The notes under the pieces are model-generated. The model had not been told where the DNA came from. It ran no database searches and saw nothing but the letters and a program-made list of their open reading frames with translations. Positions 1-64,000 of a stretch of DNA of 64,000 nucleotides are shown here, one piece after another. The number at the start of each line of letters is the position of its first letter. Within the stretch, counting starts at the first letter, position 1. The position numbers were made by a program, and so were the translations under genes. Where the stretch lies: assembly GCA_000092065.1 (NCBI GenBank), contig CP000586.1; one strand, written 5' to 3'. Origin of the DNA: Ostreococcus lucimarinus (lineage: Eukaryota).

Positions 1-1020
1 GACGCCCGCGGTCGCAGTATCTGTGTAAGTAGTGCGGACGTGCAAGTACGTAAACGCGCAGATGGGCCAGAATTTGTCGCCCGACTTGTAGTAGAGGTTG
101 ATGGCAGACCAGTCACCGGCCCAATCGGTAGTCGACGTACCGGTGACTTGTGGAAACGTCACTCCTTCGCCGACTTCCTTGATTTTGGCGGTCAGGCGTC
201 CAGCCGGGTCGCCCTCCTTGGTCACGACCCATTGGTTGTTCGCGTTCTTCAAAGAAACTTCGGACAAGTTGTCGAGGTGGCCGTGGCCGGCATCGATGTA
301 CCCGATAGAGTACTCGTTAGATCCGATCGCGAGACGCATAGAATCGGACCCAGTCACACCGGTGTGTACAAAGTTGCCCGTCAAAGCGGTAGCGTCAACC
401 GCGCCCGTGAAAACAGTCGGACACGCGGCTTTCATGTAACCCCTGAGGCCGTAAGTCGACGAAGAACCGTTACTGCGCGCAATGACCTTGATGGTTTGAC
501 TGGGCAAAGTCAAACCAGAATCAGCCGCGATATCCGCATGATTCCAGTTCGTGATCGCGCCGGTAAAAATCTTCGCCACCGTGCACGCGGAGAGCTTCAT
601 TACGCCCGTGCCGACGCCCGGTACGTTGTGGAACAGAGACACGGCGCCGATTTGGAACGGGAGTTGCATGAAAGGAGCCGAAGAATCAGCGGCAAGACCG
701 TAATCGGTGCTCGCGAAATCACCAGCGTTGGCGCTCGCCCAATCAGTCGCACCTTGTCCGGAACCGACCGAGCGGTACGTCATGCGAAGCGTCGAGCCCG
801 CCATCTCTTCGAGCTTGTCCATGGCCAACCAAATCAGCTTGGACGGGTTCGTCGTCCCGGATCCGTGCAGATGAAAGTGTCGGACTTTACCAGAATTTTC
901 CTGCAGGGACTGGTCGGCGAACGCCAGCGGCGCTTGCGCGCAAATCATGGCCAAAACCGCGACCGCGAACCATCGATGACGATGGCGGCGGTGCGATTCG
1001 ATCGTCGTCGTCTTGATCAT
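1..1020 (-). CDS. PstS-like periplasmic-type phosphate-binding protein. 3' (C-terminal) part runs off the window start. N-terminal signal peptide (MIKTTTIESHRRHRHRWFAVAVLAMICAQAPLAFA).
   Basis: Reverse-strand translation reads continuously from the ATG (complement at 1018-1020) to position 1. Its ~80-residue C-terminal stretch (AKIFTGAITNWN ... LYYKSGDKFWPICAFTYLHV) matches the PstS/PBP superfamily by recall. The ORF is absent from the six-frame track because it lacks a stop inside the window. Confidence 0.6.
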   Translation of the reverse strand, partial: MIKTTTIESHRRHRHRWFAVAVLAMICAQAPLAFADQSLQENSGKVRHFHLHGSGTTNPSKLIWLAMDKLEEMAGSTLRMTYRSVGSGQGATDWASANAGDFASTDYGLAADSSAPFMQLPFQIGAVSLFHNVPGVGTGVMKLSACTVAKIFTGAITNWNHADIAADSGLTLPSQTIKVIARSNGSSSTYGLRGYMKAACPTVFTGAVDATALTGNFVHTGVTGSDSMRLAIGSNEYSIGYIDAGHGHLDNLSEVSLKNANNQWVVTKEGDPAGRLTAKIKEVGEGVTFPQVTGTSTTDWAGDWSAINLYYKSGDKFWPICAFTYLHVRTTYTDTATAGV

Positions 1021-1279
1021 TTTTCGAGGTGGAATGTCGCGAGATTCGCGTCGTCGTCGGGAGCGGGAAGTGTTCTTTCGCGCGTCTTCGTTTCAGTCTC
1101 GCCGTTGCACGCGGCGCTGAAATGTGACGCGCGCGGCGTCGCGATTCAGAGCGCCGCTCATTATAATCCCTTTTTCGCCCGTGACCTGTGCTCATGGGGG
1201 CGCCGGTGTAGGTTTCGGTTGTGGTTTCTAGCGGAGCTGTTGTGTCTATTGAGAGGGCTAATGAACTAACGGCGCGATT

Positions 1280-3607
1280 TCACGAGAGTCCGAAATCTTT
1301 GAATCGCCGATTGAAGGCGCTGTAGGACACGGAGCTGCCCGTGCGGCGATGGCCGCTCGCGTTCGAGCGCTTGACGGACGTCGCCGCGCTGACGCCCACG
1401 CTGGGGCGCTCGCCCGCTATGGCGGCGAGCTTGGTGATGCACACGTCGCGGCATCGCTCGAGCGTCGCGCGTGAAGTTGCTTTGTCGAAATCACCGCGCG
1501 CGGAGAGGACGGCGGCGACGCAGTCCAAGCCGGCGTCGGGCCAATTGCCGAGTAAGACGCCGTACTCGTGCACGAAGGCGTCGGGAGAGGCGGCGCAAAC
1601 GAGACCGCGGAGATTTTGCAAACGTGCGATCCTGCCGATGGCTTTGTTCGTCGACATACGAACGGACATGGATTGCGTGAGAGCTCGCTCGTCGGCTTCC
1701 AATCGCGCGGCCGTGTGCGGCGCGACTACGGAGGCTTGCTTTGTGAACAGGATGAATAACAGTTCGATCAAGTACTCGAACAGCGTCTCCGTCACTGAAC
1801 CCGCGACTTCGGCGGTTAGCCAATCTTCGGTATCGCCCAAATAATCCTCCACGGTCGCGAGAAGCGTGGTCATCGACTCACCAGTCGCCCACGGTCCGTC
1901 TACTTTGGAGCCGTAAAATGTGTTCATCACCTCCACCAGCCCTGGGTCGTCTAAGACTTGACGCGAAATCATCCGTCGCGCCTCGGCGTGCACGCGATTA
2001 AACACGTGCATCGCATGATCGAACTCGCGTACCATGACGTCATCCTTCATTCCGAGCGCATCTAAAATTGTCTTTTGTGTCTGCGCCGCCAAACTTCGAC
2101 ACCGGCGCGTGTCGTTGACGCCGGCAACGATGGTTTCAAACGACACCGGTTGCGCGTCGCGCGCTGCGCTGTCGTGCCCACCGCGTGAGGGTGTCCGACA
2201 AGGAACCCCAGAAAGCGTTTCACTGGGCATTCCCAGACGGTCTGCGACGGCGCTCGCATAGTTTGTAATCATCTCCGCGGCGACTCGACCGCATTGACGC
2301 ACGAAGACGTTCGATTGCGTCTCTATGGCGATCATCATCTGATCTGCGATGAGGCGAAAAAAATCCAGGTCACTCGGGTTCCATAGCTTGCCCGATCCAT
2401 CTTCTTTGGGTGGTCTCGACTTCGCCACGCGACAGAGATTATTCGTCCATCCCGAAATTGTGACGCGCAGTCTGTCGCAATACGTCTCGATGACGGTAGA
2501 TAACCCGACGGGATAAGGCAGCGGCGGGCTCTCGTTCGACTCATCGGCGTATTCAACCGAGCACGCGTGCGCGTCGTCGGTGATTTCGATATCTAAACCG
2601 AGAGACTGCATGGCGTTGAAATAGTGCTGCCCCCACTTCACCGTGGCGACCATGTCGCCGTTGGAGGTGTTAGGACTCGAACTTAAACGCGCGAGAAGAT
2701 CGCACACGCCCGCGTGATACGTCGGCGCGACGACAGTTTCAAACACACGCCATTCAGGCGGAAACGCAGGTATGGTGTAATCAAACGTTTCCGCGAGCGA
2801 CACCAAGCTCTCGTCGAGCGCGCCGACGACGTGCTCGATGCTTTCCTTGTCGTCTAAACCGCTGAACCCTTCGGCGATTAACGCCAGTCGAGCCTCGACG
2901 GCGATCGACATTTGCTCGAGAACCTTCGTCTTCCACCGCTTCGGCTCTGGCGGCGCGACATTGATGACTTTATTCGTCGCCGCGTCCAATTCCGGCTCAA
3001 ACGTCAGCGCGTCTCGCTCAAACTCCTCGTCCAGCACCTCTTGCTCCGCCACCACGCGCACGGCTCGCACGAGCCCGACCGACCCCGACTCCCCCGCTAA
3101 TATCCCTTGCCGAACGCTGTTCCACAGCACCCCCTCAAACGTCGTCCACGCCGCGTCCACGCGCTCGAACTCGTCGTCGTCGAACACCCCGCGTTTCCGT
3201 TCCCCTACCCTCGCCAGCGCCGCGCGCACCGCGCACAGATCCACCTCCAGCGTCGTCAACGTCTCCCACGTCTCGAACATTCTCGTCTCATCCCGCTCGA
3301 GCGCGTCGATCGCGCGCGTCGCCCGCGCGCCCGGCTCCGACGCCTCGCGCGCGTCCCGAAGCGCCCGCTCCACCTCCGTCAACCCTCCGTCGTCCTCGCG
3401 CGCGCCCTTCCCCTCGCCGTCGCCGCGTCGCCTCGCGAACATCTCCGCGAGCTCTCCCAGCGCATCGCGCGTCTCGCTCGCCGTGTCCCTAAGCTTTCGC
3501 GCGCGCGCCACGCCGTCCTCGATGATTTTCAACCGTTCGCGCAAGCGCGCGCGTCGCGCCTCCAGCGTCTTCGTCGCGCGCGCGCGCGCGCCGTCGTCGC
3601 CGCGCAT
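1280..3607 (-). CDS. Exocyst complex component Sec6/EXOC3 (CATCHR tethering family).
   Basis: 775-aa ORF. Segments PPEPKRWKTKVLEQMSIAVEARL and LVSLAETFDYTIPAFPPEWRVFETVV align by recall to human EXOC3 PPGRPKNWKEKMFTILERTV and CFPPHYEIFKNLL. N-terminal coiled coil and the length also fit Sec6. Confidence 0.65.
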   Translation of the reverse strand: MRGDDGARARATKTLEARRARLRERLKIIEDGVARARKLRDTASETRDALGELAEMFARRRGDGEGKGAREDDGGLTEVERALRDAREASEPGARATRAIDALERDETRMFETWETLTTLEVDLCAVRAALARVGERKRGVFDDDEFERVDAAWTTFEGVLWNSVRQGILAGESGSVGLVRAVRVVAEQEVLDEEFERDALTFEPELDAATNKVINVAPPEPKRWKTKVLEQMSIAVEARLALIAEGFSGLDDKESIEHVVGALDESLVSLAETFDYTIPAFPPEWRVFETVVAPTYHAGVCDLLARLSSSPNTSNGDMVATVKWGQHYFNAMQSLGLDIEITDDAHACSVEYADESNESPPLPYPVGLSTVIETYCDRLRVTISGWTNNLCRVAKSRPPKEDGSGKLWNPSDLDFFRLIADQMMIAIETQSNVFVRQCGRVAAEMITNYASAVADRLGMPSETLSGVPCRTPSRGGHDSAARDAQPVSFETIVAGVNDTRRCRSLAAQTQKTILDALGMKDDVMVREFDHAMHVFNRVHAEARRMISRQVLDDPGLVEVMNTFYGSKVDGPWATGESMTTLLATVEDYLGDTEDWLTAEVAGSVTETLFEYLIELLFILFTKQASVVAPHTAARLEADERALTQSMSVRMSTNKAIGRIARLQNLRGLVCAASPDAFVHEYGVLLGNWPDAGLDCVAAVLSARGDFDKATSRATLERCRDVCITKLAAIAGERPSVGVSAATSVKRSNASGHRRTGSSVSYSAFNRRFKDFGLS

Positions 3608-3857
3608 GTCGACTCACGCGCGCGCTCGGCGCATCGCGCGCGCGTCGCGCGCGCGACGTCGTGTGCCGCGCGCGATGCGCCGCGCGCGCGCGTCGAGACG
3701 ATCGGCGTCGGCACTACGCGTCGCGCCGACGCGTCGCGCCGCGGCTCGCGTCGCGGCTCGACGACGACGCGCCGCGTCCCGCGCGCGCGCGCGCGGGCGA
3801 ACGCGCGCGCGCGCGACGCGCGCGAGGGCGCGCTCGAGCGCCAGCGCTGGCGCGGAC

Positions 3858-6800
3858 ATGGCGCGGTCGACGGCGTCGCCGCGCGGCGACGCGGTCGCGG
3901 CGCGCGCGGGCGGCGCGGGCGCGCGGGGAGGTCGCGACCGCGCGACGCGCGCGCGCGGCGGCGCGCGATGCGCGGCGCGACGGACGCGGCGACGCGCGAG
4001 CGCGGTGAAGGTTGGATCTTTGAAGCGCGACGACGACGCGCGCGACGACGAAGACGCGAGCGGACGCGCGCGAACGACGCGCGCGGCGGAGGAAACGAGC
4101 GAGGAGACGTCGACGTCGGAAGACGCGACGACGGGGGAAACGACGAGCGGCTCGGCGAAGATGATCGTCGATAGCGGGGAGGTGGTGGACGAGCGGGACG
4201 GCGCGGGCGGGACGGTGCGGTTGCGTCGACAGCCGAAGGCGGAGGAGTCGACGACGCCGGGAGGGACGGTTCGTAAGAAGGTTGATCCGTCGCGAGGGGT
4301 TCGACCGGGGTTTAAGCGGTCGTACGCGCGAGAGGCGTTGCAGAGAGTCCGTCGGGACGCGGCGGACGCGCTGGACAACATGCGAGCGAGCCGAGACGAC
4401 GCGGGGGCGTCGTCGTCGAAGGCTTCCGTCGGCGGTGATGACGAATTGTCTCGAGCGAAAGTGGCTGGCGAAGCCATGGCGCTCGCGAAAGTCACCGCCG
4501 ACGCGCTCAGAGGAACCGGACCGATCACGATGGAAGAGTGGAGCTCGGCGATGTCCACGGCGTTGTCCGCGGTGTGGCGCGAACTCTGGTATCGATGGAG
4601 TTCTGTTTTGCGACGTTCGGCGTCTTGGGCGCTCGCAATTTCAGCCGTGATCTCCGCGGCGTTTCATTACATCGTCGGCCCGGCGTTCGTCAGTCCGAGA
4701 CTTCCCATGATCGGCGACATCGCGAGTTCGGCGGTCGGGCGTCCCGTGCGCGTCGGGAGATGCAAGAGTCTGTCTTTCATGGGTGTTCTCGGTTTCGGCA
4801 AAGTCTTGGAGGTTGGTCCCGTAGTTCTCGGCCCGTCGGATACAGAGAAGAGCATAGTCGAAATAGACTCGCTGAAGATTTCTTACGACGTACTCCGTTC
4901 TATTTTGAGGAGAAAGTTGGTCACCGAGGTGCGCCTGGAGGGCGTCAACGCGACGCTTCGTCAAGGCGCAAACAACTCTTGGTTTGGGTATCCAGAAGAT
5001 ACAAAACCGCTGAGCTCGCGTCCTACGCTCAACCTCGCACCGAGCTCGAAGAATTCAAAGAAGAAGCAAGGCGCACCATCGGTCGAACTGAGAGTTGTTC
5101 GTCTCGACCGAGGCAACGCTAAATTGCACATCACCGGCGATCCAGAGCCGCGGAGATTGAACAATCTTCAAGGAAAAGCGGTGATTAACCACGTGGGTAG
5201 AGTCGAACTGGACCTGAACATGACGCCCGACACGAGACAAACGCCACCCACGAAGCGTCCGACGACTATGCTCGCCGATAGCCCCGTGATGAATTTGCGA
5301 ACGGAGCAAACTCCCGCCATGTCGCGATCTTTGGAGACGGAGATTCAAAGAGGTTCGAATGGTGGGCAGATTCGTGTGTTTGCGACGCTTTCACCGCCAC
5401 AGCAGCGAGGTTTTCGAACTCGGGATTGGCCAGATTTAAAAGTTCGAGCGCAACTTAACAACACGAGCGCCGCCGTTCTCGAGCGCGTCATTCCGAATTT
5501 ACCGATCGACGTGCGTGGCGGGCGTTTGGATGGCGAAGTTCGGCTCATGTGTAACAGTCAAGCGACGTGGACCTTCCCTGATTTTGTCGGCCAACTCAAG
5601 GGTAAACATCTGTGGTTTCACTTCTTTGATTCCACCGATGACTTTGCGGACACCGACGTTGATTTGGTCTTTGAAGGCCAGCGAATGTACATACACGGCG
5701 GCGAGGGACACTTCGGGCATGTTCCGCTTACCATCACGGGCGATCTCGACTTGAACTCGCTTGGTGGTGAATATCGCCTCAGCGCTCAGGTGAGCCCCGT
5801 GGAGATACATGATTTGCGAGAGACGCTGGGCGTGCGTCCTTTGCCTCGTCCGGTGGCAGGAAGTGTGAAGGGCTTTTTGTACTGCTCGGGACCGTTGGAT
5901 TCGCCAGTGTTCACCGGCAGAGCGGAGACCACAGATCCGACTTTAGCGGATTTGAGTAAGGCGAAACCTGGAACGGAGATGGCTTGGAGCGAAGAAGCTG
6001 TCAAGGGCGCCGTGGGCGAAGGTGCAGTCGCGGCGTACGACCGCGTTCCCTTCAAGTCTGCTAACGCAGTATTCACCGCGAATGTTAAAAAAGGCGAGTT
6101 CTCGCTTCACAGCGCTGAGGCGATTCCAGTGGATGGTGGAAAGTTGCGAGGTTCCGGCCGAATTTCGATCAAGCCTGATGCGTTGTTCGACCCTAACGCG
6201 TGCGATGTTGAAGGTACTGGTGTCGATCTCGACTTTCTTAAAATAGCCAAAAGATTGTCCCGAGACGAAGAACTGCCGTGGCTCGATCGCGTGTGCCCGT
6301 CCTCGCCGGCAAACGTGTCAGGAACGTTTGTTGGCGCGTTGTCAGAGCCAATCCTCAACGCCAATTTTACGGTCGAAGATGATGAGTACAAAGGACACTT
6401 GACAATGACACGAGATGGAGTGATGACAAACATTGAAACCCCGGTGCTCGAGATGAAAGCGTCGATCGCGACGAAATTTCAGCCCTTGGAGGAGCAACTC
6501 AAGGCGACGACGGTTGAACAAGCCATCGCACTCGGCAAACCAAAGGTGACTGACGCAGAAGCTGATCTCATGCTGAACGGCGCTGATGTTGCCGCGTGGA
6601 TGAATGAAATAGATGCGGCGGATGCGCCTGATCGTCTCCGTCTCCGCCTCGGGGGGCGCACGCGGGTTAAGGGCAAGTTTGCGCAACCGCGTAACGAGGA
6701 CGGCGAGGAGGTTGAAGACGCGTTGCCAACGTTTTCGGGGCACATGCAACTAGATAATTTACGAGTGAACAAATTAGAATTCGCTCCTAAAATGGCTGGA

Positions 6801-9800
6801 AAGCTCACGGTATCGGAGTCAGGCCTAAAGTTGCGCGCGAAGAACCGCGGTGACGAGCTCTTCGATATGTCTGTAGAAAGCGGAGGCAAGTCCATGGTGC
6901 AAATCCGTCGCAACAATTTGAAAATTTCTGCCGACGTCGATGATTTTGCGGGGAGCTTTGACGTCGCGGGTCTGTTGCTCGACGACTTAGAGTTTGCATC
7001 ATTACGTGGCAAAGTAGAAGCGGCGAGTGCAAAAATTGATTTGCGTGATCGCGTCGGTGTTGGCAGCCTGCAGTTGAAGCAGCCACGTCTGAGTGGTATT
7101 TCGGGGGATTCACTGGAGGCCGACGTCACGTGGGCGGATCGCGTCGTCAGTCTTCAACGCGCGACGTTGAAGCAGGCGAAGTCGCAATACGATGCCGACG
7201 GAGACTATGCCTTGCCGGATGATATCTGGAACTCTTTGCCGAGCGAACGCGTCGTAGTTGAGGTGGAAGAAGTTTCAGAAGTTGAAGAAGTCCTCCTGCC
7301 GGCGCCAGTCGATGACGGCGTCGCGCAGTCGTCGCTGCCGGAAGACGTGCAAGTGATCGAAATCGTTCCGAAAGACGCCAAAAATAATACTGAGACGATC
7401 GTTGGTAAGCGAGTGAGATTTCCTCGTCCAGCGATTTTGGACAAAGTTGGTAATTCCGTAAAGAGTCTCGCCAAAAAACTCGACGCTTTGCGGAAACCGG
7501 CTACCACGACCACCGGCGAAAACACTCGTTCGGGTGCCGATGTTGTGGCTACCGAGCCCGTCGAGCCCGTTTCGAAGAAAGATGGAGTGCCCGAACCGAT
7601 CATCGCACGAGCGACGAAGGATGTTGAGCAGCTCGAAACTGGCACAGACACGGACAGCGAAGGGACTGACGTGGACAAGCCTTCGAGCGCGTCGACTGAG
7701 ATCAAAAACGTTGAAAGCGTCGCCGACGCCGCCGCCGTTGCTGAGACTGTTGCTGAGCAGACGAGTGAAAGCGAGAAAGAAACCTCTCTGATGGAGCCCG
7801 TGTTAGTCGCCGGGGAAGCGGAAGTAGCCCAAAAAGCGAAACCGAACGCCGCGGCGAACGCAGTTCGCGGCGTGTTGCGGTCGGCTCGTAACGTCGTCAA
7901 ATCAAACAAAGTCAACGAGAAAGAGAAGGATGAAAAATCTCGTATCACGCTTTCATCTTACGAGAACGAGTTTAATTCGGACGTTTCTGGTGCGTGGCGC
8001 TTCCGACTCGCGGTGCCTGAGGCAGATATTGAAGAGATGCTTCCAGTTCTTCGTGTCCTTACGGATTTGCGAAAAGGGGCGACGCCCGAAGAGTATGGCC
8101 GAGCCAAGCAAGCGTTCCTCGAAGGTGTCGAAAAAACGGGATACGCGATCGTCGACTTGGCGAGGCAAGTTGATGAAGTTACGACGAAGCAAAAGAGCGA
8201 AGCTCCAGTCGCCGAGTCAGCTACGTCGACGGACGACACGAAGGAAGTTAGTGAGACGACGAAGACATTGCCCGGTTTACAAGATTTGAAGGGTGGTTGG
8301 CACGGTATGATTCAAGCCACCGGCGGCGGCGCTTTGGAGACGTTTGATTCGCCGCAACCGACGGAAACCGTCCTTTTCGACGTTGCCGGTAGCGATTGGC
8401 AATGGGGACCTTACAAAGTTGAACGCGTCGAAGCTCAAGGCGAAGCGAGTTCGAGCGAAGGCGTCAAGTTGACGAGCTTAGAAGTGTCTTCGGACGCCGC
8501 GAGTCTTTCCGTGTCGGGCGCTATCGGTGGTTCTCGTCAAGACGCGACGTTTGCCGTCAGAGACCTCCCAGCGCCCTTACTCGGCGCATTTGTTGGGCCG
8601 CTCATGCCCGAGCAAGACTTGAGCGACTTCCCACGAATAGGTGGCGATTTCCTCGTGCAAGGTCATTTGGGCGGTTCGGTGACGGCGCCCGAGGGCGAGT
8701 TCCTGATGAGACTTCGAGACGGCAAGATCGGTAATGTCAAGCTGAAGAGCGCCGAGTTGAGTGCGGAGTTGAACGAAGCTCGCCGTGCAGAGTTTGAGGG
8801 CGAGGCGGTGCCAGCTGTAGGTTCTGGTCTCGTGCGCATAGCGGGCGTCGTACCGCTTCCGGAAGCGAACGATCAGTCTCTCGCCGTCGACTGGCGTGTG
8901 CGAGAGCACGGCATGACGCTGCTCACGGCATTCGTCCCAGAAGTCGCCGAATGGCAGAGTGGATCGGCCGATATGTCGTTGCACGTCAGAGGTACGCCTG
9001 CGGCGCCTGTTTACGATGGCGTCATGGAAATAAGAAAGGCACGGATCTTGTCTCCTTTGCTCGCCCGCCCGATTTATCCGGCCAATGCGACTCTGCGCAT
9101 CCAGCGCAACACACTTTACGTCGACGACATCGAAGCAAAGAGCGCCAAGGGCGTAGTGCGAATCAAAGGAGCCATGCCGTTGTTGAAGCCAAGCCGCAGC
9201 TCCGGTGGCGAGACGTGGGAAGGTCTCGTAGCTCGCGCAGACACGCAAGGAGGCGTAAAGATGACGATCGACGGCCTCGATGTCCGCGCAAGAAATGTGT
9301 ACAACGGACAGCTGAACGCCGCTATGGTGGCGAAGGGAACTGTCACGGCCCCGGAACTTAGCGGAGATGTGCGATTCTCGAGAGGTACCGCGTTCGTGCA
9401 GCAGCAGCCACCGAACGCGGACGAAATGCTCAATCAAACGAAGTCTGGCGCGTTGTCGGGGGCGAAGAGAGATTCGCGCGGAGTGCTGGCTGGGATTTTA
9501 GAGCGAGCCGCGAGAGCAAATGATCCGAACCACGGCGAAGCGGGCAATCAGACTGAAAATGAACTCATGAACGAGAAGAATCTCGAAAAGTTGCAGAATT
9601 TGCGCTTACGAGGCCTTCATCTTTCTGTCGGACCTGAGATGTCTGTCGTTTACCCGTTTGTGTTGAACTTTGGCGTCAGCGGCGAACTCACGCTCGATGG
9701 CGTGATTGATGCAGGCCTTTTACGACCGAACGGCTCGCTTCTGTTCGATCGCGGTGACGTCAACTTGGTGGCGACACAAATCAGACTCGATCGAGACCAC

Positions 9801-10400
9801 CCGAACAGAATTGTGTTCACACCAGAGCAAGGACTCGACCCCTACGTCGACATTTCCTTCCTCGGCACGGATCTTCGAGCTCTCATACAAGGCCCGGCTT
9901 CAAGGTGGACGGACAGCCTCACGTTAACGTCTTCTGCGCAGACTACTCCCGGCGAAGGTGACGCGACGCTGTCTCCAAGTGAAGCCGCTCGCATTTTCGA
10001 AGGTCAGCTGGTGGAATCGCTCCTCGAACAAGACGGAAAAATCGCCTTTAGCAACTTGGCGTCGACGACGTTGGCGTCGCTCATGCCAAAGATTGAGGCC
10101 GGTGGCAACGTCGGCAAGGCGCGCTGGAGATTGACCGCGGCGCCATCGTTGCCGGGTTTGCTTTCACTCGACCCTGACTTGGATCCGTTCAGCAACACTG
10201 GATCGTTTACCCTCGGCTCCGAAGCGGAGATTTCATTCGGCGATTCGTTGCAAGCGACGTTGAGTCGCAACCTCGACGCCGACGAAATGCGTACGGAGCT
10301 GTCGCTCATGTACAAACTTACCAGTAAGCTCCGAATGCAGTTAAAGAGCCTGTCGGCGTCGGCGACGAGAGTGATGTTCGAATTCAGCACGAAAGATTAA
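3858..10400 (+). CDS. TIC236/TamB-like large envelope protein with C-terminal DUF490 (translocation and assembly module B homologue), probably chloroplast inner envelope.
   Basis: ORF 2838-10400. The first ~1 kb is Arg/Ala/Ser low-complexity and overlaps the Sec6 gene on the other strand. The real start is probably the in-frame ATG at 3858 (MARSTASPRGDAV... transit-peptide-like), followed by a TM helix (LAISAVISAAFHYIVGPAF). The C-terminal ~350 aa (RLRGLHLSVGPEMSVVYPFVLNFGVSGELTLDG ... DRGDVNLVATQIRLDRDHPNRIVFTP) is typical of TamB/DUF490. Confidence 0.6.
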   Translation: MARSTASPRGDAVAARAGGAGARGGRDRATRARGGARCAARRTRRRASAVKVGSLKRDDDARDDEDASGRARTTRAAEETSEETSTSEDATTGETTSGSAKMIVDSGEVVDERDGAGGTVRLRRQPKAEESTTPGGTVRKKVDPSRGVRPGFKRSYAREALQRVRRDAADALDNMRASRDDAGASSSKASVGGDDELSRAKVAGEAMALAKVTADALRGTGPITMEEWSSAMSTALSAVWRELWYRWSSVLRRSASWALAISAVISAAFHYIVGPAFVSPRLPMIGDIASSAVGRPVRVGRCKSLSFMGVLGFGKVLEVGPVVLGPSDTEKSIVEIDSLKISYDVLRSILRRKLVTEVRLEGVNATLRQGANNSWFGYPEDTKPLSSRPTLNLAPSSKNSKKKQGAPSVELRVVRLDRGNAKLHITGDPEPRRLNNLQGKAVINHVGRVELDLNMTPDTRQTPPTKRPTTMLADSPVMNLRTEQTPAMSRSLETEIQRGSNGGQIRVFATLSPPQQRGFRTRDWPDLKVRAQLNNTSAAVLERVIPNLPIDVRGGRLDGEVRLMCNSQATWTFPDFVGQLKGKHLWFHFFDSTDDFADTDVDLVFEGQRMYIHGGEGHFGHVPLTITGDLDLNSLGGEYRLSAQVSPVEIHDLRETLGVRPLPRPVAGSVKGFLYCSGPLDSPVFTGRAETTDPTLADLSKAKPGTEMAWSEEAVKGAVGEGAVAAYDRVPFKSANAVFTANVKKGEFSLHSAEAIPVDGGKLRGSGRISIKPDALFDPNACDVEGTGVDLDFLKIAKRLSRDEELPWLDRVCPSSPANVSGTFVGALSEPILNANFTVEDDEYKGHLTMTRDGVMTNIETPVLEMKASIATKFQPLEEQLKATTVEQAIALGKPKVTDAEADLMLNGADVAAWMNEIDAADAPDRLRLRLGGRTRVKGKFAQPRNEDGEEVEDALPTFSGHMQLDNLRVNKLEFAPKMAGKLTVSESGLKLRAKNRGDELFDMSVESGGKSMVQIRRNNLKISADVDDFAGSFDVAGLLLDDLEFASLRGKVEAASAKIDLRDRVGVGSLQLKQPRLSGISGDSLEADVTWADRVVSLQRATLKQAKSQYDADGDYALPDDIWNSLPSERVVVEVEEVSEVEEVLLPAPVDDGVAQSSLPEDVQVIEIVPKDAKNNTETIVGKRVRFPRPAILDKVGNSVKSLAKKLDALRKPATTTTGENTRSGADVVATEPVEPVSKKDGVPEPIIARATKDVEQLETGTDTDSEGTDVDKPSSASTEIKNVESVADAAAVAETVAEQTSESEKETSLMEPVLVAGEAEVAQKAKPNAAANAVRGVLRSARNVVKSNKVNEKEKDEKSRITLSSYENEFNSDVSGAWRFRLAVPEADIEEMLPVLRVLTDLRKGATPEEYGRAKQAFLEGVEKTGYAIVDLARQVDEVTTKQKSEAPVAESATSTDDTKEVSETTKTLPGLQDLKGGWHGMIQATGGGALETFDSPQPTETVLFDVAGSDWQWGPYKVERVEAQGEASSSEGVKLTSLEVSSDAASLSVSGAIGGSRQDATFAVRDLPAPLLGAFVGPLMPEQDLSDFPRIGGDFLVQGHLGGSVTAPEGEFLMRLRDGKIGNVKLKSAELSAELNEARRAEFEGEAVPAVGSGLVRIAGVVPLPEANDQSLAVDWRVREHGMTLLTAFVPEVAEWQSGSADMSLHVRGTPAAPVYDGVMEIRKARILSPLLARPIYPANATLRIQRNTLYVDDIEAKSAKGVVRIKGAMPLLKPSRSSGGETWEGLVARADTQGGVKMTIDGLDVRARNVYNGQLNAAMVAKGTVTAPELSGDVRFSRGTAFVQQQPPNADEMLNQTKSGALSGAKRDSRGVLAGILERAARANDPNHGEAGNQTENELMNEKNLEKLQNLRLRGLHLSVGPEMSVVYPFVLNFGVSGELTLDGVIDAGLLRPNGSLLFDRGDVNLVATQIRLDRDHPNRIVFTPEQGLDPYVDISFLGTDLRALIQGPASRWTDSLTLTSSAQTTPGEGDATLSPSEAARIFEGQLVESLLEQDGKIAFSNLASTTLASLMPKIEAGGNVGKARWRLTAAPSLPGLLSLDPDLDPFSNTGSFTLGSEAEISFGDSLQATLSRNLDADEMRTELSLMYKLTSKLRMQLKSLSASATRVMFEFSTKD

Positions 10401-10434
10401 TTCACATTGTAATTTTACACGCGTTGCTGCCGCG

Positions 10435-11514
10435 CTAAGGAGCTAACGAGCGTACGCATCCGAGCGCCCGCTCGTCTCGCATCCAGAAAGATTCCCCTAA
10501 AAGTGCACCGTTCGCGGCGTAAATATGAGGACATCCCTCTGTTGCGGCCGAATCGAAACGTACGGCGCGTACGACGCCGCGCGCGACGTCGGACGGATCG
10601 CGCATCAGACGCAAAGCCTTCGCGCCGAGGCGATAAAACGCCTGAAGCGCCGTCGGCCAGTCTCTAATCAAGCGCGTGTCCACCAGACCTGGATCCACTA
10701 AAACGGCCGAGGCGCCACCATCGCCCGACTTCGTCCACTCACGATGCTTCGCCGCGGCGTACGCGCTAATCGCGACTTTGCTCCACATGTAGTCGATCGC
10801 CGGGTTGTAATATCGCCCACCCTCGCCGCCCGTTTTCACCCATCGTCGAAACGCGTCCACGCCCAGCAACCGAGCCGTCGCGCACTGATGCACGAAGGAT
10901 CCGACGAAAACCACCCGCATGCGCGCGCTGGTCTTTCCCGCGCGTCGTGCTTCGTCCACCAGTCTATCCGTCAACCGCACGACGTTTCGAAAATTCACCC
11001 GCGCCGTCGGACTCCCGTCGCCGCGAGACGCCGCGTTCCTATCCGTATTAAACACCGCCGCGCAGTGCACCACCGCGCGCACGTCCACGCCGCGCCGACG
11101 TATCTCACTCAACGACACCTTCATCACGTCTCGCTCGCTTCCCACGTCCAACGGCCCGACTAACTCGACCCTCGAATCCTTCGCCGCGCGTCGACACTCT
11201 CGCGCGAACGCGTTCGCCGCGTCCACCCCTCCCAACCTATACGGCACCACGATCGCGAACCCTTCCTTCGCCAGCGCGAGCGCGCTCGCGCGTCCGATCC
11301 CAGAGCTCCATCCCGTGACGAACACGCCGACGTCCAGCGTCCCGTCTTCTTCGTCTTCTTCGTCTTCGTCTTCGTCTTCGTCGCCTCGCGTCGTTCGCCT
11401 CGCGTCGACGCCGCGCGCGTCCTCGACCGCCCTCGCCACCGTCGCGCGCGCCATCACGCGCGCCAGCGCGAGCACCCAATCGAGCATCACGCACAGCACG
11501 TCCGGGCGCCACAT
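10435..11514 (-). CDS. Short-chain dehydrogenase/reductase (SDR family).
   Basis: Rossmann motif VFVTGWSSGIGRA (TGxxxGxG) and catalytic YAAAK (YxxxK). ORF 10435-12063 is trimmed to the ATG at 11514 because the upstream poly-Thr/Arg part overlaps the divergent TrpRS gene. The start could be 11487 or 11454. Confidence 0.65.
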   Translation of the reverse strand: MWRPDVLCVMLDWVLALARVMARATVARAVEDARGVDARRTTRGDEDEDEDEEDEEDGTLDVGVFVTGWSSGIGRASALALAKEGFAIVVPYRLGGVDAANAFARECRRAAKDSRVELVGPLDVGSERDVMKVSLSEIRRRGVDVRAVVHCAAVFNTDRNAASRGDGSPTARVNFRNVVRLTDRLVDEARRAGKTSARMRVVFVGSFVHQCATARLLGVDAFRRWVKTGGEGGRYYNPAIDYMWSKVAISAYAAAKHREWTKSGDGGASAVLVDPGLVDTRLIRDWPTALQAFYRLGAKALRLMRDPSDVARGVVRAVRFDSAATEGCPHIYAANGALLGESFWMRDERALGCVRSLAP

Positions 11515-11531
11515 CGCGCGCGGCGTCCACG

Positions 11532-11532
<1 letters not shown>

Positions 11533-11569
<37 letters not shown>

Positions 11570-11570
11570 T
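11533..11570. repeat. (GTC)n trinucleotide microsatellite (~12 units) in the divergent SDR/TrpRS intergenic/5' region.
   Basis: Direct reading: gccgtcgtcgtcgtcgtcgtcgtcgtcgtcgtcgtcgtct. Confidence 0.9.
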
Positions 11571-11710
11571 CGCGCGTCGTTCGCATCGTCCCGTCGTCGT
11601 CGCGCGCGCCCGCCGCGCGCGCGCACCGCACGCGCGCGTCCGCGCCGTCCGCGCGCGCGCGCTCGATCGCCTCGCGCGTCGCCCGCGTGAGCGCGAGCGT
11701 CGGCGACGAC

Positions 11711-13081
11711 ATGCCGCGGCGATTTGACGTCAGAGCGCGACGCCGCGCGACGACGACGACGCCGCGCGCGATGCTCGCCAGGCTCGCGCGAGGCGCGACG
11801 CGCGCGCGCGAGTGCGCGACTCGCGCGACTCGCGCGCGACGCGCCGTCGCGCACGCGCCCGGGAGCGCGACGCGCGCGCGACGCGTCGACGTCGCGGCGC
11901 CGCTGTCGCGACGGCGCTTCGCGGCGAGCGCGACGCGCGGCGCGCGATGCGGCGCGAGCGAGGGCGAAGAAACGGTCGCGAGCGACGCGGCGACGACGAC
12001 GGCGGCGAGCGGGGCGCCGAGCGCGGCGCGACGGAAGCGCGTGCTGAGCGGGGTGCAACCCACGGGGTCTATCCACCTGGGAAACTACTTTGGCGCGATT
12101 AAAAATTACGTCAAGTTGCAAGAGGATTACGACGCGTTCTACTGCGTGGTGGATTTACACGCGATAACCGCCGGAGGACACGATCCGACGGCGCTGGAGG
12201 CGTCGACGCGGACGAGCGCGGCGATTTATTTAGCGGCGGGGGTGTCGCCGGAGAAGGCGAACGTCTTCGTGCAGAGTCACGTGCCGGCGCACTCGGAGCT
12301 GTGTTGGCTGTTGAATTGCGCGGCGCCGATCGGGTGGTTGGAAAAGATGATACAGTTTAAGGAGAAGGCGCGCAAGGCTGGGGAGGAAGTGAGCGTGGGG
12401 TTGTTGGATTATCCCGTGCTCATGGCGGCGGATATTTTATTGTACAAGGCGGATTTGGTGCCCGTGGGCGAGGACCAGCGGCAGCACTTGGAGCTCACGC
12501 GCGATATCGCGGGGCGAGTGAACTCGTTGTACGGGGGGAAGAAGTGGAAGAAGCGCAAAGGTAAGGCGCCGAGTGGGCGCTCGCGAGGAGGGGACGTGCT
12601 GATGGTGCCGGAGGCGTTTACGCCCAAGGAGGGCGGACGCGTCATGTCGCTCACCGACGGAACGGCGAAGATGAGCAAATCTAACCCGGCGGAAGGGTCG
12701 AGGATCAACGTGTTAGACACTCCGGATGAGATCGCGAAGAAACTCAAGCGATGCAAGACGGATGCGTTCGAGGGTCTGGAGTTTGGGAACCCGGAACGCC
12801 CGGAGGCGAACAACCTGTTGACGATGTATCAGTTGTGCACCGGGCTGACGCAAGAGGAAGTGCTGGCTGAGTGCGGATCCATGCGATGGGGTGATTTCAA
12901 GCCGCACCTGACCGATGCCGTCATCGCTCACTTGTCCCCGATTCAAGGTCGCTACAAGGAAATCATGGACGAGCCGGGATACTTGGAGGACGTGTTGAAG
13001 CGCGGCGCCGAAAACGCCAACGAAGTCGCGAATTTGACGCTCAGAGACGTGCGCGACGCGATGGGCTTCGTGCAGTACTAA
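11711..13081 (+). CDS. Tryptophanyl-tRNA synthetase, bacterial/organellar type, with N-terminal Arg/Ala-rich transit-peptide-like extension.
   Basis: Class I aaRS motifs: GVQPTGSIHLGNYFGAIKNYV (HIGH-like) and KMSKS (in TAKMSKSNPAE). Length after targeting sequence ~340 aa, typical of TrpRS. Start chosen at ATG 11711 (MPRRFDV...), in frame with ORF 10919-13081, whose upstream part is antisense to the SDR gene. Confidence 0.8.
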   Translation: MPRRFDVRARRRATTTTPRAMLARLARGATRARECATRATRARRAVAHAPGSATRARRVDVAAPLSRRRFAASATRGARCGASEGEETVASDAATTTAASGAPSAARRKRVLSGVQPTGSIHLGNYFGAIKNYVKLQEDYDAFYCVVDLHAITAGGHDPTALEASTRTSAAIYLAAGVSPEKANVFVQSHVPAHSELCWLLNCAAPIGWLEKMIQFKEKARKAGEEVSVGLLDYPVLMAADILLYKADLVPVGEDQRQHLELTRDIAGRVNSLYGGKKWKKRKGKAPSGRSRGGDVLMVPEAFTPKEGGRVMSLTDGTAKMSKSNPAEGSRINVLDTPDEIAKKLKRCKTDAFEGLEFGNPERPEANNLLTMYQLCTGLTQEEVLAECGSMRWGDFKPHLTDAVIAHLSPIQGRYKEIMDEPGYLEDVLKRGAENANEVANLTLRDVRDAMGFVQY

Positions 13082-13120
13082 ACACTGGAATAAATTTAAA
13101 GTTTTCAATCAATCATTGCA

Positions 13121-14200
13121 TTAAAGTTCGTCCCTCGTTCCTCGTTCCTCTTCGTCGTCTTCCACGTCGCCGACCTCCGCCAGAATCTCGTCCAGGCTCG
13201 GAATCACGGTCGCGTTCGTCGCGTTCGTCGCGTTCGCGTCATCCACCACGGTCGCGTTCACCTCGATCTCGACCGTGGCGTTCCCCTCGTTCGTGGCGTT
13301 CGCCGTCGCGTTCGCGCCGCCGCCCAAACTCTTCGGTCCGTCCTTGAGGTTGAACAAGTCCAAAATGGAATCGTGCGCCCTGTTCAAGTTGGCCACCGCG
13401 CCGCCGGTTTCTGGCGCGTAAGAGTACAGGCCGTACACCAACGCTCCGCCGACGGTCAAACTCACGAAGCGCTGCGCCAAACCGATCTTTTTCGCCTCCG
13501 CGTCAAACGCCCACATCGGCGAAAAGATTTCGTTAATCGGCACCGTATCGTCCGTCAGATTCGGCATGATCCAAAAGTGTTCCCCGGTAAAGATCCACAC
13601 CACCACGAACACCACCAACCGCACGGTGAAAATCACCGCAAACGTCACCAAAATCGCCACGCACACGTACAGGATCAACTTTTTAAACCAAATCGGCGCC
13701 AGCGGAAACAAGCACATCGCCACCACCAACACCGCGAACAATCCGCTCAGCACCACGCTCTTCCAGCTCATCGGCATCTCGTACGTCCACGCGTAGAACG
13801 CATCCTCCACGAACGTCTGATCGCGCGTTCGCATCAGGTAATGCGGAAACTTGACCAGCTTCACCCGTCCGCTTCGCGCGTGTTTTATCTCTCGCTCGCA
13901 CCGCACGATGTATCCCCGTTGCAGCAGGCACGCCCCGCAGTGCTTTATCCGCATCGCGTTCACCTCGTCTCGCTTCGCCGCGTCCGCCTCCATCTCTCGC
14001 CGCTGCCTCTCGTCCACGGCGCAGTACTCATCGAGCACGTCGACGCGCTCGCGCAGGACGCGATAGAAATCTTTCCCTCGAAAGAAATCGAATCGATTGT
14101 CCCCGAGTCGCGCGCTCCGCGTCTCGGGACCGTCGCGCCCGCGCAGGACGTACGCGAGGTGGTCGATCTCCTGCGCCGCGCGCTCCTTGCGCGCGCTCAT
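13121..14200 (-). CDS. SEC62: Translocation protein Sec62.
   Basis: 359-aa ORF with two adjacent TM helices. Strong match by recall to human SEC62 around the TM pair: ...VWIFTGEHFWIMPNLTDD versus IWLITGGRHHFWFLPNLTAD. N-terminal DNRFDFFRGKDFYRVL matches the Sec62 motif. C-terminal acidic tail ends in DEL. Confidence 0.85.
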   Translation of the reverse strand: MSARKERAAQEIDHLAYVLRGRDGPETRSARLGDNRFDFFRGKDFYRVLRERVDVLDEYCAVDERQRREMEADAAKRDEVNAMRIKHCGACLLQRGYIVRCEREIKHARSGRVKLVKFPHYLMRTRDQTFVEDAFYAWTYEMPMSWKSVVLSGLFAVLVVAMCLFPLAPIWFKKLILYVCVAILVTFAVIFTVRLVVFVVVWIFTGEHFWIMPNLTDDTVPINEIFSPMWAFDAEAKKIGLAQRFVSLTVGGALVYGLYSYAPETGGAVANLNRAHDSILDLFNLKDGPKSLGGGANATANATNEGNATVEIEVNATVVDDANATNATNATVIPSLDEILAEVGDVEDDEEERGTRDEL

Positions 14201-14276
14201 GTCGGGGCGTCGCGAATTGGCGCGCGATCGCCGCCGGTCGCGTCACATCGCGACGCCATCGCGCGGCGCCGTCGCG

Positions 14277-15335
14277 ATGGCGTCCGTCGACGTCGTCGCG
14301 GACGCGCTCGAGCGGCTCGAGGACGCGGGCGTCGACGCCGCGCGCGGCGCGGACGCGCGCGCGCTCGCGGCGTGGGCGCGCGGGGAGGCGCGACGGGACG
14401 ACGGCGACGACGACGCGCGCGTCGCGCTCGCGCGGGCGTGCGCCGCGGCGATGCGGCGCGCGGGAGGCGCGACGGGCGACGCGGACGCGCTGGTAGACGG
14501 CGCGCGCGCGAGCGGGGACGACGCGGACGCGCGCGAGGCGTTCGTGGACGCGCTGCGGCGGTGCGCGACGACGCTGCAGGTGACGGCGCTGGAGACGGCG
14601 GCGCGCGCGGCGAGGGAAGGCGGTGAAAAGCGCGCGAGCGCGAGCGAACGCGCGAGGGAAGACGCGATGGACGCGGACGAGACGGGGGAGCGCGCGGTGC
14701 GAGCGATCGAGCGGTTGGCGAGCGGACTGGAGGACGCGGCGTCGAAGTCGACGACGGAGGTTTTGGACGCGGCGACGGCTCGAGCGACGGCGACGCTGCG
14801 CGAGTTGCCGGAAAATCACGCGCGTAAGGTGTTGGACGCGTCGAGTTGGACGAACGCGCAGCGGGAGTTGATCGAACGCGTGGAGAGGGCGTTGCATGAT
14901 GAGTACAAGGCGCGGAGGGAGATGGTGGCGAAACGCGCGCAAGTGACGACGACGTCGTTTTGTTATAGCGCGAGATTGAACGCGCTGAAGGACGTGCGCG
15001 AAGAGTTCGCGCGCAGAGTCGTCAGTGAGCTTCACGTCGCGCCGCAGGTGACGATGGACGACGTGTGCGACGCTCGGTACGCGGACTTAGCCGTGGCCGG
15101 GATCAAGGTGACGGCGGGGAGCGACGGCTTACAAAGCGCGGTGAAAAAGGTGCTCATGGGAAGCGTTCCCGATCGAGGTGGTCGCACCGACGGCAGCGAT
15201 CGCGCGGCGATGCCCGCTTTCGCGGCTCGAACCGACGCGCCGAGTGGTGGTCGAGGCGGCGGCGGGCGCGGTGGCGGCGGCGACAAGCCGAAACCGACTC
15301 CGAAACCAAAGAAAAAGGGCGCCGTGCGTTGGTGA
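14277..15335 (+). CDS. FAM98 family protein (DUF2465; tRNA-splicing ligase complex-associated) with C-terminal Gly/Arg-rich (RGG) tail.
   Basis: KVLMGSVPDRGGRTDG matches human FAM98A KVLMGRVPDRGGRPNE. N-terminal DVVADALERLEDAGVD resembles FAM98 ILESLEDLGY. C-terminal GGRGGGGRGGGG. ORF listed as 14097-15335, but the start is set to ATG 14277 by homology; the first ATG (14199-14201) overlaps the Sec62 start codon. Confidence 0.7.
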   Translation: MASVDVVADALERLEDAGVDAARGADARALAAWARGEARRDDGDDDARVALARACAAAMRRAGGATGDADALVDGARASGDDADAREAFVDALRRCATTLQVTALETAARAAREGGEKRASASERAREDAMDADETGERAVRAIERLASGLEDAASKSTTEVLDAATARATATLRELPENHARKVLDASSWTNAQRELIERVERALHDEYKARREMVAKRAQVTTTSFCYSARLNALKDVREEFARRVVSELHVAPQVTMDDVCDARYADLAVAGIKVTAGSDGLQSAVKKVLMGSVPDRGGRTDGSDRAAMPAFAARTDAPSGGRGGGGRGGGGDKPKPTPKPKKKGAVRW

Positions 15336-15460
15336 ATCCGCGCGCGCGCGCGTTCGTAGAAAGCAGCGATGCATCGTCATAGCCACCCATCGCGTGCTCC
15401 TCCTTAGTTTGTCGTATTTTGTGAAATCATTACAAAGCCTTCTACCGGTACACGCGTAGA

Positions 15461-16894
15461 TTACGCCTGGTTCTTCAGCGCCTCGCTCGTGGCTTCGAGC
15501 GCGTCGCCGATGCACAACAGATTCTTCGTCATCAGGCGGGTCACCGCGAGTTGTGCCACTTGCGGCGGCACCATCTCGACATTGATCAACGAAATGTTCG
15601 CGCCGCGCGTCGGCCATTCGAAAGGCACGTCCAAGACGGCGACGGCGCCGTTTGGCAGCGCCGCGCGCACCAATGACTCGCCGGAACTCCATCTGAGCGC
15701 CGTTCGCGCCGCCGCCGCCGCGAGGGCCTCGGCACGTTGCGCCGTGGCGGCGATGCGAAGGCGGATTTCCGCCAACGCGCGAGCGAGGACGGGCATGCCC
15801 GCCGACTCTTCGATGATGTCGAGGATGGGCGTGTCCGACGGTTCGAGCGTCGCCCCGGCGAGACGAGCGCTATCCTTCATCAAGTGCAGCGTGACCGTGT
15901 GCGTCGTCGAGCTCGGGCCACGCGGCTTGGCGCTTTCCATGGCGAACTCGGGCGTCGCGGGCAAGTGCGTGTGAATCTTGAGCACGAGGGCGTTTTCTTC
16001 GATGGCCATGATTTCCACCCCTTGTAAAGTGACTAGCAATTTCGTTTGCTCGAGCACCGCCTCTTGCGCTTCGGCGATTTGCGCCGACATTTCCGCTTCT
16101 CGCGCCGCAGCCTTGGAGATACCGATCAAGTACTTGGCCTGGGCGTTGATTTGATCAATCGCGCTCTCGTCCGGCGCCAACTCCGCCTTGAGTTCGCTCG
16201 CGCCGCTTTGATTCTCGCTCAACTTCACATTCACCTCGCGCAGTTCCGCATCGAGCGCTTCGAGCTCGCGCTGTAACTCCTCCTTGGACTTCGCCCGGTC
16301 CGCGGCGCTCACCGAGGCGTCTCCCGCCTGCGCTTCCCACGCCGCCGCCGCGGCTTCCGCCTCCAACTGCTCTAATTCTTCCACAACCTCCGTCAACGCC
16401 CTATGCTCGACGCGAAACGTCTCGTACTCGTCCCCGAGCGACGCAATCTCGCGTTCCATCTCCTCCGCCCGTCGTTCGTTCTCGTTCGTCAAATTCTTCA
16501 ACCGCTGTTGCAAAGCTTTGAACCCTTCGCTCTCCGTCGGCGTCTCCTTGGGCAACGGTCGCGATTCCAAAACCGCCTTCAAAAACGCCTGTTCCGTCGA
16601 CAACTCGATCGTCCCGAACTTCAACCGCTTAATGTGCGCCTTGATTCGCTCCAAATCCCCGTCCCCGTTCCCGAGCGCCTTCTCCCGCGCCTGCGACAAA
16701 ATCTTCGCGAACGAATCCTCCGTCTGATTCAACTCCTTGAGCGCCGCGCGAAATCCAACCCCGCTCGGCGCCTCCCGCAGCGTCTTCATCGCGTCCGACT
16801 TCGCGAACACCCCCGGCGAGTGCACGGATATGTCCTCGAACCGCAGCTGCAGCGGCGCGATCGTCGTCAGCGATTCCGACGCCGGTCGTTCCAT
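15461..16894 (-). CDS. Coiled-coil protein of unknown function. Central heptad-repeat region with globular N- and C-terminal domains; possibly kinetochore- or cytoskeleton-associated.
   Basis: Clean 477-aa ORF with non-low-complexity sequence, flanked by convergent and divergent neighbours. No family recognised from sequence alone. Confidence 0.4.
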   Translation of the reverse strand: MERPASESLTTIAPLQLRFEDISVHSPGVFAKSDAMKTLREAPSGVGFRAALKELNQTEDSFAKILSQAREKALGNGDGDLERIKAHIKRLKFGTIELSTEQAFLKAVLESRPLPKETPTESEGFKALQQRLKNLTNENERRAEEMEREIASLGDEYETFRVEHRALTEVVEELEQLEAEAAAAAWEAQAGDASVSAADRAKSKEELQRELEALDAELREVNVKLSENQSGASELKAELAPDESAIDQINAQAKYLIGISKAAAREAEMSAQIAEAQEAVLEQTKLLVTLQGVEIMAIEENALVLKIHTHLPATPEFAMESAKPRGPSSTTHTVTLHLMKDSARLAGATLEPSDTPILDIIEESAGMPVLARALAEIRLRIAATAQRAEALAAAAARTALRWSSGESLVRAALPNGAVAVLDVPFEWPTRGANISLINVEMVPPQVAQLAVTRLMTKNLLCIGDALEATSEALKNQA

Positions 16895-17105
16895 CGTCCC
16901 CGTCGTTTAAATCGAAATCGTTTCAACGCGTCGTCCCTCGCGCGCCGCCGCGCGTCCGTCGTCGTCCCGCGCGTCCGTCGTCGACGCTCGCGTCCGTCGA
17001 TCGTCCCGTCGCCGCGTCCCGGCGCGCGTCCCGGCGTCGCGGTGTGCGTCGCCGTCGTCGCGCGCCGTCGCCGTCGCCGTCGTCGTCGGGCTGTCGTCCC
17101 CCTCG

Positions 17106-17134
17106 TTTGAAAAAAAAATTTTTTTTTGAAAAAA
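17106..17134. promoter_or_regulatory. A9T9 palindromic homopolymer block (TTTGAAAAAAAAATTTTTTTTTGAAAAAA) in the divergent promoter region between the coiled-coil gene (start 16894, - strand) and the CFAP20-domain gene (start 17371, + strand).
   Basis: Direct reading. This is the only long A/T tract in a ~70% GC window, centred in a bidirectional intergenic region. Confidence 0.4.
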
Positions 17135-17370
17135 GGCGCGCGATCGCGCTTTGTGTGATGGCAAAATGATGTGTCCCAACACACTTGGAGAAATAGGTAC
17201 GGGAGGGTAAGCTCCAGATCTCCAATCTCCCCGAAACCGAAACGGTGGCGTTGTTACGGGTCGGTCGCGCGGTCAACGTCGCGTCGCGTCGACGCCGCGA
17301 CGCGGTCAACGCGCGCGGACGCGAGACGACGACGCGGACGCGCGCGGACGACGACGACGACGACGACGGG

Positions 17371-18744
17371 ATGACGGTGTTCGACGCGTTTCAAGGCGGC
17401 GCGCACGTCGAGCTGTTCGACGCGAAGACGCATCGCGCGCGACGCGGGCGCGCACGTCGCGACGGTTCGAGTCGCGTCGATGGATGCGACGACGACGACG
17501 ACGGTGACGGGACGCGACGCGCGTGGCGAGGCGGCGGCGGGCGAGCGTACGACGCGAGCGCGCGAGGGTACGTCGTGCGCGTGCGCGGAGGCGGAGCGGG
17601 CGCGCTCGCGTGCGGGGAGGACGGCGCGATGGGCGCGACGCAGCCCATCTTGGCGATGCAGCTGCGCGCGTCGGGGGGGGCGAACTTTTCGTTCGAGGTG
17701 CGCGTGCGCGACGCGGCGGACGCGCGACGCAGGTTGGTGTTTAGTTCGTCGTTTTCCGAGGTTCGGCCGACGCCGTTGCACTGTCAGGTGCCGTTGAGAG
17801 ATTTGCCGCGCGACGAGTGGGTGACTTTGCTCCTGCCGCTCGTCGAGCTCGTGCCGGTGTGTTTTTCGAGCGGGAGCGCGGGGTACAGGTCGATCGATGC
17901 CATCGTCATTCGCGGGGAGTGTTCGATTCGTAAGATATTCACCCTGCGAGGCGACACGCAGGCGCAGGCGTGGACGGAGTCGCGCGCGGGCGAGACGCCG
18001 CGGCAAGCCATCGTGATTCCGCGCGAGTGCGATTTCCCACCGGGCGTGCGCGCGGCGGCGCACACGGTGATCCCGAGTCAAGATCCGGCGCTTTACGACG
18101 CGCACGAAGAAGAGTGTCGCGTGCGCGAACGTAACCGCGAGGTTAGGATGCCGATCAAAGTCGCGTTCGGTCGTCGAGCGCCGACGTCTCAGCGAGAGCG
18201 TCTCCGAGAGCGCGCGGACGCCGCGCCGGCGCGCGCTTCGGACGACCACACCGACGTGCGATGGTCTGATCTCGACCAAATCATGTCGAACTTACGTGTT
18301 CGCGACGCAGGTGGCGCCGGAGTGCGGCATTCTCTCGCGTCTTCGTCGTCTTCGTCGTCGTACGCGAGCTCGCGTCGCACCGCGGACGAAGCCGCCGAAG
18401 AGCTCGACATGCGAAACGTCAACGTGTCGCTCGGAAACTTATCGATCCACGGCGGGCGCGAGCACCACAGATACGCCGACGTGGACGACGAAGACGTCGA
18501 CGAGGGCGACGAAGACGTCGACGAGGGCGACGAAGACGTCGACGAGGACGAAGACAATGATTACGAAGACAATGATTACGACGAAGACGATTACGAAGAC
18601 GACGACTACGAAGACGACGACTACGAAAACGACGCTTCGCGTCTCGAAGACGACGACGAAATTCTCAGCCCTTTCGACGGCGACGTCGATGACGACCACG
18701 ACGATCGCGCGTTCGACCTGGACGACTCCGACGTAGACGCGTAG
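17371..18744 (+). CDS. CFAP20 domain-containing protein (DUF667; cilia/flagella-associated, CFAP20DC-like) with insertions and a long acidic tandem-repeat C-terminal tail.
   Basis: FSFEVRVRDAADARRRLVFSSSFSEVRPTPLHCQVPLRDLPRDEWVTLLL aligns by recall to CFAP20 [50 protein letters not shown]. N-terminus MTVFDAFQGG resembles MFKNTFQSGF. Start set to ATG 17371, in frame with ORF 17245-18744. Confidence 0.7.
   Translation: MTVFDAFQGGAHVELFDAKTHRARRGRARRDGSSRVDGCDDDDDGDGTRRAWRGGGGRAYDASARGYVVRVRGGGAGALACGEDGAMGATQPILAMQLRASGGANFSFEVRVRDAADARRRLVFSSSFSEVRPTPLHCQVPLRDLPRDEWVTLLLPLVELVPVCFSSGSAGYRSIDAIVIRGECSIRKIFTLRGDTQAQAWTESRAGETPRQAIVIPRECDFPPGVRAAAHTVIPSQDPALYDAHEEECRVRERNREVRMPIKVAFGRRAPTSQRERLRERADAAPARASDDHTDVRWSDLDQIMSNLRVRDAGGAGVRHSLASSSSSSSYASSRRTADEAAEELDMRNVNVSLGNLSIHGGREHHRYADVDDEDVDEGDEDVDEGDEDVDEDEDNDYEDNDYDEDDYEDDDYEDDDYENDASRLEDDDEILSPFDGDVDDDHDDRAFDLDDSDVDA
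18487..18650 (+). repeat. Coding minisatellite: 21-bp unit gacgaagacgtcgacgagggc x3 followed by 15-bp units (gaagacaatgattac x2; gaagacgacgactac x2-3), encoding the DEDVDEG / YEDNDYDEDDYEDDDY acidic tail of the CFAP20-domain protein.
   Basis: Direct reading of tandem identical units at 18487-18549 and 18553-18640. Confidence 0.85.
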
Positions 18745-18814
18745 CGACGACGCGTAATCGCGCGCGACGCGCGTCGCTTTACGCGTTCGCGTTCGCGTCC
18801 GCGCGTCGACGCTT

Positions 18815-19333
18815 TTAATACCCCACCGTGACGCACGCCACGCAAATCAAAAAATCATCGTTCGCGTCCCCCTGCGCCGGAATCGAAATCCAACTCCTCG
18901 CGCGCAACCCACCGGTGTCTATCTGCACGTCCACCACCTCTCCGTACGGAAACACCTCGCGCACGCGTCCCGCGTCCACCTTCGCGTTCTCCGGCACGCC
19001 CAGCTGCACGTGGATCTTCATCTTCGCGTACCCCCCCGGCACCACCGCTCGCACCGACGGCACGCTGTTGAATTCGATGGCGTTCCGACACGCGCGCACG
19101 GCCGCCTTCGTCGCGTCCTGCCCGTGCTGATCCGCGCCGAAGCCGCACTCGGCGAAGAGCGCGCGCTCGAAACCGCGCGGCGCGAAGATTTTGGTGCCGT
19201 CCTCGAACGACTCGACGAGCCCGTCGTCGCGGCGCGTCGCGGCGAACGGTCGAGATCGCGGTCGAGGTCGCCGCGGCGCGTCGCGGGCGAACGCGCGCGC
19301 GACGCGCGTCGCGGCGCGCGTCGCGGCGCGCAT
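18815..19333 (-). CDS. Small conserved-looking protein (~170 aa) with Arg-rich organelle-targeting-like N-terminus; function unknown.
   Basis: The C-terminal 140 aa of ORF 18815-20167 is complex sequence (KIFAPRGFERALFAECGFGADQHG ... FLICVACVTVGY). The upstream 280 codons are Arg/Pro/Ser low-complexity and antisense to the DA1-like gene, so the start is trimmed to ATG 19333. Confidence 0.4.
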   Translation of the reverse strand: MRAATRAATRVARAFARDAPRRPRPRSRPFAATRRDDGLVESFEDGTKIFAPRGFERALFAECGFGADQHGQDATKAAVRACRNAIEFNSVPSVRAVVPGGYAKMKIHVQLGVPENAKVDAGRVREVFPYGEVVDVQIDTGGLRARSWISIPAQGDANDDFLICVACVTVGY

Positions 19334-19368
19334 GGATGTGACGCGACGTAACGGTTTCGGCGCCACTG

Positions 19369-20892
19369 ATGGGCGCCGCGGCGAGCGACGGGCGCGACGG
19401 CGCCGATCGCGCCGCGGCGACGTCGAGCGAGCACACGGTCGGGCGCGAGGCGATGCGGCGCGCGAGCGCGGCGTCGATGCGCGTGCGCGCGGTCGACGGC
19501 GCGGCGGCGATGCCGCTCGAAGACGCGGCGCTCGCGGAGGCGCTGCGACGCGCGACGCGCGACGACGGGCGCGGACGGCCGCTCGACGACGCGTTCTTGC
19601 GTCCGGTCGCGCGTGCGCCGGCGACGGAGGAGACGGCGGACGACGAGGCGCTGGCGCGCGCGCTGCAGGCGGAGGAGCTGGCGAACGCGCGCGAGACGGC
19701 GCGAGGGACGGATGTCGACGGCGGCGCGCGCGCGCGCGCGACGTCCGCGCCCGCGACGGGCGCGTCGACGAGTGACGCGTGCGTCGGGTGCGGGGGCGCG
19801 CTCGGCGCGCTCGAGCGCGTGACGAGCGTGAGAGCGTTGGGCGGATGTTGGCACGCGCGATGTTTTCGCTGCGACGATTGCGGAGAGCAGCTTCGGGGCG
19901 TGTTCGGCGGCGGGGGGGAGTACGTCGTGACCGGTAAACCGGGCGAGGATCGTAGGTTATTTCACGCGAGGTGCTATCGGGAAAGACACCGGCCGACGTG
20001 TTGCGTGTGCGCGGCGTGTATTCCGTCTCGCGACGGGTACATACATTTCGAGACGACGCCGTACTGGGGCGAGATTTCGTGCGTAGAGCACGCCACGGAC
20101 GGAACGAATCGGTGCGATGGATGTAGGCGGTATGAAAAGCGCGGCGGTGAGGAGTACATCGCCGCACCCGATGGCAGAACGCTGTGTTTAGAGTGCGTGC
20201 AAACCGTCGTCATCGACACCAAGGACGCCGAACCGTTGTATCGCGATATCCTCGACTTTTTCGGAACGTATGGCTTGAGCGCGCTCGGTACCGGCGGGGA
20301 ATTGCCGCCACTATATCTTTGCACGCAGGACGTCATCAATCACGTCGACGAGGAAGAAAAATGGCACCAAGGTCGCACCTCGCAGGTACGCGGTATGTGC
20401 GTGTCGCACGTCGAAACGATATCCACCGTCTACCGACAACCGACTTGGAAACCATCCAACGCGGGATCAGTGTTCGACGTCTTCGGTCAGCTTGACATGG
20501 TCGAACACCGCATCCCTCGATCGACGACGCAAAAAGTCACCGCCATCATCGTCCTGTCCTGTCTTCCTCGCGTGCTCTTCTCTTCGATTCTGGCGCACGA
20601 GTGCATGCACATGTACCTCCGTTTGAACGGATTTCCCACCCTCGAACCGATCGTTGAAGAGGGTTTGTGTCAGCTGTTCGCCTTGCTTTGGATCGAGCGT
20701 CAAATGGCGTCCCAAAACGCCACCGCATCCGACGCCGCGCTCGCCGCCTATTGCTGCGAAGCCATTCGAGAAGATCCGAGCGAGATTTACGGCGTCGGCG
20801 CTCGCCTCGCCATCGACGCCTACGACGCCCACGGCCTCGTCCGCGTCCTCGATTCCGTCAGACGCACGCGTAACTTCCCCATTTCTTCGTAA
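19369..20892 (+). CDS. DA1-like protein: two UIM motifs, LIM zinc-finger domain, and DA1-type zinc metallopeptidase domain (HEMMH).
   Basis: UIM-like [12 protein letters not shown] and [15 protein letters not shown] Cys/His pattern (CVGCGGAL...[13 protein letters not shown]...). C-terminal peptidase with AHECMHMYL (HExxH) and downstream EEGLCQLFA, as in Arabidopsis DA1/DAR. Confidence 0.75.
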
Positions 20893-21049
20893 TAGCCACA
20901 CCCGATCGCGTCGCAGCCGCTCCCGTCTCTTCGCCGTCGATTTCGCGCGTTCGCCGTCGTCGCTCGGCGTCCCAAGACCTGAGCTCGACCTCGATGGATC
21001 CGCGCCCGCACATTCGCGCGCGTCGTCGCGCGTCCGCGTTCGCGCCGCG

Positions 21050-22775
21050 ATGGACGCCTCCGCGAGCGCGATCAACGACCAGATGGCCGCCGTCTCCCTC
21101 GCGCCCGCGTTCGCGCGCGCCGAGCCGCTCAAGGGCGCCGCCGTGCTCTACGCCAAAGACCTCGACGGAAGCGACGGCGCGCGCCTCCTCGCCAAGCTCT
21201 GCGGCGTCGGCGTGACGACGCAGATGTTTAAAAAGTACACCGGCGCGTGTAAAACCTCGCCCGTGCTCGTCGCGGCGAGCGGGGAGACGGTGGAGGGGGC
21301 GACGGAGATTCTGGAGTGGACGCTCGGCAAGGCGAAGGCGGGCAACGCGAGCGTGACGCACCCGGAGGCGTGCGATGCGAACGAAATCGATCGATGGGTG
21401 ACGTTCGAACGCGATGTGATGCGAACGCCGATGCTGACGGCGGTCGGGATGCTGTCTGGGACGATCGCGATGGATGAGGGGGCGTTCGAGGCGGCGAGAG
21501 CGGCGCTCGCGGACGCGGCGAGCGAGACGAACGCTCGATTGGGACGATCGAGGTTTTTGGCGGGAGATGCGCCGTCGGCGGCGGATATCGTCGTCGCGGC
21601 GGCGTTGTTCCCGGCGTTCGCGAAGGCGCTGGATCCGGCGGCGCGGGATGCGTTGCCGAACGTGATGCGGTTTATGGAAGAAATGGCGGCGCACGAGGAT
21701 GTGAAAGCCGTCATGGGGAAGCTTCGGATGTGCGATATGATTCGCATGCCCAAGGCAAAAGCCGCGAAAGCACCGAAGGAGAAGAAGGCGGACGATCCGA
21801 ACAAGTCGGCGCCCGGGGCTGGGAAAGCTGAGAAGAAGAAGGAGACGGGTCTCGGTTTATCCACCAAGCGCGACGAGGATTTCGGCGCGTGGTATTCGCA
21901 AGTGGTCGTCGCGGGAGATCTCATCGATTATTACGATATTTCTGGTTGCTACATCTTGAAGCCGTGGGCGTACGCGCAATGGGAGTACTTGAAAGAATTC
22001 TTCGATCGCGAGATCAAAGAGCTCGAGGTGGAAAACTGCTACTTCCCCATGTTCGTCTCGGCGAGCCGATTAGAAGCGGAGAAGGACCACATCGAAGACT
22101 TCGCCCCGGAAGTTGCGTGGGTTACTCGAAGCGGAAACACCGATCTCGAGGTCCCGATCGCGGTTCGCCCGACATCAGAGACGGTGATGTACCCGCATTA
22201 CGCGCAATGGATTCGTTCGCACAGAGACTTGCCTTTGCGATTAAACCAGTGGTGCAACGTCGTGCGCTGGGAATTTAAGCATCCAACTCCGTTCATTCGT
22301 TCGCGCGAGTTCTTGTGGCAAGAGGGACACACCGCTTACAGTAGCAAAGCGGAATGCGACGTCGAGGTGCGTCAAATCTTGGAGCTCTACCGTCGAGTGT
22401 ATGAAGAATATCTGGCCGTGCCCGTCGTTCCGGGTAAGAAATCTGAAAAGGAAAAGTTTGCCGGTGGAGATTACACTACTACGGTCGAAGCGTACGTGCC
22501 GGGATCTGGTAGAGGCGTGCAGGGTGCGACGTCACACTGCTTGGGCCAAAACTTCGCGAAAATGTTCAACATCGAGTACGAAGACGCGAAGGGTGGGCGC
22601 TCTTTGGTGTGGCAAAACTCGTGGGGCTTCACCACGAGAACGCTTGGTGTCATGTACATGGTGCACGGCGATGACGACGGCCTCGTGCTGCCGCCAAAGG
22701 TCGCGCCGGTGCAGGCGATCGTCATTCCAATCCCTAATAGTAAGCTTTCGGACGAGGCCAAGCAGAAGATGGACG
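21050..22775 (+). CDS. Prolyl-tRNA synthetase (eukaryotic/archaeal class IIa type), exon 1. N-terminal GST-like domain followed by catalytic and anticodon-binding domains.
   Basis: Class II catalytic core ([17 protein letters not shown]..., [26 protein letters not shown]) and anticodon-binding region ([29 protein letters not shown]) closely match human EPRS ProRS by recall. Exon ends one nucleotide into a codon, before GTACGT at 22776. Confidence 0.8.
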
Positions 22776-23040
22776 GTACGTTTTATTTCACTCGCGCAAT
22801 CGCGTTTCCGACAGTTTTTCTCGCAACGACTTTCTTACCTGCGAAGTGCTCGATTTCGATGAGCATAATCGCCATTTAAAGGGTCGGATAAAAAATGCCA
22901 AGACGCCTTTACCAATATCTGGTCGAAACCTTCGGGTCATGGCTTAGTTATAATGGCTTGGGGTCTAAATTCCTTTGCTTCACGCGGAGGCGCGATGAGT
23001 TCACTCTCGGCGTACTAACCTCGTACTTTTCGCTCTATAG
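22776..23040 (+). other. Spliceosomal intron (265 nt) of the ProRS gene. 5' GTACGT, branch point TACTAAC at ~23012-23018, 3' ...CTATAG. Lower GC than flanking exons.
   Basis: The exon 1 reading frame hits a stop shortly after GTACGT. Joining 22775 to 23041 restores the frame and gives KQKMDG-EIATGMCKSLKAAGVRSKLDNRDNYTPGW, which is colinear and same-length with human EPRS [38 protein letters not shown]. Confidence 0.8.
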
Positions 23041-23585
23041 AAATCGCGACTGGCATGTGCAAGTCGCTCAAGGCCGCTGGCGTGCGATCCAAGCTCGATA
23101 ACCGCGACAACTACACGCCAGGTTGGAAGTATAACCACTGGGAACTGAAGGGGGTGCCGATGCGCGTCGAATTCGGCGCGCGCGACTTAGAAACTGGCAC
23201 GTGCGTGATCGCCAGACGTGACACTCGCGAGAAGGAAACGGTCAAAATCGAAGATTTGACTAAGCGATGCTCCGAGTTGTGCGAACAAATCCAAAAGGAC
23301 ATGTTCGAGCGCGCTAGGAAGATTCGCGACGAAAACATCGTCTCTCTCACGTCTTGGGACGGCTTCATCGAAGCCTTGGACGCCAAGAAGCTCATCATGA
23401 CACCGTGGTGCAACACCAAGGACAGCGAAGAGCTCGTCAAGAAGAAGTCTACCGCCGAGTCCACGGGCGGTGCGGCGAAAACGCTGTGTATCCCGTTCGA
23501 GCAACCCGCGCTCGAAGCCGGCACCAAGTGCTTCATCACGGGCGAACCCGCCACATGCTGGGTTCTCTGGGGCCGATCCTACTAG
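23041..23585 (+). CDS. Prolyl-tRNA synthetase, exon 2 (C-terminal ProRS-C zinc-binding domain ending ...WGRSY).
   Basis: DNRDNYTPGWKYNHWELKGVPMRVEFGARDL ... CIPFEQPALEAGTKCFITGEPATCWVLWGRSY matches the conserved eukaryotic ProRS C-terminus (human ...KCVCGKNPAKYYTLFGRSY). Confidence 0.8.
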
Positions 23586-23677
23586 ATAATCGCCGCGCGA
23601 GTGCGCGCGGGCGTGTGCGCGCGTAGGTGCGTGATGTGATACTACGCATGATATTCATACTTCATACTATCTAATCT

Positions 23678-24754
23678 CTAACGCCCGCGATGCGCGATCG
23701 GTGGTCCGTTATCGGTATAATCGCTCTTCGAAATGTACTGGTTCGAAGCGAAGATGGTTTTCGCCGCCATCGCGGCGCCCGTCCAAGGCGCGTGCGACCA
23801 CGTGGTTTCTGGCATGTACTCCGGAATGTTTACCATCGTTGGCGTCAACGAGGGCGGCAAACTCGACGTGAGCTCGTGAAACAAGCGAGCATCAAGCCCA
23901 GAGACTTTGCTGGCCACGCCGTGCACGAAGACGCTGTCCAACACGAACCGTCTCAATTCTGACGAGCACTTTTGCACGCACTCGCACACGTCGTCCACGA
24001 TCGGCATCACCGCCTCTCCACACTCGTACAATTCGTTCGTCAGCTTTAGCGCGCTTCCATCCGGCATGGCGAATGTCTCTTGCTCGCACTCCACGGTGGC
24101 GCACCCTCGCGCCAACGCCTCGTACTCCTCCCGCGTCGCCGCACATTTCCCCAACTTCCGACGAATATCACTCGCCGTCGTCAAATCTAACGCAATCCCT
24201 TGTTTCTTCCTCACCGCCTGCACCAGCGCGCGATCCATCGCTCGTCCTCCCGCGTCGTCGTTCCGCCTCGTCGTCGAGTGCGCCGTCGCCCCCTCCACCA
24301 CGCACGCGCACTCCACCCCTTGCTCTCCCACATCGATCGCCACTCCGCTCGCGCGTCCACACGCATACATCGCGCACACCGCCTTATCTAAAAACGCCAA
24401 CCCTCCGACGTTGAACTCTTCAAAGAACATCCTCGCCGTTCGCTCGCGCGTCCTGTTCGACGTCCCGCTCGCCTCGCACGCCACCACCATCCCCTCGCTC
24501 CCTCGCTCCCATCCCAGGTCGCCGTACGTCATCGCGCGCACGACGCACTCGTACGCGTCCACGTCTTCGACGCGCGACCGCGCGATCGCGTCGAACGCGC
24601 CGTCGTCGCTTCCGTTCCCGCGTCCAGCGCTTTTCGCGCGCACTCGACCGCGTCGCGTCGCGCTCGGCGCGCGCGCGACGCCGTCCAGCGCGTACCCGCC
24701 CCGCAGATCGCCGTCCACGACGTCCAGCACCGTCACCGGCGCGTCGCTCGCCAT
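23678..24754 (-). CDS. Actin-related protein (divergent ARP, actin fold).
   Basis: Actin-fold signatures: VLDVVDGDLRGGYA (phosphate-1-like), MFFEEFNVGGLAFLDKAVCAMYACGRASGVAIDVGEQGVE (compare actin [37 protein letters not shown]), and C-terminal ...WTGAAMAAKTIFASNQYISKSDYTDNGPPIAHR (compare [33 protein letters not shown]). Start set at MASDAP (24754). Confidence 0.65.
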   Translation of the reverse strand: MASDAPVTVLDVVDGDLRGGYALDGVARAPSATRRGRVRAKSAGRGNGSDDGAFDAIARSRVEDVDAYECVVRAMTYGDLGWERGSEGMVVACEASGTSNRTRERTARMFFEEFNVGGLAFLDKAVCAMYACGRASGVAIDVGEQGVECACVVEGATAHSTTRRNDDAGGRAMDRALVQAVRKKQGIALDLTTASDIRRKLGKCAATREEYEALARGCATVECEQETFAMPDGSALKLTNELYECGEAVMPIVDDVCECVQKCSSELRRFVLDSVFVHGVASKVSGLDARLFHELTSSLPPSLTPTMVNIPEYMPETTWSHAPWTGAAMAAKTIFASNQYISKSDYTDNGPPIAHRGR

Positions 24755-24839
24755 CGCGCGTCGTCGTCTGTCGCGCGTCGCCGTCTGTCGCGCGTCCGCG
24801 ACGGGCGACGGGCGACGCGCGGCGCCACACGCCGTCGCC

Positions 24840-26042
24840 ATGCGCGGCGCGTGCGCCAAGTGCGTCGCGCGGTGCGCGGCGCCGATGTTCGCGCGACGGG
24901 CGCCGTGCGTCGCGCCGCTCGCGTCGGCGCGCGGCGCGCGAACGTCGGCGCCGCGCGTTCAAAGTTTGAATCATCAGCGACACCATCAACGACGCGCGAA
25001 AGCGACGACGACGACGACGAACCGACGCGCGATGACGGCGGTGGCGTCCTCGATCGACGGCCGCGCGGACGCGGCGTCGACGTCGGCGACGTCGATCGCG
25101 AAGGATGCGGATGAACCGCATCTCATCCTCGTCGACGGGTTGAGCTTTGTGTTTCGAGCGTACTACGGTTGGAACGCGCGCGGAAGCGGCGAAGGACTGA
25201 CGAACTCGGCTGGAGAGGATACGTCGGTGTTGTACTCGTACGCGCACACGATATGCTCGCTGTTGGAGCTGAAACCGACGCACTTGGCGGTGTGCATGGA
25301 TGCGAAAGGAAAGACGTTTCGACACGAAATGTTCGTCGAGTACAAGGCGAATCGACCGCCGACGCCGGAGCCGTTATTGGAGCTCATACCGAAGGTCGAG
25401 CAGCTCGTGCGGGACATGGGGGTGCCGTTATTGAGGTTGAGTGGGGTTGAGGCGGACGATATCATCGGTACGGTGAGCAGACGCGCCAGTGATGCGGGCT
25501 TTCGAGTGAGCATTTGCTCGCCGGACAAAGACTTTTATCAGTTGCTCGGGCCGAAGACGAAGATGTTGAAGCCGAGCAAGAGCAGCAAGGGCGATCCGTT
25601 TGATCCGTTCACGGTTGATGATTTCCGAGCGATGCACAACAACGTCATCGAACCCGAGCAATTCATTGATTTTTTGGCCCTCGTCGGGGACAGCGCCGAT
25701 AACATTCCGGGCGTCGAGGGCGTCGGCCCGAAGACGGCGTTGGCGTTGCTCGAACAGTACGGCGACATCGAAAGCGCGCTCGCCAACGCGGCGAACGTCA
25801 AGGGCAAACGCGCGCGCGAGAGTTTATTGAGCGAAAAGGGTGCGGCGAGCGCGGCGCTCTCCAGACGTCTCGTGGAGATTCGTCAAAATTTAACCGTGCC
25901 GTCGCTCAACGAGCCGCTGCTCCCGCTCGACAGCCTTCGCGTGCGCCCGCCCGCTGACGGCGGCGCCGCCGCGACACGCGCTTTCGAGCGCTACGAATTA
26001 GACACCGCCTTCGAACGATGGCGTCGGCTCGCGCTCAGCTAA
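24840..26042 (+). CDS. 5'-3' exonuclease family protein (DNA pol I N-terminal-like, with H3TH), probably organelle-targeted.
   Basis: ILVDGLSFVFRAYYG, VCMDAKGKTFRHEMFVEYKANR, SGVEADDIIGT and H3TH GVEGVGPKTALALLEQYGDIESA are hallmarks of the 5'-3' exonuclease/FEN-like family. The Arg/Ala-rich N-terminus resembles a transit peptide. Start at ATG 24840; the upstream part of ORF 23907-26042 is antisense to the ARP gene. Confidence 0.75.
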   Translation: MRGACAKCVARCAAPMFARRAPCVAPLASARGARTSAPRVQSLNHQRHHQRRAKATTTTTNRRAMTAVASSIDGRADAASTSATSIAKDADEPHLILVDGLSFVFRAYYGWNARGSGEGLTNSAGEDTSVLYSYAHTICSLLELKPTHLAVCMDAKGKTFRHEMFVEYKANRPPTPEPLLELIPKVEQLVRDMGVPLLRLSGVEADDIIGTVSRRASDAGFRVSICSPDKDFYQLLGPKTKMLKPSKSSKGDPFDPFTVDDFRAMHNNVIEPEQFIDFLALVGDSADNIPGVEGVGPKTALALLEQYGDIESALANAANVKGKRARESLLSEKGAASAALSRRLVEIRQNLTVPSLNEPLLPLDSLRVRPPADGGAAATRAFERYELDTAFERWRRLALS

Positions 26043-26251
26043 TCGCGCGCGGCGGCCTCGTCATGTAATATTTCTACGCTCGTTGTTTAAGCACCCGTCG
26101 CGCGATTTGGGCTCCAACACCCTCTTCAATTTGGGCACCGCGAAACCGCACACACGCGCGCGCACGGCGATCGACGCGCGCGAGTCTCGACGAGACAAGA
26201 AAGAAACCAAGTCTCGAACGCACCGCTCGTCGCGCGTCGACGCGTCGACGC

Positions 26252-28111
26252 GTGGGTGTCGGCGGTCGCCGCGCGATCATGTCGGACGGCGAGCGCGCCG
26301 GATTGTTGGCGGACGCCGAGACCCCGCAGACGACGAAACACAACTCGCGATGGATCGCGAAGCGATGGCGCGTCTTCGCCGCGCTCGGCGCGGGGGCGTG
26401 CTTGCTCGCGATGGGCGTGGCCACGCGCGCGGCGCGCTCGAACGAAGCCGCGCTCGGCGCGAACGAAGACCAAGTGAAGCGCGAGACGATCGACGCGCGG
26501 CTCAAGTCGGTGTTTGGGATATCGTTAGAAGATTTCGCCGCGCTCGTGAGGGATGAGAACGATGTGCAGATTGCGGGGAAGGAGTTGTACGAGAAGAAGA
26601 AGCAGTATAAGAGGCTGCAGCAGATGGAGCGGGCGTGGGAAAAGACGGAGGCGGCGGCGTTGACGAAGGCGCGGGAGGAAAGAGAGCTCGATGCGGCGTC
26701 TGCGCCGCTGTCGACGCCACAAAGCGATTTGATCAGCGATAGTGAGCCAGTGGAGGCACTCGTAGAGAGTGAAACGCCTGTGGAGTTGGAATCAAGCAAC
26801 AAAACCGCTGACGCCGTTGGCGAGAGGGAGGCGCCAGCAGAAGAGTCGAGCGACGGAGCCGCGGATTCTATCGCCGTACTGAAGCACACGCTCGAAGTGC
26901 CGGTAAAGGTGCTCGCGAGAGAGGATAAGCGACATGCTCGGCGGAAGTTGCGCAGGGGTGTCGAGGCGCAACTGGGCGCCATCGAAGAGTACGACGACAA
27001 CGAGGAAATCGCCGAAGAATCGTCGGCGATTTTGCCCGTGTATTTCCATACGGAGAAGAGCGGTGGAACATCACTCGTGTTGCACACGCTAGAGCTCGTG
27101 AATTCGGACAACGATGACGTGCTCGGTTTGATCAATCGTGTGCGCAGCGAAGACGTCATGCTTGACAAAGATCTGCGTGCGAAACATGCGTTGTGCCCGG
27201 GGAGCGCTATGTTTTTGACGACGGTGTGGAAGGCTGGGACGGTTTGGGAACCGGGACATCCGCGTCCGCTCGAGGATTCGACGCGGGAGAATTGGGAAAA
27301 ATGTCGATTGTTGTCGAGTCATACCGGTCGAGAACTCTTGCGCCGAACAACAGAACTTGAAGCGGAACTCGGACTATCACGTCCAAAGATTCTCATGGGC
27401 ATGTTCCGCGACCCCGCGGAGTATGAACAAGCAGCATGGCGAAGCGAGCTGTTCATGTATCACGATCTTCGCGCCAAACTTGGCTGGGGAAAGCTCGCGC
27501 AAACCCCACTCGGATCCGCGCTCACTCAGGAAGAGCTGAAGGACTTCGGAGCCGACAGCAAGTTCGCCAAAATCATGCTCGAGGATCACTGCAAAGCCGG
27601 CTTGGATAAGAACTTCCAAACGAAGAAGTTACTCGAGGATAAGTGGACGTCCATGAAGGACAACCACGACGCCATCATGGCGCTTGCGAAAGAGCGAGTG
27701 ATGGAGCTTGATTGGGTCGGTTTGACGCATCGCTTCGACGAAAGCGCGTGCGTGCTCGCGTATACTTTGCGAAGACAGCCGCTATCGACGAGTGATAGCA
27801 ACTACGACAGAGGAAGTTTGTTGCCGGCGACGCTCAGGGCCAACCACCCGCACAGCGGCGATCATAGTGAAGGAGCCATGGATCCAGGGCTGAAAGCGAA
27901 GCTGTACGAGTGCAACGACTTAGATGCCGCGGTTTTCAAGCTCGCAGAGACCCGCTTTGAGGCAAAGAAAACCGAGATGATGGAAACCTTACAACGGGCA
28001 ATATCGGCGAGCGAACAGCTGAGGCCGATTCGCGGCGGCGGCGAGCACCAGATGTTGGATCCGAAACCGTACATCGATTGCATGCATCAAGCTGGGATGG
28101 GAGCAGCGTGA
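26252..28111 (+). CDS. Type II membrane protein with carbohydrate sulfotransferase-like domain (Sulfotransfer_2/HS 2-O/6-O-ST-like).
   Basis: N-terminal signal anchor (WRVFAALGAGACLLAMGVA). ILPVYFHTEKSGGTSL resembles the 5'-PSB motif (hIPKTGGTs) of Golgi sulfotransferases. Coiled-coil stem region. 619 aa. Confidence 0.45.
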   Translation: MGVGGRRAIMSDGERAGLLADAETPQTTKHNSRWIAKRWRVFAALGAGACLLAMGVATRAARSNEAALGANEDQVKRETIDARLKSVFGISLEDFAALVRDENDVQIAGKELYEKKKQYKRLQQMERAWEKTEAAALTKAREERELDAASAPLSTPQSDLISDSEPVEALVESETPVELESSNKTADAVGEREAPAEESSDGAADSIAVLKHTLEVPVKVLAREDKRHARRKLRRGVEAQLGAIEEYDDNEEIAEESSAILPVYFHTEKSGGTSLVLHTLELVNSDNDDVLGLINRVRSEDVMLDKDLRAKHALCPGSAMFLTTVWKAGTVWEPGHPRPLEDSTRENWEKCRLLSSHTGRELLRRTTELEAELGLSRPKILMGMFRDPAEYEQAAWRSELFMYHDLRAKLGWGKLAQTPLGSALTQEELKDFGADSKFAKIMLEDHCKAGLDKNFQTKKLLEDKWTSMKDNHDAIMALAKERVMELDWVGLTHRFDESACVLAYTLRRQPLSTSDSNYDRGSLLPATLRANHPHSGDHSEGAMDPGLKAKLYECNDLDAAVFKLAETRFEAKKTEMMETLQRAISASEQLRPIRGGGEHQMLDPKPYIDCMHQAGMGAA

Positions 28112-28157
28112 TAATAGACTAGCAAGTGTAATCAACGGGCTAAAATCTAAATAGCTA

Positions 28158-31100
28158 CTAGCAAATTTCGAGTGACTTGAGCGGCGTTGCAGCCGTCGCT
28201 TGCGCTGGTTTGAAATTCAAGAGCGTTTGAAGTCGAGTCTTTGACTGCGCCGAAAGCTGTCCCACGACGCTGCGGAACGGGTCCGCGCACGCTGCAGCTA
28301 GCCTCACCAAGATCGAGGACGCTAATGTACCGCATGTTGTGTCGATAGCCCTATCTGGTATTCCTTCAGGCGAAGTGACATCGACCGCGATGGCGAGGAA
28401 GATAGCGAGCGACGTCAAGCACATCTTGTCGTCCTTCTCATCTTTCAGTAAAAGGAAAGCGGCAGCCCAAGTCTGTAAGCTTTCAGTCACAAAATCCATT
28501 GAATCCAAACTCTTTGCGACGCCGTCGATCTTTTTGGCGTAGAATTTCCGAATTACCGAGCGCGCACACCCGGCAAGAGTGTGTCCAGTCATCGTCAACG
28601 CCAGAAGCATCACATCAGAATCGGCCAGGCGTATCCCTCGAAGCGCACTGAGACGATACTTTGCTAGAGATGGGTCGGTGAATAAATGCTGCATCAAAGC
28701 ATCGACACGCGTCGCTGCTCGTTTACTTCTCTTAGCTAGACGCAAAGACGTAATCATCATTTTGCAGAAAGCGTCTTCGCCCGCCGCACCCTGGCACATG
28801 ATGTCGGCCAACAAGTTGGCGGTGTCCCAAAGCGCAATTGGCTGGATCTTGTCGCACGCAGTTAGAGCTTCGATGAAACATGCAACTTCGGTGAACACAT
28901 CTTCGCTGCTCGCATGTAGCGTCACCGCGTCACGTATGACGGCGATTTCGCTCGGAAGAAGGCCATATATTTGGCGAGAAATGAGGTTTTTCGCCGCACG
29001 AAGTGCGTGTATCACGTGAGACTTTGAAGGCAGACGAGGCGTCCCGAAGCCACAAATGATTGCCTTAAAGCAAAGTTGACGAACCAACTCGTGATTATCT
29101 GTTTGCTCTTGTACAATGGTGGAGATCGCAAAGATGATTGCCATCATCTCGTCGTCGGAGAACTGCTCGTTCGGATTTCGAACAGCGGCGATCCATTTCG
29201 CATTCATCGACATCAAAACGTCTTCAGGTATCACCGACGGAGCACTGGATGTGATTCTCGCAATACTCACAACGAGCGTATTTCTGGCTTGCGTTGCGAC
29301 AGTTTCGTTACACTCTTTGCCGCATAGAATCTTAGAGGTCCCCTCCTGCCAGTCGCGTGCAATCTTTGTCGCCACATTGGCCAGTCGTTGAGTCATAGCG
29401 GTGTCGTCGCCCGTGATACCACTCGTAAGCGCGCTCGAAACCAGGCGTAACAATGCTACAAACGCCTCCAGAGATGCATTACTCGCATCGGTCGCTCGCA
29501 TAGCTGATACAAGTTGGGCCTGGTATTGCTCCAAGACAAACGTCGCTCGACAATCCACATCTGCGACAGAGTCCGGATCCTCATCTTGTGCCCAAAGATC
29601 CATCAAGTTTGAGAACATCTCTAGACCTGGTGCGTGAAGCGCCATGACTGGGGACACCGAAAGCCGATATGCGACGTCAAACGCAGATTGGGAGTGCAAG
29701 GCAAGCCATTGGTCACCCGCGCCGGCGGTGGCGCTTCGTCGAGCCGCAGCGAGATTTCTGTGCTCAATTTCCTCGCCCACAAAGGACGGCACTTGCGATA
29801 GCAGCTGTGCTGCAAATAAACGCGTGCTCAATTTCGGCGCACCGCGCTCAATATCACGAGAAGCCCTGTCATCGAATGCACGAAGATCGACATCGCCACC
29901 GCCGTCATCGTCATCGTCATACGAGATGGACGCGACATTTTTCTCTGGACTCGCAGAGTATAAGGCCACGTTCGATAGATTCGTCATGCCTTCGCCTGGT
30001 CTAAGACGGCATACGTCTCTTACGAAGAGTTCTACGCAGCGCTCAATCGTTCGACGAGTTTTGGGGTCACTCTCGCGATCCAAAACAATTAGGAGTTCGG
30101 CGTCCAACCCAGACAGAGACGCCACGTTCGAGCTGTCTCGCTCGAGTAAATGTCTAAGCATCGACATTACCGCCTTTGTTGTCGATGAATCCGTCGCTGT
30201 TTTTAACATCACTCGAAGGTCCGCCAGAAGCGCGCGTCCTCGCTTCGTTCTCGGAGTGAAGGTCGCGATATGCTGCAAAAACACAGTAGACTCCAGGTTC
30301 GCTGCGGGTTCGTCGCTTTCGCCAAGAATTTCAATCAACGATTCTGCACGCTTGAATATGAGAGAATCGTGATCCAAGTCTGGGCCAATGGCCGATACAG
30401 CCGTATTCACTAAGCGCGCTGCGGTGACACGAGTCAGCACTCCGTTATCTTCGTCCATCAAGAACGGTGCGTCTGCCAACGCGAGGGCTAAATTGACGCT
30501 GTCTTCGGCGTCCCTCACAAAACTCTGACCAGTGTGTGAACCAATTACGCATATTCCATGCGCTGACCATATATGTGACGAACGAGTGTGATCAACCTGC
30601 ATGCTCATCTGCAGTAAATTTGTGATCGCGGGCGTGCACGCCTGTCTCAGCGCCATTGCGCCAGCGTTGCGGAACGTCGCAGCGATGGACAAAGCCGCGA
30701 TGTTTCGCGCCGACGTGTCTGCTGGCAGCGTGAGCAGGTCTTTCGATACTCGGATAGTTTCACCAACGAGACTATCAGAATCTGGATGAAGCGCATTTGC
30801 ATAAGCTGTGATTTCTGCAATAGCGCGCCAGTGTTGCGTTGATGAAAACTCGGCATAGCGAATGACATTCGCCACCTTTTTGAACTGAGACATTATCACG
30901 GAGTCTTGAGTCTTCGTGTTCTCGACGATGTGTTTCACAGCCGAGAGGACATCGGCGCTCAACAAAGTAAGCATCGTCACGCGCTCGTTGTACTCGTCGA
31001 TTCCATCCGATTTCGTCCTTCGAGACTTGAATGGCGAGCCCAGTGCACTCAGTGCTTTGCTCTGAATGACGTCGATGGCGTTTTGCTTTTTCGGTATAAA

Positions 31101-33470
31101 AACACCTTGCTCGCACAGTTCGCGCGCGTCAGACGGTGTATCGATCACTCGATGAGCGGTGTTGAGAAAGTGATGCAAGATGCCCATGCGCAGCTCTGGC
31201 GATGCCGTGAACACTCGAGCCATTTGTAAGCCCTGCGCCTGTCGCGTCGCTGCTCGCATAGATCGCGCTTTAGGATATGCATGCGTTTCAGACAAACCAA
31301 TCCAGACGCGTGGATGAGGCGAGTCAGCCGATCCTTCGAAGGTGTGTAACTCATCCAAGTTGACATCAGAATTTGTCGGCCAAGGTCCGAGATGCGAGTC
31401 TTCTGTGCTTAGTTGCGCCTTCAGAAAGTTCTCTGGTTGACGTTCATCGATTTGCGCCGAAGACCGCGAAGCTGTTTGACACAGTGCCACGATTCGACCG
31501 TGCAACTCGCTGTAAAATCCCGTATCCTCGACCGAGTTGAGAAGTTCAAACATTCTAAACCGAAACAATGACTTTGCACGCTCGTCGGCAACAGAAATTT
31601 GTCTAGCGCTTAGTATGCGTTCCGTAGCCGTGATGCCCGAAAGCAGCAGAGGTATGAGACTCGACGATTCACTTTGTTTCCCTATGAGCCATGCAGACAG
31701 GGCTTCGGCGGCGGCAGCGGCGGCGTATATCTCGCCTGGTTCGCCCTCAACTCCACTTTCCACGACTGCGTCGAACGTTGCAGTCAGCGCGAACTTGATC
31801 GAAACGCCGCACATCTCAGACGCCACAGTGGCACCGGAACCGACAAGACACGCGGAGATGACGATCCATCCACCTTCGCGCACGCGTGCGCTTCCTGGTC
31901 CCGTCGCGCACTTGATACCAAGTGCAACCGCATCACGAAGTATATTCGACGGTAAGCCGCACGTGAACTCGGCACCAATCGAGACTAAGGTGGCGATGTG
32001 AAACGCCGCGCCGCACGCCGTGAGCGAATCGGCTTCATCTACCGCAGCAACAAGCGCCTTCAATTGTGCCATCGCCTCAAGAAGCTGCGCAACAAACTTG
32101 GTCGGACACGCAAGCGCAAGCGCGCGTAGCGCCAATGCGGCTTCGGCTTGAACGTTGCGGTCACCATGCGAGAGTGCTTTCACGATTGACTGCAAAGTTG
32201 GCGCCCAAAGTTCGTCATCCACGCTCCCGATGACTTCAATAGCATCCTTCGCGGTGCGCGCGGCTATCAGTAATCGACAAGCGTCAGTTGATGACAACGC
32301 TTCGATAGATGTCGCAAGAGTCGAACGAAGACTCGCTTCGTCTGCTTTTGCCAAGCATCCAACCCGAATAATGTAAATAGCGCACGCGCAGGCGTGTGGA
32401 TCGTCGTCCAGCGCATGCGAAAGCAGCGTCTTCACTGTGAATCCAACGACTTCGTGATGATCAGTGATACCGCCGCGCACGGATCTATTTATGAATGAAA
32501 TCCACGCGCGCGAAACACCGAGACACACGCGCTGATTCATCAAAGAACGCTCACGGCATGCGTTCATGAATGGGCCGTACAGAAACGTGCTCACCGCTCT
32601 CGCAAAGCGCGGTTCGCCAGAACTATCCTCGTTGTTCATTCGATCTTCGACCGAAACAGTCGCGCAAGCTAGAATCACGCTAGCGAGCGCGCCTGAAGCC
32701 GCATCTCGCACGCGCGCGCTATCGTCTTTCAGCGCGTGTAAGATTCGATCGACGACACCCGTGATGTCCAAATCGCTCGCGGATACAACGCCTTTTTCCT
32801 TGGACGCCGCCCACGCCAGCGCAAGAGCACCGATCGCGTCTACGAATGCCGCACGCACGCCCTTTGATCTATCGTGCTCCGACCGCACGAGCGTTTTATA
32901 CACCGCGGCGATACCTTTCCCGTCTAGCCCGCCCGCCGACTTCTCGCACGTCGCCGCAAGAAATCGCAACGCCGCGCGTCGACATCGCGCGTCATCATTC
33001 GGTCTCACACTCGCGCATGCCGCCCGTGCGTACGCCGACGCATTCCCAGACAATTTATCCCCAAACTTCTCGCCCAGTCGCATCAGCGCCTTAAACGCCG
33101 ACGCTTTTGCGAACGCCGTCGATTTCGAAGTCGTCGCCGCGTCCAACAGCTCGTTCGCCCGAGAATACAACGACCCACCATCCGTCGCCTCGTACAGCGC
33201 CCCAAGCGTCATCGACGCCCGCGTCGCCGACATCTCACCCTCTGGTCGCACCACGCACGCAACCAGCGCGTCCTCGGTCGCGCGAAGCGCGCGCACGGCG
33301 TCGTTTTTATCGCGCGCGTGCTCGATGAGTCCAGCCATCGCGTCAAACCTTTCGCGCGATTTCGCCGACGCCGACGTCGAAGTCGACGTTTGCGCGACAC
33401 CGCGTGCGAGGGCATGAGCGATGGCGTCGAGACCGTCCGCGAGCGCCGTCGGCGCGCTCGGCGTCGACAT
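28158..33470 (-). CDS. Large HEAT/ARM-repeat protein (1770 aa), specific family not resolved.
   Basis: Long uninterrupted ORF of complex, helix-rich, non-low-complexity sequence with recurring ~40-aa amphipathic helical pairs typical of HEAT repeats. No catalytic motifs seen. Confidence 0.55.
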   Translation of the reverse strand: MSTPSAPTALADGLDAIAHALARGVAQTSTSTSASAKSRERFDAMAGLIEHARDKNDAVRALRATEDALVACVVRPEGEMSATRASMTLGALYEATDGGSLYSRANELLDAATTSKSTAFAKASAFKALMRLGEKFGDKLSGNASAYARAACASVRPNDDARCRRAALRFLAATCEKSAGGLDGKGIAAVYKTLVRSEHDRSKGVRAAFVDAIGALALAWAASKEKGVVSASDLDITGVVDRILHALKDDSARVRDAASGALASVILACATVSVEDRMNNEDSSGEPRFARAVSTFLYGPFMNACRERSLMNQRVCLGVSRAWISFINRSVRGGITDHHEVVGFTVKTLLSHALDDDPHACACAIYIIRVGCLAKADEASLRSTLATSIEALSSTDACRLLIAARTAKDAIEVIGSVDDELWAPTLQSIVKALSHGDRNVQAEAALALRALALACPTKFVAQLLEAMAQLKALVAAVDEADSLTACGAAFHIATLVSIGAEFTCGLPSNILRDAVALGIKCATGPGSARVREGGWIVISACLVGSGATVASEMCGVSIKFALTATFDAVVESGVEGEPGEIYAAAAAAEALSAWLIGKQSESSSLIPLLLSGITATERILSARQISVADERAKSLFRFRMFELLNSVEDTGFYSELHGRIVALCQTASRSSAQIDERQPENFLKAQLSTEDSHLGPWPTNSDVNLDELHTFEGSADSPHPRVWIGLSETHAYPKARSMRAATRQAQGLQMARVFTASPELRMGILHHFLNTAHRVIDTPSDARELCEQGVFIPKKQNAIDVIQSKALSALGSPFKSRRTKSDGIDEYNERVTMLTLLSADVLSAVKHIVENTKTQDSVIMSQFKKVANVIRYAEFSSTQHWRAIAEITAYANALHPDSDSLVGETIRVSKDLLTLPADTSARNIAALSIAATFRNAGAMALRQACTPAITNLLQMSMQVDHTRSSHIWSAHGICVIGSHTGQSFVRDAEDSVNLALALADAPFLMDEDNGVLTRVTAARLVNTAVSAIGPDLDHDSLIFKRAESLIEILGESDEPAANLESTVFLQHIATFTPRTKRGRALLADLRVMLKTATDSSTTKAVMSMLRHLLERDSSNVASLSGLDAELLIVLDRESDPKTRRTIERCVELFVRDVCRLRPGEGMTNLSNVALYSASPEKNVASISYDDDDDGGGDVDLRAFDDRASRDIERGAPKLSTRLFAAQLLSQVPSFVGEEIEHRNLAAARRSATAGAGDQWLALHSQSAFDVAYRLSVSPVMALHAPGLEMFSNLMDLWAQDEDPDSVADVDCRATFVLEQYQAQLVSAMRATDASNASLEAFVALLRLVSSALTSGITGDDTAMTQRLANVATKIARDWQEGTSKILCGKECNETVATQARNTLVVSIARITSSAPSVIPEDVLMSMNAKWIAAVRNPNEQFSDDEMMAIIFAISTIVQEQTDNHELVRQLCFKAIICGFGTPRLPSKSHVIHALRAAKNLISRQIYGLLPSEIAVIRDAVTLHASSEDVFTEVACFIEALTACDKIQPIALWDTANLLADIMCQGAAGEDAFCKMMITSLRLAKRSKRAATRVDALMQHLFTDPSLAKYRLSALRGIRLADSDVMLLALTMTGHTLAGCARSVIRKFYAKKIDGVAKSLDSMDFVTESLQTWAAAFLLLKDEKDDKMCLTSLAIFLAIAVDVTSPEGIPDRAIDTTCGTLASSILVRLAAACADPFRSVVGQLSAQSKTRLQTLLNFKPAQATAATPLKSLEIC

Positions 33471-33623
33471 CGCTCAGCAATGCGGGTTCGACCCGAGCGT
33501 GTGGCGGTTGTGTCGATATTCGCCGGATGGACGGCATAATTCGACCCGCGTCGTCGAGGAGAGGACGAGGCGCGAGCCCAGACGCGCAAAGACGCTCGAT
33601 AAAAATACACACACTGCACCGCG

Positions 33624-34247
33624 ATGGCCACGCGACAGACCTACGTCATCGTCGTCAACTCTGACATACCGGGGAGCGGGCTGCAGGAAATTCTTGGGCT
33701 GCTCTGCAATCACAACAAACACCTGGAAAGCGTCGGTAACTCGGTGGATGCGTCGCCGTTCATCGACGTGAAGACTGCGTTCATCTCTAAGAAGCTCTCT
33801 GGCACGCACTCGTGGTGGGACGTCGATCGTAAGATGGATTGGAAGATTCACAACGTCGACGTCGTCGTTTGCACACAAGCAAGTCGCCGAGAAATGGGAG
33901 CAAAATGGCTGCATCACGCCGGGATGCGGTGGATTGCGGAACAAGATCTCGGGAAGACCGTTGATGTCGTAAGTCGAGTATTCGCGAAAATTCAGGACAT
34001 CGACATCGACTCGGAAGCGTACCTCGATGTGTCTGGCGGCGCTCGCGACGACGCGTTCGCGGTTCGAGAGATCTTTCGAAGAACCGAACACTGTCGCGGT
34101 CACTGGCTGAACGCGGATGAGGTTCAGGACGTTTCGACTCCAGATAAAAAGAAGGCCAACACGACGACAAAACGGACGAAAAGTCGAGAAGAGCGAGAAT
34201 CGTTGCGACCGTCGTTTCGACCGAGTTTCCAGCCATCGTTTCGATGA
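33624..34247 (+). CDS. Hypothetical protein (207 aa) in a locally lower-GC segment; function unknown.
   Basis: ORF between the HEAT-repeat gene start and the BRF1 gene stop. Sequence complexity is protein-like, but no family is recognised. A competing minus-strand ORF (33474-34103) abuts the HEAT gene start and is judged less likely. Confidence 0.3.
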   Translation: MATRQTYVIVVNSDIPGSGLQEILGLLCNHNKHLESVGNSVDASPFIDVKTAFISKKLSGTHSWWDVDRKMDWKIHNVDVVVCTQASRREMGAKWLHHAGMRWIAEQDLGKTVDVVSRVFAKIQDIDIDSEAYLDVSGGARDDAFAVREIFRRTEHCRGHWLNADEVQDVSTPDKKKANTTTKRTKSREERESLRPSFRPSFQPSFR

Positions 34248-34331
34248 ATCTTTCGTACGACTTTTGTTTTTCCTACAACTCTGTTTGGCTAATCATCATG
34301 GTACATTTCATCTACGTTGTCGTTACTGTGT

Positions 34332-36146
34332 CTACATGCCTCCCATCATTTGTTCTTCGTGCGCGCGAAGCAAGCGAACGACCTCCATCTCTTCGCTCGT
34401 TCTGAACATGTAATCAAGCTCTTCATCGTCGATAGCTTCAATCGCCAACGCATCCTCTCGTTCGATGCGTTCGGCGTCGGTTTCATTGAGAAGAGGATCA
34501 ATGCTCCGCTCAGCCATAGCCTTGGAGAAGATCTCACCCGCTTCGAAGACGCTCTCGCGAGTTTCTGGAGCCAGGGGTTTCATTTCAGTCGAGAGTAAGC
34601 GTTCCGGAACGCCCGCAAGCAGTAAGCCGTGCAGCATAACTTCCTGCCAGCCCAAGTCCTTGTCTTCCGGAAGACCGAAAGGTAAGTTCGGCTCTTCCGT
34701 AACCTTGGAGAACTTTATCACTGGCTTTTTGTCCTCAATCTTGTCGGGCACGTACTTCGGACGGCGAACGCCGCCGCGCGAGATCGTTCGCTTGCGCTTA
34801 GGCGCCACTTTCAACGGCTCAGCCAAAATGATCGGACCGGACATCGAAGAGGTGTTGCTTTCGAAAGGTGCGGACTCCGACTTGAGCTCTTCTTTCACTT
34901 CGTCGTCGTCGTCGTCCACAGATGCTTCGGGCGGAGGCATGATGCGGGCGGCGCCGAGATGCGTCGCTGCCGAGTGCTGACGCACTTTGGAAATGCTATC
35001 GAGCACTTTCGAACGCTCCTCGTACGCGGCTCGAAACGCAGGAGGGAGGCCGTCGACCACACTCGCCGGAGGCGCGATGTCCAACGTGGTCTTTTCCTTG
35101 CTGTTCTCTGCGGTGGCGATGAACCTAAAAGCGATGGGCAAGTAATCATCGAGTCGTTTCATGCACATGTCCTCCCCCCAAGGAAATTTTTGTGAAAATG
35201 TGATGATCTCCCCCAAAAGCTCCTTCAGACGCTTTCGCACTGACACACTTTGTACGCGCGAAGCCTGCGCTGCGCGCTCGACGGTTACCTTGACGCCGTG
35301 CAAGCGCGCGACGACGATGACGACGGCGGCGACGATGACGATTGGATCGCGGCCAATTAATAAACCACGAGAAAACGCAAACTTCAACAAAACCTTGGCG
35401 TCTCGCACCGTCGGAGCAATCATCACGCTCCGCGTCGTGCTCCCACGCTGCGGCTGCACGGTGGAGTTTTTGTTTGAAATCGCCGCGAGCTCTGGCAGCG
35501 CCGCCACCGCGCGCGCGACGTAATTCTCCGGATCTAACGGCGGCATCTTCAACCCGTGCAGCTCTTGCAGTTTATGAAACACCCGCCCAAGCGTGAACAC
35601 GTTCACCGAGCACGCCTCCGCCACCTCTCGCATGCTCACCGGCAAATTATTCTGTCTACACACCGAGTACACGCACGCTCCCGTCAACTGGCTCGTCCAC
35701 AACCCCTGTCCCCATTTCCCATCCGACGCTCGCGTCACCAGATCCTTCACCTCGGCGATGATATCCTTGTTCAACTTCAACAGCGCCCCCGTGTGTTCGA
35801 CCGATTTCGCGATGTGATACAAGTTCGTCGACTCGCGGTCTCGAAACATGTTTCTCGTCACGTGCGACGCCCCCGGCATGCTCACCATCTGCGCTCGCGC
35901 CGCCGCCAAGTGCGCGCCGACGTGCGCGCCATCCTGTAAGAACGTCCCATCCGCCGCGCCATCCTCCGTCCAATTCAGCGTCGTCTGCAGCACGCTCGCG
36001 TTATAGACGACGCCGCACGCTTGACAAATTTCGCTCCCGAGCGCGGGCTCGAGTTTGATTTCGTGTTTCCCGCAGTTCGGGCACGCGGGCACGCGCGCGG
36101 CGCCGGGATCATCCGCGGCGTACTCTCCGTGATGCGCCAGATCCAT
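34332..36146 (-). CDS. BRF1: Transcription factor IIIB subunit BRF1 (TFIIB-related factor): Zn-ribbon, two cyclin folds, BRF1 homology region.
   Basis: N-terminal Zn-ribbon CPNCGKHEI...CQACG. TFIIB-type cyclin repeats (KSVEHTGALLKLNKDIIAEVKDLV...; LTGACVYSVCRQNNLPVSMREVAEACSVNVFTLGRVFHKL). Long C-terminal extension with acidic block, consistent with BRF1 rather than TFIIB. Start at MDLAHHGE (36146). Confidence 0.75.
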   Translation of the reverse strand: MDLAHHGEYAADDPGAARVPACPNCGKHEIKLEPALGSEICQACGVVYNASVLQTTLNWTEDGAADGTFLQDGAHVGAHLAAARAQMVSMPGASHVTRNMFRDRESTNLYHIAKSVEHTGALLKLNKDIIAEVKDLVTRASDGKWGQGLWTSQLTGACVYSVCRQNNLPVSMREVAEACSVNVFTLGRVFHKLQELHGLKMPPLDPENYVARAVAALPELAAISNKNSTVQPQRGSTTRSVMIAPTVRDAKVLLKFAFSRGLLIGRDPIVIVAAVVIVVARLHGVKVTVERAAQASRVQSVSVRKRLKELLGEIITFSQKFPWGEDMCMKRLDDYLPIAFRFIATAENSKEKTTLDIAPPASVVDGLPPAFRAAYEERSKVLDSISKVRQHSAATHLGAARIMPPPEASVDDDDDEVKEELKSESAPFESNTSSMSGPIILAEPLKVAPKRKRTISRGGVRRPKYVPDKIEDKKPVIKFSKVTEEPNLPFGLPEDKDLGWQEVMLHGLLLAGVPERLLSTEMKPLAPETRESVFEAGEIFSKAMAERSIDPLLNETDAERIEREDALAIEAIDDEELDYMFRTSEEMEVVRLLRAHEEQMMGGM

Positions 36147-36420
36147 CGTCGCGGTCGCCGGCGCGTCGTCGCTCGAGCGCGCGCGTGTGACGCGCAATCG
36201 CAATCATTTCGACGCGACAAACGGACAAACGGGCACGTATGCGCAAACAGTGTGACGCGACCGCACACGCGACCGCACGCGCGCGCGCGCGTCGAGCCGC
36301 CCGCGCGCGTCGCGCGCGCGCGTCGCGACGACGCGCGTCGCGCTCGACGCGCGCGCGGCGACGCGCGCGCCCTCGCGGCGTCGGTCGCGGCGTCGGGACG
36401 CGACGGTTGGAAAAAGACGC

Positions 36421-37659
36421 ATGGCGACGCGCGACGACGCGAGCGCGACGTCGGTGTGGGAGGAAATCACCGCCATGGCGAGCGAAGACGGCGTCGTGGA
36501 TCTCGGTCAGGGATGGCCGGATTTCGGCGCGTCGATCGCCGCGCGCGAGGGCGCGGCGAGGGCGATGCTGGGGGACGGCGTCAGGGCGAATCAGTACGCG
36601 CCGGTTCGCGGCGACGCGCGAATGGTCGCGGCGTTGATTCGGTATTACGCCGCGACGGGATTCGATGTTGGACGGTGTGAGCGCGGAACGGTGGCGCGCG
36701 AGGAGTGCGTGGTGGTGACGGCGAGCGCGACGGAGGCGATTTACGGCGCGTTCCAAGCGGCGACGCGCGGTGGCGGCGACGGGACGTCGAGACGGGAAAT
36801 CGTCTTCGTGGAGCCGTTCTTTCCGTGGTATAAGGCCATCGCGGACGATGTAGGGGCAGTTTCTGTGGTCGTTCGCGCGCGCGCGGAAGATGGGTTTCGC
36901 GTCGACGTCGACGCCGTGCGCGCGGCGTGTTCGCGCGATCGAACGGCGTTGCTCGTCATGTGCTCTCCGCACAATCCCACCGGACACGTGATGACGCAGG
37001 ACGAGCTTTTGGGCATAGCGGCGCTGGCCGAGGACTTAGATTTGACCGTATTGAGCGACGAAGTGTACGAGCGGTCGGTGTTCGGCGGTCGCGCGTTCAC
37101 GCGCCTCGCCACCGTGGGCGACATGAGCGCGCGCACCGTCACGATTGGTTCGGCGAGCAAGCTTTTAAACTTGACGGGCTGGCGCGTCGGCTGGGCCGTG
37201 GGGCCGAAACGTCTCGTCGACCCAATCAAATCGGCGCACAGTTTGATGTCATACACCGCGCCGAACCCTCTACAGATTGGCGTCGCCGAGGCGCTCGAGG
37301 AGATTTCGCGAAGCGCCGACGGCGCCGTCTCCAGCGACGAAAACGCCGCCGTCATGTTCGAAAACGCCAACGCGCTCGAGCGCGCCCTCTCCGACGTCGG
37401 CCTCAGCTGTTTCTCTCCTCCGGGCGGATACTTCTTGGTCTGCGACGTCGGAAAAACCGGTTTTTCCGACATGGAATTTTGTCGAGAGCTCGCCGCTCGC
37501 GCCAAGGTGTGCGCCGTCCCCATGTCCGTCTTCTTCCTCCCCTCCCCGACCGGCGACGTCCCGCGCCATCTCGTTCGTTTCGCCATCTGCAAAGTCCCAT
37601 CCACCGTCCTCGAGGCGTGCGCGCGCATTCGCGAGCACGCGCCGTACGTAGCGCCGTAG
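36421..37659 (+). CDS. Class I pyridoxal-phosphate aminotransferase, kynurenine aminotransferase/glutamine transaminase K-like.
   Basis: VVDLGQGWPDF (compare KAT NLGQGFPDF), NQYAPVRG, SPHNPTGHVMT, SASKLLNLTGWRVGWAVGP (PLP-lysine region SxSK...GxRxG). 412 aa. Confidence 0.75.
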   Translation: MATRDDASATSVWEEITAMASEDGVVDLGQGWPDFGASIAAREGAARAMLGDGVRANQYAPVRGDARMVAALIRYYAATGFDVGRCERGTVAREECVVVTASATEAIYGAFQAATRGGGDGTSRREIVFVEPFFPWYKAIADDVGAVSVVVRARAEDGFRVDVDAVRAACSRDRTALLVMCSPHNPTGHVMTQDELLGIAALAEDLDLTVLSDEVYERSVFGGRAFTRLATVGDMSARTVTIGSASKLLNLTGWRVGWAVGPKRLVDPIKSAHSLMSYTAPNPLQIGVAEALEEISRSADGAVSSDENAAVMFENANALERALSDVGLSCFSPPGGYFLVCDVGKTGFSDMEFCRELAARAKVCAVPMSVFFLPSPTGDVPRHLVRFAICKVPSTVLEACARIREHAPYVAP

Positions 37660-37805
37660 TCGTGTATCGCACATTCGTTCTCGCGTCCGAGTCGAGTCGC
37701 GCCGCGCCGCCGCGAGAGAAACCCTCAATTTTTGTCGGGGCCACGTCATCGCGACGTCACGCGCTTCACCGACGTCACTCCTCGACGCGTTCGCCGTCGC
37801 TCGCG

Positions 37806-37882
37806 ATGTCGACGATCGCGCGCGCCGCGCACATCGCTCCTCCGCGCCCGTCGCTCGCGTCCTCGCGCCGCGCGCGCGTCGT

Positions 37883-37917
<35 letters not shown>

Positions 37918-38636
37918 GCGTCGCGCGTCGCGAACGCGACTCGCGCGACCGACTCGACGCGGCGACGAAAGGCGCGGCGACGCGCGACGAGACGCGCGCG
38001 ATGACGACGCCCGCGGCGGCGGTGAGCGCGCTGGCGCTGTTCCAGCTCGCGGACGGCGGCCTGGCCGAGGGCACGGCGAACTCGTACTACGCCACGCTGT
38101 TTCTGTTCGTGCTGAGCGCGCCGGGATTGTACTCGCTCGTCAAGCGGAGCGCCAAGTCGAAGATCACGCGGAAGACGTTCGAACTCGATGGACCGAAAGT
38201 GCCCGGAGCGGCGTCGCAGGATGAGATCGCGCGCGATGTGGGTGCGTTTTTTCGTAGAAACAACTACGTCGTCGCCGACGCCGGAGAGGTGATTACGTTT
38301 GAAGGTAACATCGCCCCAGAACGCGGCACGGCGGCGTACATCACGTTTTGCGTGTTGATTGGATTGTTGTGCATCGGACTGGTGTGTTCGATCGCGTTGC
38401 CGGGTGGGGATGCGTGGTACGCGTTGGCGCTCGCGTCGCCGCTCTCGGGACAATATTATCTCGACAACGCCGGGCGCAAGGAGCAAGTCAAGGTGAAGAT
38501 GGTCACCTCGGACGACGACACCACGGTGGATATCACGGTCGAAGGTGACGCCGAGGAGATCGAGCGCTTCAGACGGGAGTTGGATCTGACGCCCAAGGGT
38601 ATGGTTCGCGTGAAGGGCATCCTCGAGCAGGCGTAG
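37806..38636 (+). CDS. Organelle-targeted membrane protein of unknown function (two hydrophobic segments; possible chloroplast biogenesis factor).
   Basis: The last 276 codons of ORF 36927-38636 form complex sequence starting MSTIARAAHIAPP... (Arg/Ser-rich transit-like) with TM segments YYATLFLFVLSAPGLYSLV and AAYITFCVLIGLLCIGLVCSIAL. The upstream part of the ORF is an alternate frame of the aminotransferase gene. Confidence 0.4.
37884..37916. repeat. (GTC)n microsatellite (~10 units) encoding a poly-Ser run near the 5' end of the membrane-protein gene.
   Basis: Direct reading: cgtcgtcgtcgtcgtcgtcgtcgtcgtcg. Confidence 0.9.
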
Positions 38637-38803
38637 GACGGCGCTCGCGTTCACCATCTCGCGCGTTCGTCGCGCAAACACGCACGCGCACGCGCGCGTG
38701 ACACCATGTTATTTCATTTAGCACGCACTCTACCTCTCGACCGATCAAGGCAAAGCGCGTCCTCCTCGTTCCCGCGCGTCTCGCGCGTCACTCGCCGACT
38801 CGC

Positions 38804-39298
38804 ATGGGCTTATCCTCGCTCACCGCGCTTCCATCGCGCGGCGCGTTCACCGCGAGCGAGCTGGTGCCGGTCGCGAGCGCGCCTCCGGCGAGAACGTACG
38901 TCGCCGGCATCGCGCGCGCGCCGTTGTCCGAGCACGCGCGCGTGAAAACGGACGGGACGAACATTTTAATCCGACAGCTCTCGCAATCTCGCGCGCGCGC
39001 CGAAGCGAAGAAACGCGCGCAGCGCGCGCAGGCGGCGGCGGAAGCGAAGAAACGGTCCGAGACGCTGGCGCTGGAGGCGAAGAAACGGGAAGAGAAGACG
39101 CGAGCGGCGTTGGAGGCGTCGACGGGAAGAGGCGGCGGCGGCGCGAAGGACTCGGCGAACGCGAAAGACGCGGCGACGACGACGACGACGGTGGAAGCTG
39201 CGGTGAATCCGTTCAGTAGGAAACGACCGGCGAAGGAGAGCGGGAAGGAAAGCGCGGAGGGCGCAGCGCGAGGGTCGAAACGCGGGAAGGGTCGATAA
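38804..39298 (+). CDS. Hypothetical small protein with Lys/Ala/Glu-rich charged helical region.
   Basis: 164-aa ORF in an otherwise gene-free 0.7-kb gap. Partly compositionally biased; weak support only. Confidence 0.25.
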   Translation: MGLSSLTALPSRGAFTASELVPVASAPPARTYVAGIARAPLSEHARVKTDGTNILIRQLSQSRARAEAKKRAQRAQAAAEAKKRSETLALEAKKREEKTRAALEASTGRGGGGAKDSANAKDAATTTTTVEAAVNPFSRKRPAKESGKESAEGAARGSKRGKGR

Positions 39299-39335
39299 CG
39301 GTAAAATTCGTTGCCCGCGTTTCGTTTCGAATCGC

Positions 39336-39965
39336 GTGATATCGATGCCGCTCCGAGATGGGACTATGACCGCAGACGAGTTCGAACGAGGCGTTCGAAA
39401 CGCGTTGGGTGATTCAAACGCGATCGTCGACGGGTGTTGGATCGTGGAGACGAAGGCGATGGTGTCGGCGTCGACGGCGCGTGGGTACGGAGAACTCGCA
39501 AGCGAAGCTCGGAGTGAACGATGGGAGCCTCGCGACGTCGACGACGCCCTCGAAATCGAAGACAACGAGGAGGATGAGGACTGTGCTACCCATGTATCCC
39601 GAAATGGTCACGTGCGAGAGTATCGCGTCGTGTACTCGGCGACGTTCCGCGTTCCCGTGTTGTGCGTTCGAGCGCGCGACGCGGCGACTCGCGCGCCGTG
39701 GAGCACTTCGAGATTACTTCAATCTCTTACAATAGATCACTCATGCGTGGGTGCAGATGACCATGACCCCGTATTGACGCCCTATTCGAATCCGCACGAG
39801 CCCGGTGGAGGTGACTGGGCGTGCGTGCACCCTTGCGCGACGGCTGAGGTTATGAAACTCTTGCTTCGCGATTCCAACCTTCCGCTCACGCCGAGAGCGT
39901 ACGTAGACGCCTGGCTTCGTTACGTCGCGCGAGAAGTCACGTTGCGACTAAACGACGCAGACTGA
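39336..39965 (+). CDS. ATG10: Autophagy-related protein 10 (ATG10), E2-like enzyme for ATG12 conjugation.
   Basis: EYRVVYSATFRVPVLCVRA matches the ATG10 signature (human YEYHVLYSCSYQVPVLYFRA). The catalytic HPC motif (ACVHPCATAEVM) is at the expected position. Confidence 0.7.
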   Translation: MISMPLRDGTMTADEFERGVRNALGDSNAIVDGCWIVETKAMVSASTARGYGELASEARSERWEPRDVDDALEIEDNEEDEDCATHVSRNGHVREYRVVYSATFRVPVLCVRARDAATRAPWSTSRLLQSLTIDHSCVGADDHDPVLTPYSNPHEPGGGDWACVHPCATAEVMKLLLRDSNLPLTPRAYVDAWLRYVAREVTLRLNDAD

Positions 39966-40077
39966 AAATCTCAGTCGCGCTTCGAAACAAAGATGTTGTA
40001 CAATAAATTTCATTTCAGCTATGGCGACGACTCGCGAGGCGCCGCTCGTTCTATTTCTATTATTATCTACGGCGCCG

Positions 40078-40692
40078 TCACGCGCGCGTGTCCGCCTCCA
40101 CGTTCTTCACCGGCACGCGATCCGCGATCAACCTCAACTCTTCCGGGTCCAAATTCGGCTGCGCCGAGAACAACCGCAACAGCATCTTCAACTCCTCCGC
40201 GTCTTCGCACGTCGACGCGCGCTTTACGATTTCCCGCTTCAACGCGCACTCGTCCTTGTGCATCCTCCACGCCTCTTCCAGCCCTAACACGCAATCCGCG
40301 ATCGACGGTTGCGGTCCACTCCGTTCCCCTCCCGCGCGTTTCGGCGGCGGTTTCAGATTTCTCGTCCGCGTCCACGCATCCGTCTTCGCGCGTTCGAGCT
40401 CGCGCGTCAGCGCGTCGAACCGCGCGCACTCCTCCCGCAACCGCGCGAACACCCGATCGAGCGCGGCGTACTGCGCCTCCACCACGCGCGACGCGAACGC
40501 ATCGTCGATCAGGATTTCGCTCCCATCCACCGCGCGCGCGCGCGCGGCGTCGTGAATCGCCGGCAGTCGCTCGAACGCGTTCACCGCCGTCCCGAGCAGC
40601 GCCACCGACGCGCCCTGCGCGTCGTCCCATCGCGCTCTGCAGCGCGCCAGCGCGCCGTAGGCGTCGCGGAACGCGTTCAGGAACGTCTCCAT
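40078..40692 (-). CDS. Hypothetical protein (204 aa), helical, function unknown.
   Basis: Clean ORF with protein-like composition, lying between ATG10 and the LYR gene. The overlapping + strand ORF 39993-40766 is Arg/Ala/Pro/Ser low-complexity and therefore rejected in favour of this minus-strand ORF. Confidence 0.35.
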   Translation of the reverse strand: METFLNAFRDAYGALARCRARWDDAQGASVALLGTAVNAFERLPAIHDAARARAVDGSEILIDDAFASRVVEAQYAALDRVFARLREECARFDALTRELERAKTDAWTRTRNLKPPPKRAGGERSGPQPSIADCVLGLEEAWRMHKDECALKREIVKRASTCEDAEELKMLLRLFSAQPNLDPEELRLIADRVPVKNVEADTRA

Positions 40693-40766
40693 CGATTCGC
40701 GCGCCGCCGCGAGCGGTCGCCGCGCGGCGCGCGCGCGAATGCCGTCACGCCGTCACAACGCACCGC

Positions 40767-41036
40767 ATGGCGACGACGGCGACGCGCCCGCGCGCGCTCG
40801 AGCTCTACCGCGCCCTGCTGCGATGCGGGCGGTCGTTTAACGACTACAACGTGCGCGAGTACGTCAAGCGACGCGCGACGGAGTCGTTCCGCGCGAACGC
40901 GGCGCTCGCGGACGTCGACGCGATCGAGTCGGCGCTCGAGGAGGGCGCGCGCGAGCTCGACGTCGCGCGTCGGCAGGCGACGGTGTACGCGCTGTACGGG
41001 GGGGCGAGGAAACCGAGCTCGATGGACGTGCGGTGA
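40767..41036 (+). CDS. LYR-motif protein (Complex1_LYR family; small mitochondrial adaptor-type).
   Basis: ALELYRALLRCGRSFNDYNVREYVKRRATESFR carries the L-Y-R tripeptide and the downstream basic/aromatic pattern of LYRM proteins. 89 aa. In frame with ORF 39993-41036, but only this 3' part is complex sequence. Confidence 0.55.
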   Translation: MATTATRPRALELYRALLRCGRSFNDYNVREYVKRRATESFRANAALADVDAIESALEEGARELDVARRQATVYALYGGARKPSSMDVR

Positions 41037-41162
41037 GTCGCGGCGAGGCGGCGCGCGGGGAGGTTAGCGTTTGAATTAGATTGATTTAGAAGAGCGAGGG
41101 GGCCAGCAAAGTTGTCATAGTAATTACACGGTTACACGTACTCGTATCGCGCGCGCGCGTCG

Positions 41163-44100
41163 TCACAGGGCGGTTCGGGCTTTATCTTGCGCGCGACGAA
41201 CGTTTGGTTCGGTCAAGTCTGCGGCGGAGACGTCGCGGAGGACTTCGCGGCACGCGTCGACGACGCGCTCGCGACTGCGCTCGTCGCCGACGAGCTTCTC
41301 CAGTTGGCCAGCCTCGAGGTGTGCCGCGCGACGCGCGGCGGCGAGGCAAACGCTCTCGGGTAAACCAGCGAGACGCGCGACGTTGACACCGTAGCTTCGC
41401 GGACAGTTGCCGCTCGCGAGGGTGTACAGAAAGGTGACCGTTTCGCGTCCGAGCGTCTCGACACCTGCTCCGCTCGGCGTCTCGACTCGACACGCCATGT
41501 GTGCCAACGCCACGTGAGGGTCGCGCGCGTGGTCGTCGGCGAGTCTATGGTAATGCGTGCTGAAGAGCGTACGGCAGCGCTTGTCGATGAGATGCGACGC
41601 AACCGCACACGCGATGGCTGTACCGTCCGCGGTGGCGGTTCCTCTGCCGAGTTCGTCGAGCGCGACTAGGGAATTCGTCGTCGCTCGACGAAGCATCGCT
41701 CCAGTTTCGCTGAGCTCGACCATGAATGTCGACTGCCCACCCGCTAAATTGTCTTTGGCGCCCATGCGCACAAAAACCGCATCCATAGCTGTCATCTCAA
41801 ACTTGGCCGCGGGAACGTCGGCGCCCACGTGCGCCATGATCGCGGCCAAGCAGACTTGCCTGAGGTACGTGGACTTGCCACCCATGTTCGGACCAGTGAT
41901 GAGACAGAAACCCGGATGTTTACCACCAAGCCTGGCGTCGTTCGGAACGAACGCGCGCGCGAGAGAAGACGCGCACGGGTGCGACAGGCCGACGGACTCA
42001 AGCGTCGCGGGCTCGCCGTCTCGCGGTTGCGGGTGCACCTTCGGGGTGCAAACTGCTCCACAAGAAGCGTACATTTCCTCGCTCACGACAGCCAAAGAGG
42101 CTAGAACATCTATGATTGCACCAACACTTGCCGCCGCTTGCCACTCCGAAGCGTTCTCGCAAAACTTTGCGACGATTCGACGGAACACGCCGGCGAGCGC
42201 GTCCTCGCGCGCTTCCTCCGCCGCAACTCGCTTCGCGCGCAAGGGTACCAAATCATCGCACGTGAACCGTTCGTATCCTTTGCGCTTACCTTCACGCACC
42301 CAATGATGAGGGACCTTGGACGCGAGGCGGTCAGGAACTTCGACAAGATGCGTATCTTTGTTTGCATTCACGAAACAAACCTCCGTTTTGTGACCACCGA
42401 GCTCGCCGCGCGCCTCTTCCAACCACGACGCCAGATCCGCGTCCGCTGCTGTAAGTTGCTCCTCGGCAGCGTCCAGATCGGCGTCGACGCCTTGCGCCGG
42501 CTCGATTCTCCCACTCGATTTGGCGGCGTTCCAATCGAACGCAGACTCCATTTCGTCCAGCGCGCTCAGATCCGGCATCGCGACGCCGCCGACTGCGGTG
42601 AACACGTCCTCGCGCGTCGCCGCGGCGTCGTTTACGATGCACAATGCGCGAAGCACGTCAGATTTCTCACATGCATCAACGCACGCCGCGATCGCTTTTG
42701 TAGCGTCGCGAACCGCACGAATACCCTCGAGCGCTGCGAGGAAATCGTTCAACTTTGCTCGCGCCGCATCTTCATACAAGACGACGTGCGAGGCGGATCG
42801 ACCTTTCTCGCCGCTCGATCCGACAACGCGCGAGATGGCGCGTTCCGCGTCTGGCGCGGCGCGCAAAAGCTTGCGCGCAATCCCTGTGGCCTCGATCCCG
42901 CATCCCCGCATCATAGAGACGGCGACTTGTCGAGCTCGAATAGCTGACGCGCTTGTCAAAGGGCGACACACCCAACGGCGCAACAAACGACGACCGGGCC
43001 CGCTCACACACCGATCGAGCGACGCCAAAAGCGTACCCGCGGAGCCACCTGCGGTATTCTCGAGCACCTCAAGCCCAGAAAGTGCAGCGGCATCCATGGC
43101 GACATGCGTAGAGTGTGCCCATCGCGCCAAGTGCTCCCGCGCGCCGGCGTCTGTTGTGTGCAGGGACTCTACTCGCCCTTGTGGCACTAAATCGGCGTCT
43201 ATCAGCGCGGCGCGTAAGTACGCAACGACCGTGCCCCACGCTCCGATACCGCATTCGCGAGCAGGATGGCATGCAGTGTCTCGCATTTCTTTAATGGCTT
43301 CTGGCAAACCAGTCTTAAGCGTCTTGAAGTATCCCTCCGCCTCGGCGTCCTCCAGCGCTTCGTTCGCACTCGTCGACTTAAACGTACGCTGCTGAGCGTG
43401 TGAGCACATATCCAAAACTGCCATCTTCGCTCGCGCGCTCAAGCCAGTGGGCGGAACTAAGATTTCAACCGGGCGCAGCTCCGCAAGTGCTGTGCGCAAA
43501 CAGCTTGCACCTTCGTCGTCGCGCCACGCACCGACGAGGAAACGACCCGTACCGCAGTCTGCAGCGCACAAACCGACCCAACCTTCGCCGTCCTCCTCTT
43601 CGCAGCCGTCTATTATAGAGCAAACGAAGGCAGCATCCGGCGAAGAGTTCAACATACCGGTGTCAACCATCGTACCTTTTGTCAACACTTGAACCATTTC
43701 GCGGCGAACCACAGTGTCCTTGCACGTCTTGTCTTTCTTTTTTCGCTCGGCAAGCTGCGCTGGTGTCTCTGTCTGTTCAATACACACGACGCGGTGACCG
43801 TTGCGAGCGAGCTGCTCGGCGTGCATCGCGTAATTCTTCTCTGGGAATCCAGCGTGCGGTTGCTCGCCGCGCATATACATCAATCCTAAGTCTCGCACAC
43901 CGATGTGCGCGTCCATTTCGAACATTTCATAAAACTTGCCCATCTTGAACAACAATACAGAATCGAAATTCGCCGCCTTGAACTTCCACCACTGCGCCTG
44001 CCCGGGGGAAACCGTCCACTGCACTCCGCTGGCGTCGCGCATTTTTGGAAACGTCGACGGCAACAGCAACGTGGACGGATCGTAGTCCGGATCGTCAGGA

Positions 44101-44837
44101 CGCCGACCATCGGCATCCTTAATCTTCTCCGGTTGCATAAATGGAAATTTCAACCGATCTCGCGCGTCGTATTGCTCCGGACCGACGCCTGCGAGAACGT
44201 CCTGCGCGTTCAAATCCTTTGCCTCTGTCGCCTTCGTCGGCGCCGACGTCGTATTCACCGTCGTCTTCTTTCGTCCATTCGTCGTCGACGTCGGCACCAC
44301 CTTCTTCACCGCCACTTTGGTCGTCTTCTTCTTCTTCACCGGCGTTGACTCGCTCTCTGAGAAATCGTCGTCGTCCTCCTCTTCCTCGTCTTCGCTCGAC
44401 GCCTCGCTCGAATCCGCCTCAAACGCTTCGTCGTCGTCGTCCTCTTCCTCCGCCTCCGCGTCGAAATCGCTCCCACCATCGTCATCGCTCGACTCGATCA
44501 CCATCGTTTTCGCTTTTTTCGCCACACGTCGTCTTCCGGCGACTTTCTCCGCGCTCGCGACGTTCGTCTCTGGCGGCGTCGACGCCGCGGCGACGTTTTC
44601 CTTCTCATCACCGCTCGTGGACGCGCGCGCGCGTTTCCCGCTCGCACTTTTCGCGTGCTCGCGTTCGGGCTCGCGTTCGGGTTCGGCGTCGACGACGGTC
44701 GCGTCCGCGGTCGTCGGCGCCGCCGTCGTCGTCGTCGTCGGCGCGTCGACGCTCTCGCGTTTTGGCGCGGGCGCGAAAAACGACGCGATCGAACGCTGTC
44801 CCGGCGGCGGCGCCGTCGGTTTTTGCGCGCTTCCCAT
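41163..44837 (-). CDS. MSH6: DNA mismatch repair protein MSH6 (MutS homologue) with N-terminal PIP box.
   Basis: MutS domain I (AQWWKFKAANFDSVLLFKMGKFYEMFEMDAHIG). Walker A ITGPNMGGKSTYLRQV. ABC signature/Walker B region (STFMVELSETGAMLRRATTNSLVALDELGRGTATADG). Length 1224 aa with an acidic/Lys-rich N-terminal region, and QRSIASFF (QxxIxxFF) at residues ~14-21. Confidence 0.85.
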   Translation of the reverse strand: MGSAQKPTAPPPGQRSIASFFAPAPKRESVDAPTTTTTAAPTTADATVVDAEPEREPEREHAKSASGKRARASTSGDEKENVAAASTPPETNVASAEKVAGRRRVAKKAKTMVIESSDDDGGSDFDAEAEEEDDDDEAFEADSSEASSEDEEEEDDDDFSESESTPVKKKKTTKVAVKKVVPTSTTNGRKKTTVNTTSAPTKATEAKDLNAQDVLAGVGPEQYDARDRLKFPFMQPEKIKDADGRRPDDPDYDPSTLLLPSTFPKMRDASGVQWTVSPGQAQWWKFKAANFDSVLLFKMGKFYEMFEMDAHIGVRDLGLMYMRGEQPHAGFPEKNYAMHAEQLARNGHRVVCIEQTETPAQLAERKKKDKTCKDTVVRREMVQVLTKGTMVDTGMLNSSPDAAFVCSIIDGCEEEDGEGWVGLCAADCGTGRFLVGAWRDDEGASCLRTALAELRPVEILVPPTGLSARAKMAVLDMCSHAQQRTFKSTSANEALEDAEAEGYFKTLKTGLPEAIKEMRDTACHPARECGIGAWGTVVAYLRAALIDADLVPQGRVESLHTTDAGAREHLARWAHSTHVAMDAAALSGLEVLENTAGGSAGTLLASLDRCVSGPGRRLLRRWVCRPLTSASAIRARQVAVSMMRGCGIEATGIARKLLRAAPDAERAISRVVGSSGEKGRSASHVVLYEDAARAKLNDFLAALEGIRAVRDATKAIAACVDACEKSDVLRALCIVNDAAATREDVFTAVGGVAMPDLSALDEMESAFDWNAAKSSGRIEPAQGVDADLDAAEEQLTAADADLASWLEEARGELGGHKTEVCFVNANKDTHLVEVPDRLASKVPHHWVREGKRKGYERFTCDDLVPLRAKRVAAEEAREDALAGVFRRIVAKFCENASEWQAAASVGAIIDVLASLAVVSEEMYASCGAVCTPKVHPQPRDGEPATLESVGLSHPCASSLARAFVPNDARLGGKHPGFCLITGPNMGGKSTYLRQVCLAAIMAHVGADVPAAKFEMTAMDAVFVRMGAKDNLAGGQSTFMVELSETGAMLRRATTNSLVALDELGRGTATADGTAIACAVASHLIDKRCRTLFSTHYHRLADDHARDPHVALAHMACRVETPSGAGVETLGRETVTFLYTLASGNCPRSYGVNVARLAGLPESVCLAAARRAAHLEAGQLEKLVGDERSRERVVDACREVLRDVSAADLTEPNVRRAQDKARTAL

Positions 44838-45018
44838 GGCGCGCGGCGCGCGAGGACGCTCGTTCGACGCGCGCGCGGTTCGCGGTGACCCGACGGCGCG
44901 ACGGGCGCGGTGTGCGGTCGGCGAATGTGGCGTTGGATTTGAAATCCAACCAGCGACAGCTCGAGCCTCGCATCGGGCGCGTTTTGATTAAAATACTACG
45001 TGGCCGCGAGCAGCGCGA

Positions 45019-46716
45019 TTAGTCGCGATAACACACGCGCGTGGCGACGCGAACGATGTCTTCCACCGTGGGGAGGGCCATCTTCTCGAGGTTCTCGGCG
45101 TAAGGCATCGGGATGTCGACGCCGGCGATGCGCTCGACGGGGGCGTCGAGGTAGTCGAAGGCGTCCTCGTTGACGACGGTGGCGATCTCCGCGCCGACGC
45201 CGCACTGCGGCCAGCCCTCTTCGACGACAACCATGCGGTTGGTTTTACGCACCGAAGCCGCGAGCGCGCCGCGGTCGAGCGGGCGGAGCGAGCGGAGGTT
45301 GATGACCTCCGCGTCGATGCCTTGCTCGCGAAGTTGTTCGGCGGCTTCGAGGCAGTAGCCGACCATCTTCGAAAACGCGACGAGGGTCACGTCCGCGCCG
45401 GGCTTCATCACGACCGCCTTACCGATCGGAAGGACGAATTCTTCGTCCATGGCTTCCTTGGGCAACGCAAACTCTTGACCGTACAAGAGTTCGTTCTCCA
45501 AAAACACCACGGGATCCGGGTCGCGAATCGCCGCCTTCATCAAACCGCGAGCGTCTTCGGCGTCGTACGGCGCGAGCACCTTCAAACCCGGAATAGACAT
45601 GTACCACGCGGCGAAGCACTGAGAGTGCTGCGCACCGACTCCCGCAGCCGCACCGTTCGGGCCGCGGAAAACGATCGGAGCGGAAATCGCCCCGGCGGAC
45701 ATGTACAACGTCTTTGCGGCGCTGTTGACGATGTGGTCGATGGCTTGCATGGAGAAGTTGAACGTCATAAACTCGACGATCGGTTTCAAACCCATGAAAG
45801 CGGCACCAACGCCAAGACCAGTGAACCCAGCCTCGGTGATGGGCGTGTCGCGCACGCGATCGGCGCCAAACTTTTGTAACAAGCCCTTCGTGATCTTGTA
45901 CGCGCCTTGGTAGTCGCCGACTTCTTCGCCCATGATGAACACCTTTTCATCGCGCGCCATCTCTTCGCTCAGCGCGCTGTTCAGCGCGTCGCGAACCGTC
46001 ATTCTCGGCGAGTCCGCGGGAAGTTGCTTAGCGACCGGCGCGGCGCGCGCGTCTGAGACGTCCTCCGTCCGCCCGCTCGCCCGCGAGTTTCGCAGCGGCA
46101 CGCCTTGCTCTTTAATAGATCGATAATCTGGACGTTCCAGCACCGCGCGCGCCGCGGTCGCCGTCTCTGTCGCCGTCTCTGTCGCCGTCGTCGTCTCCGC
46201 CGTCTCCTCGGCGACGTAATCCTTAAACGCCGCCACATCCTCCTCGTTTTCGCACATCACGCACACCGCCTTCCCCACCGGAATGTCGTCCGCGTCCCCG
46301 CTCGGCACCAAAATCTTCGCCAAGTACCCCTCCTCCATGGACTCCATCTCCATCACCGCCTTATCCGTCTGCACCTCCGCCAGAATGTCCCCGGTCGCCA
46401 CTCGATCGCCCTCCGCCTTTTTCCAGCTCGCGATCCCGCCGCGCGTCATCGTCGGCGACAGCGACGGAAACGGAATCACCTCGTGCGGCGGGTACGTCCC
46501 GCTCGCGTACGTTCGCGCCCATCCCGGCGCGCGCGCGCGTCTCCACGCCGCGCACCGTCGCGCCGCCGCCGCATCGCGCGTCGTCACCGCGCCGTCGTCG
46601 CCGCGTCGCGTCGCCGACGCCATCGCCATCGATCGCGCGCATCGCGCGTCTCGACTCACCGTCTCGCGACCTCGCCGCGCGGCCGCCGCGCACGCCTCGA
46701 GCGCCGCGCGCCGCAT
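45019..46716 (-). CDS. Pyruvate dehydrogenase E1 component beta subunit fused to an N-terminal lipoyl domain, with mitochondrial-type presequence.
   Basis: The C-terminal 330 aa is near-identical in motif order to human PDHB ([21 protein letters not shown]..., [43 protein letters not shown]...). Upstream, in the same frame, is a lipoyl domain ([22 protein letters not shown]...[25 protein letters not shown]) joined by an Ala/Thr/Glu-rich linker. Start set at ATG 46716 (MRRAALEA...); the ORF extends to 47097 through low-complexity sequence. Confidence 0.8.
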
Positions 46717-46873
46717 CTGCGAAACGCCGTCGCGCTTTCGCGTCGCGTCGTCGCGTCGTCGCGCGTCCGTGTGCGGTCGTCGCGATCGCGAATTCGACGA
46801 ACCCCCCCACACGCGGGTGTTTTCACGCCGGCGCGCCCGTCGCGTCGCCGCGCGCGCGACGACGCGACGCGCG

Positions 46874-47251
46874 ATGCGCGACGACGGCCCGCGCGCCCTC
46901 GTCGAGGGCCTCGACGGCGCCGTCGCCCGCGCCGCGCGCGCGCTCGACGCGCACGCGCGCGGCGCGGCGGACGCGCAGGACGCGCTGTGCGCGCGCGTCG
47001 ATCGATGCGCGGACGCGCTCGAAGCGCTCGTCGACGCGATGCCGACGAGCGCGAGCGAGGCGCACGCGAAGCGACTGCGATCGCTGCGACAGCGCATCGA
47101 TGGACTGGGCGCGAGCGCGAGAGATCTGAGGGACAGGGCGCGCGCGCTGCACGACGACGCGCGCGCGAGCCGACGCGCGGATTCGAGCGCGCTCGCGGCG
47201 CGCGAGGGCGACGAGTTACCGCCGCGAGACGCGGTGTTTCGCGATGGGTGA
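46874..47251 (+). CDS. Small hypothetical coiled-coil protein (126 aa).
   Basis: Sits in the gap between the PDH E1beta start and the UMP1 stop. Amphipathic helical sequence, but Ala/Arg/Asp-biased; weak support. Confidence 0.2.
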
Positions 47252-47335
47252 CGGCGCGCGCGCGCGATCGTTGTAATGGTGTACTGTATCGATGGCTAGG
47301 AGACGCGCGACGCGCGCGCGTCGAGAGACGCGCGA

Positions 47336-47749
47336 CTAAAACCGACCGACGCTCGGGCCCAAGCCGAGCTTGGCCTCCATGACGGCGTGCGCGTCCGAGC
47401 GCGGGCCTTCCGTGCGCATGTCCTCGGGATTGAGGTAATCCTCGAACCCGAATCGATCGATGTCGCCGGTGAGAATCTGTAACCCTAATCGTTTGCTCGG
47501 CACCGGTCCCGGGAGGCGCTCGACGTCGGTCAAAATCTGTCGCTCGGCGTCCAACTTGGCCGGGATCGCGCCTCCGTGCGCGCGCGCCATCGTCTCTAAC
47601 TTCTTCGCGTACTCCGCGCCGCTCGCGCGTTCCTCTTGCATCACCTGCACGGGGTGCTTCGCGGACGACGCGCCGACGTCGCGCGCGGCGGCGAGGCCGA
47701 GTCGGAGCGTGTCCACGGGTCTTCGCAAGAATTTGATCTCGTCATCCAT
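47336..47749 (-). CDS. Proteasome maturation factor UMP1/POMP.
   Basis: ERLPGPVPSKRLGLQILTGDIDRFGFEDYLNPEDMRTEGPRSDAHAVMEAKLGL aligns to human POMP RLPFLSSSNLSLDVLRGNDETIGFEDILNDPSQSEVMGEPHLMVEYKLGL. 137 aa from MDDEIKF. The upstream part of ORF 47336-48340 is low-complexity and rejected. Confidence 0.7.
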   Translation of the reverse strand: MDDEIKFLRRPVDTLRLGLAAARDVGASSAKHPVQVMQEERASGAEYAKKLETMARAHGGAIPAKLDAERQILTDVERLPGPVPSKRLGLQILTGDIDRFGFEDYLNPEDMRTEGPRSDAHAVMEAKLGLGPSVGRF

Positions 47750-47981
47750 TTCGATCGTTCGGCGGTCGTCGAGGGCGCGGTTCGCGCGGGGAGGGCGCGG
47801 GGCGCGACGGGGCGTCGAGCGTCGGCGAGCGGCGCGCGAGGGCGGCGCGCGCGCGAGGCGGCTGGTTGTGCGGACGGCGCGCGAGGGGCGGGTCGGTTGG
47901 GTCGCGTCGCGAGGCGGAACGAGTCGCGAGGCGGCGGTTCGATTACAACACGGGTAATGTACGGCGCGAGCGCGCGCGCGA

Positions 47982-49526
47982 TCAGCGGGTGGGATCGGCG
48001 TCGTCGGCGTCGTCGGCGTCGTCGTCGGCGTCGGCGGCGGCGGCGGCGCGCGCTCTGTCCCGCCTGGCGGCGATGCGGAGCGCTTGGTGATAAATTTCGT
48101 CGTTGCGAGCGCCGAATTTGTGCAACTCGGCGCCATTGCGCCACGCCTCGACGCGAGCCATACGTCCTGCTTCATACTCTCCGAGATTTTTCTCAGCCTT
48201 GAGCCACTTGGCCCAATCGTCGGTGGTGCGCGCCGTCTTGTCTTTGCCGTACCACTCGGGAAGGTAGCCGCCGACGATGTGCGGCGCCTTCGGCGGACCG
48301 CCCTGCGCCATATAGCAGTTGACTCTATTCTTCCTTCCACCGATTGGACTCACTGAAGTGTCGCGGTCACCGCAAATGTGCAAAAGCAACCACGCGTCGA
48401 CCATGTTGGCACCGTTTTGTAGGATGATTTCATTGTTGATTTTCTCGGTAAATTTTGGACCGATGACGTACCCGGCCAAACCGCACCCAGCTTTGATGTG
48501 GTTTGCGGAGTACATGTACACCATTTCATCCTCCACGGGCCATTGCTTCACAAACTGCCCAGTCGGTTCGTCTCGAGCTTTGAGCAAAATCACGTCCGCG
48601 TTCGCCGGAGCGTTATCGATCACGCTTTGCAACGCGTACGGCTTCATGCGTATGCCACCCCAAAGCGCGTCGCTTTCAAAAATCACCGTCCACTTGTTCT
48701 TGAACTTTGAATGCAAACGCCACATGCGCATGTGCGAAAACAAACAACTGATGTGATGCGAAACCCCGTATAAAAACTTTGGCAAGACGCCGACACCGTC
48801 TTTGTTGGACTTGGCCGCAGACAACCCGCCGAACCACTTGTCTAAGTTCGCGTTCGGGCGAAGCTCTTTGAGTTCCTCCAACGCCTCTTCCGTGAGATCA
48901 AACGTTTTCGGCCACGCGTTAGCGTTCGTACCGTACTGAATCTGCACCAGCTTATCTGCTTGATCACGCGCCTCGTGCTCATGGCTGCCTGCGTTCTCAC
49001 CAAACGTTTTCACGAACTGGCGCTTCACGCCCTCCGCGCGCTTCACGTCGTACTTCAAGTCTTCGACGGCGATGACGTATATCGGCGTCTCGAGCTTCCG
49101 ACGCGTGCGGTTGCCACCGACCGCGAAATAGCGATCGGAAGAAAACGAAGGAAACGAGTTCTCGTACGAGTCTGCCTTCGCCGCTTCCAGGGCCGCGCCC
49201 TCGAGTCGCACTTGATCCATCTCCGCGAACGCCAGCGCTGGGGTGTTGACTTGCTCCAGCGGCAGGTTTGGCGTCCACACCGGCTTCCGTGCGCGACCGA
49301 GCGCGCCGCGACGCGCCACGACACTCGTCGTCAAGCTCGCGGCGGCAAAGAGCGCGCCGGCGAGCGCGAACGCGGCGATGGCGCGAGATCGTCGTCGCGC
49401 GGAAGCATCGCGTGATCCTTCCTCAAAGTATTCCGTCGCCGCGTCGCCGCTCACGCGCTGGCGTGGACGCGACGGATCGCGATCGATCAGCGTTCGCCGC
49501 TCATCGACGTTCGTTTCCAGCGCCAT
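47982..49526 (-). CDS. Type II membrane protein, putative glycosyltransferase family 25-like (tandem paralogue A).
   Basis: N-terminal signal anchor (AIAAFALAGALFAAASLTTSVV). Central motif VSHHISCLFSHMRMWRL...WTVIFESDALW resembles the GT25 (LgtB/Lic2A/collagen galactosyltransferase) signature GCxxSHxxxW...ILEDD. 514 aa. Highly similar to the adjacent gene 49638-51221. Confidence 0.5.
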   Translation of the reverse strand: MALETNVDERRTLIDRDPSRPRQRVSGDAATEYFEEGSRDASARRRSRAIAAFALAGALFAAASLTTSVVARRGALGRARKPVWTPNLPLEQVNTPALAFAEMDQVRLEGAALEAAKADSYENSFPSFSSDRYFAVGGNRTRRKLETPIYVIAVEDLKYDVKRAEGVKRQFVKTFGENAGSHEHEARDQADKLVQIQYGTNANAWPKTFDLTEEALEELKELRPNANLDKWFGGLSAAKSNKDGVGVLPKFLYGVSHHISCLFSHMRMWRLHSKFKNKWTVIFESDALWGGIRMKPYALQSVIDNAPANADVILLKARDEPTGQFVKQWPVEDEMVYMYSANHIKAGCGLAGYVIGPKFTEKINNEIILQNGANMVDAWLLLHICGDRDTSVSPIGGRKNRVNCYMAQGGPPKAPHIVGGYLPEWYGKDKTARTTDDWAKWLKAEKNLGEYEAGRMARVEAWRNGAELHKFGARNDEIYHQALRIAARRDRARAAAAADADDDADDADDADPTR

Positions 49527-49637
49527 CGCGAGATCGTCGTCGCGCGATGGAAAGTGACGCGCGACGCTGGTTCGCGACTGGTGCTACTATACAGGGTGTT
49601 ACGATGGTTATATGCTATACAGGTGACTACGTGAATT

Positions 49638-51221
49638 CTAGTGTGTCGACGGGCTTGCCGCATCTGTCGCAGCCTCGCCCGCTGCTGCTCGGGCTTTCGC
49701 GCGCTTGGCTTGAAGCCGTAACGCTTGTCGAAGCATTTCGTCGTTGCGAGCGCCGAATTTGTGCAACTCGGCGCCATTGCGCCACGCCTCGACGCGCGCC
49801 ATGCGGCCCTTATTGTACTCCGCATCGTTCTTCTCAGCCTTGAGCCACTCGGCCCAATCGTCGGTGGTGCGCGCCGTCTTGTCTTTGCCGTACCACTCGG
49901 GAAGGTAGCCGCCGACGATGTGCGGCGCCTTCGGTGGACCGCCCTGCGCGTGATAACAGTTGAGCTTATTCTTTCGTCCGCCCTCACCACTCACCCTCGG
50001 GTCGCGCACGCTACAGATGTGATTGATCAACCATGCGTCGACCATATCTGCGCCGCCACTATAAATGATCTGTTTATACAGCTTCTCCGTAAACTTTGGA
50101 CCGACGATGTAACCCGCTAACCCGCACGCAGCCTGGACTCGATTCATAGAGTACATGTAGATCATTTCATCCTCCACCGGCCACTGCTTCACGAACTGCC
50201 CGGTCGGTTCGTCTCTGGTTTTGAGAAAGATCACGTCCGCATTCGCCGGAGCGTTATCGATCACGCTCTGTAATCCTTTTGGAGGAATGTGGAGGCCTGA
50301 CCACAAGCCGTCGCTTTCGAAAATCACCGTCCACTTGTTTTTCAATTTTTGATGCAACCGCCACATGCGCATGTGGGAAAATAAGCACCCGACGTGATGC
50401 GAGATGCCGCGTACCGCTCTCGGTAATAGACCATCGTGCAGTTTCGCTGCCGCTAAGTTGGCGAACCAAGACATGTGGTTCGTCGGGCGGAGCTCTTCGA
50501 GGCCTTCCAGCGCCTCCGTCGCGAGCTCAATGGTGTGCGGCCACGCGAGGGCGTTGACTCCGTCTTGAGTTTGCACCAACTTCTTCGCCTGTGCGGCAGC
50601 TTCGTGCGTCCGATTGATGTAGTTCGGACTCTCGCTAAACGATCGCACGATCGCCGCCTTTAACGAATCCGCCTTTGCCAAATCGGGTTTGGAGTCCGCC
50701 AAGGCGATGACGTACACGGGCGTCTCGAGCTTCCGACGCGTGCGGTTGCCACCGACCGTGAAATAGCGATCGGAAGAAAACGAAGGAAACGAGTTCTCGT
50801 ACGAGTCTGCCTTCGCCGCTTCCAGGGCCGCGCCCTCGAGTCGCACTTGATCCATCTCCGCGAACGCCAGCGCTGGGGTGTTGACTTGCTCCAGCGGCAG
50901 GTTTGGCGTCCACACCGGCAGATGCGCAGGTTTCGCCCCTAACCGAGCCCCTGGATGCACGTGCATCTTCTGCGTGTGCGTCAGCATGTCCACCGTGAGC
51001 CCGACGCAGGCGAGACACGCGCCGAGGAGCGTGAACACGCTCAAGGCGAAGAATCTCCTTCGCGCCCAAAGCTCGCGCGAATCCGCTTCAAAGTATTCCG
51101 TCGCCGCATCGTCGCTCACGCGCTGTGTCGGTCGCGCGATGAGCGTCTGTCGCTCACCGCCGCGCGCGCTCGCGGTGAGTGACATCGCGCGTTCGGCGAC
51201 GGCAAGTGCGGCCGTGATCAC
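49638..51221 (-). CDS. Type II membrane protein, putative glycosyltransferase family 25-like (tandem paralogue B).
   Basis: 527 aa, same architecture as 47982-49526 (ISHHVGCLFSHMRMWRL...WTVIFESDGLW). Shares near-identical nucleotide blocks with paralogue A. Confidence 0.5.
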   Translation of the reverse strand: MITAALAVAERAMSLTASARGGERQTLIARPTQRVSDDAATEYFEADSRELWARRRFFALSVFTLLGACLACVGLTVDMLTHTQKMHVHPGARLGAKPAHLPVWTPNLPLEQVNTPALAFAEMDQVRLEGAALEAAKADSYENSFPSFSSDRYFTVGGNRTRRKLETPVYVIALADSKPDLAKADSLKAAIVRSFSESPNYINRTHEAAAQAKKLVQTQDGVNALAWPHTIELATEALEGLEELRPTNHMSWFANLAAAKLHDGLLPRAVRGISHHVGCLFSHMRMWRLHQKLKNKWTVIFESDGLWSGLHIPPKGLQSVIDNAPANADVIFLKTRDEPTGQFVKQWPVEDEMIYMYSMNRVQAACGLAGYIVGPKFTEKLYKQIIYSGGADMVDAWLINHICSVRDPRVSGEGGRKNKLNCYHAQGGPPKAPHIVGGYLPEWYGKDKTARTTDDWAEWLKAEKNDAEYNKGRMARVEAWRNGAELHKFGARNDEMLRQALRLQAKRAKARAAAGEAATDAASPSTH

Positions 51222-51390
51222 GCACGCGGGGTGTTACGAGTTCGCGCTCAAGCGCGGCGACGATGACGACGACGACGACGGGCGATTATGCGTGCGTGGC
51301 GATCATAAACGAGGTCAAAATAGTAATGAATGAGTTCTCTCATCAACTGCGTTGTTACAAATACATGGCGGTCGCGCGCTCGAGCGCGCC

Positions 51391-52056
51391 TCACGCGTCC
51401 TGCGAGTCCTTCGTCGTGTATCGCCCGAGCGCCGAATTGAAAAAGGCAAAAATACCCTTCACGATGGACTGACGAACCGCGACGACGCCCTTACCGAACT
51501 CCCCACCCGGTCCGGCGCTCGTTTCGCGAATAAACAGCGTGTACACCAGGCCGAAACTTCCGTTCACAAGGAGCATCGCCACGAGAAACAACGCCAACGG
51601 CGGTTCCTTTTCTACAAACAGATCCAGCATCTCTCCCGCCGTCTTCGACTCCCTAATGACGTCTAAACCAATCTGTTCGTCCTTCAGAACCTCGTCCACC
51701 ACCGCGCGTTCCTCGCGAACGAGCTCCGCGCGCAGCGACCCGGCGACTTGTCCGATAACCTCTCCCGGCGTCGTCGCCGCGCGCGCCGCATCACCGTGCG
51801 CGCTCGTCAGCGCCACCACCACCGCCACCGCGTTCGCCACGAGCGCGCTCGTCGCTTCCCGGCTCGTCGTCTCGCCGTCATCGCGTCCCCAGCCGCGCGT
51901 TTCCAACGCATCGCCTCGGGACGCTGTCGACGTCATCTTGTCGCTTTCGCGCGCTCTCGCGACGCGCGCGGACGACGACGCGCGTCGATCGCGCGCGGGT
52001 GCGATCGCGCGCGCGCGCATCGCGGCGTGCGCGCGCGCGGGCGCGGCGAACGGCAT
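51391..52056 (-). CDS. Hypothetical organelle-targeted membrane protein (C-terminal TM helix LALFLVAMLLVNGSFGLVYTLFI).
   Basis: 221-aa ORF with Arg/Ala-rich presequence-like N-terminus, a complex acidic/helical middle, and a single C-proximal TM segment. No family recognised. Confidence 0.35.
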   Translation of the reverse strand: MPFAAPARAHAAMRARAIAPARDRRASSSARVARARESDKMTSTASRGDALETRGWGRDDGETTSREATSALVANAVAVVVALTSAHGDAARAATTPGEVIGQVAGSLRAELVREERAVVDEVLKDEQIGLDVIRESKTAGEMLDLFVEKEPPLALFLVAMLLVNGSFGLVYTLFIRETSAGPGGEFGKGVVAVRQSIVKGIFAFFNSALGRYTTKDSQDA

Positions 52057-52109
52057 CGCGGGTGCGGCGAGCGCGTTGGATTATGGGGTGGGCACCCGCG
52101 CGGTCTGAC

Positions 52110-53132
52110 TTATTTATCGTCGGGGCTCTGCGGCGGCGACTCGGCGGCGACGAGGATCGCGACGTGCGACGCCCCGCACGCGAGCGCGACGACGCGATTC
52201 GACGCTAAATCTACGCGTTCGAAACGCCTGGGTCGAGGCACGACGGCGTCGGCGGCGGCGGCGCCGCATTGCCCTTGGTCGTTCGCGCCCCAGAGATAGA
52301 CGCCGTCGGCGCAGGCGGCGGCGCAGTGGCGGGCGCCGCACCGGACCATCGAGGGGGCGTTCTCGAGCGCGACGAGTCGCGGCGTGGCGGTGCTGGCGCC
52401 GATTTCACAGTCCTCGGTTCCGAGCTGTCCGTCGCGGTTGGTGCCGCAGGCGTAGAGCGACGCGCCGAGGTCGCCGCCGTCGGCGACGAAAATCGTGAAG
52501 GCGTCGCCGCACGACGCGTCCGAGATGCGAACGCCGACCGCTGAGAACGAACGCACGGCCGTCGGTGACGGTACGTCATTGGAGCTCACACCGAGTCCGC
52601 ACTGCCCGTACAAATTCCAACCGAACGTCCAAGCCTCGGCATTTTCGGTGACGAAGACGCCGTGCTTCCCGCCCAACGCGATTCGTCGCACTGCCACGCC
52701 GGAGAACACCGACGGCGCGAAAACCTCCGCGCCGTCAGCGTCCAGCACGCGTCCGCGATCGTCTAAAACCATGAATCGCCCATCACCGTCGACGTCCGCG
52801 GCGACGACCGCGTCCGCGCCGTCGTACTCGCGCCACGTCTCGGCGTCCCGCTCGCCGTCGACGTAAAAGTGTCCCAGTCCGCGCGAGGTGACCACGAACA
52901 CCGCGTCCGTCGCGCACGCGCACGCGCGCGCGCGGGCGAAGGCGTCGTTGACGATCGCGCGCCCGGCTGAATCCACGACGCCGACGCCGCCCAGGACGCG
53001 CAACGATTTCTCGCGCGGGGAGACGAGGGCGGTGAACGTCCAACCGGCGGCGACGAAGACTGCGTCTTCGCGCGCGTCCAGAGCGCCGTCTGGGGCGTCA
53101 TCGCCGGCGTAACCGACCGTCAACAGTTGCAT
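52110..53132 (-). CDS. RCC1-repeat (regulator of chromosome condensation-like beta-propeller) protein.
   Basis: Repeated RCC1 blades: GWNLYGQCGLGVSSN, GTNRDGQLGTEDCE, GANDQGQCGAAAAD, and GGKHGVFVTENAEAWTFG. Start trimmed to ATG 53132 (MQLLTVGYAG...); the upstream 190 codons of ORF 52110-53711 are Ser/Pro/Thr low-complexity. Confidence 0.7.
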   Translation of the reverse strand: MQLLTVGYAGDDAPDGALDAREDAVFVAAGWTFTALVSPREKSLRVLGGVGVVDSAGRAIVNDAFARARACACATDAVFVVTSRGLGHFYVDGERDAETWREYDGADAVVAADVDGDGRFMVLDDRGRVLDADGAEVFAPSVFSGVAVRRIALGGKHGVFVTENAEAWTFGWNLYGQCGLGVSSNDVPSPTAVRSFSAVGVRISDASCGDAFTIFVADGGDLGASLYACGTNRDGQLGTEDCEIGASTATPRLVALENAPSMVRCGARHCAAACADGVYLWGANDQGQCGAAAADAVVPRPRRFERVDLASNRVVALACGASHVAILVAAESPPQSPDDK

Positions 53133-53256
53133 GTCGTCGTCGGGGAGCGCTAGCGCGCGCGAAGGACGCGTGGCATCGCGGGCGGGGGAGTGAGGTGCTC
53201 GACGCGGCGGCGCCGCGCGTCGGTTGGTTGGACGGATGCGTTGAAATGAAACGAAA

Positions 53257-56200
53257 CTAGAGTGCGGGCGAAGAGTCGGGGCTAACCGACGGTGGGTCCA
53301 GGGCGTGCGCGTATAGACCGATGCGACCGTGTAAGGACCACGGTGCGCCGGCGGCGGCGCTCGCCGGGGAGAAAAGATGAAACAGGAGGGATTTCGGCTG
53401 ACGTTCGGCGAAAGCGCCGCCGAGCTCGTAGTGGAGCGTAGTGCGCGGTTTGGTGGCGGGGATGACGTAGTCCGCGACGTGAACGAGGTCGTCTGTGGGC
53501 ACGTCGCACACGGCGACGACGCGTAGGACGCACGGGGCGTACGCTCGCGCGAGGTCGGGCACGGCGAGCTTGAAGCCGACGACGACGGATGATGGAACGC
53601 CGACATGGAGCGATGCGCCGTTGAGGCTGCACTGCTCGAACGTCGCGCGCATGTACTCGCGTCGAACAGTGTGCATGCCATCGACGATACTTCGCACGTC
53701 CGCATCGGCAATTAAATCGGCGACGCGCGTACCAGCTTCCGCGCGCTTCTCCGCCTCGCACGCCTCGGCGGAACATTCGACGAAGAAATTACCACCGGCG
53801 TCGTGGTCGAGCGGGGCGAAGAGCTCAGAAGATATCTCTCGTAATCCATCGAGAGCGCTGCTGCATCGTTCATCTTCCGGATCACCCTTGACCGTCATCG
53901 GGAAGGTCGCCGAAGCGTTCGCGGCGGCTTGATGCGAACCGAGCGCGTTGGTCACGTGACTGAGCGTGGCTGCGTTTGGTCGAATCATTGGTCCCATGAT
54001 TGACTCAGTTAAGCTCGACAAACTGAGACTGCGTAGAGAGGAGATCGCGCCACTCGTCGATGTCGACGCACTACTCTTCGTGCGTTCTGATTCGAGTTCT
54101 CTCAGATGGGACCGCGCGAGCCAAATTTTCAATCGCTCTGTTGGATCGAAATCGCTCGCGCGACAGCCCCGCGCGACGATGAGCGTATCTCGCGTCGCGA
54201 CTGCCATGCGTGCGCGCATGCGCACGAGCTCGAGCTCGAGCAAAGTTGCCAACGACGCCTCTCCCGGAACGACGCCATGCATCGCGTCCGCGTAATCCTT
54301 CTCCGAATTCGTCGGTGAGGGCGCAGGTTCGTTGGTTTCTAAACTGCGCGGAAGCGGCGGCTTCTGACCCAGTGAAGCTTGCGTCTTCGCACCGTTTGTC
54401 AACGCGCGCTGTACGCTTACGAGCTCGAATTGACCGATCGCTAAGAATGTATCCTTTGTCGCTTCATTATCCCCGAGATGATTTCGGATGTGCAACGTTG
54501 CCGTGTACGCTCCGTTGTCGTGCGATTCCACAGCGTCTCGATCAAATCTCCAAAAGCCTCCATCCGCGGCTGCAGACGCCTCGCGAATACTGAATGAAAA
54601 CTGCGTCCCCGCTGGCATGCGAGGGAGGGCAAACGAGTGCTCAACGTTTCGTCCACCTTGTCGCACGACTACGTCGACGTGTGACGGCGCGACGGCTTCT
54701 GGCACCCCCACCGGCGATGTCACCAAGAGATATTCTGGTTTTCCCGCCCCAGGCGACACGTTGTACTCAAACGAAACATCGTGCGAACCACGCGGGGTGA
54801 TCCAAAGTGGCCCTACTGCCGCGGCTATCGAAGCGCCGCACGACGAAAGCATAGTATTCATTAAGTCATCCGCGGCGTCTTCTTTCACGCACGGCGGCAA
54901 TTTTGCTGGAGATGCGGCGTCAATTCGTGTCACGACGCGACCGGGCGCGTTCGCCATGGATGGAAAGTACTTCTTGTGGTTGAGTCCGAGAAACATTTCA
55001 AATTGTTGCTGCTTCGTGCCGTCGGATACCATGTTGTGGAAGCGTCTCTGAATACCAAGCGCCGCGTTGCTCATCGTACTGCTCGCCGAAGTCGGCGTGG
55101 ATTTATAGCGAATCGCCGCCGCAGTGGCGGGATTCGCGTCCAGCAAATGAATGGTTGCCGTGTGCGACGCCCTCGTAGACGTATACATCTGTGCGTGGAA
55201 GTCACCGTTGGCGAGAAAGATCTCAACCATGGCAGTGAGGCACTGCGGCAGCATCGCTGCGCGGAATTCGTCCACCGTGCTCTCCAACCATTTGAACGAT
55301 TCGGCGCCTTTGTGCGCCTTTTCCGGACTCTTCATGAGTTCGTCCAGCCACTCGGCGCCTCCGGCTTGACAAAGTCGCTGACCGGATGAGTTCAGACGAG
55401 AGAGAAGCTTCGACTGCCCCGGGCTTCCCATGTTAGAGTCCGGGCTTTGCGCCTGCGACGGAGATTCAACGGTCTTATTGGGCGATACCGCGATGGGTTC
55501 CGAGCGAGTCGTATCCTGCTCTGGCAACGACCAACTTGTCGTCCGCGTGTTGTGATCGATGTAGAAAGTCCTTCCAGTCGTGGTATCTGTGCGAGACTCC
55601 CATCCTGGGGGCAGCATCGATCCACTGGACGTTCTCGCGAGCACGCCTTCCGAAAGCGCGCCGCCGCCGTAGGCGAGGCCAGCGTTTGCGTTCGCGTTGA
55701 ACACACTCAGACCCAACTCCGAACACTGTTCCGTCAGAACTTGAGCTGCGACGAAAAATCCCGCCAGATTCGTTCGGTCTAGTGAATCTGCACAGTTGTA
55801 TCGCAGTAACCCGCGCTGCCAGGAGCTCACGGTTTTCTCCACGCCGTCTTCGTCCGCCACGGCGCACGTCGATCCCATTGAAATCGAACATTCAATTAGC
55901 TGACGACGAAGGGCGGCCCAAAGACCTTCAACAGTCTTCGCCTCACCGAGCGCCTTGCAGTTCGCGTGCCAATCAAAGTTCAAGACCGAAACATCCGCTA
56001 AACCAGCGCGCTGGCGCACCCCGCGCACAGCTTCGTGAAAATGCTCTGAGAGCAACATTTCTGGCTTACCCGGCGCGCATCGCAACAGGTTGACGCACGT
56101 AATCGGGAACGATTGACGCTCACCATTCGCCGCAGCGACTGCACGCGTACGATACGCGTTCATAACGCGCGCGAAGTAAGTTCCCGTGCCCCGATACGGA

Positions 56201-57270
56201 TTTTCCTTGGCGACCTGGATCTCCGCCTCGCCATACGCCTGCTTGATTTCTTGCGCCCAGCTAATCGGTACGCTGCCTCGTCGCCACACGTACGACGTCC
56301 AACTGCACAGTTTCCCATCCTTGGACGACACGCTCCCCCCCCGCGCGTCACCGTTCATCAACCCTGCTTCTGACGCTTCCGGACTATCCGAACGCTGCTG
56401 ATCGACCTCGCACCACACGAGCTGTTCCATCTCCACCTCGTTCCCCGGCGCGCCGACGTCGTTCAAACCTCGCGCCAAATATCGCGTCCCCGGATGCAAG
56501 CTAGACCTCTTGCCGAAAATACAAAGATTGAATAACTTATCATTTGAATCGCGCAGCTCGCGATGCTCGACTAGACCTTGAATCAGCGTCGGGCACGCCC
56601 CCGGAATCCCCGTCGCCCGCAGAGGCGCGGCGAGCGACGCGTTCCACACCCACTCCCGATCGGGATTTTGCAATCCAGCTTCGGCGTTCCCGTACGCGAA
56701 CGGACGAGAAACATCAAACGTTCGACAGTAAAAGTGCGTGCCGTCCACCGAAAACTCACACAACGACTGTAAATTCACGCGTTCGTCCCTGCTCAACCCG
56801 GCGCACGCGTTTCGCAGCGAAACGCGCACCCACGCGCTCTCCTTGACTTGCATGACTTCATCTCCGGTCGGCAACACCGCCGCCACGCGCACCGTCTTCG
56901 CGATCAACATCGCGGCGACGTCCCCGAACACCCCGTACCCCAACGCCGCGGCCCCTCTCGCGATTTCCTCGACGTATCCTCTCTCGCGAAGCGCCTCGAG
57001 CGCGCGCTCCACGTCTTCGAACGCGTCCTCCCCGACCACCCCCTTCCCCGCCATCAGCGTCCCGGTCGCGCCGCACACTCGCACCACGCGCGCACCGACC
57101 GCCTTCCCCGTCCTCGCGTCGCCATCGTCGCCGCCGTACGTTCTCAACACCACCGCGCGTTCGCCGCTCGCGCGCGCCGCCACCGCCACGCCGTCGCCCG
57201 TCCACCCGTCCCCGCTCGACGTCGACGTCCCGCTCGCGCTCCGCTCGACCCCCGACGGCGCATCGCTCAT
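53257..57270 (-). CDS. SAC-domain phosphoinositide phosphatase with internal WW domain (plant SAC9-like architecture).
   Basis: SAC catalytic motif RYNCADSLDRTNLAGFFVAAQ (CX5R(T/S)). WW domain LPPGWESRTDTTTGRTFYIDHNTRTTSWSLPE. Long C-terminal extension, ~1340 aa. Start set at MSDAPSG (ATG 57270); the upstream (GAC)n-encoded poly-Asp region of ORF 53257-57537 is uncertain. Confidence 0.75.
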   Translation of the reverse strand: MSDAPSGVERSASGTSTSSGDGWTGDGVAVAARASGERAVVLRTYGGDDGDARTGKAVGARVVRVCGATGTLMAGKGVVGEDAFEDVERALEALRERGYVEEIARGAAALGYGVFGDVAAMLIAKTVRVAAVLPTGDEVMQVKESAWVRVSLRNACAGLSRDERVNLQSLCEFSVDGTHFYCRTFDVSRPFAYGNAEAGLQNPDREWVWNASLAAPLRATGIPGACPTLIQGLVEHRELRDSNDKLFNLCIFGKRSSLHPGTRYLARGLNDVGAPGNEVEMEQLVWCEVDQQRSDSPEASEAGLMNGDARGGSVSSKDGKLCSWTSYVWRRGSVPISWAQEIKQAYGEAEIQVAKENPYRGTGTYFARVMNAYRTRAVAAANGERQSFPITCVNLLRCAPGKPEMLLSEHFHEAVRGVRQRAGLADVSVLNFDWHANCKALGEAKTVEGLWAALRRQLIECSISMGSTCAVADEDGVEKTVSSWQRGLLRYNCADSLDRTNLAGFFVAAQVLTEQCSELGLSVFNANANAGLAYGGGALSEGVLARTSSGSMLPPGWESRTDTTTGRTFYIDHNTRTTSWSLPEQDTTRSEPIAVSPNKTVESPSQAQSPDSNMGSPGQSKLLSRLNSSGQRLCQAGGAEWLDELMKSPEKAHKGAESFKWLESTVDEFRAAMLPQCLTAMVEIFLANGDFHAQMYTSTRASHTATIHLLDANPATAAAIRYKSTPTSASSTMSNAALGIQRRFHNMVSDGTKQQQFEMFLGLNHKKYFPSMANAPGRVVTRIDAASPAKLPPCVKEDAADDLMNTMLSSCGASIAAAVGPLWITPRGSHDVSFEYNVSPGAGKPEYLLVTSPVGVPEAVAPSHVDVVVRQGGRNVEHSFALPRMPAGTQFSFSIREASAAADGGFWRFDRDAVESHDNGAYTATLHIRNHLGDNEATKDTFLAIGQFELVSVQRALTNGAKTQASLGQKPPLPRSLETNEPAPSPTNSEKDYADAMHGVVPGEASLATLLELELVRMRARMAVATRDTLIVARGCRASDFDPTERLKIWLARSHLRELESERTKSSASTSTSGAISSLRSLSLSSLTESIMGPMIRPNAATLSHVTNALGSHQAAANASATFPMTVKGDPEDERCSSALDGLREISSELFAPLDHDAGGNFFVECSAEACEAEKRAEAGTRVADLIADADVRSIVDGMHTVRREYMRATFEQCSLNGASLHVGVPSSVVVGFKLAVPDLARAYAPCVLRVVAVCDVPTDDLVHVADYVIPATKPRTTLHYELGGAFAERQPKSLLFHLFSPASAAAGAPWSLHGRIGLYAHALDPPSVSPDSSPAL

Positions 57271-57295
57271 CGCGCGCGCTCGCCTTTCCCGTCCG

Positions 57296-57297
<2 letters not shown>

Positions 57298-57340
<43 letters not shown>
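57298..57340. repeat. (GTC)n/(GAC)n microsatellite (~13 units) encoding a poly-Asp run at the 5' end of the SAC9-like ORF.
   Basis: Direct reading: gtcgtcgtcgtcgtcgtcgtcgtcgtcgtcgtcgtcgtcg. Confidence 0.9.
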
Positions 57341-57341
<1 letters not shown>

Positions 57342-57680
57342 GAATCCCGTTCGCGATGGCTTCGTCCGCCTCGTCCAATCGCGACGACGTTCGCCGCGTC
57401 GCGACGCCGCGCCGCGTCGCGCGCGTCGCCGCGACGTCGCGCGTCGCCCGTCCGAGATCGCGCGTCGTCGGATGCCGCGTCGACGCGTCGCGTCGCGCCA
57501 TCGTTCCATCGCGCCGTCGGTCCATCCATCGGTCCATCCATCGGTCCGTGTCGCGCGCGCGCGCCGCGCGTCGACGACGCGCGCGTCTCGACCGTCTCGG
57601 ACGCGCGCGGCGATTCGAACGCGCGGCGACAGCTCGCGCGCCGGCCGCGCGCGACGTCGCGACGGCGCGACGACGACGCG

Positions 57681-60600
57681 ATGCGCGATGCGCGACGCGA
57701 CGCGACGACGCGACGCGCGACGACGCGCGACGACGGCGACGCGCGCGACGGCGACGCGCGACGACGCGCGCGACGCGCGATGCGCGCGTCCGAACGCGTC
57801 GAACGGTCGGCGACGAGCGACACGACGACGACGGAGACGACGCGCGACGACGCGGATGCGAGCTCGCCGCGCGCGCGACGGAGCGAGTGGACGACGACGG
57901 CGACGACGGCGACGAGAGGACGAGGGTCGTCGTTCGTCGCGACCGCGCTCACGGGGCTGACGATCGAGGACGACGACGGACGACGAGGGATCGCGCGGGG
58001 ACGGCGCGCGCGAGGCGAGACGAGCGAAGAGACGCGAGGACGAGGAGACGCGAGGACGAGGACGTTTCGGACGTCGAACGAGGACGGAGACGAGGAGACG
58101 TTGGAGATTGAGAACGAGACGCTGACGCGACGCGCGGGGGGGGTGGTTCGCGGACGATGGTCGTGCGAAGAGAAGGCGACGGCGGCGACGCGGTGCGCGT
58201 TTAAAAGCGACGGCGAGCGGCGCGGGTGGTTTTGGTGCGCGTTGCATCGAGATTCGTTCAGCTTGTTCGGGGAAAACGGGGAGATGCGGAGAATGCCGAT
58301 CGGATTCGAGGCGTGCGCGCTCGCGGCGACGAGGGAGGGGGTGTTGTTCGTCGCGAGCGACGGCGGCGGCGTGGCGCTCGTCGCGCACGCGTTGGACGAA
58401 CCGACGCCCGTCGAGGGCTTGAGCGACGGCGTCTTCGTCGCTTGGAGCGATCCACAACGATCGGACGTGTTGTTTTACGCGCATTCGCGACGTGCGCTCG
58501 AGCTTTGGACGATCACGCTCGTGCCGGCGCGGAGCGAGACTGAATTCAGCGACGCCGTGCCAGAGTTTGTCAGTCGCGCGGATCTGCGTTGGAGCGAAGG
58601 CGTCGGAGATGATTTCGCCGCCGACGCGGCGACGTACAGTTTGGCGCACGACGAAAATGGGCGCGAAATTATTTTAGTGTCCGACAATGCGGCGCAACGC
58701 GTGTGCGGGCTGTACGTAGACGCGGATGCGCCGGGAGGACACAGAGCGAGCGGGGCGATTGAGGGGACGTCGGCGATGGGCGTTTCTGGCACGCGTAAGG
58801 GCGATGGAATGTTGGACACGCTCGTGGTGTGCGTCGACGGCACGCTCGCGCTTTGCATCGGCACGCACTTGTTGTGCAAACTCGACGCGACGACGCCAGA
58901 CGGCGAGTCGACAGCTGGCGACGTACAATTTCTATCCGACAGCGTCGGTTCCGGTGTGACCGTGCACACGAGTAGACGAGGCTCGATGCGTGTGCGCGTC
59001 CCAGGATCTCTCGCATCGCCGCACGCGCGCGCATTGTTCGCTGTTCTGCGCGAAGTGTGCTCGCAAGACGACTTTTTGGATATTTTGCGGCGCATGTACG
59101 CGAGCGAGTGCGTCGGCGCCGATGACGCCGAAGCCGAGTGGGCGTACTTCGTTCAAGTGCTGCAAGCGTGGTGCGAAGTCGCCGTCAAACCGAGAGCTGT
59201 ACACGAGCTCGACGATTGGGAGTTTTCGCAGCGGTTACTAAAAGTTGGTGTCGATTCCTTGAGTGCCCGAACATCGGACTCGAATGTGAACGCGACGCGG
59301 GCGAGCGTCGTTTTGGACGCCGTGCACACGATTTACGAAGCTTCGAAAGTGGATTTGCTGACACGCTGCATGTTAAAACCATTGCGAGAGTTTGCGATGT
59401 CGTTGGTCGACGCGATCGGAACGACTAGGGAAGCGTACGCAGATTATTACGCCCGAGATTCTGGCGCAAGTATCGCGCCTTTGAGCGTTGCGGCGGCACC
59501 ATTGCAGGTGCCAGATCTATTACGCGCCGTCGAAGGAATATTCACGGGGCAGTCAGATTTTCACACACTCGTACCGCCGCTCATACTCGCAGGACTCGAA
59601 GAAAACGCGCACGTCGATGCAAACACATTTGGTGGTGACGTCGTCGTGCGTGCTCGACGTGTTGTGAAATTGTGTCACGTGTCCACTCTTGGTGCGACGA
59701 ACTCTTCGACGTCTGGCGGAGCGCTTGCGTGCGCCATGGTGGACATGGGCTTCACGCTGGAGGATCTCGAGCGCCTACCGCCGGGCCTGTCGCTCCCATT
59801 CCACGGAATATTACGCCGTTGCCGCGACTCTCCCGCTAATGGATGGCCAGTTGAGGCGTACAAGCTCATCGGCCGCCAAGACTTGGCGCTGATGCATGGC
59901 GACGACGATTTCATTCGCGACGAAAGACAACGGCGGGTATCGCGCGCGCCGGCTGCGACGACGCGAATTCAACCCGATAGCGCATCTGTGTCTGATGGTC
60001 TAGAGCATCTTGAAGAATTCGTCGGTCCTCTTCGCTTTCCTAGGGATTATAGAATTCGCGAGCTTCGCTCCATTCTGAGCACCGCTACGCCGGTTCCTAT
60101 TCAGCTCGACGAAACCGAAGGTGCAGGCGGCGACGCCGAGCAAGGTTCACAACAGCAGTCAAAGTTGTGGTTGCTAGCGGCGAGAACTGCGGCCATGCCT
60201 GTCGGTCGAGGAGCGGCTTCTTTGGGCACAGTCATCGCGAAACCAACCGAGGCGCTCCTCGTCCCTACACTTTGCCTCGCCGGATGTTTGCCCACGCAGC
60301 AGTACGCTGTGGTCAATCTTGATCTCACCGCCGCAGACGCACCGAAAGATTTCGTGAATTGGCCAGAATTTCACAACGGCGCTGCGGCGGGCTTGGCGCT
60401 TCGATCGGACGACGACAGTGGAAAGCTCACTCGAGCGTGGATCGTGTTCAATCGACCCAAACTCCCGACGTTTTCGCACGCGGGTGTTTTAATGGCGTTC
60501 GGTTTGAATGGTCATTTATCGAGCTTGACAGCGACTGACTTGTACAGATATCTCGCGCAAGAACACGAAGCGACGACCGTTGGTACGCTACTAGGTGTTG

Positions 60601-63020
60601 CAGCGTCAAAACTCGGTACGGGTGATTCTGCGACGAGCAGAATGTGCTTTCTGCATCTGCCGACACGCCATCCAATGTCGTTTCCAGAAATCGAGCTCCC
60701 GTCGCTCGTGCAATCGTGCGCTCTCTTGTCTGTCGGTTTGCTTTATCAAGGCACAGCGCAGCGCTTGATCGTTGAAACACTACTCAGCGAGTTAGGAAAG
60801 TCGCCAGAAGGCGATGTCATCAACGGTCGAGAGTGCTACGCATTGTCTGCTGGCATTGCACTCGGCCTTGTCACGTTGGGACGAGGACACAGCGCGAGCG
60901 GGTTGTCAGATTTGCACATAGCCGAGAGATTGCGTCATTTCATCGTTGGTGGTGTCGCACGACATGTACCACCTCCCGGCGGTGTCCCATCTTCATCGGC
61001 AGCGCGCAAGTCTACGTCCGGCGCCGCTGGTTGGCAAGAGTCGTACCCTTCGGACGACGCTTGGACAAACTCTACTGGAGGCGTTGTAGAGGACCAGACG
61101 GCGTCCGTCGATGGTTATATTCTTGAAGGTTCGATGGTGAACGTCGATTTGTCGGCTCCCGGAGCTATCATGGCGCTCGGTTTGATGTATTTGAAGACGA
61201 ACGACGCCTCTGTATCGGCTCACCTTGAGATTCCATCGACGCACTACGGCCTTGACGACGCGCGGCCGGATTATGTCATGTTGCGAGTCGTTGCGAAGAG
61301 CTTGATCATGTGGGACACGGTAGAGCCAAGTGCAAGTTGGATCGAAGGGCTACTACCGCCGCTGTTGCGAGACGCGATGGATGTCAAATCTCCCGAGGAG
61401 CAGGAGGCGCAAAATGATTCCTCATGGCTCGGCGAAGCCGATCGCGAGGCGATCGCGCAGACGTATGTCAACGTTCTCGCGGGTGGTTGCATGTCGATCG
61501 GTTTGCGTTTTGCCGGTTCCAGTAATCCTGACGCATCTGCAACGCTTCGACATTATGCGTTCAAGTTTCTTGAGTGGAAAAAGAAAGTGGGCCAGGACGG
61601 TGGGGAACCTCTGGTGAACAAGTCGATGCTCGAAACGTGCATAGGCATCGTCGCAATGGCGTTATCGTGCGTGATGGCTGGAACCGGCGATTTACCCACG
61701 CTCAGACTTTTGCGGCATCTCCGCTCGCGAATGGAGACGAGCGCATCTGCGAACACTGGTTTGACGTATGGTGCGCACATGGCGATCGGTCTCGCGAATG
61801 GCTTCCTATTCCTCGGCGGCGGCGCGCAGACGTTTTCAACCGACGACGCGTCCATAGCTGCGTTGCTGATTTCGATGTTTCCACGGTTTCCATCCGACCC
61901 GAACGACAACAGATGGTACTGCCAGGCCTACCGCCACCTTTACGCTCTTGCTGCGAAAGATCGCTTGCTGCACACGATCGACGCTACGACGCTCCAACCG
62001 GTATCATCGCCGGTTGAAATTACGACGGTGATCTCGCAAGGGAAAGAGACAACTATGCAGCTTATCACACCGTGCCTGCTGCCCGATCCCGCAGCGCTCG
62101 CGAGTATCAAGATCATATCACCCAGGTACTGGTCCATACACCTTGATTTCGCACTCATGCACGCGGACACAAAGGACGCTTTGTACAAGCGCCGAAACAT
62201 TCCGATTCAAAGGCACACCGCGGCGCTTTCGTACGAAATCGATCGCACGGGAGCGAAGGCGCAACTCGCGACGGCACTACACGCAGCCGGCGCGCGAGCT
62301 GCCCTCAAGCCGCCGTCTGCGGAGGCGAGTATAGATCACAACACCGCACCCGTTGCGAATGCGACGGCGGCACGAGCAGGAAGAGATGCTGTGGACGTTT
62401 TCACCAGCGACGCGGTGCTGCTCGCGTTCGCGCGACACATGGGTGATGGTGCGAGCGATCGGGCTGGATTCACAGCCGCGGCGTTACGAGAGTGCATGCA
62501 TAGGGAAGTTCCCGACGCTCTACGAACATACGTCGATATGTACGCATCGTGTGAGGCGCTCATTCACTCCACGGAAAACAGTGAAGCACGAGCAAATGCG
62601 GCGGCGCTCGCGGTGAACGACTTGCGCCTGTTGAGTGCGTTCAGTGAATTATTGAAAAGATCCGGACTTGATGAGCACGACGTCGAAACCACGTTTCCCA
62701 TGCCGACATTACTAGTATCGTCCTTCAAACAGACGATTTCGCTTGTCCTTGATTCCAGATACGGCGACCAAACGGTTGGCTGCGCTCTCGCCAAGTACCT
62801 ACGCGGCGAAGGGTACGACGCGTCGATTGATACTTACGGTAGGTTTGGGTGTTATTTGCGTCTGTTAGACGTCCCCACACCTCGAGTTCTTCGTTCGGCG
62901 ATAGAGACGGGCATGAATCGACTGGGCGCGAGCGATTTGTCTGTCGCTTCGTTGAGAGCGTGTTTGCCGGATGCAGACCCGTCCACCGTTCTTCGAATCA
63001 TCGAAACGTGCCTCCCTTGA
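57681..63020 (+). CDS. APC1: Anaphase-promoting complex subunit 1 (APC1).
   Basis: Multiple blocks match human ANAPC1 by recall: LEDLERLPPGLSLPFHGILRRCRDSPANGWPVEAYKLIGRQDL versus LRDLETLPFGIALPIRDAIYHCREQPASDWPEAVCLLIGRQDL; AAMPVGRG; NWPEFHNGAAAGLAL...AWIVFNRPK...GVLMAFGLNGHLSSL...LLGVAASKLGT versus SWASFHNGVAAGLKI...AWIVYNKPK...GFLMALGLNGHLTKL...LLGVSAAKLGT; and C-terminal PC-repeat region. The first ~150 codons are low-complexity, so the true start is uncertain. Confidence 0.85.
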   Translation: MRDARRDATTRRATTRDDGDARDGDARRRARRAMRASERVERSATSDTTTTETTRDDADASSPRARRSEWTTTATTATRGRGSSFVATALTGLTIEDDDGRRGIARGRRARGETSEETRGRGDARTRTFRTSNEDGDEETLEIENETLTRRAGGVVRGRWSCEEKATAATRCAFKSDGERRGWFWCALHRDSFSLFGENGEMRRMPIGFEACALAATREGVLFVASDGGGVALVAHALDEPTPVEGLSDGVFVAWSDPQRSDVLFYAHSRRALELWTITLVPARSETEFSDAVPEFVSRADLRWSEGVGDDFAADAATYSLAHDENGREIILVSDNAAQRVCGLYVDADAPGGHRASGAIEGTSAMGVSGTRKGDGMLDTLVVCVDGTLALCIGTHLLCKLDATTPDGESTAGDVQFLSDSVGSGVTVHTSRRGSMRVRVPGSLASPHARALFAVLREVCSQDDFLDILRRMYASECVGADDAEAEWAYFVQVLQAWCEVAVKPRAVHELDDWEFSQRLLKVGVDSLSARTSDSNVNATRASVVLDAVHTIYEASKVDLLTRCMLKPLREFAMSLVDAIGTTREAYADYYARDSGASIAPLSVAAAPLQVPDLLRAVEGIFTGQSDFHTLVPPLILAGLEENAHVDANTFGGDVVVRARRVVKLCHVSTLGATNSSTSGGALACAMVDMGFTLEDLERLPPGLSLPFHGILRRCRDSPANGWPVEAYKLIGRQDLALMHGDDDFIRDERQRRVSRAPAATTRIQPDSASVSDGLEHLEEFVGPLRFPRDYRIRELRSILSTATPVPIQLDETEGAGGDAEQGSQQQSKLWLLAARTAAMPVGRGAASLGTVIAKPTEALLVPTLCLAGCLPTQQYAVVNLDLTAADAPKDFVNWPEFHNGAAAGLALRSDDDSGKLTRAWIVFNRPKLPTFSHAGVLMAFGLNGHLSSLTATDLYRYLAQEHEATTVGTLLGVAASKLGTGDSATSRMCFLHLPTRHPMSFPEIELPSLVQSCALLSVGLLYQGTAQRLIVETLLSELGKSPEGDVINGRECYALSAGIALGLVTLGRGHSASGLSDLHIAERLRHFIVGGVARHVPPPGGVPSSSAARKSTSGAAGWQESYPSDDAWTNSTGGVVEDQTASVDGYILEGSMVNVDLSAPGAIMALGLMYLKTNDASVSAHLEIPSTHYGLDDARPDYVMLRVVAKSLIMWDTVEPSASWIEGLLPPLLRDAMDVKSPEEQEAQNDSSWLGEADREAIAQTYVNVLAGGCMSIGLRFAGSSNPDASATLRHYAFKFLEWKKKVGQDGGEPLVNKSMLETCIGIVAMALSCVMAGTGDLPTLRLLRHLRSRMETSASANTGLTYGAHMAIGLANGFLFLGGGAQTFSTDDASIAALLISMFPRFPSDPNDNRWYCQAYRHLYALAAKDRLLHTIDATTLQPVSSPVEITTVISQGKETTMQLITPCLLPDPAALASIKIISPRYWSIHLDFALMHADTKDALYKRRNIPIQRHTAALSYEIDRTGAKAQLATALHAAGARAALKPPSAEASIDHNTAPVANATAARAGRDAVDVFTSDAVLLAFARHMGDGASDRAGFTAAALRECMHREVPDALRTYVDMYASCEALIHSTENSEARANAAALAVNDLRLLSAFSELLKRSGLDEHDVETTFPMPTLLVSSFKQTISLVLDSRYGDQTVGCALAKYLRGEGYDASIDTYGRFGCYLRLLDVPTPRVLRSAIETGMNRLGASDLSVASLRACLPDADPSTVLRIIETCLP

Positions 63021-63090
63021 GATTAGTTTAGCATTGATATTAGATTGATTACACACAAGCACAACAAGTAAATCCCTAATAGACTTGCCA

Positions 63091-63897
63091 TCACTGGGGA
63101 GCCTCGTCTTCGCTCGCGGGCGCGCTCTTCGCAACGACGCCGCACTTCATGAATTGGACTTTCCTGAAAGGCTTTCGGAACGCTTGTTCCGCGACGAGCG
63201 CTCGCTTATCCCCTATCGACTTCGCCACCGCAAAGAATGGCGAGCTCGTGTTATCTTTCACCGTCGGAAGCTGACTGATCTCCTCCAAAACCTCGTCTCC
63301 GCTCACGACTCGACCGACGACGACGTTCGTCGCGTCCAATTCCGGCGCCGCTCTCAACGTAATCGTAAACCCCGTCCCGTTCGGCGGCGGTGGCGGCGGA
63401 TCGTACACCGTCTCAAATTTCCCTCGCACACTCACCAACCGCGCCTTGGGTTCGGGCTCTGGCTCCGATGGATCTCTCCGCACGATCAAACTCACCAACC
63501 CGCGTTCGTCGTGCGATCTCTTGCCCAAATCCGGCAGCAGACGCTCCGCGGACGGCCCTCCCACGACGTCCACGCTCGCGTCCGAGCCCGGCGTCACGAA
63601 CTTTTCCACGCCATTATTCTTCAAATAAATCTCCACCGCATCGTCACCGTCGCCGGAGACTTCGATGTTATCGACCGTCGTTCGCCGATAAGACAAGCCG
63701 CCGACGCCTCGCGCGAGCTCGACGAATCGCCGACCGCTGAGCGTTCCCTCGTCCACCGCCACGACGATGCGTCCGAGCGGTTGGCCCTCGACCGCGATGT
63801 CGAAAAAGCACTCGGTGAAGTCCTCCGCGCGCGCGCGGCGCGGGGCGACGAGGAAGGGCGCGAGCGCGAGCGCGGTCGACACCGTTCGGCGGTGCAC
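63091..63897 (-). CDS. Cyclophilin-type peptidyl-prolyl cis-trans isomerase-like protein (divergent, with targeting-like N-terminus).
   Basis: CFFDIAVEGQPLGRIVV (compare cyclophilin VFFDIxIGGxxxGRIV), ...FVTPG..., and a C-terminal beta-barrel-like region (GRVVSGDEVLEEISQL). 268 aa; probably catalytically divergent (lumenal cyclophilin-like). Confidence 0.55.
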   Translation of the reverse strand: MHRRTVSTALALAPFLVAPRRARAEDFTECFFDIAVEGQPLGRIVVAVDEGTLSGRRFVELARGVGGLSYRRTTVDNIEVSGDGDDAVEIYLKNNGVEKFVTPGSDASVDVVGGPSAERLLPDLGKRSHDERGLVSLIVRRDPSEPEPEPKARLVSVRGKFETVYDPPPPPPNGTGFTITLRAAPELDATNVVVGRVVSGDEVLEEISQLPTVKDNTSSPFFAVAKSIGDKRALVAEQAFRKPFRKVQFMKCGVVAKSAPASEDEAPQ

Positions 63898-64000
63898 TCG
63901 CGCGGCGGCATCGGCGTCGTCGCGCGACGATGGAAGCCCGCGCGGCGCGGTGCGGCGGCGGTCGCTGGCGCGCGCGTGGACGCGCGCGCGATTCGGCGCG

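Follow-up and report, generated by a model that had tools for sequence, protein, structure and literature searches.

Among the closest described relatives of the gene reported here are the bacterial periplasmic PstS proteins (E. coli 1IXH/2ABH, Xanthomonas citri 8ODS and Yersinia 2Z22), each the phosphate-binding subunit of a PstSCAB system. Cyanophages encode proteins of the same fold and the same general phosphate-scavenging role (Syn19 7XG7 and P-SSM2 7XG8); these are soluble, approximately 300 aa in length and use the PstCAB of the host. In Gram-positive bacteria and archaea it is normal for an ABC importer to be partnered by a membrane-tethered binding protein; there the anchor is a lipid or a transmembrane (TM) segment and the cognate permease is encoded in the same operon. 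The DING proteins (PfluDING 4F1U and HPBP 2V3Q) are PstS-superfamily phosphate binders that have been reported from eukaryotic sources; they are soluble, approximately 375 aa (~40 kDa) and devoid of a TM anchor. A functional analogy can be drawn with the phytotransferrin ISIP2a/FEA1, an algal surface protein which has a signal peptide, a ligand-binding ectodomain, a C-terminal TM anchor and an association with nutrient stress, but no sequence or fold homology with the PstS domain.

Genes named pstS are also carried by eukaryotic algae, and they serve as markers of phosphorus stress. In Chlamydomonas, PSTS (Cre01.g044300) is induced by PSR1; in Pterosperma, pstS is upregulated under nutrient limitation; and where DIP is <0.3 μM, chlorophyte pstS dominates transporter transcripts. 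A comparative inventory, in the part of it that is accessible, gives one to four PstS copies for each of 21 picoeukaryote genomes. Phosphate limits growth across large ocean areas, and reading these transcripts as a eukaryotic stress marker assumes a bacterial-style high-affinity ABC importer. If these proteins instead act as receptors without PstCAB, this assumption fails, and how picoeukaryotes acquire phosphate at nanomolar levels has yet to be found. Our literature searches returned no binding, localization, uptake or other functional study of a eukaryotic PstS, and no report of the expression of the Ostreococcus pstS-like gene under phosphorus starvation.

The sequence analysed here (the window) is a 64,000-nt stretch of the Ostreococcus lucimarinus genome. 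On its complementary strand, to which all features below belong, positions 1-1020 form a stop-free ORF of 340 codons that runs off the window edge. These are the first 340 of the 496 codons of a PstS-like gene (ATG at 1018-1020), the other 156 lying past the edge. The partial gene recognized in the first-pass annotation could be completed as that annotation had proposed: the 496-aa protein P0001, encoded on contig L001, is 100% identical across the 340 aa and supplies the missing 3' part. Residues 25-496 of P0001 are identical (472/472) to XP_001418467.1 of O. lucimarinus CCE9901, which is annotated in RefSeq as "ABC(binding protein) family transporter: phosphate"; the gene and its family are therefore already known. 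From N- to C-terminus, the protein consists of a signal peptide, the PstS domain, a helical stalk and a C-terminal TM helix. The predicted signal peptide (aa 1-35, 916-1020) was located by hydropathy scan, in agreement with the earlier suggestion of one; it has a basic n-region (RRHRHR), a hydrophobic core at aa 17-35 and a predicted cleavage site between AFA and DQ. Because the RefSeq model begins at Met25, it loses the n-region. Downstream of a conserved upstream block (see below), no ATG occurs before the one at 1020, and the long N-terminus is kept in the homologues P0002-P0025.

Assignment to the PstS family, made at first from the translated sequence, was borne out by profile, sequence and fold searches. 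The domain (aa 48 to approximately 393, of which aa 48-340 are encoded at 1-879) matches Pfam PF12849 PBP_like_2 with an E-value of 2.5e-23 (83.6 bits against a cutoff of 27). Its best NCBIfam match is PstS TIGR00975 (E-value: 3.9e-34), but the score of 118 bits does not reach the equivalog cutoff of 205, and NF008171 gives 72 bits against a cutoff of 339. By these scores the algal protein is a homologue, and not an equivalog, of bacterial PstS, with which it shares approximately 24% identity. All significant matches in a sequence search of the PDB were PstS proteins. The AlphaFold model has an overall pLDDT of 80.8, mostly >90 over aa 60-390, and the best 48 Foldseek matches in the PDB are all phosphate-binding proteins (target-normalized TM 0.80-0.84), the first being 8ODS (E-value: 1.6e-24, TM 0.83). 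The DING structures rank below classical PstS (E-values 1e-13 to 1e-15, TM 0.57-0.63); together with the missing N-terminal DINGG motif and the TM anchor, this weaker match excludes DING membership. Pairwise alignment gave higher scores with proteobacterial PstS (Xanthomonas, 91 bits; E. coli, 71) than with cyanophage PstS (32). The link to marine phages that had been drawn earlier is weak: tblastn against 50,697 phage genomes found distant PstS alone (<60% identity), the 15 matches listed all being cyanophage sequences of 25-27% identity, and a motif scan of IMG/VR found no viral contig with the eukaryote-type signature motifs.

The phosphate pocket is conserved almost in full. Thr57 (850-852), within the invariant motif HGSGTTNPSK, aligns with the phosphate ligand Thr10 of E. 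coli PstS, and the invariant Ser87 (760-762) and Asp106 (703-705) align with the ligand Ser38 and with Asp56, respectively. E. coli Asp56 accepts a proton from phosphate and keeps sulfate out. The segment R182-S-N-G-S186-S187-S188 (457-477) aligns with E. coli R135-A-D137-G-S139-G140-T141, which includes further ligands. Backbone contacts of E. coli F11 and G140 correspond to N58 and S187. Thus Thr10, Ser38, Asp56, Arg135, Ser139 and Gly140 (backbone) all have counterparts; Thr141 is conservatively replaced by Ser, and Asp137 is replaced by Asn. Among 28 diverse family members, T57, N58, S87, D106, R182, S186, S187 and S188 are invariant or nearly so; in the last segment, no variation occurs at R182, G185, S186 or S187 and almost none at S188. 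Since the complete set of phosphate-coordinating residues is kept, the domain is most likely a tight and specific binder of orthophosphate, although the two substitutions, Asp137 to Asn and Thr141 to Ser, could alter affinity and specificity. No sulfate (Sbp/CysP) or molybdate (ModA) binder appeared in the Pfam and NCBIfam results or among the best 48 structural matches; these searches and the invariance of Asp106 rule out reassignment to a sulfate- or molybdate-binding family. A Cys146/Cys200 pair, also conserved among family members, fits an extracytosolic location.

The topology was derived from the hydropathy scan, in which the N-terminal signal and a C-terminal TM segment are the sole hydrophobic stretches. 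In the AlphaFold model a helix at aa 419-447 is followed by a TM helix at aa 453-485. The stalk is a short amphipathic helix with heptad spacing, and approximately 14 residues beyond the TM helix are predicted to be cytosolic. The description of the protein as bacterial-type obscures what chiefly sets it apart, a eukaryote-specific stalk and C-terminal anchor; further differences from bacterial PstS are its eukaryotic signal peptide and insertions at aa 196-222 and 270-317. The anchor is found in nearly all full-length homologues: among 142 family representatives, 101 have exactly one C-terminal TM segment, 37 have none and none is polytopic or fused to a permease. The O. lucimarinus protein is single-domain with a very short tail; elsewhere in the family there are long Pro/Ala-rich tails, extra N-terminal domains or arrays of two to six tandem PstS modules with a single TM segment at the end. 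Fusion partners in the family are a Kelch propeller, a folate-receptor domain and Fea1 with Somatomedin B, all domains of an extracellular, ligand-binding type. One such protein (P0290) joins a Fea1 domain to a PstS module; the O. lucimarinus protein itself gave no Pfam match to Fea1 (PF07692). This architecture, single-pass anchored, never permease-fused and sometimes tandem or fused, appears to be undescribed.

The suggestion that eukaryotic PstS homologues are uncommon proved wrong for algae, given the RefSeq entry, the presence of PstS in 21 of 21 picoeukaryote genomes in the accessible part of the inventory and a eukaryote-type family of at least 150 clusters at 50% identity. This family spans prasinophytes, Volvox, Mesostigma, diatoms, Aureococcus and an amoebozoan. 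The pstS homologues of Pterosperma (P0105), the diatoms Proboscia, Pseudictyota and Stephanocyclus, Aureococcus, Volvox and Mesostigma have their motifs in common with the O. lucimarinus protein, and the complete sequences among them also have the C-terminal hydrophobic anchor. We found no essential difference between the O. lucimarinus family and the genes reported as eukaryotic algal pstS, including the KEGG K02040 matches of phytoplankton metatranscriptomes and, presumably, Chlamydomonas PSTS.

Within the species, the gene is hypervariable. Among wild O. lucimarinus-type contigs, 13-14% of sites differ in the pstS-like gene, whereas 0.0-0.6% differ in the neighbouring genes; the variation is mosaic, with a dN/dS of about 1. 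Four segments are hypervariable. Segment A (aa 38-52, 865-909), at the mature N-terminus, falls into nine classes in 34 close homologues, with seven nonsynonymous and no synonymous differences between alleles. Segment B (aa 88-100, 721-759) corresponds in the alignment to the PstA-contacting residues 39-50 of E. coli PstS, and segment C (aa 196-222, 355-435) aligns with residues 149-174, including the PstC-contact region K167/P169. Segment D (aa 270-317, 70-213) is an insertion relative to bacterial PstS and has two allele classes, each closer to the orthologue of another species than to the other class. As the divergent homologues P0056, P0076 and P0084 all lie at the same syntenic locus, they were rejected as paralogues that might donate sequence by gene conversion. 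We found no population-genomic report of this variability, which seems to be undescribed. One consequence is practical: read mapping or marker quantification based on a single reference allele will under-count the gene.

On balance, we favour the interpretation that the protein is a surface-tethered phosphate-capture receptor that works independently of a permease. It would be a type I single-pass protein with a cleavable signal peptide that takes its PstS "Venus flytrap" domain through the ER membrane, so that this domain faces the cell exterior or the lumen of an endomembrane compartment. Held by the stalk and TM helix with some 14 residues in the cytosol, the protein would let the naked picoalga concentrate scarce phosphate at its surface. 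Captured phosphate may be passed to secondary transporters of the PHO4/PiT/SLC34 type; alternatively, the receptor may be internalized with its ligand, by analogy with phytotransferrin and iron, since uptake by ISIP2a is endocytic. The response of family members to phosphorus stress and the extracellular-type fusion partners argue for this interpretation; the sub-cutoff NCBIfam score and the lack of an upstream P1BS site (see below) count against it. We infer independence from a permease from three observations: no PstC, PstA or PstB gene lies nearby, permease fusions are absent from the family and the stretches aligned with the PstA/PstC docking face (segments B and C) are hypervariable.

It is improbable, in our judgement, that the protein is instead a conventional subunit of a PstSCAB-type ABC importer whose partners are encoded elsewhere in the nuclear genome, acting at the plasma membrane or at the plastid envelope, for which the chloroplast sulfate system of Chlamydomonas (SulP/Sabc/Sbp) offers a parallel. 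This is the function implied by the name used in databases and papers. In the alignment with E. coli PstS (~24% identity), several positions that contact PstA or PstC are conserved or conservatively replaced (D21=D68, K30=R79 and N48=N98), and by analogy with Gram-positive and archaeal importers a membrane anchor would be normal for such a subunit, although the algal anchor is a C-terminal TM helix. Five observations speak against this role. First, no permease or ABC gene is found within the 64-kb window, where pstCAB context is lacking, or at six syntenic orthologous loci. Second, as noted above, permease fusion occurs in no family member; neither the neighbouring permease nor the fusion that the first-pass annotation had proposed looking for was found. 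Third, in the same alignment, the stretches matching E. coli 39-50 and 149-174 show hypervariability within a single species and, in other species, contain large insertions. Fourth, the N-terminus has the hydropathy profile of a secretory signal peptide and not that of a green-algal transit peptide. Fifth, the accessible part of the supplement to the 21-genome inventory has entries for PstS, pho4 and PiT, while pstA, pstB and pstC are not among them.

We also think it unlikely that the protein is a sensor of external phosphate, in which ligand-induced closure of the ectodomain would reach, by way of the stalk and TM helix, a co-receptor controlling the phosphorus-starvation response. Bacterial PstS does take part in Pho signalling, the heptad stalk could mediate dimerization, and Pandoravirus and megavirus proteins annotated as receptor Ser/Thr kinases carry a structurally related PBP-like ectodomain. 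However, the cytosolic tail of approximately 14 residues contains no signalling domain and varies in length and sequence between species. Arrays of up to six binding modules suggest a capacity for capture instead of sensing, and abundant transcripts at low phosphate are more typical of an acquisition protein.

A different ligand (phosphite, arsenate, pyrophosphate/polyphosphate, a phosphoester or a metal-phosphate complex) seems less likely still. Such a ligand could account for the score below the PstS equivalog cutoff, for the Asn at the position of D137 and for the family-invariant residues N58, K61, R83 and H246 (in an AGHGH motif), which have no E. coli counterpart; H246 aligns beside E. 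coli A197, at the rim of the cleft. Against it, all seven phosphate ligands, side-chain or backbone, are retained, including the sulfate-excluding Asp, and every one of the best 48 structural matches binds orthophosphate.

The prokaryotic type of the domain and its position at the window edge might suggest contamination from bacteria, a chimeric assembly or horizontal transfer in the very recent past, but this is refuted by four results: contig L001, from an independent assembly, is identical to window positions 1-11020 (0 mismatches across the gene and both flanks); the gene order TamB-Sec6-PstS-SF3b10-Symplekin is kept at orthologous loci whose proteins are just 47-59% identical; the GC content (0.576) and GC3 (0.70) of the gene agree with its neighbours (GC3 of the other window genes, 0.58-0.82); and a pattern scan of 185,579 prokaryotic species genomes in GTDB with the family signature motifs, which more distant relatives could escape, found none. 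The Sec6 gene of this order lies next to the pstS-like gene at 1280-3607 (E-value: 2.4e-111), and with the matching composition and conserved order it upholds the algal nuclear context described in the first-pass annotation.

Returning to the capture receptor, its variability singles it out as a probable target of interactions at the surface of an alga for which no virus receptor is known. We raise, tentatively, a broader possibility: that algal "PstS" is no ABC-transporter subunit but a free-standing surface receptor caught, by its exposure on a wall-less cell, in a biotic arms race. Prasinoviruses might attach to it, or other surface-recognizing antagonists might target it. In wild Ostreococcus populations, allele cassettes of the surface loops, ancient and recombining, would then be maintained around an invariant phosphate pocket, and a gene-specific, cap-proximal 5' hairpin would add post-transcriptional control.

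A conserved hairpin with covarying pairs is present in the region 70-190 nt upstream of the gene. It belongs to a conserved block of approximately 40 nt (1090-1129, 70-110 nt upstream of the ATG) identified in alignments, which contains the invariant CGTCACAT, a possible initiator, and after it the hairpin at 1090-1123. The hairpin has a 7-bp lower stem, an AGA bulge, a 5-bp upper stem and a 7-nt loop. Across the aligned sequences 91.7% of cells are paired, with three covarying pairs, compared to 23-37% in slid-register controls, and individual folding of each sequence gives the same structure. An Rfam search with the hairpin gave no credible match, and the element seems to be undescribed. The block occurs once in the window, and six of six metagenome matches to it lie upstream of pstS-family genes; at the stringency of this search, a regulon-wide motif was therefore rejected. 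The P1BS (PHR1/PSR1) element GNATATNC was absent from all four orthologous upstream regions examined. Approximately 38 nt upstream of the invariant TCACAT, a putative TATA-like box, GGGATTATAATG on the gene strand (1159-1170), can be read from the sequence, and the orthologues carry comparable AT-rich boxes.

The minus strand of window positions 1-1020 contains a 340-codon ORF that starts at an ATG at 1018-1020 and is open at the window edge. It matches Pfam PBP_like_2 (E-value: 2.5e-23; 83.6 bits, cutoff 27), its top NCBIfam model is PstS TIGR00975 (E-value: 3.9e-34; 118 bits, below the equivalog cutoff of 205) and all significant matches in a PDB sequence search are PstS. This PstS-type ORF is real, with matches far beyond chance, and the assignment to the PstS family made in the first-pass annotation is upheld by the Pfam, NCBIfam, PDB sequence and fold searches. 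The full gene, which extends beyond the window edge, was recovered as P0001, a 496 aa database protein with 100% identity across the 340 residues of the ORF. The contig carrying P0001 (L001) shows 0 mismatches to window positions 1-11020, and P0001 residues 25-496 are identical (472/472) to XP_001418467.1/ABO96760.1. These identities show that the window derives from the O. lucimarinus nuclear genome, where pstS was already annotated.

The PstS N-terminus consists of a basic n-region, a hydrophobic core and the sequence AFA|DQ, a pattern that is typical of a secretory signal peptide, as previously proposed. RefSeq model XP_001418467.1 begins at Met25, without the basic n-region (window 949-1020, minus strand). 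Relatives share the longer start (ATG 1018-1020), and no other ATG lies between it and a conserved block further upstream, so the public model looks to be missing 24 N-terminal residues. A 96%-identical copy on a chromosome-sized JGI contig (P0014, 412 aa; contig of 823,818 bp) loses frame after approximately aa 280, ending early; this may represent a frameshift error or a disrupted allele of another strain.

Identification of a PstS is in itself ordinary and already known: the gene has a public annotation, and its family occurs widely among algae, with a described responsiveness to phosphorus. Diatom PstS genes have been catalogued as prokaryote-derived, with signal peptides (PMC3237598). Expression is reported to respond to phosphorus stress: Pterosperma pstS is upregulated under nutrient restriction (PMC11217555), 92% of transporter-category transcripts in the Baltic summer at DIP <0.3 uM came from chlorophyte pstS (PMC13086504), and eukaryotic pstS, including that of diatoms, serves as a P-stress marker (bioRxiv 2025.04.09.648040). 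The initial statement that eukaryotic PstS homologues are uncommon was incorrect, given this distribution in algae and the 1-4 copies reported for all 21 picoeukaryote genomes covered by a comparative study (PMC11409870). Our literature search found no paper measuring binding, localisation or uptake for any eukaryotic PstS, nor one noting a membrane anchor or the lack of PstCAB (the bacterial permease and ATPase subunits) in these proteins. The leads of more interest are the anchored, apparently permease-less architecture, the extreme, mosaic variability of the surface loops within one species and a gene-specific 5' hairpin.

A hydropathy scan of P0001 found only two hydrophobic stretches, at aa 17-35 (in agreement with the signal peptide) and aa 457-486. 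An AlphaFold model built from 28 family members (pLDDT 80.8, pTM 0.76) predicts the PstS domain with confidence at aa 48-393, followed by a helix (aa 419-447) and a TM helix (aa 453-485). The first helix has hydrophobic residues at a/d heptad positions (F427, I431, L434, V438, L441 and L445) and is preceded by a conserved KRxxYxxYE motif. When the model was compared to the PDB using Foldseek, the top 48 matches were all phosphate-binding proteins (target-normalised TM 0.80-0.84): first PstS of Xanthomonas, Yersinia, E. coli, Burkholderia, M. tuberculosis and cyanophages, then PhoX and DING/HPBP. In BFVD, the Pandoravirus and megavirus proteins A0A0B5JBP5, A0A4D6EHX4, A0A2U7U9Y4, A0A0B5J011 and A0A2K9V9A7 have a PBP-like ectodomain resembling the model (E-values: 1e-16 to 5e-20, 15-20% identity). 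Several are annotated as (receptor) Ser/Thr kinases, which suggests that receptor kinases with binding-protein ectodomains exist in giant viruses or their amoebal hosts.

Alignment of P0001 with E. coli PstS places the phosphate ligands at T57 (E. coli T10), N58 (F11, backbone), S87 (S38), D106 (D56), R182 (R135), S186 (S139), S187 (G140, backbone) and S188 (T141). These positions are invariant or nearly so in 28 diverse members. In E. coli PstS, D137 makes a salt link to R135; the equivalent O. lucimarinus residue is Asn. The motif GYIDAGHGH (P0001 aa 240-248; window 277-303, minus strand) contains an invariant, family-specific His246 that aligns beside E. coli Ala197, at the mouth of the binding cleft. 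The MDCC phosphate biosensor makes use of Ala197, which lies on the cleft rim.

The genomic context is that of the host nucleus, as first described: Sec6 is the upstream neighbour of pstS, the GC and GC3 of pstS are inside the range of neighbouring genes, and the remaining window genes have eukaryotic housekeeping functions (Sec62, MutS-type, APC1, TFIIB-type, CCB1, RCC1, SacI, aminoacyl-tRNA synthetases and others). The order TamB-Sec6-PstS-SF3b10-Symplekin is repeated at orthologous loci where the PstS proteins are only 47-59% identical. Based on this housekeeping context, base composition and recurrent gene order, contamination, chimerism and recent transfer are excluded; the window edge, matched by L001, shows neither a chimera nor a contaminant. 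A search for a neighbouring permease found no permease or ABC component among the genes of the 64-kb window. In one Ostreococcus-like lineage, an extra gene of approximately 360 aa with no Pfam match lies between Sec6 and pstS (L004 8267-9352 and L015 6309-7388, both minus strand); other lineages are without it. The mechanical ORF of 2,520 aa at window 2838-10400 (plus strand) encodes a TamB-domain protein that is called as 2,180 aa in L001, and its first ~340 codons are probably non-coding because they overlap Sec6 on the opposite strand.

Protein clusters matched in an exhaustive profile search numbered 10,048 at E≤1e-3, of which 1,207 reached E≤1e-30; the best 150 all scored >335 bits. Named members come from Pterosperma, the diatoms Proboscia, Pseudictyota and Stephanocyclus, Aureococcus, Volvox, Mesostigma and the amoebozoan Rhizamoeba. 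A C-terminal hydrophobic anchor is found in nearly all full-length homologues; among 142 representatives, 101 have a single C-terminal TM, 37 have none, four have two and none is polytopic. Many proteins in the representative set (P0174-P0315) carry 2-6 tandem PstS modules and reach 2,699 aa, such as those of Mesostigma viride (three copies) and Volvox africanus (1,402 aa). N-terminal fusions to a Kelch propeller (including in Rhizamoeba), a folate-receptor-family domain and Fea1 plus Somatomedin B are all to extracellular-type partners, with no permease among them. When IMG/VR and 185,579 prokaryotic species genomes were scanned for the signature motifs HGSGTTNPS and IGYIDAGHG, no relative was found. 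Every phage PstS gene falls below 60% identity, with 25-27% for the best-ranked, which are all from cyanophages.

The protein thus described keeps its phosphate pocket intact within a PstS fold and has a signal peptide and one C-terminal TM; no permease gene lies next to it. We predict that the PstS domain would face outward and bind phosphate tightly, and that the phosphate would then be handed to secondary transporters, or the protein internalised, with no ABC permease taking part. Less likely readings are a canonical ABC subunit, a phosphate sensor or a domain for a different ligand. A receptor role has a precedent in the viral proteins annotated as receptor Ser/Thr kinases that have a related PBP-like ectodomain. 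A canonical ABC subunit, the role of the bacterial homologues, would require docking surfaces. In a cryo-EM study of E. coli PstSCAB, the PstS residues at the PstA contact are D21, K30-Q34, K43/T44 and T49, and a crosslink was made through N48; at the PstC contact they are R134, G138, P169, K175 and R186, and the crosslink was made through K167 (PMC12976172). By alignment only, at approximately 24% identity, aa 88-100 match E. coli 39-50 and aa 196-222 match E. coli 149-174. These two stretches show hypervariability in a single species and have large insertions in other species; a conserved docking partner would hardly be expected to tolerate this, which would support the permease-free reading. 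Reassignment to a sulfate or molybdate binder, the case named at first as refuting, finds no support in the profile searches, the fold searches or the ligand positions.

L006, L007 and L009, metagenomic contigs of the same species from different samples, are colinear with the reference over 6-11 kb. The proportion of sites differing from the reference is 0.0-0.28% in TamB, 0.13-0.64% in Sec6, 0.41% in SF3b10, 0.0-0.57% in Symplekin and 0.4-1.2% in intergenic DNA (4.6% in one stretch); in pstS it is 13-14%. This divergence (window 70-909, minus strand, and matching parts of the three contigs) is limited to discrete segments with nucleotide identities of 50-68%, within which alignment is uncertain. 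Among 34 close homologues, the segments at aa 38-52 (A), 88-100 (B), 196-222 (C), 270-317 (D) and 366-414 fall into nine, two, four, three and three classes, respectively, reshuffled into 27 combinations, of which metagenome assembly may have made false ones; the phosphate pocket, stalk and TM are invariant. Over the full length of pstS, dN/dS between alleles is 0.97-1.18; it is 1.17-1.35 in the variable segments, where dS is 0.30-0.37 versus 0.03-0.05 in the rest of pstS. Nonsynonymous to synonymous ratios are 7:0 in segment A and 6.5:0.5 in segment B. Two segment D classes are 51% identical; one shares 69-71% identity with the orthologue of another species, the other 60% with that of a third. 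As each is nearer to another species' orthologue than to the other class, these sequences indicate either introgression or classes of old, trans-specific age. The trend recurs in another pair of close relatives (Sec6 90% identical, PstS 65%). That deeply divergent pstS classes exist where the surrounding sequence is otherwise identical is robust, and diversifying or balancing selection on an exposed surface protein would be expected to give this pattern; PstS as a virus attachment site would be speculation.

A conserved block of approximately 40 nt (window 1090-1129, minus strand) lies upstream of pstS, 70-190 nt from the ATG, at all orthologous loci examined (L002-L004 and L010-L016). It is unique within the window, stays with pstS where the extra gene parts it from Sec6, and in 6/6 exact-pattern metagenome matches is followed by a pstS-family gene 110-160 nt downstream. 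A single 12-pair hairpin accommodates seven distinct variants with 91.7% of cells paired (reached by 0/500 shuffles), and each sequence alone folds into it, with modest z-scores (-0.4 to -2.8). Three pairs change on both sides (13/500 shuffles) and two are G-U wobbles; slid-register controls are 23-37% paired with no covariation. The covariation evidence, from just these seven related sequences, is moderate. An Rfam search with the hairpin matched no family. Because a TATA-like box (window 1159-1170, minus strand) lies approximately 38 nt upstream of an invariant TCACAT that fits the initiator consensus, the hairpin may lie at the extreme 5' end of the transcript, cap-proximal in the 5'UTR, where it might have a regulatory role. 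The called model of P0076, a related protein (L013 225-360; L012 upstream of 430), is translated through the hairpin from a start approximately 135 nt too far upstream; its true start is likely the ATG at L013 360 (MAAGKSDRRRR...).

Follow-up and report, generated by a model that had tools for sequence, protein, structure and literature searches.

We found that Ostreococcus lucimarinus carries one intron-less nuclear gene for a mitochondrial pyruvate dehydrogenase (PDH) E1beta precursor, in which a lipoyl domain (LD) precedes the E1beta core. The core is of the eukaryotic-mitochondrial type, and in sequence comparisons the LD groups with the LDs of eukaryotic E2, not with those of alphaproteobacterial PdhB or PdhC. 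We put the probability at roughly 65% that the gene as a whole is explained by the capture of an E2-type LD in an early chlorophyte, giving an intron-less fusion whose LD would act as an extra swinging arm.

One reading frame from the leader to the E1beta core

The minus-strand open reading frame (ORF) extends uninterrupted from position 47097 of the window (the whole 64-kb stretch of DNA that was analyzed) to a TAA stop codon at 45019-45021. It contains the following features, with the basis of each call.

45019..46716, minus strand: complete coding sequence of the LD-E1beta fusion, 565 codons plus TAA stop
46492..46716, minus strand: putative mitochondrial presequence (aa 1-75), Arg/Ala-rich (composition)
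46216..46491, minus strand: lipoyl domain unit, aa 76-167 (Pfam, human LD structures, AF2, dN/dS)
46261-46479, minus strand: Pfam Biotin_lipoyl core (E 8e-16)
46360..46362, minus strand: predicted lipoyl-lysine codon, K119 of the 565-aa protein, in QTDKAV (position and conservation)
46003..46215, minus strand: inter-domain linker, aa 168-238, 71 residues, predicted disordered (AF2)
46159-46182, minus strand: 2 x 12-bp repeat encoding TETATETA, within the linker (sequence)
46069..46152, minus strand: conserved linker motif, 28 residues (conservation, codon differences)
45022..46002, minus strand: PDH E1beta core, aa 239-565 (Pfam, human PDHB structures, signatures)
45478-46002, minus strand: Transket_pyr (Pfam, E 1e-41)
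45832-45849, minus strand: DTPITE in the core (invariant signature)
45436-45459, minus strand: eukaryote-specific insertion region KEAMDEEF (insertion comparison)
45055-45423, minus strand: Transketolase_C (Pfam, E 6e-45)

Since the first 127 codons of the ORF (its 5' end) overlap a Snapin/Pallidin-like gene on the opposite strand, the start was placed at ATG 46716 (565 aa) or ATG 46629 (536 aa). The second is the start chosen in metagenome gene calls. The first is plausible, because all orthologues have Arg/Ala-rich leaders of 50-80 residues and one of them, P0002, begins at the Met equivalent to 46716. Neither a stop codon nor a frameshift was found in the ORF between the LD and E1beta. An earlier note, made from the sequence of this region alone, had placed a lipoyl and an E1beta part in the same open frame and proposed a profile search as a check. 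Indeed, three Pfam domains (Biotin_lipoyl, Transket_pyr and Transketolase_C, with the E values given above) lie in one continuous ORF, and the Biotin_lipoyl (PF00364) match reached 58.1 bits against a gathering score of 22.1.

The presequence contains 17 Arg, no Lys and 6 acidic residues (4 D, 2 E) among its 75 residues. It ends with ARTY↓AS (46501-46518), which has the form of a classical R-3 processing site and lies 4 residues ahead of the LD unit; in the orthologues, equivalent RxY/F↓A(S/A) sites immediately precede the LD. Its dN/dS of ~1 matches the expectation for a leader. The Arg-rich presequence noticed earlier is thus present, and we infer that it mediates mitochondrial targeting.

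The LD also conforms to its first description, with the SLSPTM... peptide and the lipoyl-lysine in TDKA context (K119) both in place. It aligned with structures of the inner lipoyl domain of human E2 (1fyc and 1y8n) at 103-104 bits, and a lysine at the lipoyl position is found in 97/98 E2 LDs and in every alphaproteobacterial LD, as well as throughout a diverse set of fused LDs (20/20). In the AF2 model the domain is all-beta (residues 49-126 in 536-aa numbering; pLDDT ~88-96 over most of the domain), in agreement with the flattened beta-barrel fold. At the codon level, a dN/dS of 0.10-0.21 shows purifying selection on the LD in the fusion frame. The core, described before as a canonical mitochondrial E1beta, aligned with human PDHB structures over all ~320 residues (434 bits). 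DTPITE and other invariant E1beta positions are retained, dN/dS is 0.04-0.06 (~0.05), and pLDDT (AF2) is mostly >90.

In the O. lucimarinus CCE9901 reference annotation, the LD is not part of a full-length fusion; it appears only as a separate 143-aa "predicted protein, partial" (P0158). This entry was found by a homologue search with the LD alone, in which the matches were short fragments only (35). It covers only the leader and the LD and is 100% identical to the window across the whole 99-residue LD query. Such a model is what two adjacent genes, or a misassembly with chance read-through, might produce. However, P0158 is flagged partial, and the DNA continues without a stop codon past its last residues, ...YVAEETAE; furthermore, independent assemblies, other species and transcripts all show the same continuous ORF, and the linker motif described below is under purifying selection in the same frame. 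We therefore give an artefact practically no credence.

The same single-ORF fusion was detected in other Ostreococcus, in Bathycoccus, in Micromonas-like contigs, in Cymbomonas and in two Pyramimonas transcriptomes, which answers in the affirmative the earlier question whether other Mamiellophyceae share it. In Pyramimonas sp. CCMP2087 and P. obovata the full-length fusion is found on transcripts, and the Cymbomonas genome annotation includes it as well; all named fused proteins belong to Mamiellophyceae or Pyramimonadophyceae. The neighbors of the gene in the window are UMP1, the Snapin-like gene and MSH6, and the order UMP1, Snapin-like gene, LD-E1beta, MSH6 is kept in three further Ostreococcus lineages. 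The O. tauri NCBI model of the fusion is single-exon and lies within this conserved synteny, and metagenome contigs encode a 536-aa protein that is 99% identical and is flanked by the same eukaryotic genes. A scan of the 64-kb window revealed no E2 or other PDH ORF. In the literature, we found no description of a eukaryotic LD-E1beta fusion.

Origin of the core and of the lipoyl domain

The eukaryotic character of the core is evident from two characters and from trees. A 3-aa insertion is present in 84/84 eukaryotic and in 0/102 alphaproteobacterial cores, and the GAAARV.AQHSQ signature has Gly in 84/84 eukaryotic vs Arg in 102/102 alphaproteobacterial cores; the window core has the insertion and Gly. 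In neighbor-joining trees (~320 columns), the alphaproteobacterial cores were monophyletic, with all fused proteins outside, in 200/200 bootstraps, and in a 22-taxon core tree the alphaproteobacterial clade had 100% support. The window core is 77-78% identical to non-fused Chloropicon-type E1beta, 75% to that of Gossypium and 62-70% to alphaproteobacterial cores, and is closest to the non-fused E1betas of the green lineage. In one of these, P0109 from a Chloropicon-like lineage, the presequence joins the core directly.

The domain architecture is nevertheless that of alphaproteobacterial PdhB, as stated in the earlier note, and formally this holds over the full length: the NCBIfam model NF008854, a lipoyl-E1beta equivalog of 464 positions, matched at model positions 5-464 with 668.3 bits (cutoff 454). 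NF008854 (PRK11892) stands for the alphaproteobacterial PdhB family. Together with the identical domain order and an identity of 55-57% to Terasakiella/Azospirillum-type PdhB over 86% of the length, this full match could speak for a recent horizontal transfer of a whole LD-pdhB gene from an alphaproteobacterium to the algal nucleus. Such a transfer is effectively refuted, since both the LD and the core are eukaryote-type, the core resembles the E1beta of plants and Chloropicon more than that of any alphaproteobacterium, the 200/200 alphaproteobacterial monophyly leaves out the fused proteins, and the gene has a presequence and a conserved eukaryotic synteny.

For the LD, scores were recomputed per domain, because multi-LD E2s dominated the whole-protein ranking in a representative search. 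The LD scored 95-118 bits with named eukaryotic mitochondrial E2 LDs, 57-82 bits (median 70) with 79 genome-locus LDs of alphaproteobacterial PdhB (up to 86 bits among protein-search matches) and 58-84 bits with 60 alphaproteobacterial PdhC LDs, and a eukaryotic-E2-LD HMM beat either alphaproteobacterial LD HMM by 14.5-31 bits for 20/20 fused LDs; both comparisons are biased by an E2-LD reference set selected partly by query similarity. In neighbor-joining trees (~90 columns), the kind of LD phylogeny suggested in the earlier note, eukaryotic and fused LDs together were split from all alphaproteobacterial LDs in 500/500 bootstraps. Inside the eukaryotic clade, the position of the fused LDs had internal supports of 2-39%, and in a tree of named LDs the fused clade was sister to nearly all E2 LDs, not deeply nested. 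Beside the fused LDs branched, with low support, two stand-alone LD-only ORFs (P0273 and P0312), which have an RxF↓AAGTLPPHEV junction as in the fused proteins; no E1beta or E2 exon was found within 6 kb of them on their eukaryotic contig.

Flanking sequences point the same way as the 500/500 split. The flanks YPPH and D[VI]xAFxDY are present in the LD and in the E2 LDs of human, wasp, yeast and Chloropicon with which it was compared, but not in the alphaproteobacterial consensus, and the YPPH flank of the fused LD reaches N-terminally beyond the bacterial Met1. A further 10-residue stretch, missing from the alphaproteobacterial consensus, is shared by fused and eukaryotic E2 LDs. Conversely, the alphaproteobacterial LD consensus, MPALSPTM..EIETDKATMEVEAVDEG..VN..GE, is not matched by the fused LDs, in which the signatures EVEAVDEG, VN and GE were sought and are missing.

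These data bear on the proposal of the earlier note that the gene is a retained endosymbiont-type fusion, i.e., that the mitochondrial ancestor and LECA had an LD-PdhB whose LD was lost except in some prasinophyte green algae. In line with it, LD and core lie in one ORF at 79/80 of the best alphaproteobacterial loci, and the algal protein fits NF008854 over its full length. Moreover, the LDs of alphaproteobacterial PdhB and PdhC do not separate from each other in the tree (PdhB monophyly 0/500; median within-genome identity 74%), so a pair of LDs inherited from one endosymbiont would form one eukaryotic clade and could give the same eukaryote-vs-alphaproteobacteria topology; the sister position of the fused clade to nearly all E2 LDs would also fit. 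But retention needs independent LD losses in streptophytes, in Chloropicon-type algae and in every other supergroup. It also leaves the flanks shared with eukaryotic E2 LDs and the missing alphaproteobacterial signatures to be accounted for, and alphaproteobacterial linkers are plain Ala/Pro, lacking the algal motif. Mainly because of the distribution and the flank motifs, we regard retention as unlikely; the eukaryote-only characters of the core and the placement of the LD in the eukaryotic clade do not support it either. A lineage-specific domain shuffle, the other origin named in the earlier note, is better supported, but it is not confined to this alga, as Pyramimonadophyceae share the fusion.

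According to the origin we favor, the E1beta part would be an ordinary mitochondrial subunit of the green lineage, inherited vertically, and the LD would derive from a eukaryotic E2p-type lipoyl domain, a copy of which became fused to E1beta in an early chlorophyte. This event would be no younger than the last ancestor shared by Mamiellophyceae and Pyramimonadophyceae; in Chloropicon-like algae, the fusion would later have been lost or never have been fixed. If the LD was captured from E2, the likeness to alphaproteobacterial PdhB is convergent.

The linker motif and a putative E1-borne arm

The flexible linker described earlier, with no stop codon between the domains, is borne out by the continuous frame and by AF2, in which pLDDT is <50 across most of the linker. 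Among Ostreococcus orthologues, the part before the motif is variable (dN/dS 0.5-1.5), with indels only in-frame. The motif itself has the family consensus [AT][RK]A[IV]xERP[DE][YL]R..(3-8)..P.R.SRA and was found in Ostreococcus, Micromonas-like lineages, Bathycoccus, Pyramimonas, Cymbomonas and unassigned lineages, but neither in alphaproteobacterial PdhB linkers nor in the fused P0076/P0080 group. Compared with the orthologue P0004, it shows 18 synonymous and 1 non-synonymous differences; judged by codon differences, it is under purifying selection as strong as that on the catalytic core.

For the motif we recognized no relative; three candidates were rejected. By eye it resembles EEKGIDLSQVKGTGPGGR, as a degenerate peripheral subunit-binding domain (PSBD) might, but an HMM of this domain, made from 167 matching sequences that are mainly E2s, scored the linkers at no more than 4.5 bits (E ~0.04 against 18 sequences), and the Pfam scan at E <= 0.01 gave no match to E3_binding (PF02817). 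E2 linkers or alphaproteobacterial proteins as motif donors were ruled out with an HMM of the motif (55 sequences): among 1983 E2, alphaproteobacterial-locus and window ORFs it matched only its own ORF (66 bits), and all others had E >= 1.3. Finally, the similarity of the alphaproteobacterial linker end EPDYxGP to the algal ERPDYRP was treated as chance; P[DE]Y occurs in only 2/79 alphaproteobacterial loci, at about -10 from the core vs about -50 in the algal linker.

Most likely, to go by its conservation, the motif docks on a partner within the PDH complex. Alternatively, the imported single chain might be cut in the Arg-rich motif (e.g., after ..R.SRA) by the mitochondrial processing peptidase, so that the lipoylated LD would be set free as a protein of its own and an E1beta of conventional form would remain. 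A motif that is constrained like the catalytic core and yet predicted to be disordered would suit a recognition or cleavage site; R-2-like contexts (SRA↓S) are present in it, and the stand-alone LD ORFs P0273 and P0312 suggest that a free LD may function somewhere. However, the motif lacks an aromatic R-3 site, unlike the N-terminal junctions with their clear R-3 sites, its ~28 residues far exceed the needs of a cleavage site, and the fused P0076/P0080 lineage does without it. We consider internal cleavage rather improbable. It concerns maturation only and fits either origin.

In the docking scenario with an intact chain, import and presequence removal would be followed by lipoylation of the LD on K119. 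The tether would be long enough to span the E1 heterotetramer, and the LD, as an extra swinging arm, could be reductively acetylated at its own or a neighboring E1 active site and then pass on acetyl and reducing equivalents, either to the core of E2 and to E3 or to the LDs carried by E2. Two LDs would be added per alpha2beta2 E1. A function as an extra lipoylated arm tethered to E1 is what we infer, and a changed stoichiometry of the PDH complex in this alga, an implication already drawn in the earlier note, is plausible. Regarding the mitochondrial E2 of Mamiellophyceae, a metagenome scan with the E2 of Chloropicon found 23 loci, of which none could be assigned to Mamiellophyceae, and among 120 E2 matches listed (at least 495 bits), nearly all with two or three LDs, none was named Ostreococcus, Micromonas or Bathycoccus. 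This hints at a shorter or more divergent E2 in Mamiellophyceae.

More tentatively, we propose that early-diverging chlorophytes independently re-created an LD-E1beta by grafting an E2-type LD onto the mitochondrial subunit and, in parallel, evolved a new constrained and disordered 28-residue linker motif, whose interaction would occur in no characterized PDH complex; we hold this bolder version to be possible but doubtful. The motif could, for example, dock E1 or the arm to the E2 core or to E3, replacing an E3BP/PSBD-type contact, or it could direct internal processing. If true, this would amount to a structurally distinct mitochondrial PDH complex.

Relation to known lipoyl-bearing systems

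PDH complexes are the textbook case of substrate channeling by lipoyl arms on E2 (and E3BP). A eukaryotic complex with an E1-borne arm would have an altered number and geometry of arms. Under a convergent origin, tethering the substrate domain to the reductive-acetylation enzyme would have proved useful twice, in separate lineages, a natural experiment on why alphaproteobacteria keep the fusion. An E1beta with an N-terminal lipoyl domain was reportedly described in Zymomonas mobilis by Neveling et al. in 1998/1999. As Ostreococcus, Micromonas and Bathycoccus are tractable models, and abundant primary producers in the sea, the idea can be tested. Equivalog HMMs such as NF008854 label the eukaryotic fusion as a bacterial family to which it does not belong phylogenetically.

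With alphaproteobacterial LD-PdhB, of which the Z. mobilis case is cited in PMC7873978 and listed among the references of PMC7494870, the algal protein shares an LD, a flexible linker and E1beta in one polypeptide and the lipoyl-lysine in a DKA context. It differs in that both core and LD are eukaryote-type. Furthermore, the algal gene is nuclear and monocistronic and has a presequence, whereas alphaproteobacterial PdhB is encoded in a bacterial pdh gene cluster (an E2 ORF, pdhC, lies on the same locus as pdhB in 60/80 genomes), and the algal linker contains the constrained 28-residue motif, whereas alphaproteobacterial linkers are Ala/Pro-rich and lack it. Most likely, the algal fusion arose independently of the alphaproteobacterial one.

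Conventional eukaryotic E1beta (human PDHB, PDB 1NI4/2OZL/3EXE) corresponds to the algal protein in the core over ~320 residues, including the insertion and the signature residues; the algal protein has ~160 extra residues (LD and linker, aa 76-238) after the presequence. To the LDs of eukaryotic E2p (DLAT; 1FYC/1Y8N) and E3BP the algal LD is closely related, sharing as much as 62% identity with E2 LDs from animals, plants and green algae. In contrast to E2p, it is followed by neither a PSBD (3.5 bits, not significant) nor an acyltransferase core and is attached to E1beta. Bacteria also provide cases in which a subunit other than E2 bears an LD in a 2-oxoacid dehydrogenase complex, namely E3/PdhD in Neisseria meningitidis, Alcaligenes eutrophus and Mycoplasma hyopneumoniae (PMC7873978). 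There, the host subunit is E3 and not E1beta, and the sequence relation to the algal protein is that of the LD fold only.

The fusion gene and its reading frame

The lipoyl domain (LD) and the pyruvate dehydrogenase (PDH) E1beta core were found in one uninterrupted ORF; a stop codon or frameshift between them was looked for in the window DNA and was absent. Pfam search detected Biotin_lipoyl, Transket_pyr and Transketolase_C in the same frame, and the NCBIfam lipoyl-E1beta equivalog NF008854 was matched over positions 5-464 of 464 (668 bits; cutoff, 454). In a search of solved structures, the C-terminal 320 residues matched human PDHB (434 bits), and the N-terminal domain matched the human E2 inner lipoyl domain structures 1FYC and 1Y8N (103-104 bits). 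Thus, the arrangement described in the earlier note, with presequence, LD, linker and E1beta in a single open frame, was confirmed in every particular, including the identity of the upstream domain.

Features of the locus (window coordinates) and of the 565-aa protein (aa)
41163-44837, minus strand: MSH6-type MutS homologue, 1224 aa, 181 bp downstream of the fusion gene
47097 to the TAA stop at 45019-45021, minus strand: ORF
46069-46152, minus strand: 28-residue linker motif, consensus [AT][RK]A[IV]xERP[DE][YL]R...P.R.SRA
46159-46182, minus strand: perfect 2 x 12 bp tandem repeat, acagagacggcg, encoding TETATETA
46201-46629, minus strand: partial gene model P0158 (leader and LD), ending ...YVAEETAE
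46629, minus strand: candidate start ATG, 536 aa, used in P0001, a 99% identical metagenome gene call
46716, minus strand: candidate start ATG, 565 aa, chosen in the earlier note
46874-47251, plus strand: Snapin/Pallidin-like gene
47336-47749, minus strand: UMP1 proteasome-maturation-factor gene, upstream of the fusion gene
aa 1-75: leader, 17 Arg and no Lys, ending in the R-3-type processing site ARTY|AS
aa 76-167: LD unit, predicted lipoyl-lysine K119 in QTDK
aa 168-238: linker with the TETATETA repeat and the conserved 28-residue motif
aa 239-565: E1beta core, DTPITE and all invariant family positions present

The first 127 ORF codons (46717-47097, minus strand) are antisense to the Snapin/Pallidin-like gene, which was mapped onto the window from gene calls of near-identical contigs. 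These codons are a spurious, GC-driven read-through, and therefore the true start is ATG 46716 or ATG 46629. All orthologues have Arg/Ala-rich leaders of 50-80 residues, ending RGF|AA, RAY|AA or RAW|TS at the position equivalent to ARTY|AS. The N terminus of the compared protein P0002 (MRRVAREAC...) resembles that predicted from 46716 (MRRAALEAC...), the likely start of the fusion protein. The region is GC-rich (71%), resulting in long spurious ORFs on several frames, of which the 127-codon extension is an example. The Snapin/Pallidin-like gene and the fusion gene are divergently transcribed.

AlphaFold2, run with a 59-sequence alignment, modelled the LD confidently as an all-beta domain (pLDDT about 88-96 over most of it) and the E1beta core mostly above 90. 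The linker, motif included, mostly stayed below a pLDDT of 50 and is predicted to be disordered. The TETATETA repeat lies in its variable part, and orthologues are distinguished by in-frame indels at this place.

The NCBI protein P0158 (143 aa; 'predicted protein, partial [Ostreococcus lucimarinus CCE9901]') was 100% identical across the whole 99-residue LD query. This model covers only leader and LD and breaks off at a point without a stop codon in the DNA; the LD is therefore not annotated as part of the E1beta gene in the reference. The neighbours of the fusion gene are eukaryotic (UMP1, Snapin-like and MSH6, the last with all five MutS domains on orthologous contigs). The order UMP1, Snapin-like, LD-E1beta, MSH6 and the uninterrupted fusion ORF are kept in three further Ostreococcus lineages, including O. 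tauri, with a single-exon 539-aa model annotated 'E1 component beta subunit mitochondrial precursor'. The search among other Mamiellophyceae and chlorophytes suggested in the earlier note also revealed the fusion in Bathycoccus prasinos, on Micromonas-like megabase contigs, in the Cymbomonas tetramitiformis genome annotation (549 aa) and in several environmental lineages. Furthermore, it is present on MMETSP transcripts of Pyramimonas sp. CCMP2087 (556 aa) and P. obovata (557 aa), and thus read-through transcripts across LD-E1beta exist in orthologues.

Nei-Gojobori counts for the window gene against three Ostreococcus orthologues gave dN/dS values of 0.04-0.06 for the E1beta core, 0.10-0.21 for the LD, 0.5-1.5 for the pre-motif linker (all indels in-frame) and about 1 for the leader. 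The 28-codon motif differed from P0004, one of the compared proteins, by 18 synonymous and 1 non-synonymous changes, a constraint equal to that of the catalytic core. From this regional pattern of codon changes, we conclude that the LD-E1beta junction is translated and under selection in the fusion frame.

Origin of the two halves

To compare the cores, we aligned 84 eukaryotic sequences (76 fused, 3 with an undefined N terminus and 5 non-fused, among them human and Gossypium) with 102 alphaproteobacterial (alpha) ones. A 3-residue insertion (KEAMDEEF vs PE---DEEF) was present in 84/84 eukaryotic and 0/102 alpha cores, and Gly (eukaryotic) versus Arg (alpha) at one conserved site split the 186 cores exactly as the insertion does. 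In neighbor-joining (NJ) trees, the alpha-eukaryote split appeared in 145/200 replicates with 115 taxa, and the alpha clade had 100% support with 22. Identity to the window core fell from 77-78% for non-fused E1beta of the Chloropicon type through 75% (Gossypium) and 62-70% (alphas) to 59% (human). As judged by sequence, the E1beta half is an ordinary green-lineage mitochondrial subunit. Whole-gene transfer from a bacterium was excluded: the core carries the eukaryotic insertion and Gly, and alpha sequences never fell inside the smallest clade of all fused proteins (200/200).

In the Chloropicon-like protein P0109, the presequence (...SRGY|ASQSE) is joined straight onto MTVRDALN with no LD, and therefore a conventional E1beta exists in a green alga. 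Its core type interleaved with fused cores in the 115-taxon tree, in which Chloropicon E1beta fell inside the smallest clade that includes every fused protein, a placement not settled by the 22-taxon tree. If real, the interleaving would mean secondary LD loss or more than one gain of the fusion. Besides its non-fused E1beta, Chloropicon has two E2-like proteins, one of 563 aa carrying two LDs and one of 479 aa carrying only one; these observations concern P0195 and P0354 (Chloropicon primus), P0109 and P0118.

The LDs were scored per domain with phmmer against the window LD. Fused-family LDs reached 108-197 bits and mitochondrial E2 LDs of named eukaryotes (including millipede, Ginkgo, Ceratodon, Apium, Chloropicon, Ichthyophonus, Chlamydomonas, Coccomyxa and Tetraselmis) 95-118 bits. 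LDs of alpha PdhB, the E1beta with an N-terminal LD, scored 57-86 bits (79 from genome loci, 57-82, median 70; protein-search matches up to 86), and 60 LDs of PdhC, the alpha E2, from the same loci scored 58-84 (median 72). The best-scoring non-family matches tested had the architecture LD / E3_binding / 2-oxoacid_dh. In 20/20 diverse fused LDs, a eukaryotic-E2-LD HMM beat either alpha-class HMM by 14.5-31 bits. Fused and eukaryotic E2 LDs share a YPPH leader-flank, a 10-residue stretch and a C-terminal D[VI]xAFxDY, whereas EVEAVDEG, VN and GE, which mark the alpha consensus, are missing from the fused LDs.

The phylogeny proposed in the earlier note did not group the fused LDs with alpha PdhB. 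They joined the eukaryotic E2 LDs, split from all alpha LDs in 500/500 bootstraps (NJ, 110 named LDs), with supports of 2-39% for their position inside that clade; a 347-LD tree separated fused from alpha LDs in 186/200. Alpha PdhB and PdhC LDs were intermixed (PdhB monophyly, 0/500; median identity within one genome, 74%, loci L004-L083), so a pair of LDs that came in with the same endosymbiont could likewise form one eukaryotic clade. This would accommodate the retained endosymbiont architecture considered in the earlier note, which is nevertheless unlikely: core and LD are both eukaryote-type, named fused proteins are confined to Mamiellophyceae and Pyramimonadophyceae within Viridiplantae, and the flank motifs of fused LDs reach beyond the bacterial N terminus. 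Because of this distribution and these flanks, we favour later capture of the LD, making the fusion convergent with alpha PdhB (probability roughly 0.75-0.8).

The alpha PdhB and PdhC LDs of loci L004-L083 have nearly one consensus, and in 7/25 alpha genomes the LD nearest to that of PdhB was the PdhC LD of the same genome, which points to duplication or homogenisation between these genes on repeated occasions.

We also found stand-alone ORFs of 233-304 aa (P0273 at L111:6001-6765, P0345, P0312) with presequence, lipoyl domain and Ser/Pro/Ala-rich tail; at the C terminus they have a conserved motif of their own, R.Y..DA.VL.GP.GW.PGRR. The contig that carries them is eukaryotic, with P-type ATPase, GST and Argonaute, and no E1beta or E2 exon was found within 6 kb on it. 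Compared with the window LD, theirs has 60% identity and the same RxF|AAGTLPPHEV junction, and it branches beside fused LDs at low support. These ORFs may encode an orphan lipoyl protein, or may be a remnant of the fusion or an intermediate stage in it.

The conserved linker motif

The linker motif is what makes this locus most original. It was found in all fused eukaryotic lineages (Mamiellophyceae, Pyramimonadophyceae and others) except the P0076/P0080 group; it was absent from alpha PdhB linkers. Its strong constraint and predicted disorder are what one expects of a short linear motif for interaction or processing. No remnant of a peripheral subunit-binding domain was detectable in it, and no counterpart was found among about 240 E2s and the alpha loci. 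The 'EPDYxGP' that occurs sporadically, in a small number of alpha linkers, is unrelated to it. P0076/P0080, MERC marine eukaryote transcripts related to the Pyramimonas group, encode a fused LD-E1beta without ERPDYRP...SRA, and their linker reads ...PKRAAKSSIVSTTEQAV... where the motif would stand. Therefore, the motif is not obligatory for the fusion.

Possible function and comparison with alphaproteobacterial PdhB

In PDH chemistry, the lipoylated LD must visit E1, E2 and E3 in turn. The algal LD, with its invariant lipoyl lysine and under purifying selection, is held on a ~70-residue tether from the E1beta N terminus; by geometric estimate, such a tether spans roughly 250 Å when fully extended, well beyond the size of the E1 heterotetramer. 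In the simplest reading, the LD would be an additional swinging arm borne by E1, two per alpha2beta2, which could make substrate more concentrated locally for the E1 reaction and supply the E2 core or the LDs carried by E2. Alternatively, an internally processed polyprotein might release a free LD, in line with the existence of related LD-only ORFs, or the LD might serve a regulator as its docking platform. An E2 of these algae was looked for in metagenome loci, among homologue matches and in the 64-kb window, and did not turn up.

The LD-E1beta architecture is known from Zymomonas and other alphaproteobacterial PdhB (cited in PMC7873978 and PMC7494870); we observed it in 79 of the 80 best alpha loci. 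A full-text literature search yielded no publication on a eukaryotic LD-E1beta, although generically annotated fused proteins are already deposited (O. tauri, Cymbomonas) and the architecture is visible in databases. The fusion is a real feature and most likely a convergent one, and its linker carries a conserved motif. Like alpha PdhB, the algal protein has this architecture and passes the NF008854 family HMM, but it falls outside PdhB phylogenetically in LD and core alike. It would work like an LD-PdhB without being one.

Follow-up and report, generated by a model that had tools for sequence, protein, structure and literature searches.

Mosaic near-identity in tandem GT25-like paralogues of Ostreococcus lucimarinus points to short-tract gene conversion between old duplicates

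Introduction

Interlocus gene conversion in tandem paralogues has been described for globin, opsin and MHC genes and for yeast duplicates, and is detected by Sawyer's GENECONV test. The tandem gene pair analyzed here, from the marine picoalga Ostreococcus lucimarinus, resembles these systems in several respects: tracts ranging from tens of nucleotides to a few hundred, with near-zero silent divergence, lie within old, diverged duplicates, donor and acceptor are in tandem proximity, a divergent functional core is spared, and tract edges are polymorphic. It differs from the usual case in its setting within a compact picoalgal genome, in tracts that fall at the short end of the range, and in the precise bracketing of a catalytic domain by those tracts. 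We see no difference in kind from known interlocus conversion, and regard the locus as a textbook case that is mildly novel. Literature searches returned no earlier description of the locus, or of gene conversion at it.

The closest described proteins are those of glycosyltransferase family 25 (CAZy GT25, PF01755), which includes bacterial LOS beta-1,4-galactosyl/glucosyltransferases and human COLGALT1 (PDB 9evj). According to a 2013 survey, CAZy GT25 then had Micromonas sequences and no Ostreococcus sequences (PMC3797821).

Results

Gene models and predicted topology

The window, by which we mean the whole stretch of DNA that was analyzed (64,000 nucleotides; GCA_000092065.1, CP000586.1), comes from O. 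lucimarinus strain CCE9901. Two adjacent minus-strand genes of shared architecture had been predicted in it, and both open reading frames are confirmed by exact agreement with deposited models (Table 1). The downstream gene, here called A, has the predicted 514 residues; the 527 residues predicted for its neighbor, B, belong to a GTG-extended open reading frame that reaches 51221, whereas B read from its ATG, as in the NCBI model, has 515. The two proteins are 69% identical (345/500), lower than the 75–80% of the original prediction, and the DNA is 73% identical overall. A repeat search found A/B similarity limited to the coding regions, and when the sequence upstream of B, the spacer and the sequence downstream of A were compared by eye for flank homology that would define a duplication unit, no obvious similarity was apparent. 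The spacer differs in length among wild haplotypes, being 97 nt in contig L002, 379 nt in L011 and 392 nt in L012-type contigs.

Kyte-Doolittle profiles and an AF2 model (pLDDT 77) both predict a type II, Golgi-type topology for these proteins, in which a short N-terminal tail leads into one hydrophobic helix, followed by the stem and then the catalytic domain. In the AF2 model of B, a long helix occupies residues 27–76 and is followed by the stem, with the GT-A domain starting at residue 157. The domain limits given in Table 1 were taken from AF2 secondary structure and hhalign.

Table 1. Positions of the two genes, their predicted domains and the near-identical blocks, counted from the first nucleotide of the window
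Feature	Position	Strand	Details
Gene A	47982..49526	-	514 aa; ORF; exact match to XP_001418480.1 / ABO96773.1 ("predicted protein")
Gene B	49638..51185	-	515 aa from ATG at 51185; translation identical to XP_001418481.1 / ABO96774.1
B-A spacer	49527..49637	.	111 nt
Predicted signal-anchor (transmembrane) helix, A	49326..49382	-	residues 49-67; Kyte-Doolittle 19-residue maximum 1.85
Predicted signal-anchor helix, B	50997-51053	-	residues 45-63; Kyte-Doolittle 19-residue maximum 2.31
Block 1, A copy	49084..49284	-	201 nt, 1 mismatch vs 50719-50919; A residues 81-148
Block 1, B copy	50719..50919	-	B residues 89-156; fragment of 109 variable sites, p<1e-4
Putative catalytic GT-A / GT25-like domain, A	48309..49082	-	residues 149-406; E-S-D at 48669-48677; apparently not recently converted
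Putative catalytic GT-A / GT25-like domain, B	49950..50717	-	residues 157-412; E-S-D at 50310-50318
Block 2, A copy	48192..48309	-	118 nt, 3 mismatches vs 49833-49950; begins at A residue 407; 52 variable sites, p<1e-4
Block 2, B copy	49833..49950	-	begins at B residue 413
Block 3, A copy	48094..48155	-	62 nt, 0 mismatches vs 49735-49796; A residues 458-478; 52 variable sites, p<1e-4
Block 3, B copy	49735..49796	-	B residues 464-484

A mosaic of near-identical blocks

The discrete near-identical blocks that had been predicted within these diverged paralogues are real, with perfect runs of 160 nt (49125–49284 = 50760–50919), 84 nt (48210–48293 = 49851–49934, the core of block 2), 62 nt (48094–48155 = 49735–49796) and 40 nt (49084–49123 = 50719–50758) standing out from the 73% background. 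Their predicted coordinates required correction, the register of the pairs being off by 1–2 nt. Block 1, taken literally, would contain mismatches at 150 of 201 positions, although its size of about 200 bp and its single mismatch were right; block 2 does extend over 118 bp and has three mismatches, not two; and block 3 was correctly placed in B and misplaced in A, at 48096–48157. Block 1 encodes the luminal stem, which joins the membrane helix to the catalytic domain, block 2 of A lies directly after the last strand of that domain, and block 3 encodes C-terminal helices. The predicted homogenization of the stem and C-terminal region alongside a diverged catalytic region is therefore correct and sharper than claimed, since the blocks directly adjoin the GT25-homologous domain at either end.

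The mosaic far exceeds what chance would produce. When mismatch positions were shuffled 10,000 times, the longest run averaged about 21 nt and reached a maximum of 58 nt, compared with the 160 nt observed; at silent sites the longest run covers 63 codons, whereas none of 20,000 shuffles exceeded 39. A GENECONV-type permutation, which used only sites that vary across A, B and three orthologues, yielded three significant fragments (sizes and p values in Table 1) where the simulated maximum was 32 sites. Divergence was also calculated by segment, as Nei-Gojobori dS and dN for block and non-block codons together with a sliding pS profile. Rather than being uniform along the alignment, A-B dS is 0.02–0.22 per block (0.02 in block 1) and 0.08 when the blocks are pooled, with a block dN of 0.007, in comparison to a dS of 1.26 and a dN of 0.35 outside them. 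The profile gives the same picture, with A-B pS at 0.00 in the block cores and 0.4–0.84 elsewhere.

At least 14 independent contigs, obtained from different samples by different pipelines and 98–99% identical to the window, carry the tandem pair and its blocks. Contigs with the same pair and synteny (L001–L005 and L011–L020) include three of chromosome size, 824, 826 and 848 kb, and every long contig has exactly two genes.

Recent transfer between old duplicates

We consider it very probable that A and B are old duplicates in which three short tracts have recently been overwritten by non-allelic gene conversion. Ectopic gene conversion between the tandem copies was the original prediction, and it fits the silent-site, constraint, permutation, assembly, outgroup and haplotype tests alike. 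The ancestral state would have been a single gene encoding a type II membrane protein with a GT-A-fold glycosyltransferase domain remotely related to GT25, which would have been duplicated in tandem in the lucimarinus lineage after its split from the other sampled Ostreococcus lineages. This duplication is probably old, as silent sites between the copies are near saturation outside the blocks. Homologous recombination with the neighboring copy as template would then have overwritten three tracts of about 60–200 nt, one in the luminal stem, immediately before the catalytic domain, and two in the helices that closely follow it. The catalytic domain appears to have escaped recent conversion, with purifying selection acting in both copies (dN/dS about 0.2); conversion there may have been selected against, or may have been blocked by too little uninterrupted identity, the longest perfect A/B run in the domain being 26 nt. 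The number and direction of the conversion events are not recoverable from sequence.

Wild haplotypes suggest that the latest transfers are of roughly the same age as the polymorphism within the species, with tract edges that still vary among haplotypes. Across nine A and eight B alleles, block 1 has zero fixed A/B differences and the mismatches of the reference strain are private: the single block 1 mismatch, a G at 49124, occurs in CCE9901 alone, as does, in block 2 of B, a G at 49850 that gives E instead of K. The mismatch that bounds block 3, at 49797, is polymorphic among B alleles. Within block 2, a T/C polymorphism (48216/49857) is common to both paralogues; recurrent mutation could also account for this, which by a rough estimate would be a fairly improbable coincidence. 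One wild contig, L022, is a recombinant, an A-type allele that carries three linked B-type bases within 4 nt, at 49083, 49082 and 49080, and is A-type from 49067, its junction falling within 12 identical nucleotides. Twelve nucleotides are too few for an assembly chimera at k>=21, so this tract edge was not made by an assembler and the exchange is recent. The population evidence for transfer, namely L022 and the shared T/C site, comes from a small sample; segregating variation in the tracts supports the predicted view that conversion may be ongoing.

Two other sets of polymorphisms were considered as marks of conversion and rejected. The B differences at 49791, 49789 and 49777 (L002-type) could be read as a recent transfer from A to B in the lineage of the reference, a reading that six more haplotypes made less parsimonious: every other B allele matches the reference, so the cluster probably arose in the L002-type lineage. 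The polymorphic A sites 49019, 48575 and 48499, at each of which one allele equals B, are unpolarized and fit an ancestral shared state equally well.

Alternative explanations

Homogenization could instead have proceeded mainly by unequal crossing-over, through fused or triplicated arrays that were later resolved, rather than by non-crossover conversion. Both reciprocal hybrid genes do exist as contigs, B5'-A3' in L006 and A5'-B3'-spacer-A5' in L021, and L022 could be another such hybrid: it starts just 27 nt before its junction and so could be a product of unequal crossover rather than of a longer conversion tract. However, L006 and L021 are contigs of about 1.7 kb whose junctions lie inside the 201-nt repeat, the layout of L021 is cyclic, as expected from a de Bruijn-graph artifact, and the long contigs keep to two genes. 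Moreover, all three blocks are patches with divergent sequence on either side. A single crossover cannot make flanked patches, so that each of them calls for two exchanges, which is formally conversion, and we judge this explanation quite unlikely.

The mosaic by itself does not show which segments came later, the identical or the divergent ones, and the pair could thus be a recent duplication in which divergent segments of one copy were replaced by a foreign or introgressed allele, or diverged fast under positive selection. The faster evolution of A and its unusual substitutions, described below, would be in keeping with this. As had been suggested for dating the duplication, orthologous loci were compared, and the syntenic site holds one gene in three outgroup lineages (L007, O. 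tauri (L008) and L009/L010), which indicates that the duplication is lineage-specific and probably old. In the middle segment, which separates block 1 from block 2, A and B differ by a dS of 1.38 and a dN of 0.29, and they are mutually closest relatives there, with dN to the outgroup of 0.44 for A and 0.37 for B and a range of 0.37–0.50 to any orthologue. The divergent segments also combine saturated silent sites with a dN/dS of about 0.2–0.3, unlike rapid adaptive divergence. With A/B alleles and the A/B chimera P0002 set aside, the best match among 5.8 billion proteins is only 57% identical. A recent origin would further require four separate replaced segments within one gene, and the polymorphic junction of L022 involves A and B sequences only. 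We therefore regard a recent duplication as very unlikely.

Strong constraint on protein or nucleotide sequence, for instance from an embedded RNA element or a regulatory site, might keep the blocks identical without any transfer of DNA, and the blocks do encode structured parts of the protein (pLDDT 80–90 in the stem and C-terminal helices). However, silent sites are identical across 63 successive codons, and block codons diverge between species to the same extent as the remainder of the gene: from the closest orthologue (L007), A and B differ in block codons by a dS of about 1.2–1.35 with an amino acid identity of 0.67, and from O. tauri with an identity of 0.48–0.49. The pS to the orthologue is 0.4–0.9 across the profile and 0.4–0.74 in block 1, with values of 0.56–0.74 in that block where A-B pS is 0.00. 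Because orthologues are normally diverged inside the blocks, constraint is not the cause of the A/B identity. The truly conserved motifs (HH.GCLFSHMRMW, FESD and GADMVDAW) lie outside the blocks and differ at silent sites, and an Rfam search of 47000–52000 gave no match. On these sequence comparisons, constraint is effectively refuted, its probability being very small indeed. Nor is there a signal of GC-biased conversion in GC3, which is 0.77–0.80 in the blocks and 0.70 outside, since the single-copy orthologue has an equal offset.

That the blocks are collapsed or chimeric reads in one assembly, a concern raised beforehand, is close to inconceivable, for although short metagenome contigs hold reciprocal A/B chimeras whose junction lies in block 1 (L006/P0002 and L021/P0036), such that the 201-nt repeat may mislead short-read assemblers, the pair with its blocks is found again in many independent contigs, three of them chromosome-length, both window proteins match the deposited NCBI models exactly, and the CCE9901 genome was Sanger-sequenced and finished.

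Relationship to GT25

The original description of both proteins as GT25-like holds as remote homology and not as Pfam membership. Direct PF01755 scores are 15.4 bits for A and 17.0 bits for B, from 28–34 residues around HH.GCLFSHMRMW, and fall below the 24-bit gathering score; it is for this reason that "GT25-like" here means remote homology only. A profile of the A/B family reaches true PF01755 proteins that themselves score 74–91 bits, and when aligned by hhalign with bona fide PF01755 proteins it gives a probability of 99.35% over 142 columns (E 6e-21). In Foldseek searches of the PDB, all 13 matches with E <= 0.001 were COLGALT1 or "Glycosyltransferase family 25 protein" chains (E 6.5e-6 to 9e-4); the TM-scores of these matches are modest, at 0.5–0.57 on the target, and sequence profiles confirmed that these chains belong to GT25. 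The family profile had no matches to PDB sequences at E<=10, so that the link to GT25 required a fold search and profile-profile comparison.

The A/B family shares with GT25 a predicted GT-A fold, with a profile-profile match that spans about 150 residues, and it has conserved equivalents of the G-x-G-C-x-x-S-H...W motif and of a later invariant Asp. A putative counterpart of the acidic, DxD-type F-E-D-D end of the central strand is FESDG, which is aligned with FEDDA: both families keep the E and the final D without exception, and the middle D is replaced by an invariant S, giving E-S-D rather than E-D-D. Beyond this and the scores under the Pfam cut-off, the A/B family differs from GT25 in having an extra N-terminal tail, a membrane anchor, a stem of about 70 residues and a helical C-terminal extension of about 100 residues. 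In profile searches, full-length matches were confined to the closest relatives, and more distant relatives matched the catalytic domain only. Taken together, the profile and fold evidence makes A and B remote GT25 relatives with putative enzyme activity, and places their uncharacterized and apparently algal-restricted family on a distant branch of GT25.

At four positions of the catalytic domain, A departs from a residue that all 14 of the other aligned family sequences keep: G266S, G293A, F320L and D380N (B numbering). These changes suggest that the specificity or activity of A may have shifted. A is also the faster-evolving copy by middle-segment dN.

Discussion

The observations could be joined in a broader, speculative reading, to which we give rather low probability and under which the mosaic would be more than the outcome of passive recombination. 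The stem and C-terminal helices would form an accessory module that selection keeps identical through recurrent conversion, conversion into the catalytic domain would be selected against because A has gained specificity for a different sugar or acceptor, with a bearing on cell-surface glycans, and L006, L021 and L022 would be real one- or three-gene wild alleles. Oligomerization, Golgi retention and binding of a shared partner are examples of the role that such a module might have.

None of these findings overturns current understanding. They carry a practical warning for metagenome catalogs, in which the 201-nt block coincides with chimeric protein predictions (P0002 and P0036), and they flag copy A as a candidate for altered specificity. 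If the hybrid contigs were real wild alleles, they would show directly that non-allelic recombination is frequent in O. lucimarinus. Short-tract conversion between A and B, the reading we prefer, would make the locus a clean and well-controlled case of this process in a streamlined marine picoalga, and because single-copy syntenic outgroups and many wild haplotypes are both available, it may be used to estimate the length and rate of conversion tracts in Ostreococcus from metagenomes.

A mosaic of near-identical blocks in a tandem gene pair

An exact-sequence look-up identifies the adjacent paralogues A and B as O. lucimarinus CCE9901 XP_001418480.1 and XP_001418481.1, both labelled 'predicted protein' in a record of 818,664 bp. 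Their DNA is 73% identical and their proteins 69% (345 of 500 aligned residues), below the 75–80% first estimated. The alignment contains perfect nucleotide runs of 160, 40, 84 and 62 nt, and the discrete near-identical blocks described in the original prediction were recovered by pairwise alignment, shuffling and a GENECONV-type test, with their registers shifted by 1–2 nt (table); read literally, the pairing first given for block 1 has 150 mismatches in 201 positions. The longest run compares with a mean of 21 and a maximum of 58 nt in 10,000 shuffles of the mismatches, and when only third positions of identical amino acids are considered, a silent-site run of 63 codons exceeds the simulated maximum of 39. 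The GENECONV-type test, based on 1001 sites that vary between A, B and three orthologues, yields three fragments, 109, 52 and 52 consecutive concordant sites long, whereas simulated fragments never exceed 32 (p<1e-4 each).

Positions of the paralogues and shared blocks in the window, with segment-wise Nei-Gojobori divergence between A and B
Feature	Position	Strand	Description	dS	dN
Gene A	47982-49526	minus	ORF, 514 aa; XP_001418480.1		
Gene B	49638-51221	minus	GTG-started ORF; deposited model XP_001418481.1, 515 aa, ATG at 51185		
Block 1	49084-49284 = 50719-50919	minus	201 nt, 1 mismatch	0.02	0.007
Block 2	48192-48309 = 49833-49950	minus	118 nt, 3 mismatches		
Block 3	48094-48155 = 49735-49796	minus	62 nt, 0 mismatches		
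Three blocks combined				0.08	0.007
All non-block sequence				1.26	0.35

Silent divergence contrasts sharply between the blocks (dS 0.08) and the sequence outside them (1.26). The proposal of ectopic gene conversion between tandem duplicates is essentially right, and recent DNA copying between A and B explains the blocks. Unequal crossing-over may add to the homogenization, as reciprocal A/B hybrids exist in the short metagenome contigs L006 (B5'-A3'; 1754 nt, source of protein P0002) and L021 (A5'-B3'-spacer-A5'; 1767 nt, source of P0036), although alone it cannot yield internal patches. Both junctions fall inside the 201-nt identical block and the layout of L021 is cyclic, as is typical for a de Bruijn-graph loop; these contigs are probably assembly chimeras, real unequal-crossover alleles being possible. 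The hybrids P0002 and P0036 stand in protein catalogues as separate entries.

Gene order across the pair is APC1, a Sac/WW protein, an RCC1 protein, a small ORF, B and A, followed by UMP1, a snapin-like protein, a lipoyl-E1beta fusion, MSH6 and a LYR protein, neighbours as expected on the compact chromosome of a green alga. Beside the pair, the gene for a pyruvate dehydrogenase E1-beta-like protein (window 45019-47097, minus strand; 12896-14506 in contig L001) is called as an N-terminal biotin/lipoyl-attachment domain fused to transketolase-type domains (PF00364 + PF02779 + PF02780), a fusion also kept in O. tauri and the other lineages; from its first ATG the window ORF is 692 aa, far longer than the 536-aa gene call. 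Every few kb the window also has sharp GC peaks of 0.72–0.77 over a background of ~0.55–0.63 (3001-4000, 11001-12000, 14001-15000, 19001-20000, 46001-48000 and 57001-58000).

An old duplication with recently copied blocks

In the orthologous loci of L007, O. tauri (L008) and L009/L010, gene order is identical and the gene is single-copy, with no second copy detected by tblastn within ±8 kb flanks; MSH6 of these lineages is 76–79% identical to that of the window. Between blocks 1 and 2, in the middle segment, neither paralogue has a closer relative than the other one: dN is 0.29 between A and B, versus 0.37–0.44 to L007, the closest outgroup, and 0.45–0.50 to O. tauri. Together with the single-copy outgroups, this places the duplication within the lucimarinus lineage. 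By these distances it is old, with non-synonymous divergence amounting to about three quarters of that to the closest outgroup, and A is the faster-evolving copy. It is unlikely that the duplication is recent and that four segments were afterwards replaced or diverged rapidly: silent sites in these segments are saturated and dN/dS is low, A and B remain nearer to each other there than to any orthologue, and the best other match among 5.8 billion proteins, A/B alleles and the chimera P0002 aside, is only 57% identical.

Selective constraint on the blocks is effectively excluded. Their codons show nothing unusual in conservation between species, with dS of 1.2–1.35 and 67% amino-acid identity to L007 and 48–49% identity to O. 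tauri, and in a 30-codon sliding profile pS between A and B drops to 0.00 in the block cores whereas orthologue pS holds at 0.4–0.9. The motifs that are conserved family-wide (HH.GCLFSHMRMW, FESD and GADMVDAW) are located between the blocks, and there the silent sites of A and B do differ. As the A/B region also has no Rfam family match, constraint fails to account for the blocks. An assembly artefact is effectively excluded too, since the tandem pair recurs with the same synteny and 98–99% identity to the window in contigs L001–L005 and L011–L020, which come from various samples and pipelines and include chromosome-scale sequences (824, 826 and 848 kb among the sizes).

Exchange among natural alleles

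Across 9 A and 8 B alleles, block 1 has zero fixed A/B differences, and the two in-block amino-acid differences of the reference strain (G at 49124 in A and G at 49850 in B) are private to CCE9901. Both paralogues carry a T/C polymorphism at homologous position 48216/49857, which is only suggestive, the chance of coincidence being put at roughly one in ten. Stronger evidence comes from L022, an A-type allele with B-type bases at 49083, 49082 and 49080 that is A-type again by 49067. This switch falls within only 12 identical nucleotides, too short for false bridging by a de Bruijn assembler with k of at least 21, so the junction must be present in the reads. Recombinant A/B junctions thus segregate in the wild, arising from a longer conversion tract or from a crossover. 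The description of the exchange as ongoing thus appears reasonably supported.

Other variation was seen at the locus. L002-type B alleles (protein P0037) have three substitutions within 15 nt of block 3 (49791, 49789 and 49777) that change RVEAWRNG to RVAAWRSG, matching neither A nor the remaining B alleles. In L001, a 542-kb ENA contig, the B copy (8357-9904) has a 1-nt insertion, its frame is interrupted by four stops and the gene call is only 425 aa, reflecting either an assembly error or a pseudogenized allele. In A, a GAC/GCC-type triplet repeat encodes an acidic C-terminal tail (DADDDADDADDAD; window 47993-48050), which differs between natural alleles in length and sequence through 3-nt indels and D/A swaps. 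The B–A spacer (49527-49637) measures 111 nt here, compared with 97 nt in L002-type alleles and 379–392 nt in L011/L012-type alleles (L011 4579-4957; L012 4579-4970). The ~280-nt additional segment, without significant match elsewhere in the window, is flanked by a short ATAACCATCGTA-like repeat, which suggests microhomology-mediated deletion or insertion.

Conversion brackets a GT25-like catalytic domain

The GT25-like assignment holds as remote homology, which is solid, and not as direct Pfam membership: Glyco_transf_25 matches reach 15–17 bits, below the 24-bit cut-off, and cover ~30 residues. A PDB sequence-profile search with the family found no match. A profile of 15 members retrieved 151 representatives from 1.8 billion proteins, the distant ones scoring 74–91 bits on PF01755, and hhalign against a PF01755-type profile (probability 99.35%, E 6e-21) paired the FESDG motif with FEDDA of GT25 and HHVGCLFSH with G.iGC.LSH. 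With an AlphaFold2 model of B (pLDDT 77, pTM 0.74), all 13 Foldseek PDB hits at E <= 0.001 were human COLGALT1 or bacterial 'Glycosyltransferase family 25 protein' chains, an assignment upheld by their sequences. According to a 2013 survey, CAZy GT25 at that time contained sequences from Micromonas and none from Ostreococcus (PMC3797821); given this and the sub-threshold Pfam scores, we term A and B a divergent GT25-like family, which appears confined to algae, rather than established GT25 members. A and B each have a single hydrophobic helix near the N-terminus, followed in the model by a stem, a GT-A domain (B residues 157–412) and a helical C-terminal extension, the usual type II arrangement of Golgi glycosyltransferases.

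Block 1 (B residues 89–156) stops one residue short of the first catalytic-domain strand and block 2 starts at residue 413, directly past the last, so that recent conversion spans the stem and C-terminal helices and halts at both catalytic borders, in agreement with the predicted contrast between homogenized flanks and a diverged catalytic region. Within this domain dN/dS is ~0.2, indicating purifying selection in both copies. A alone is substituted at four positions that the 14 other aligned family sequences keep invariant (G266S, G293A, F320L and D380N, B numbering), B has no such change, and the catalytic domain of A may have shifted in function. We infer that conversion in this domain is selected against or, with a longest remaining perfect run of 26 nt, mechanically suppressed.

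At this locus, old tandem paralogues have undergone interlocus gene conversion. The process itself is well known; here it is unusually cleanly documented, tightly bracketing the catalytic domain in a GT25-like family without prior characterization.
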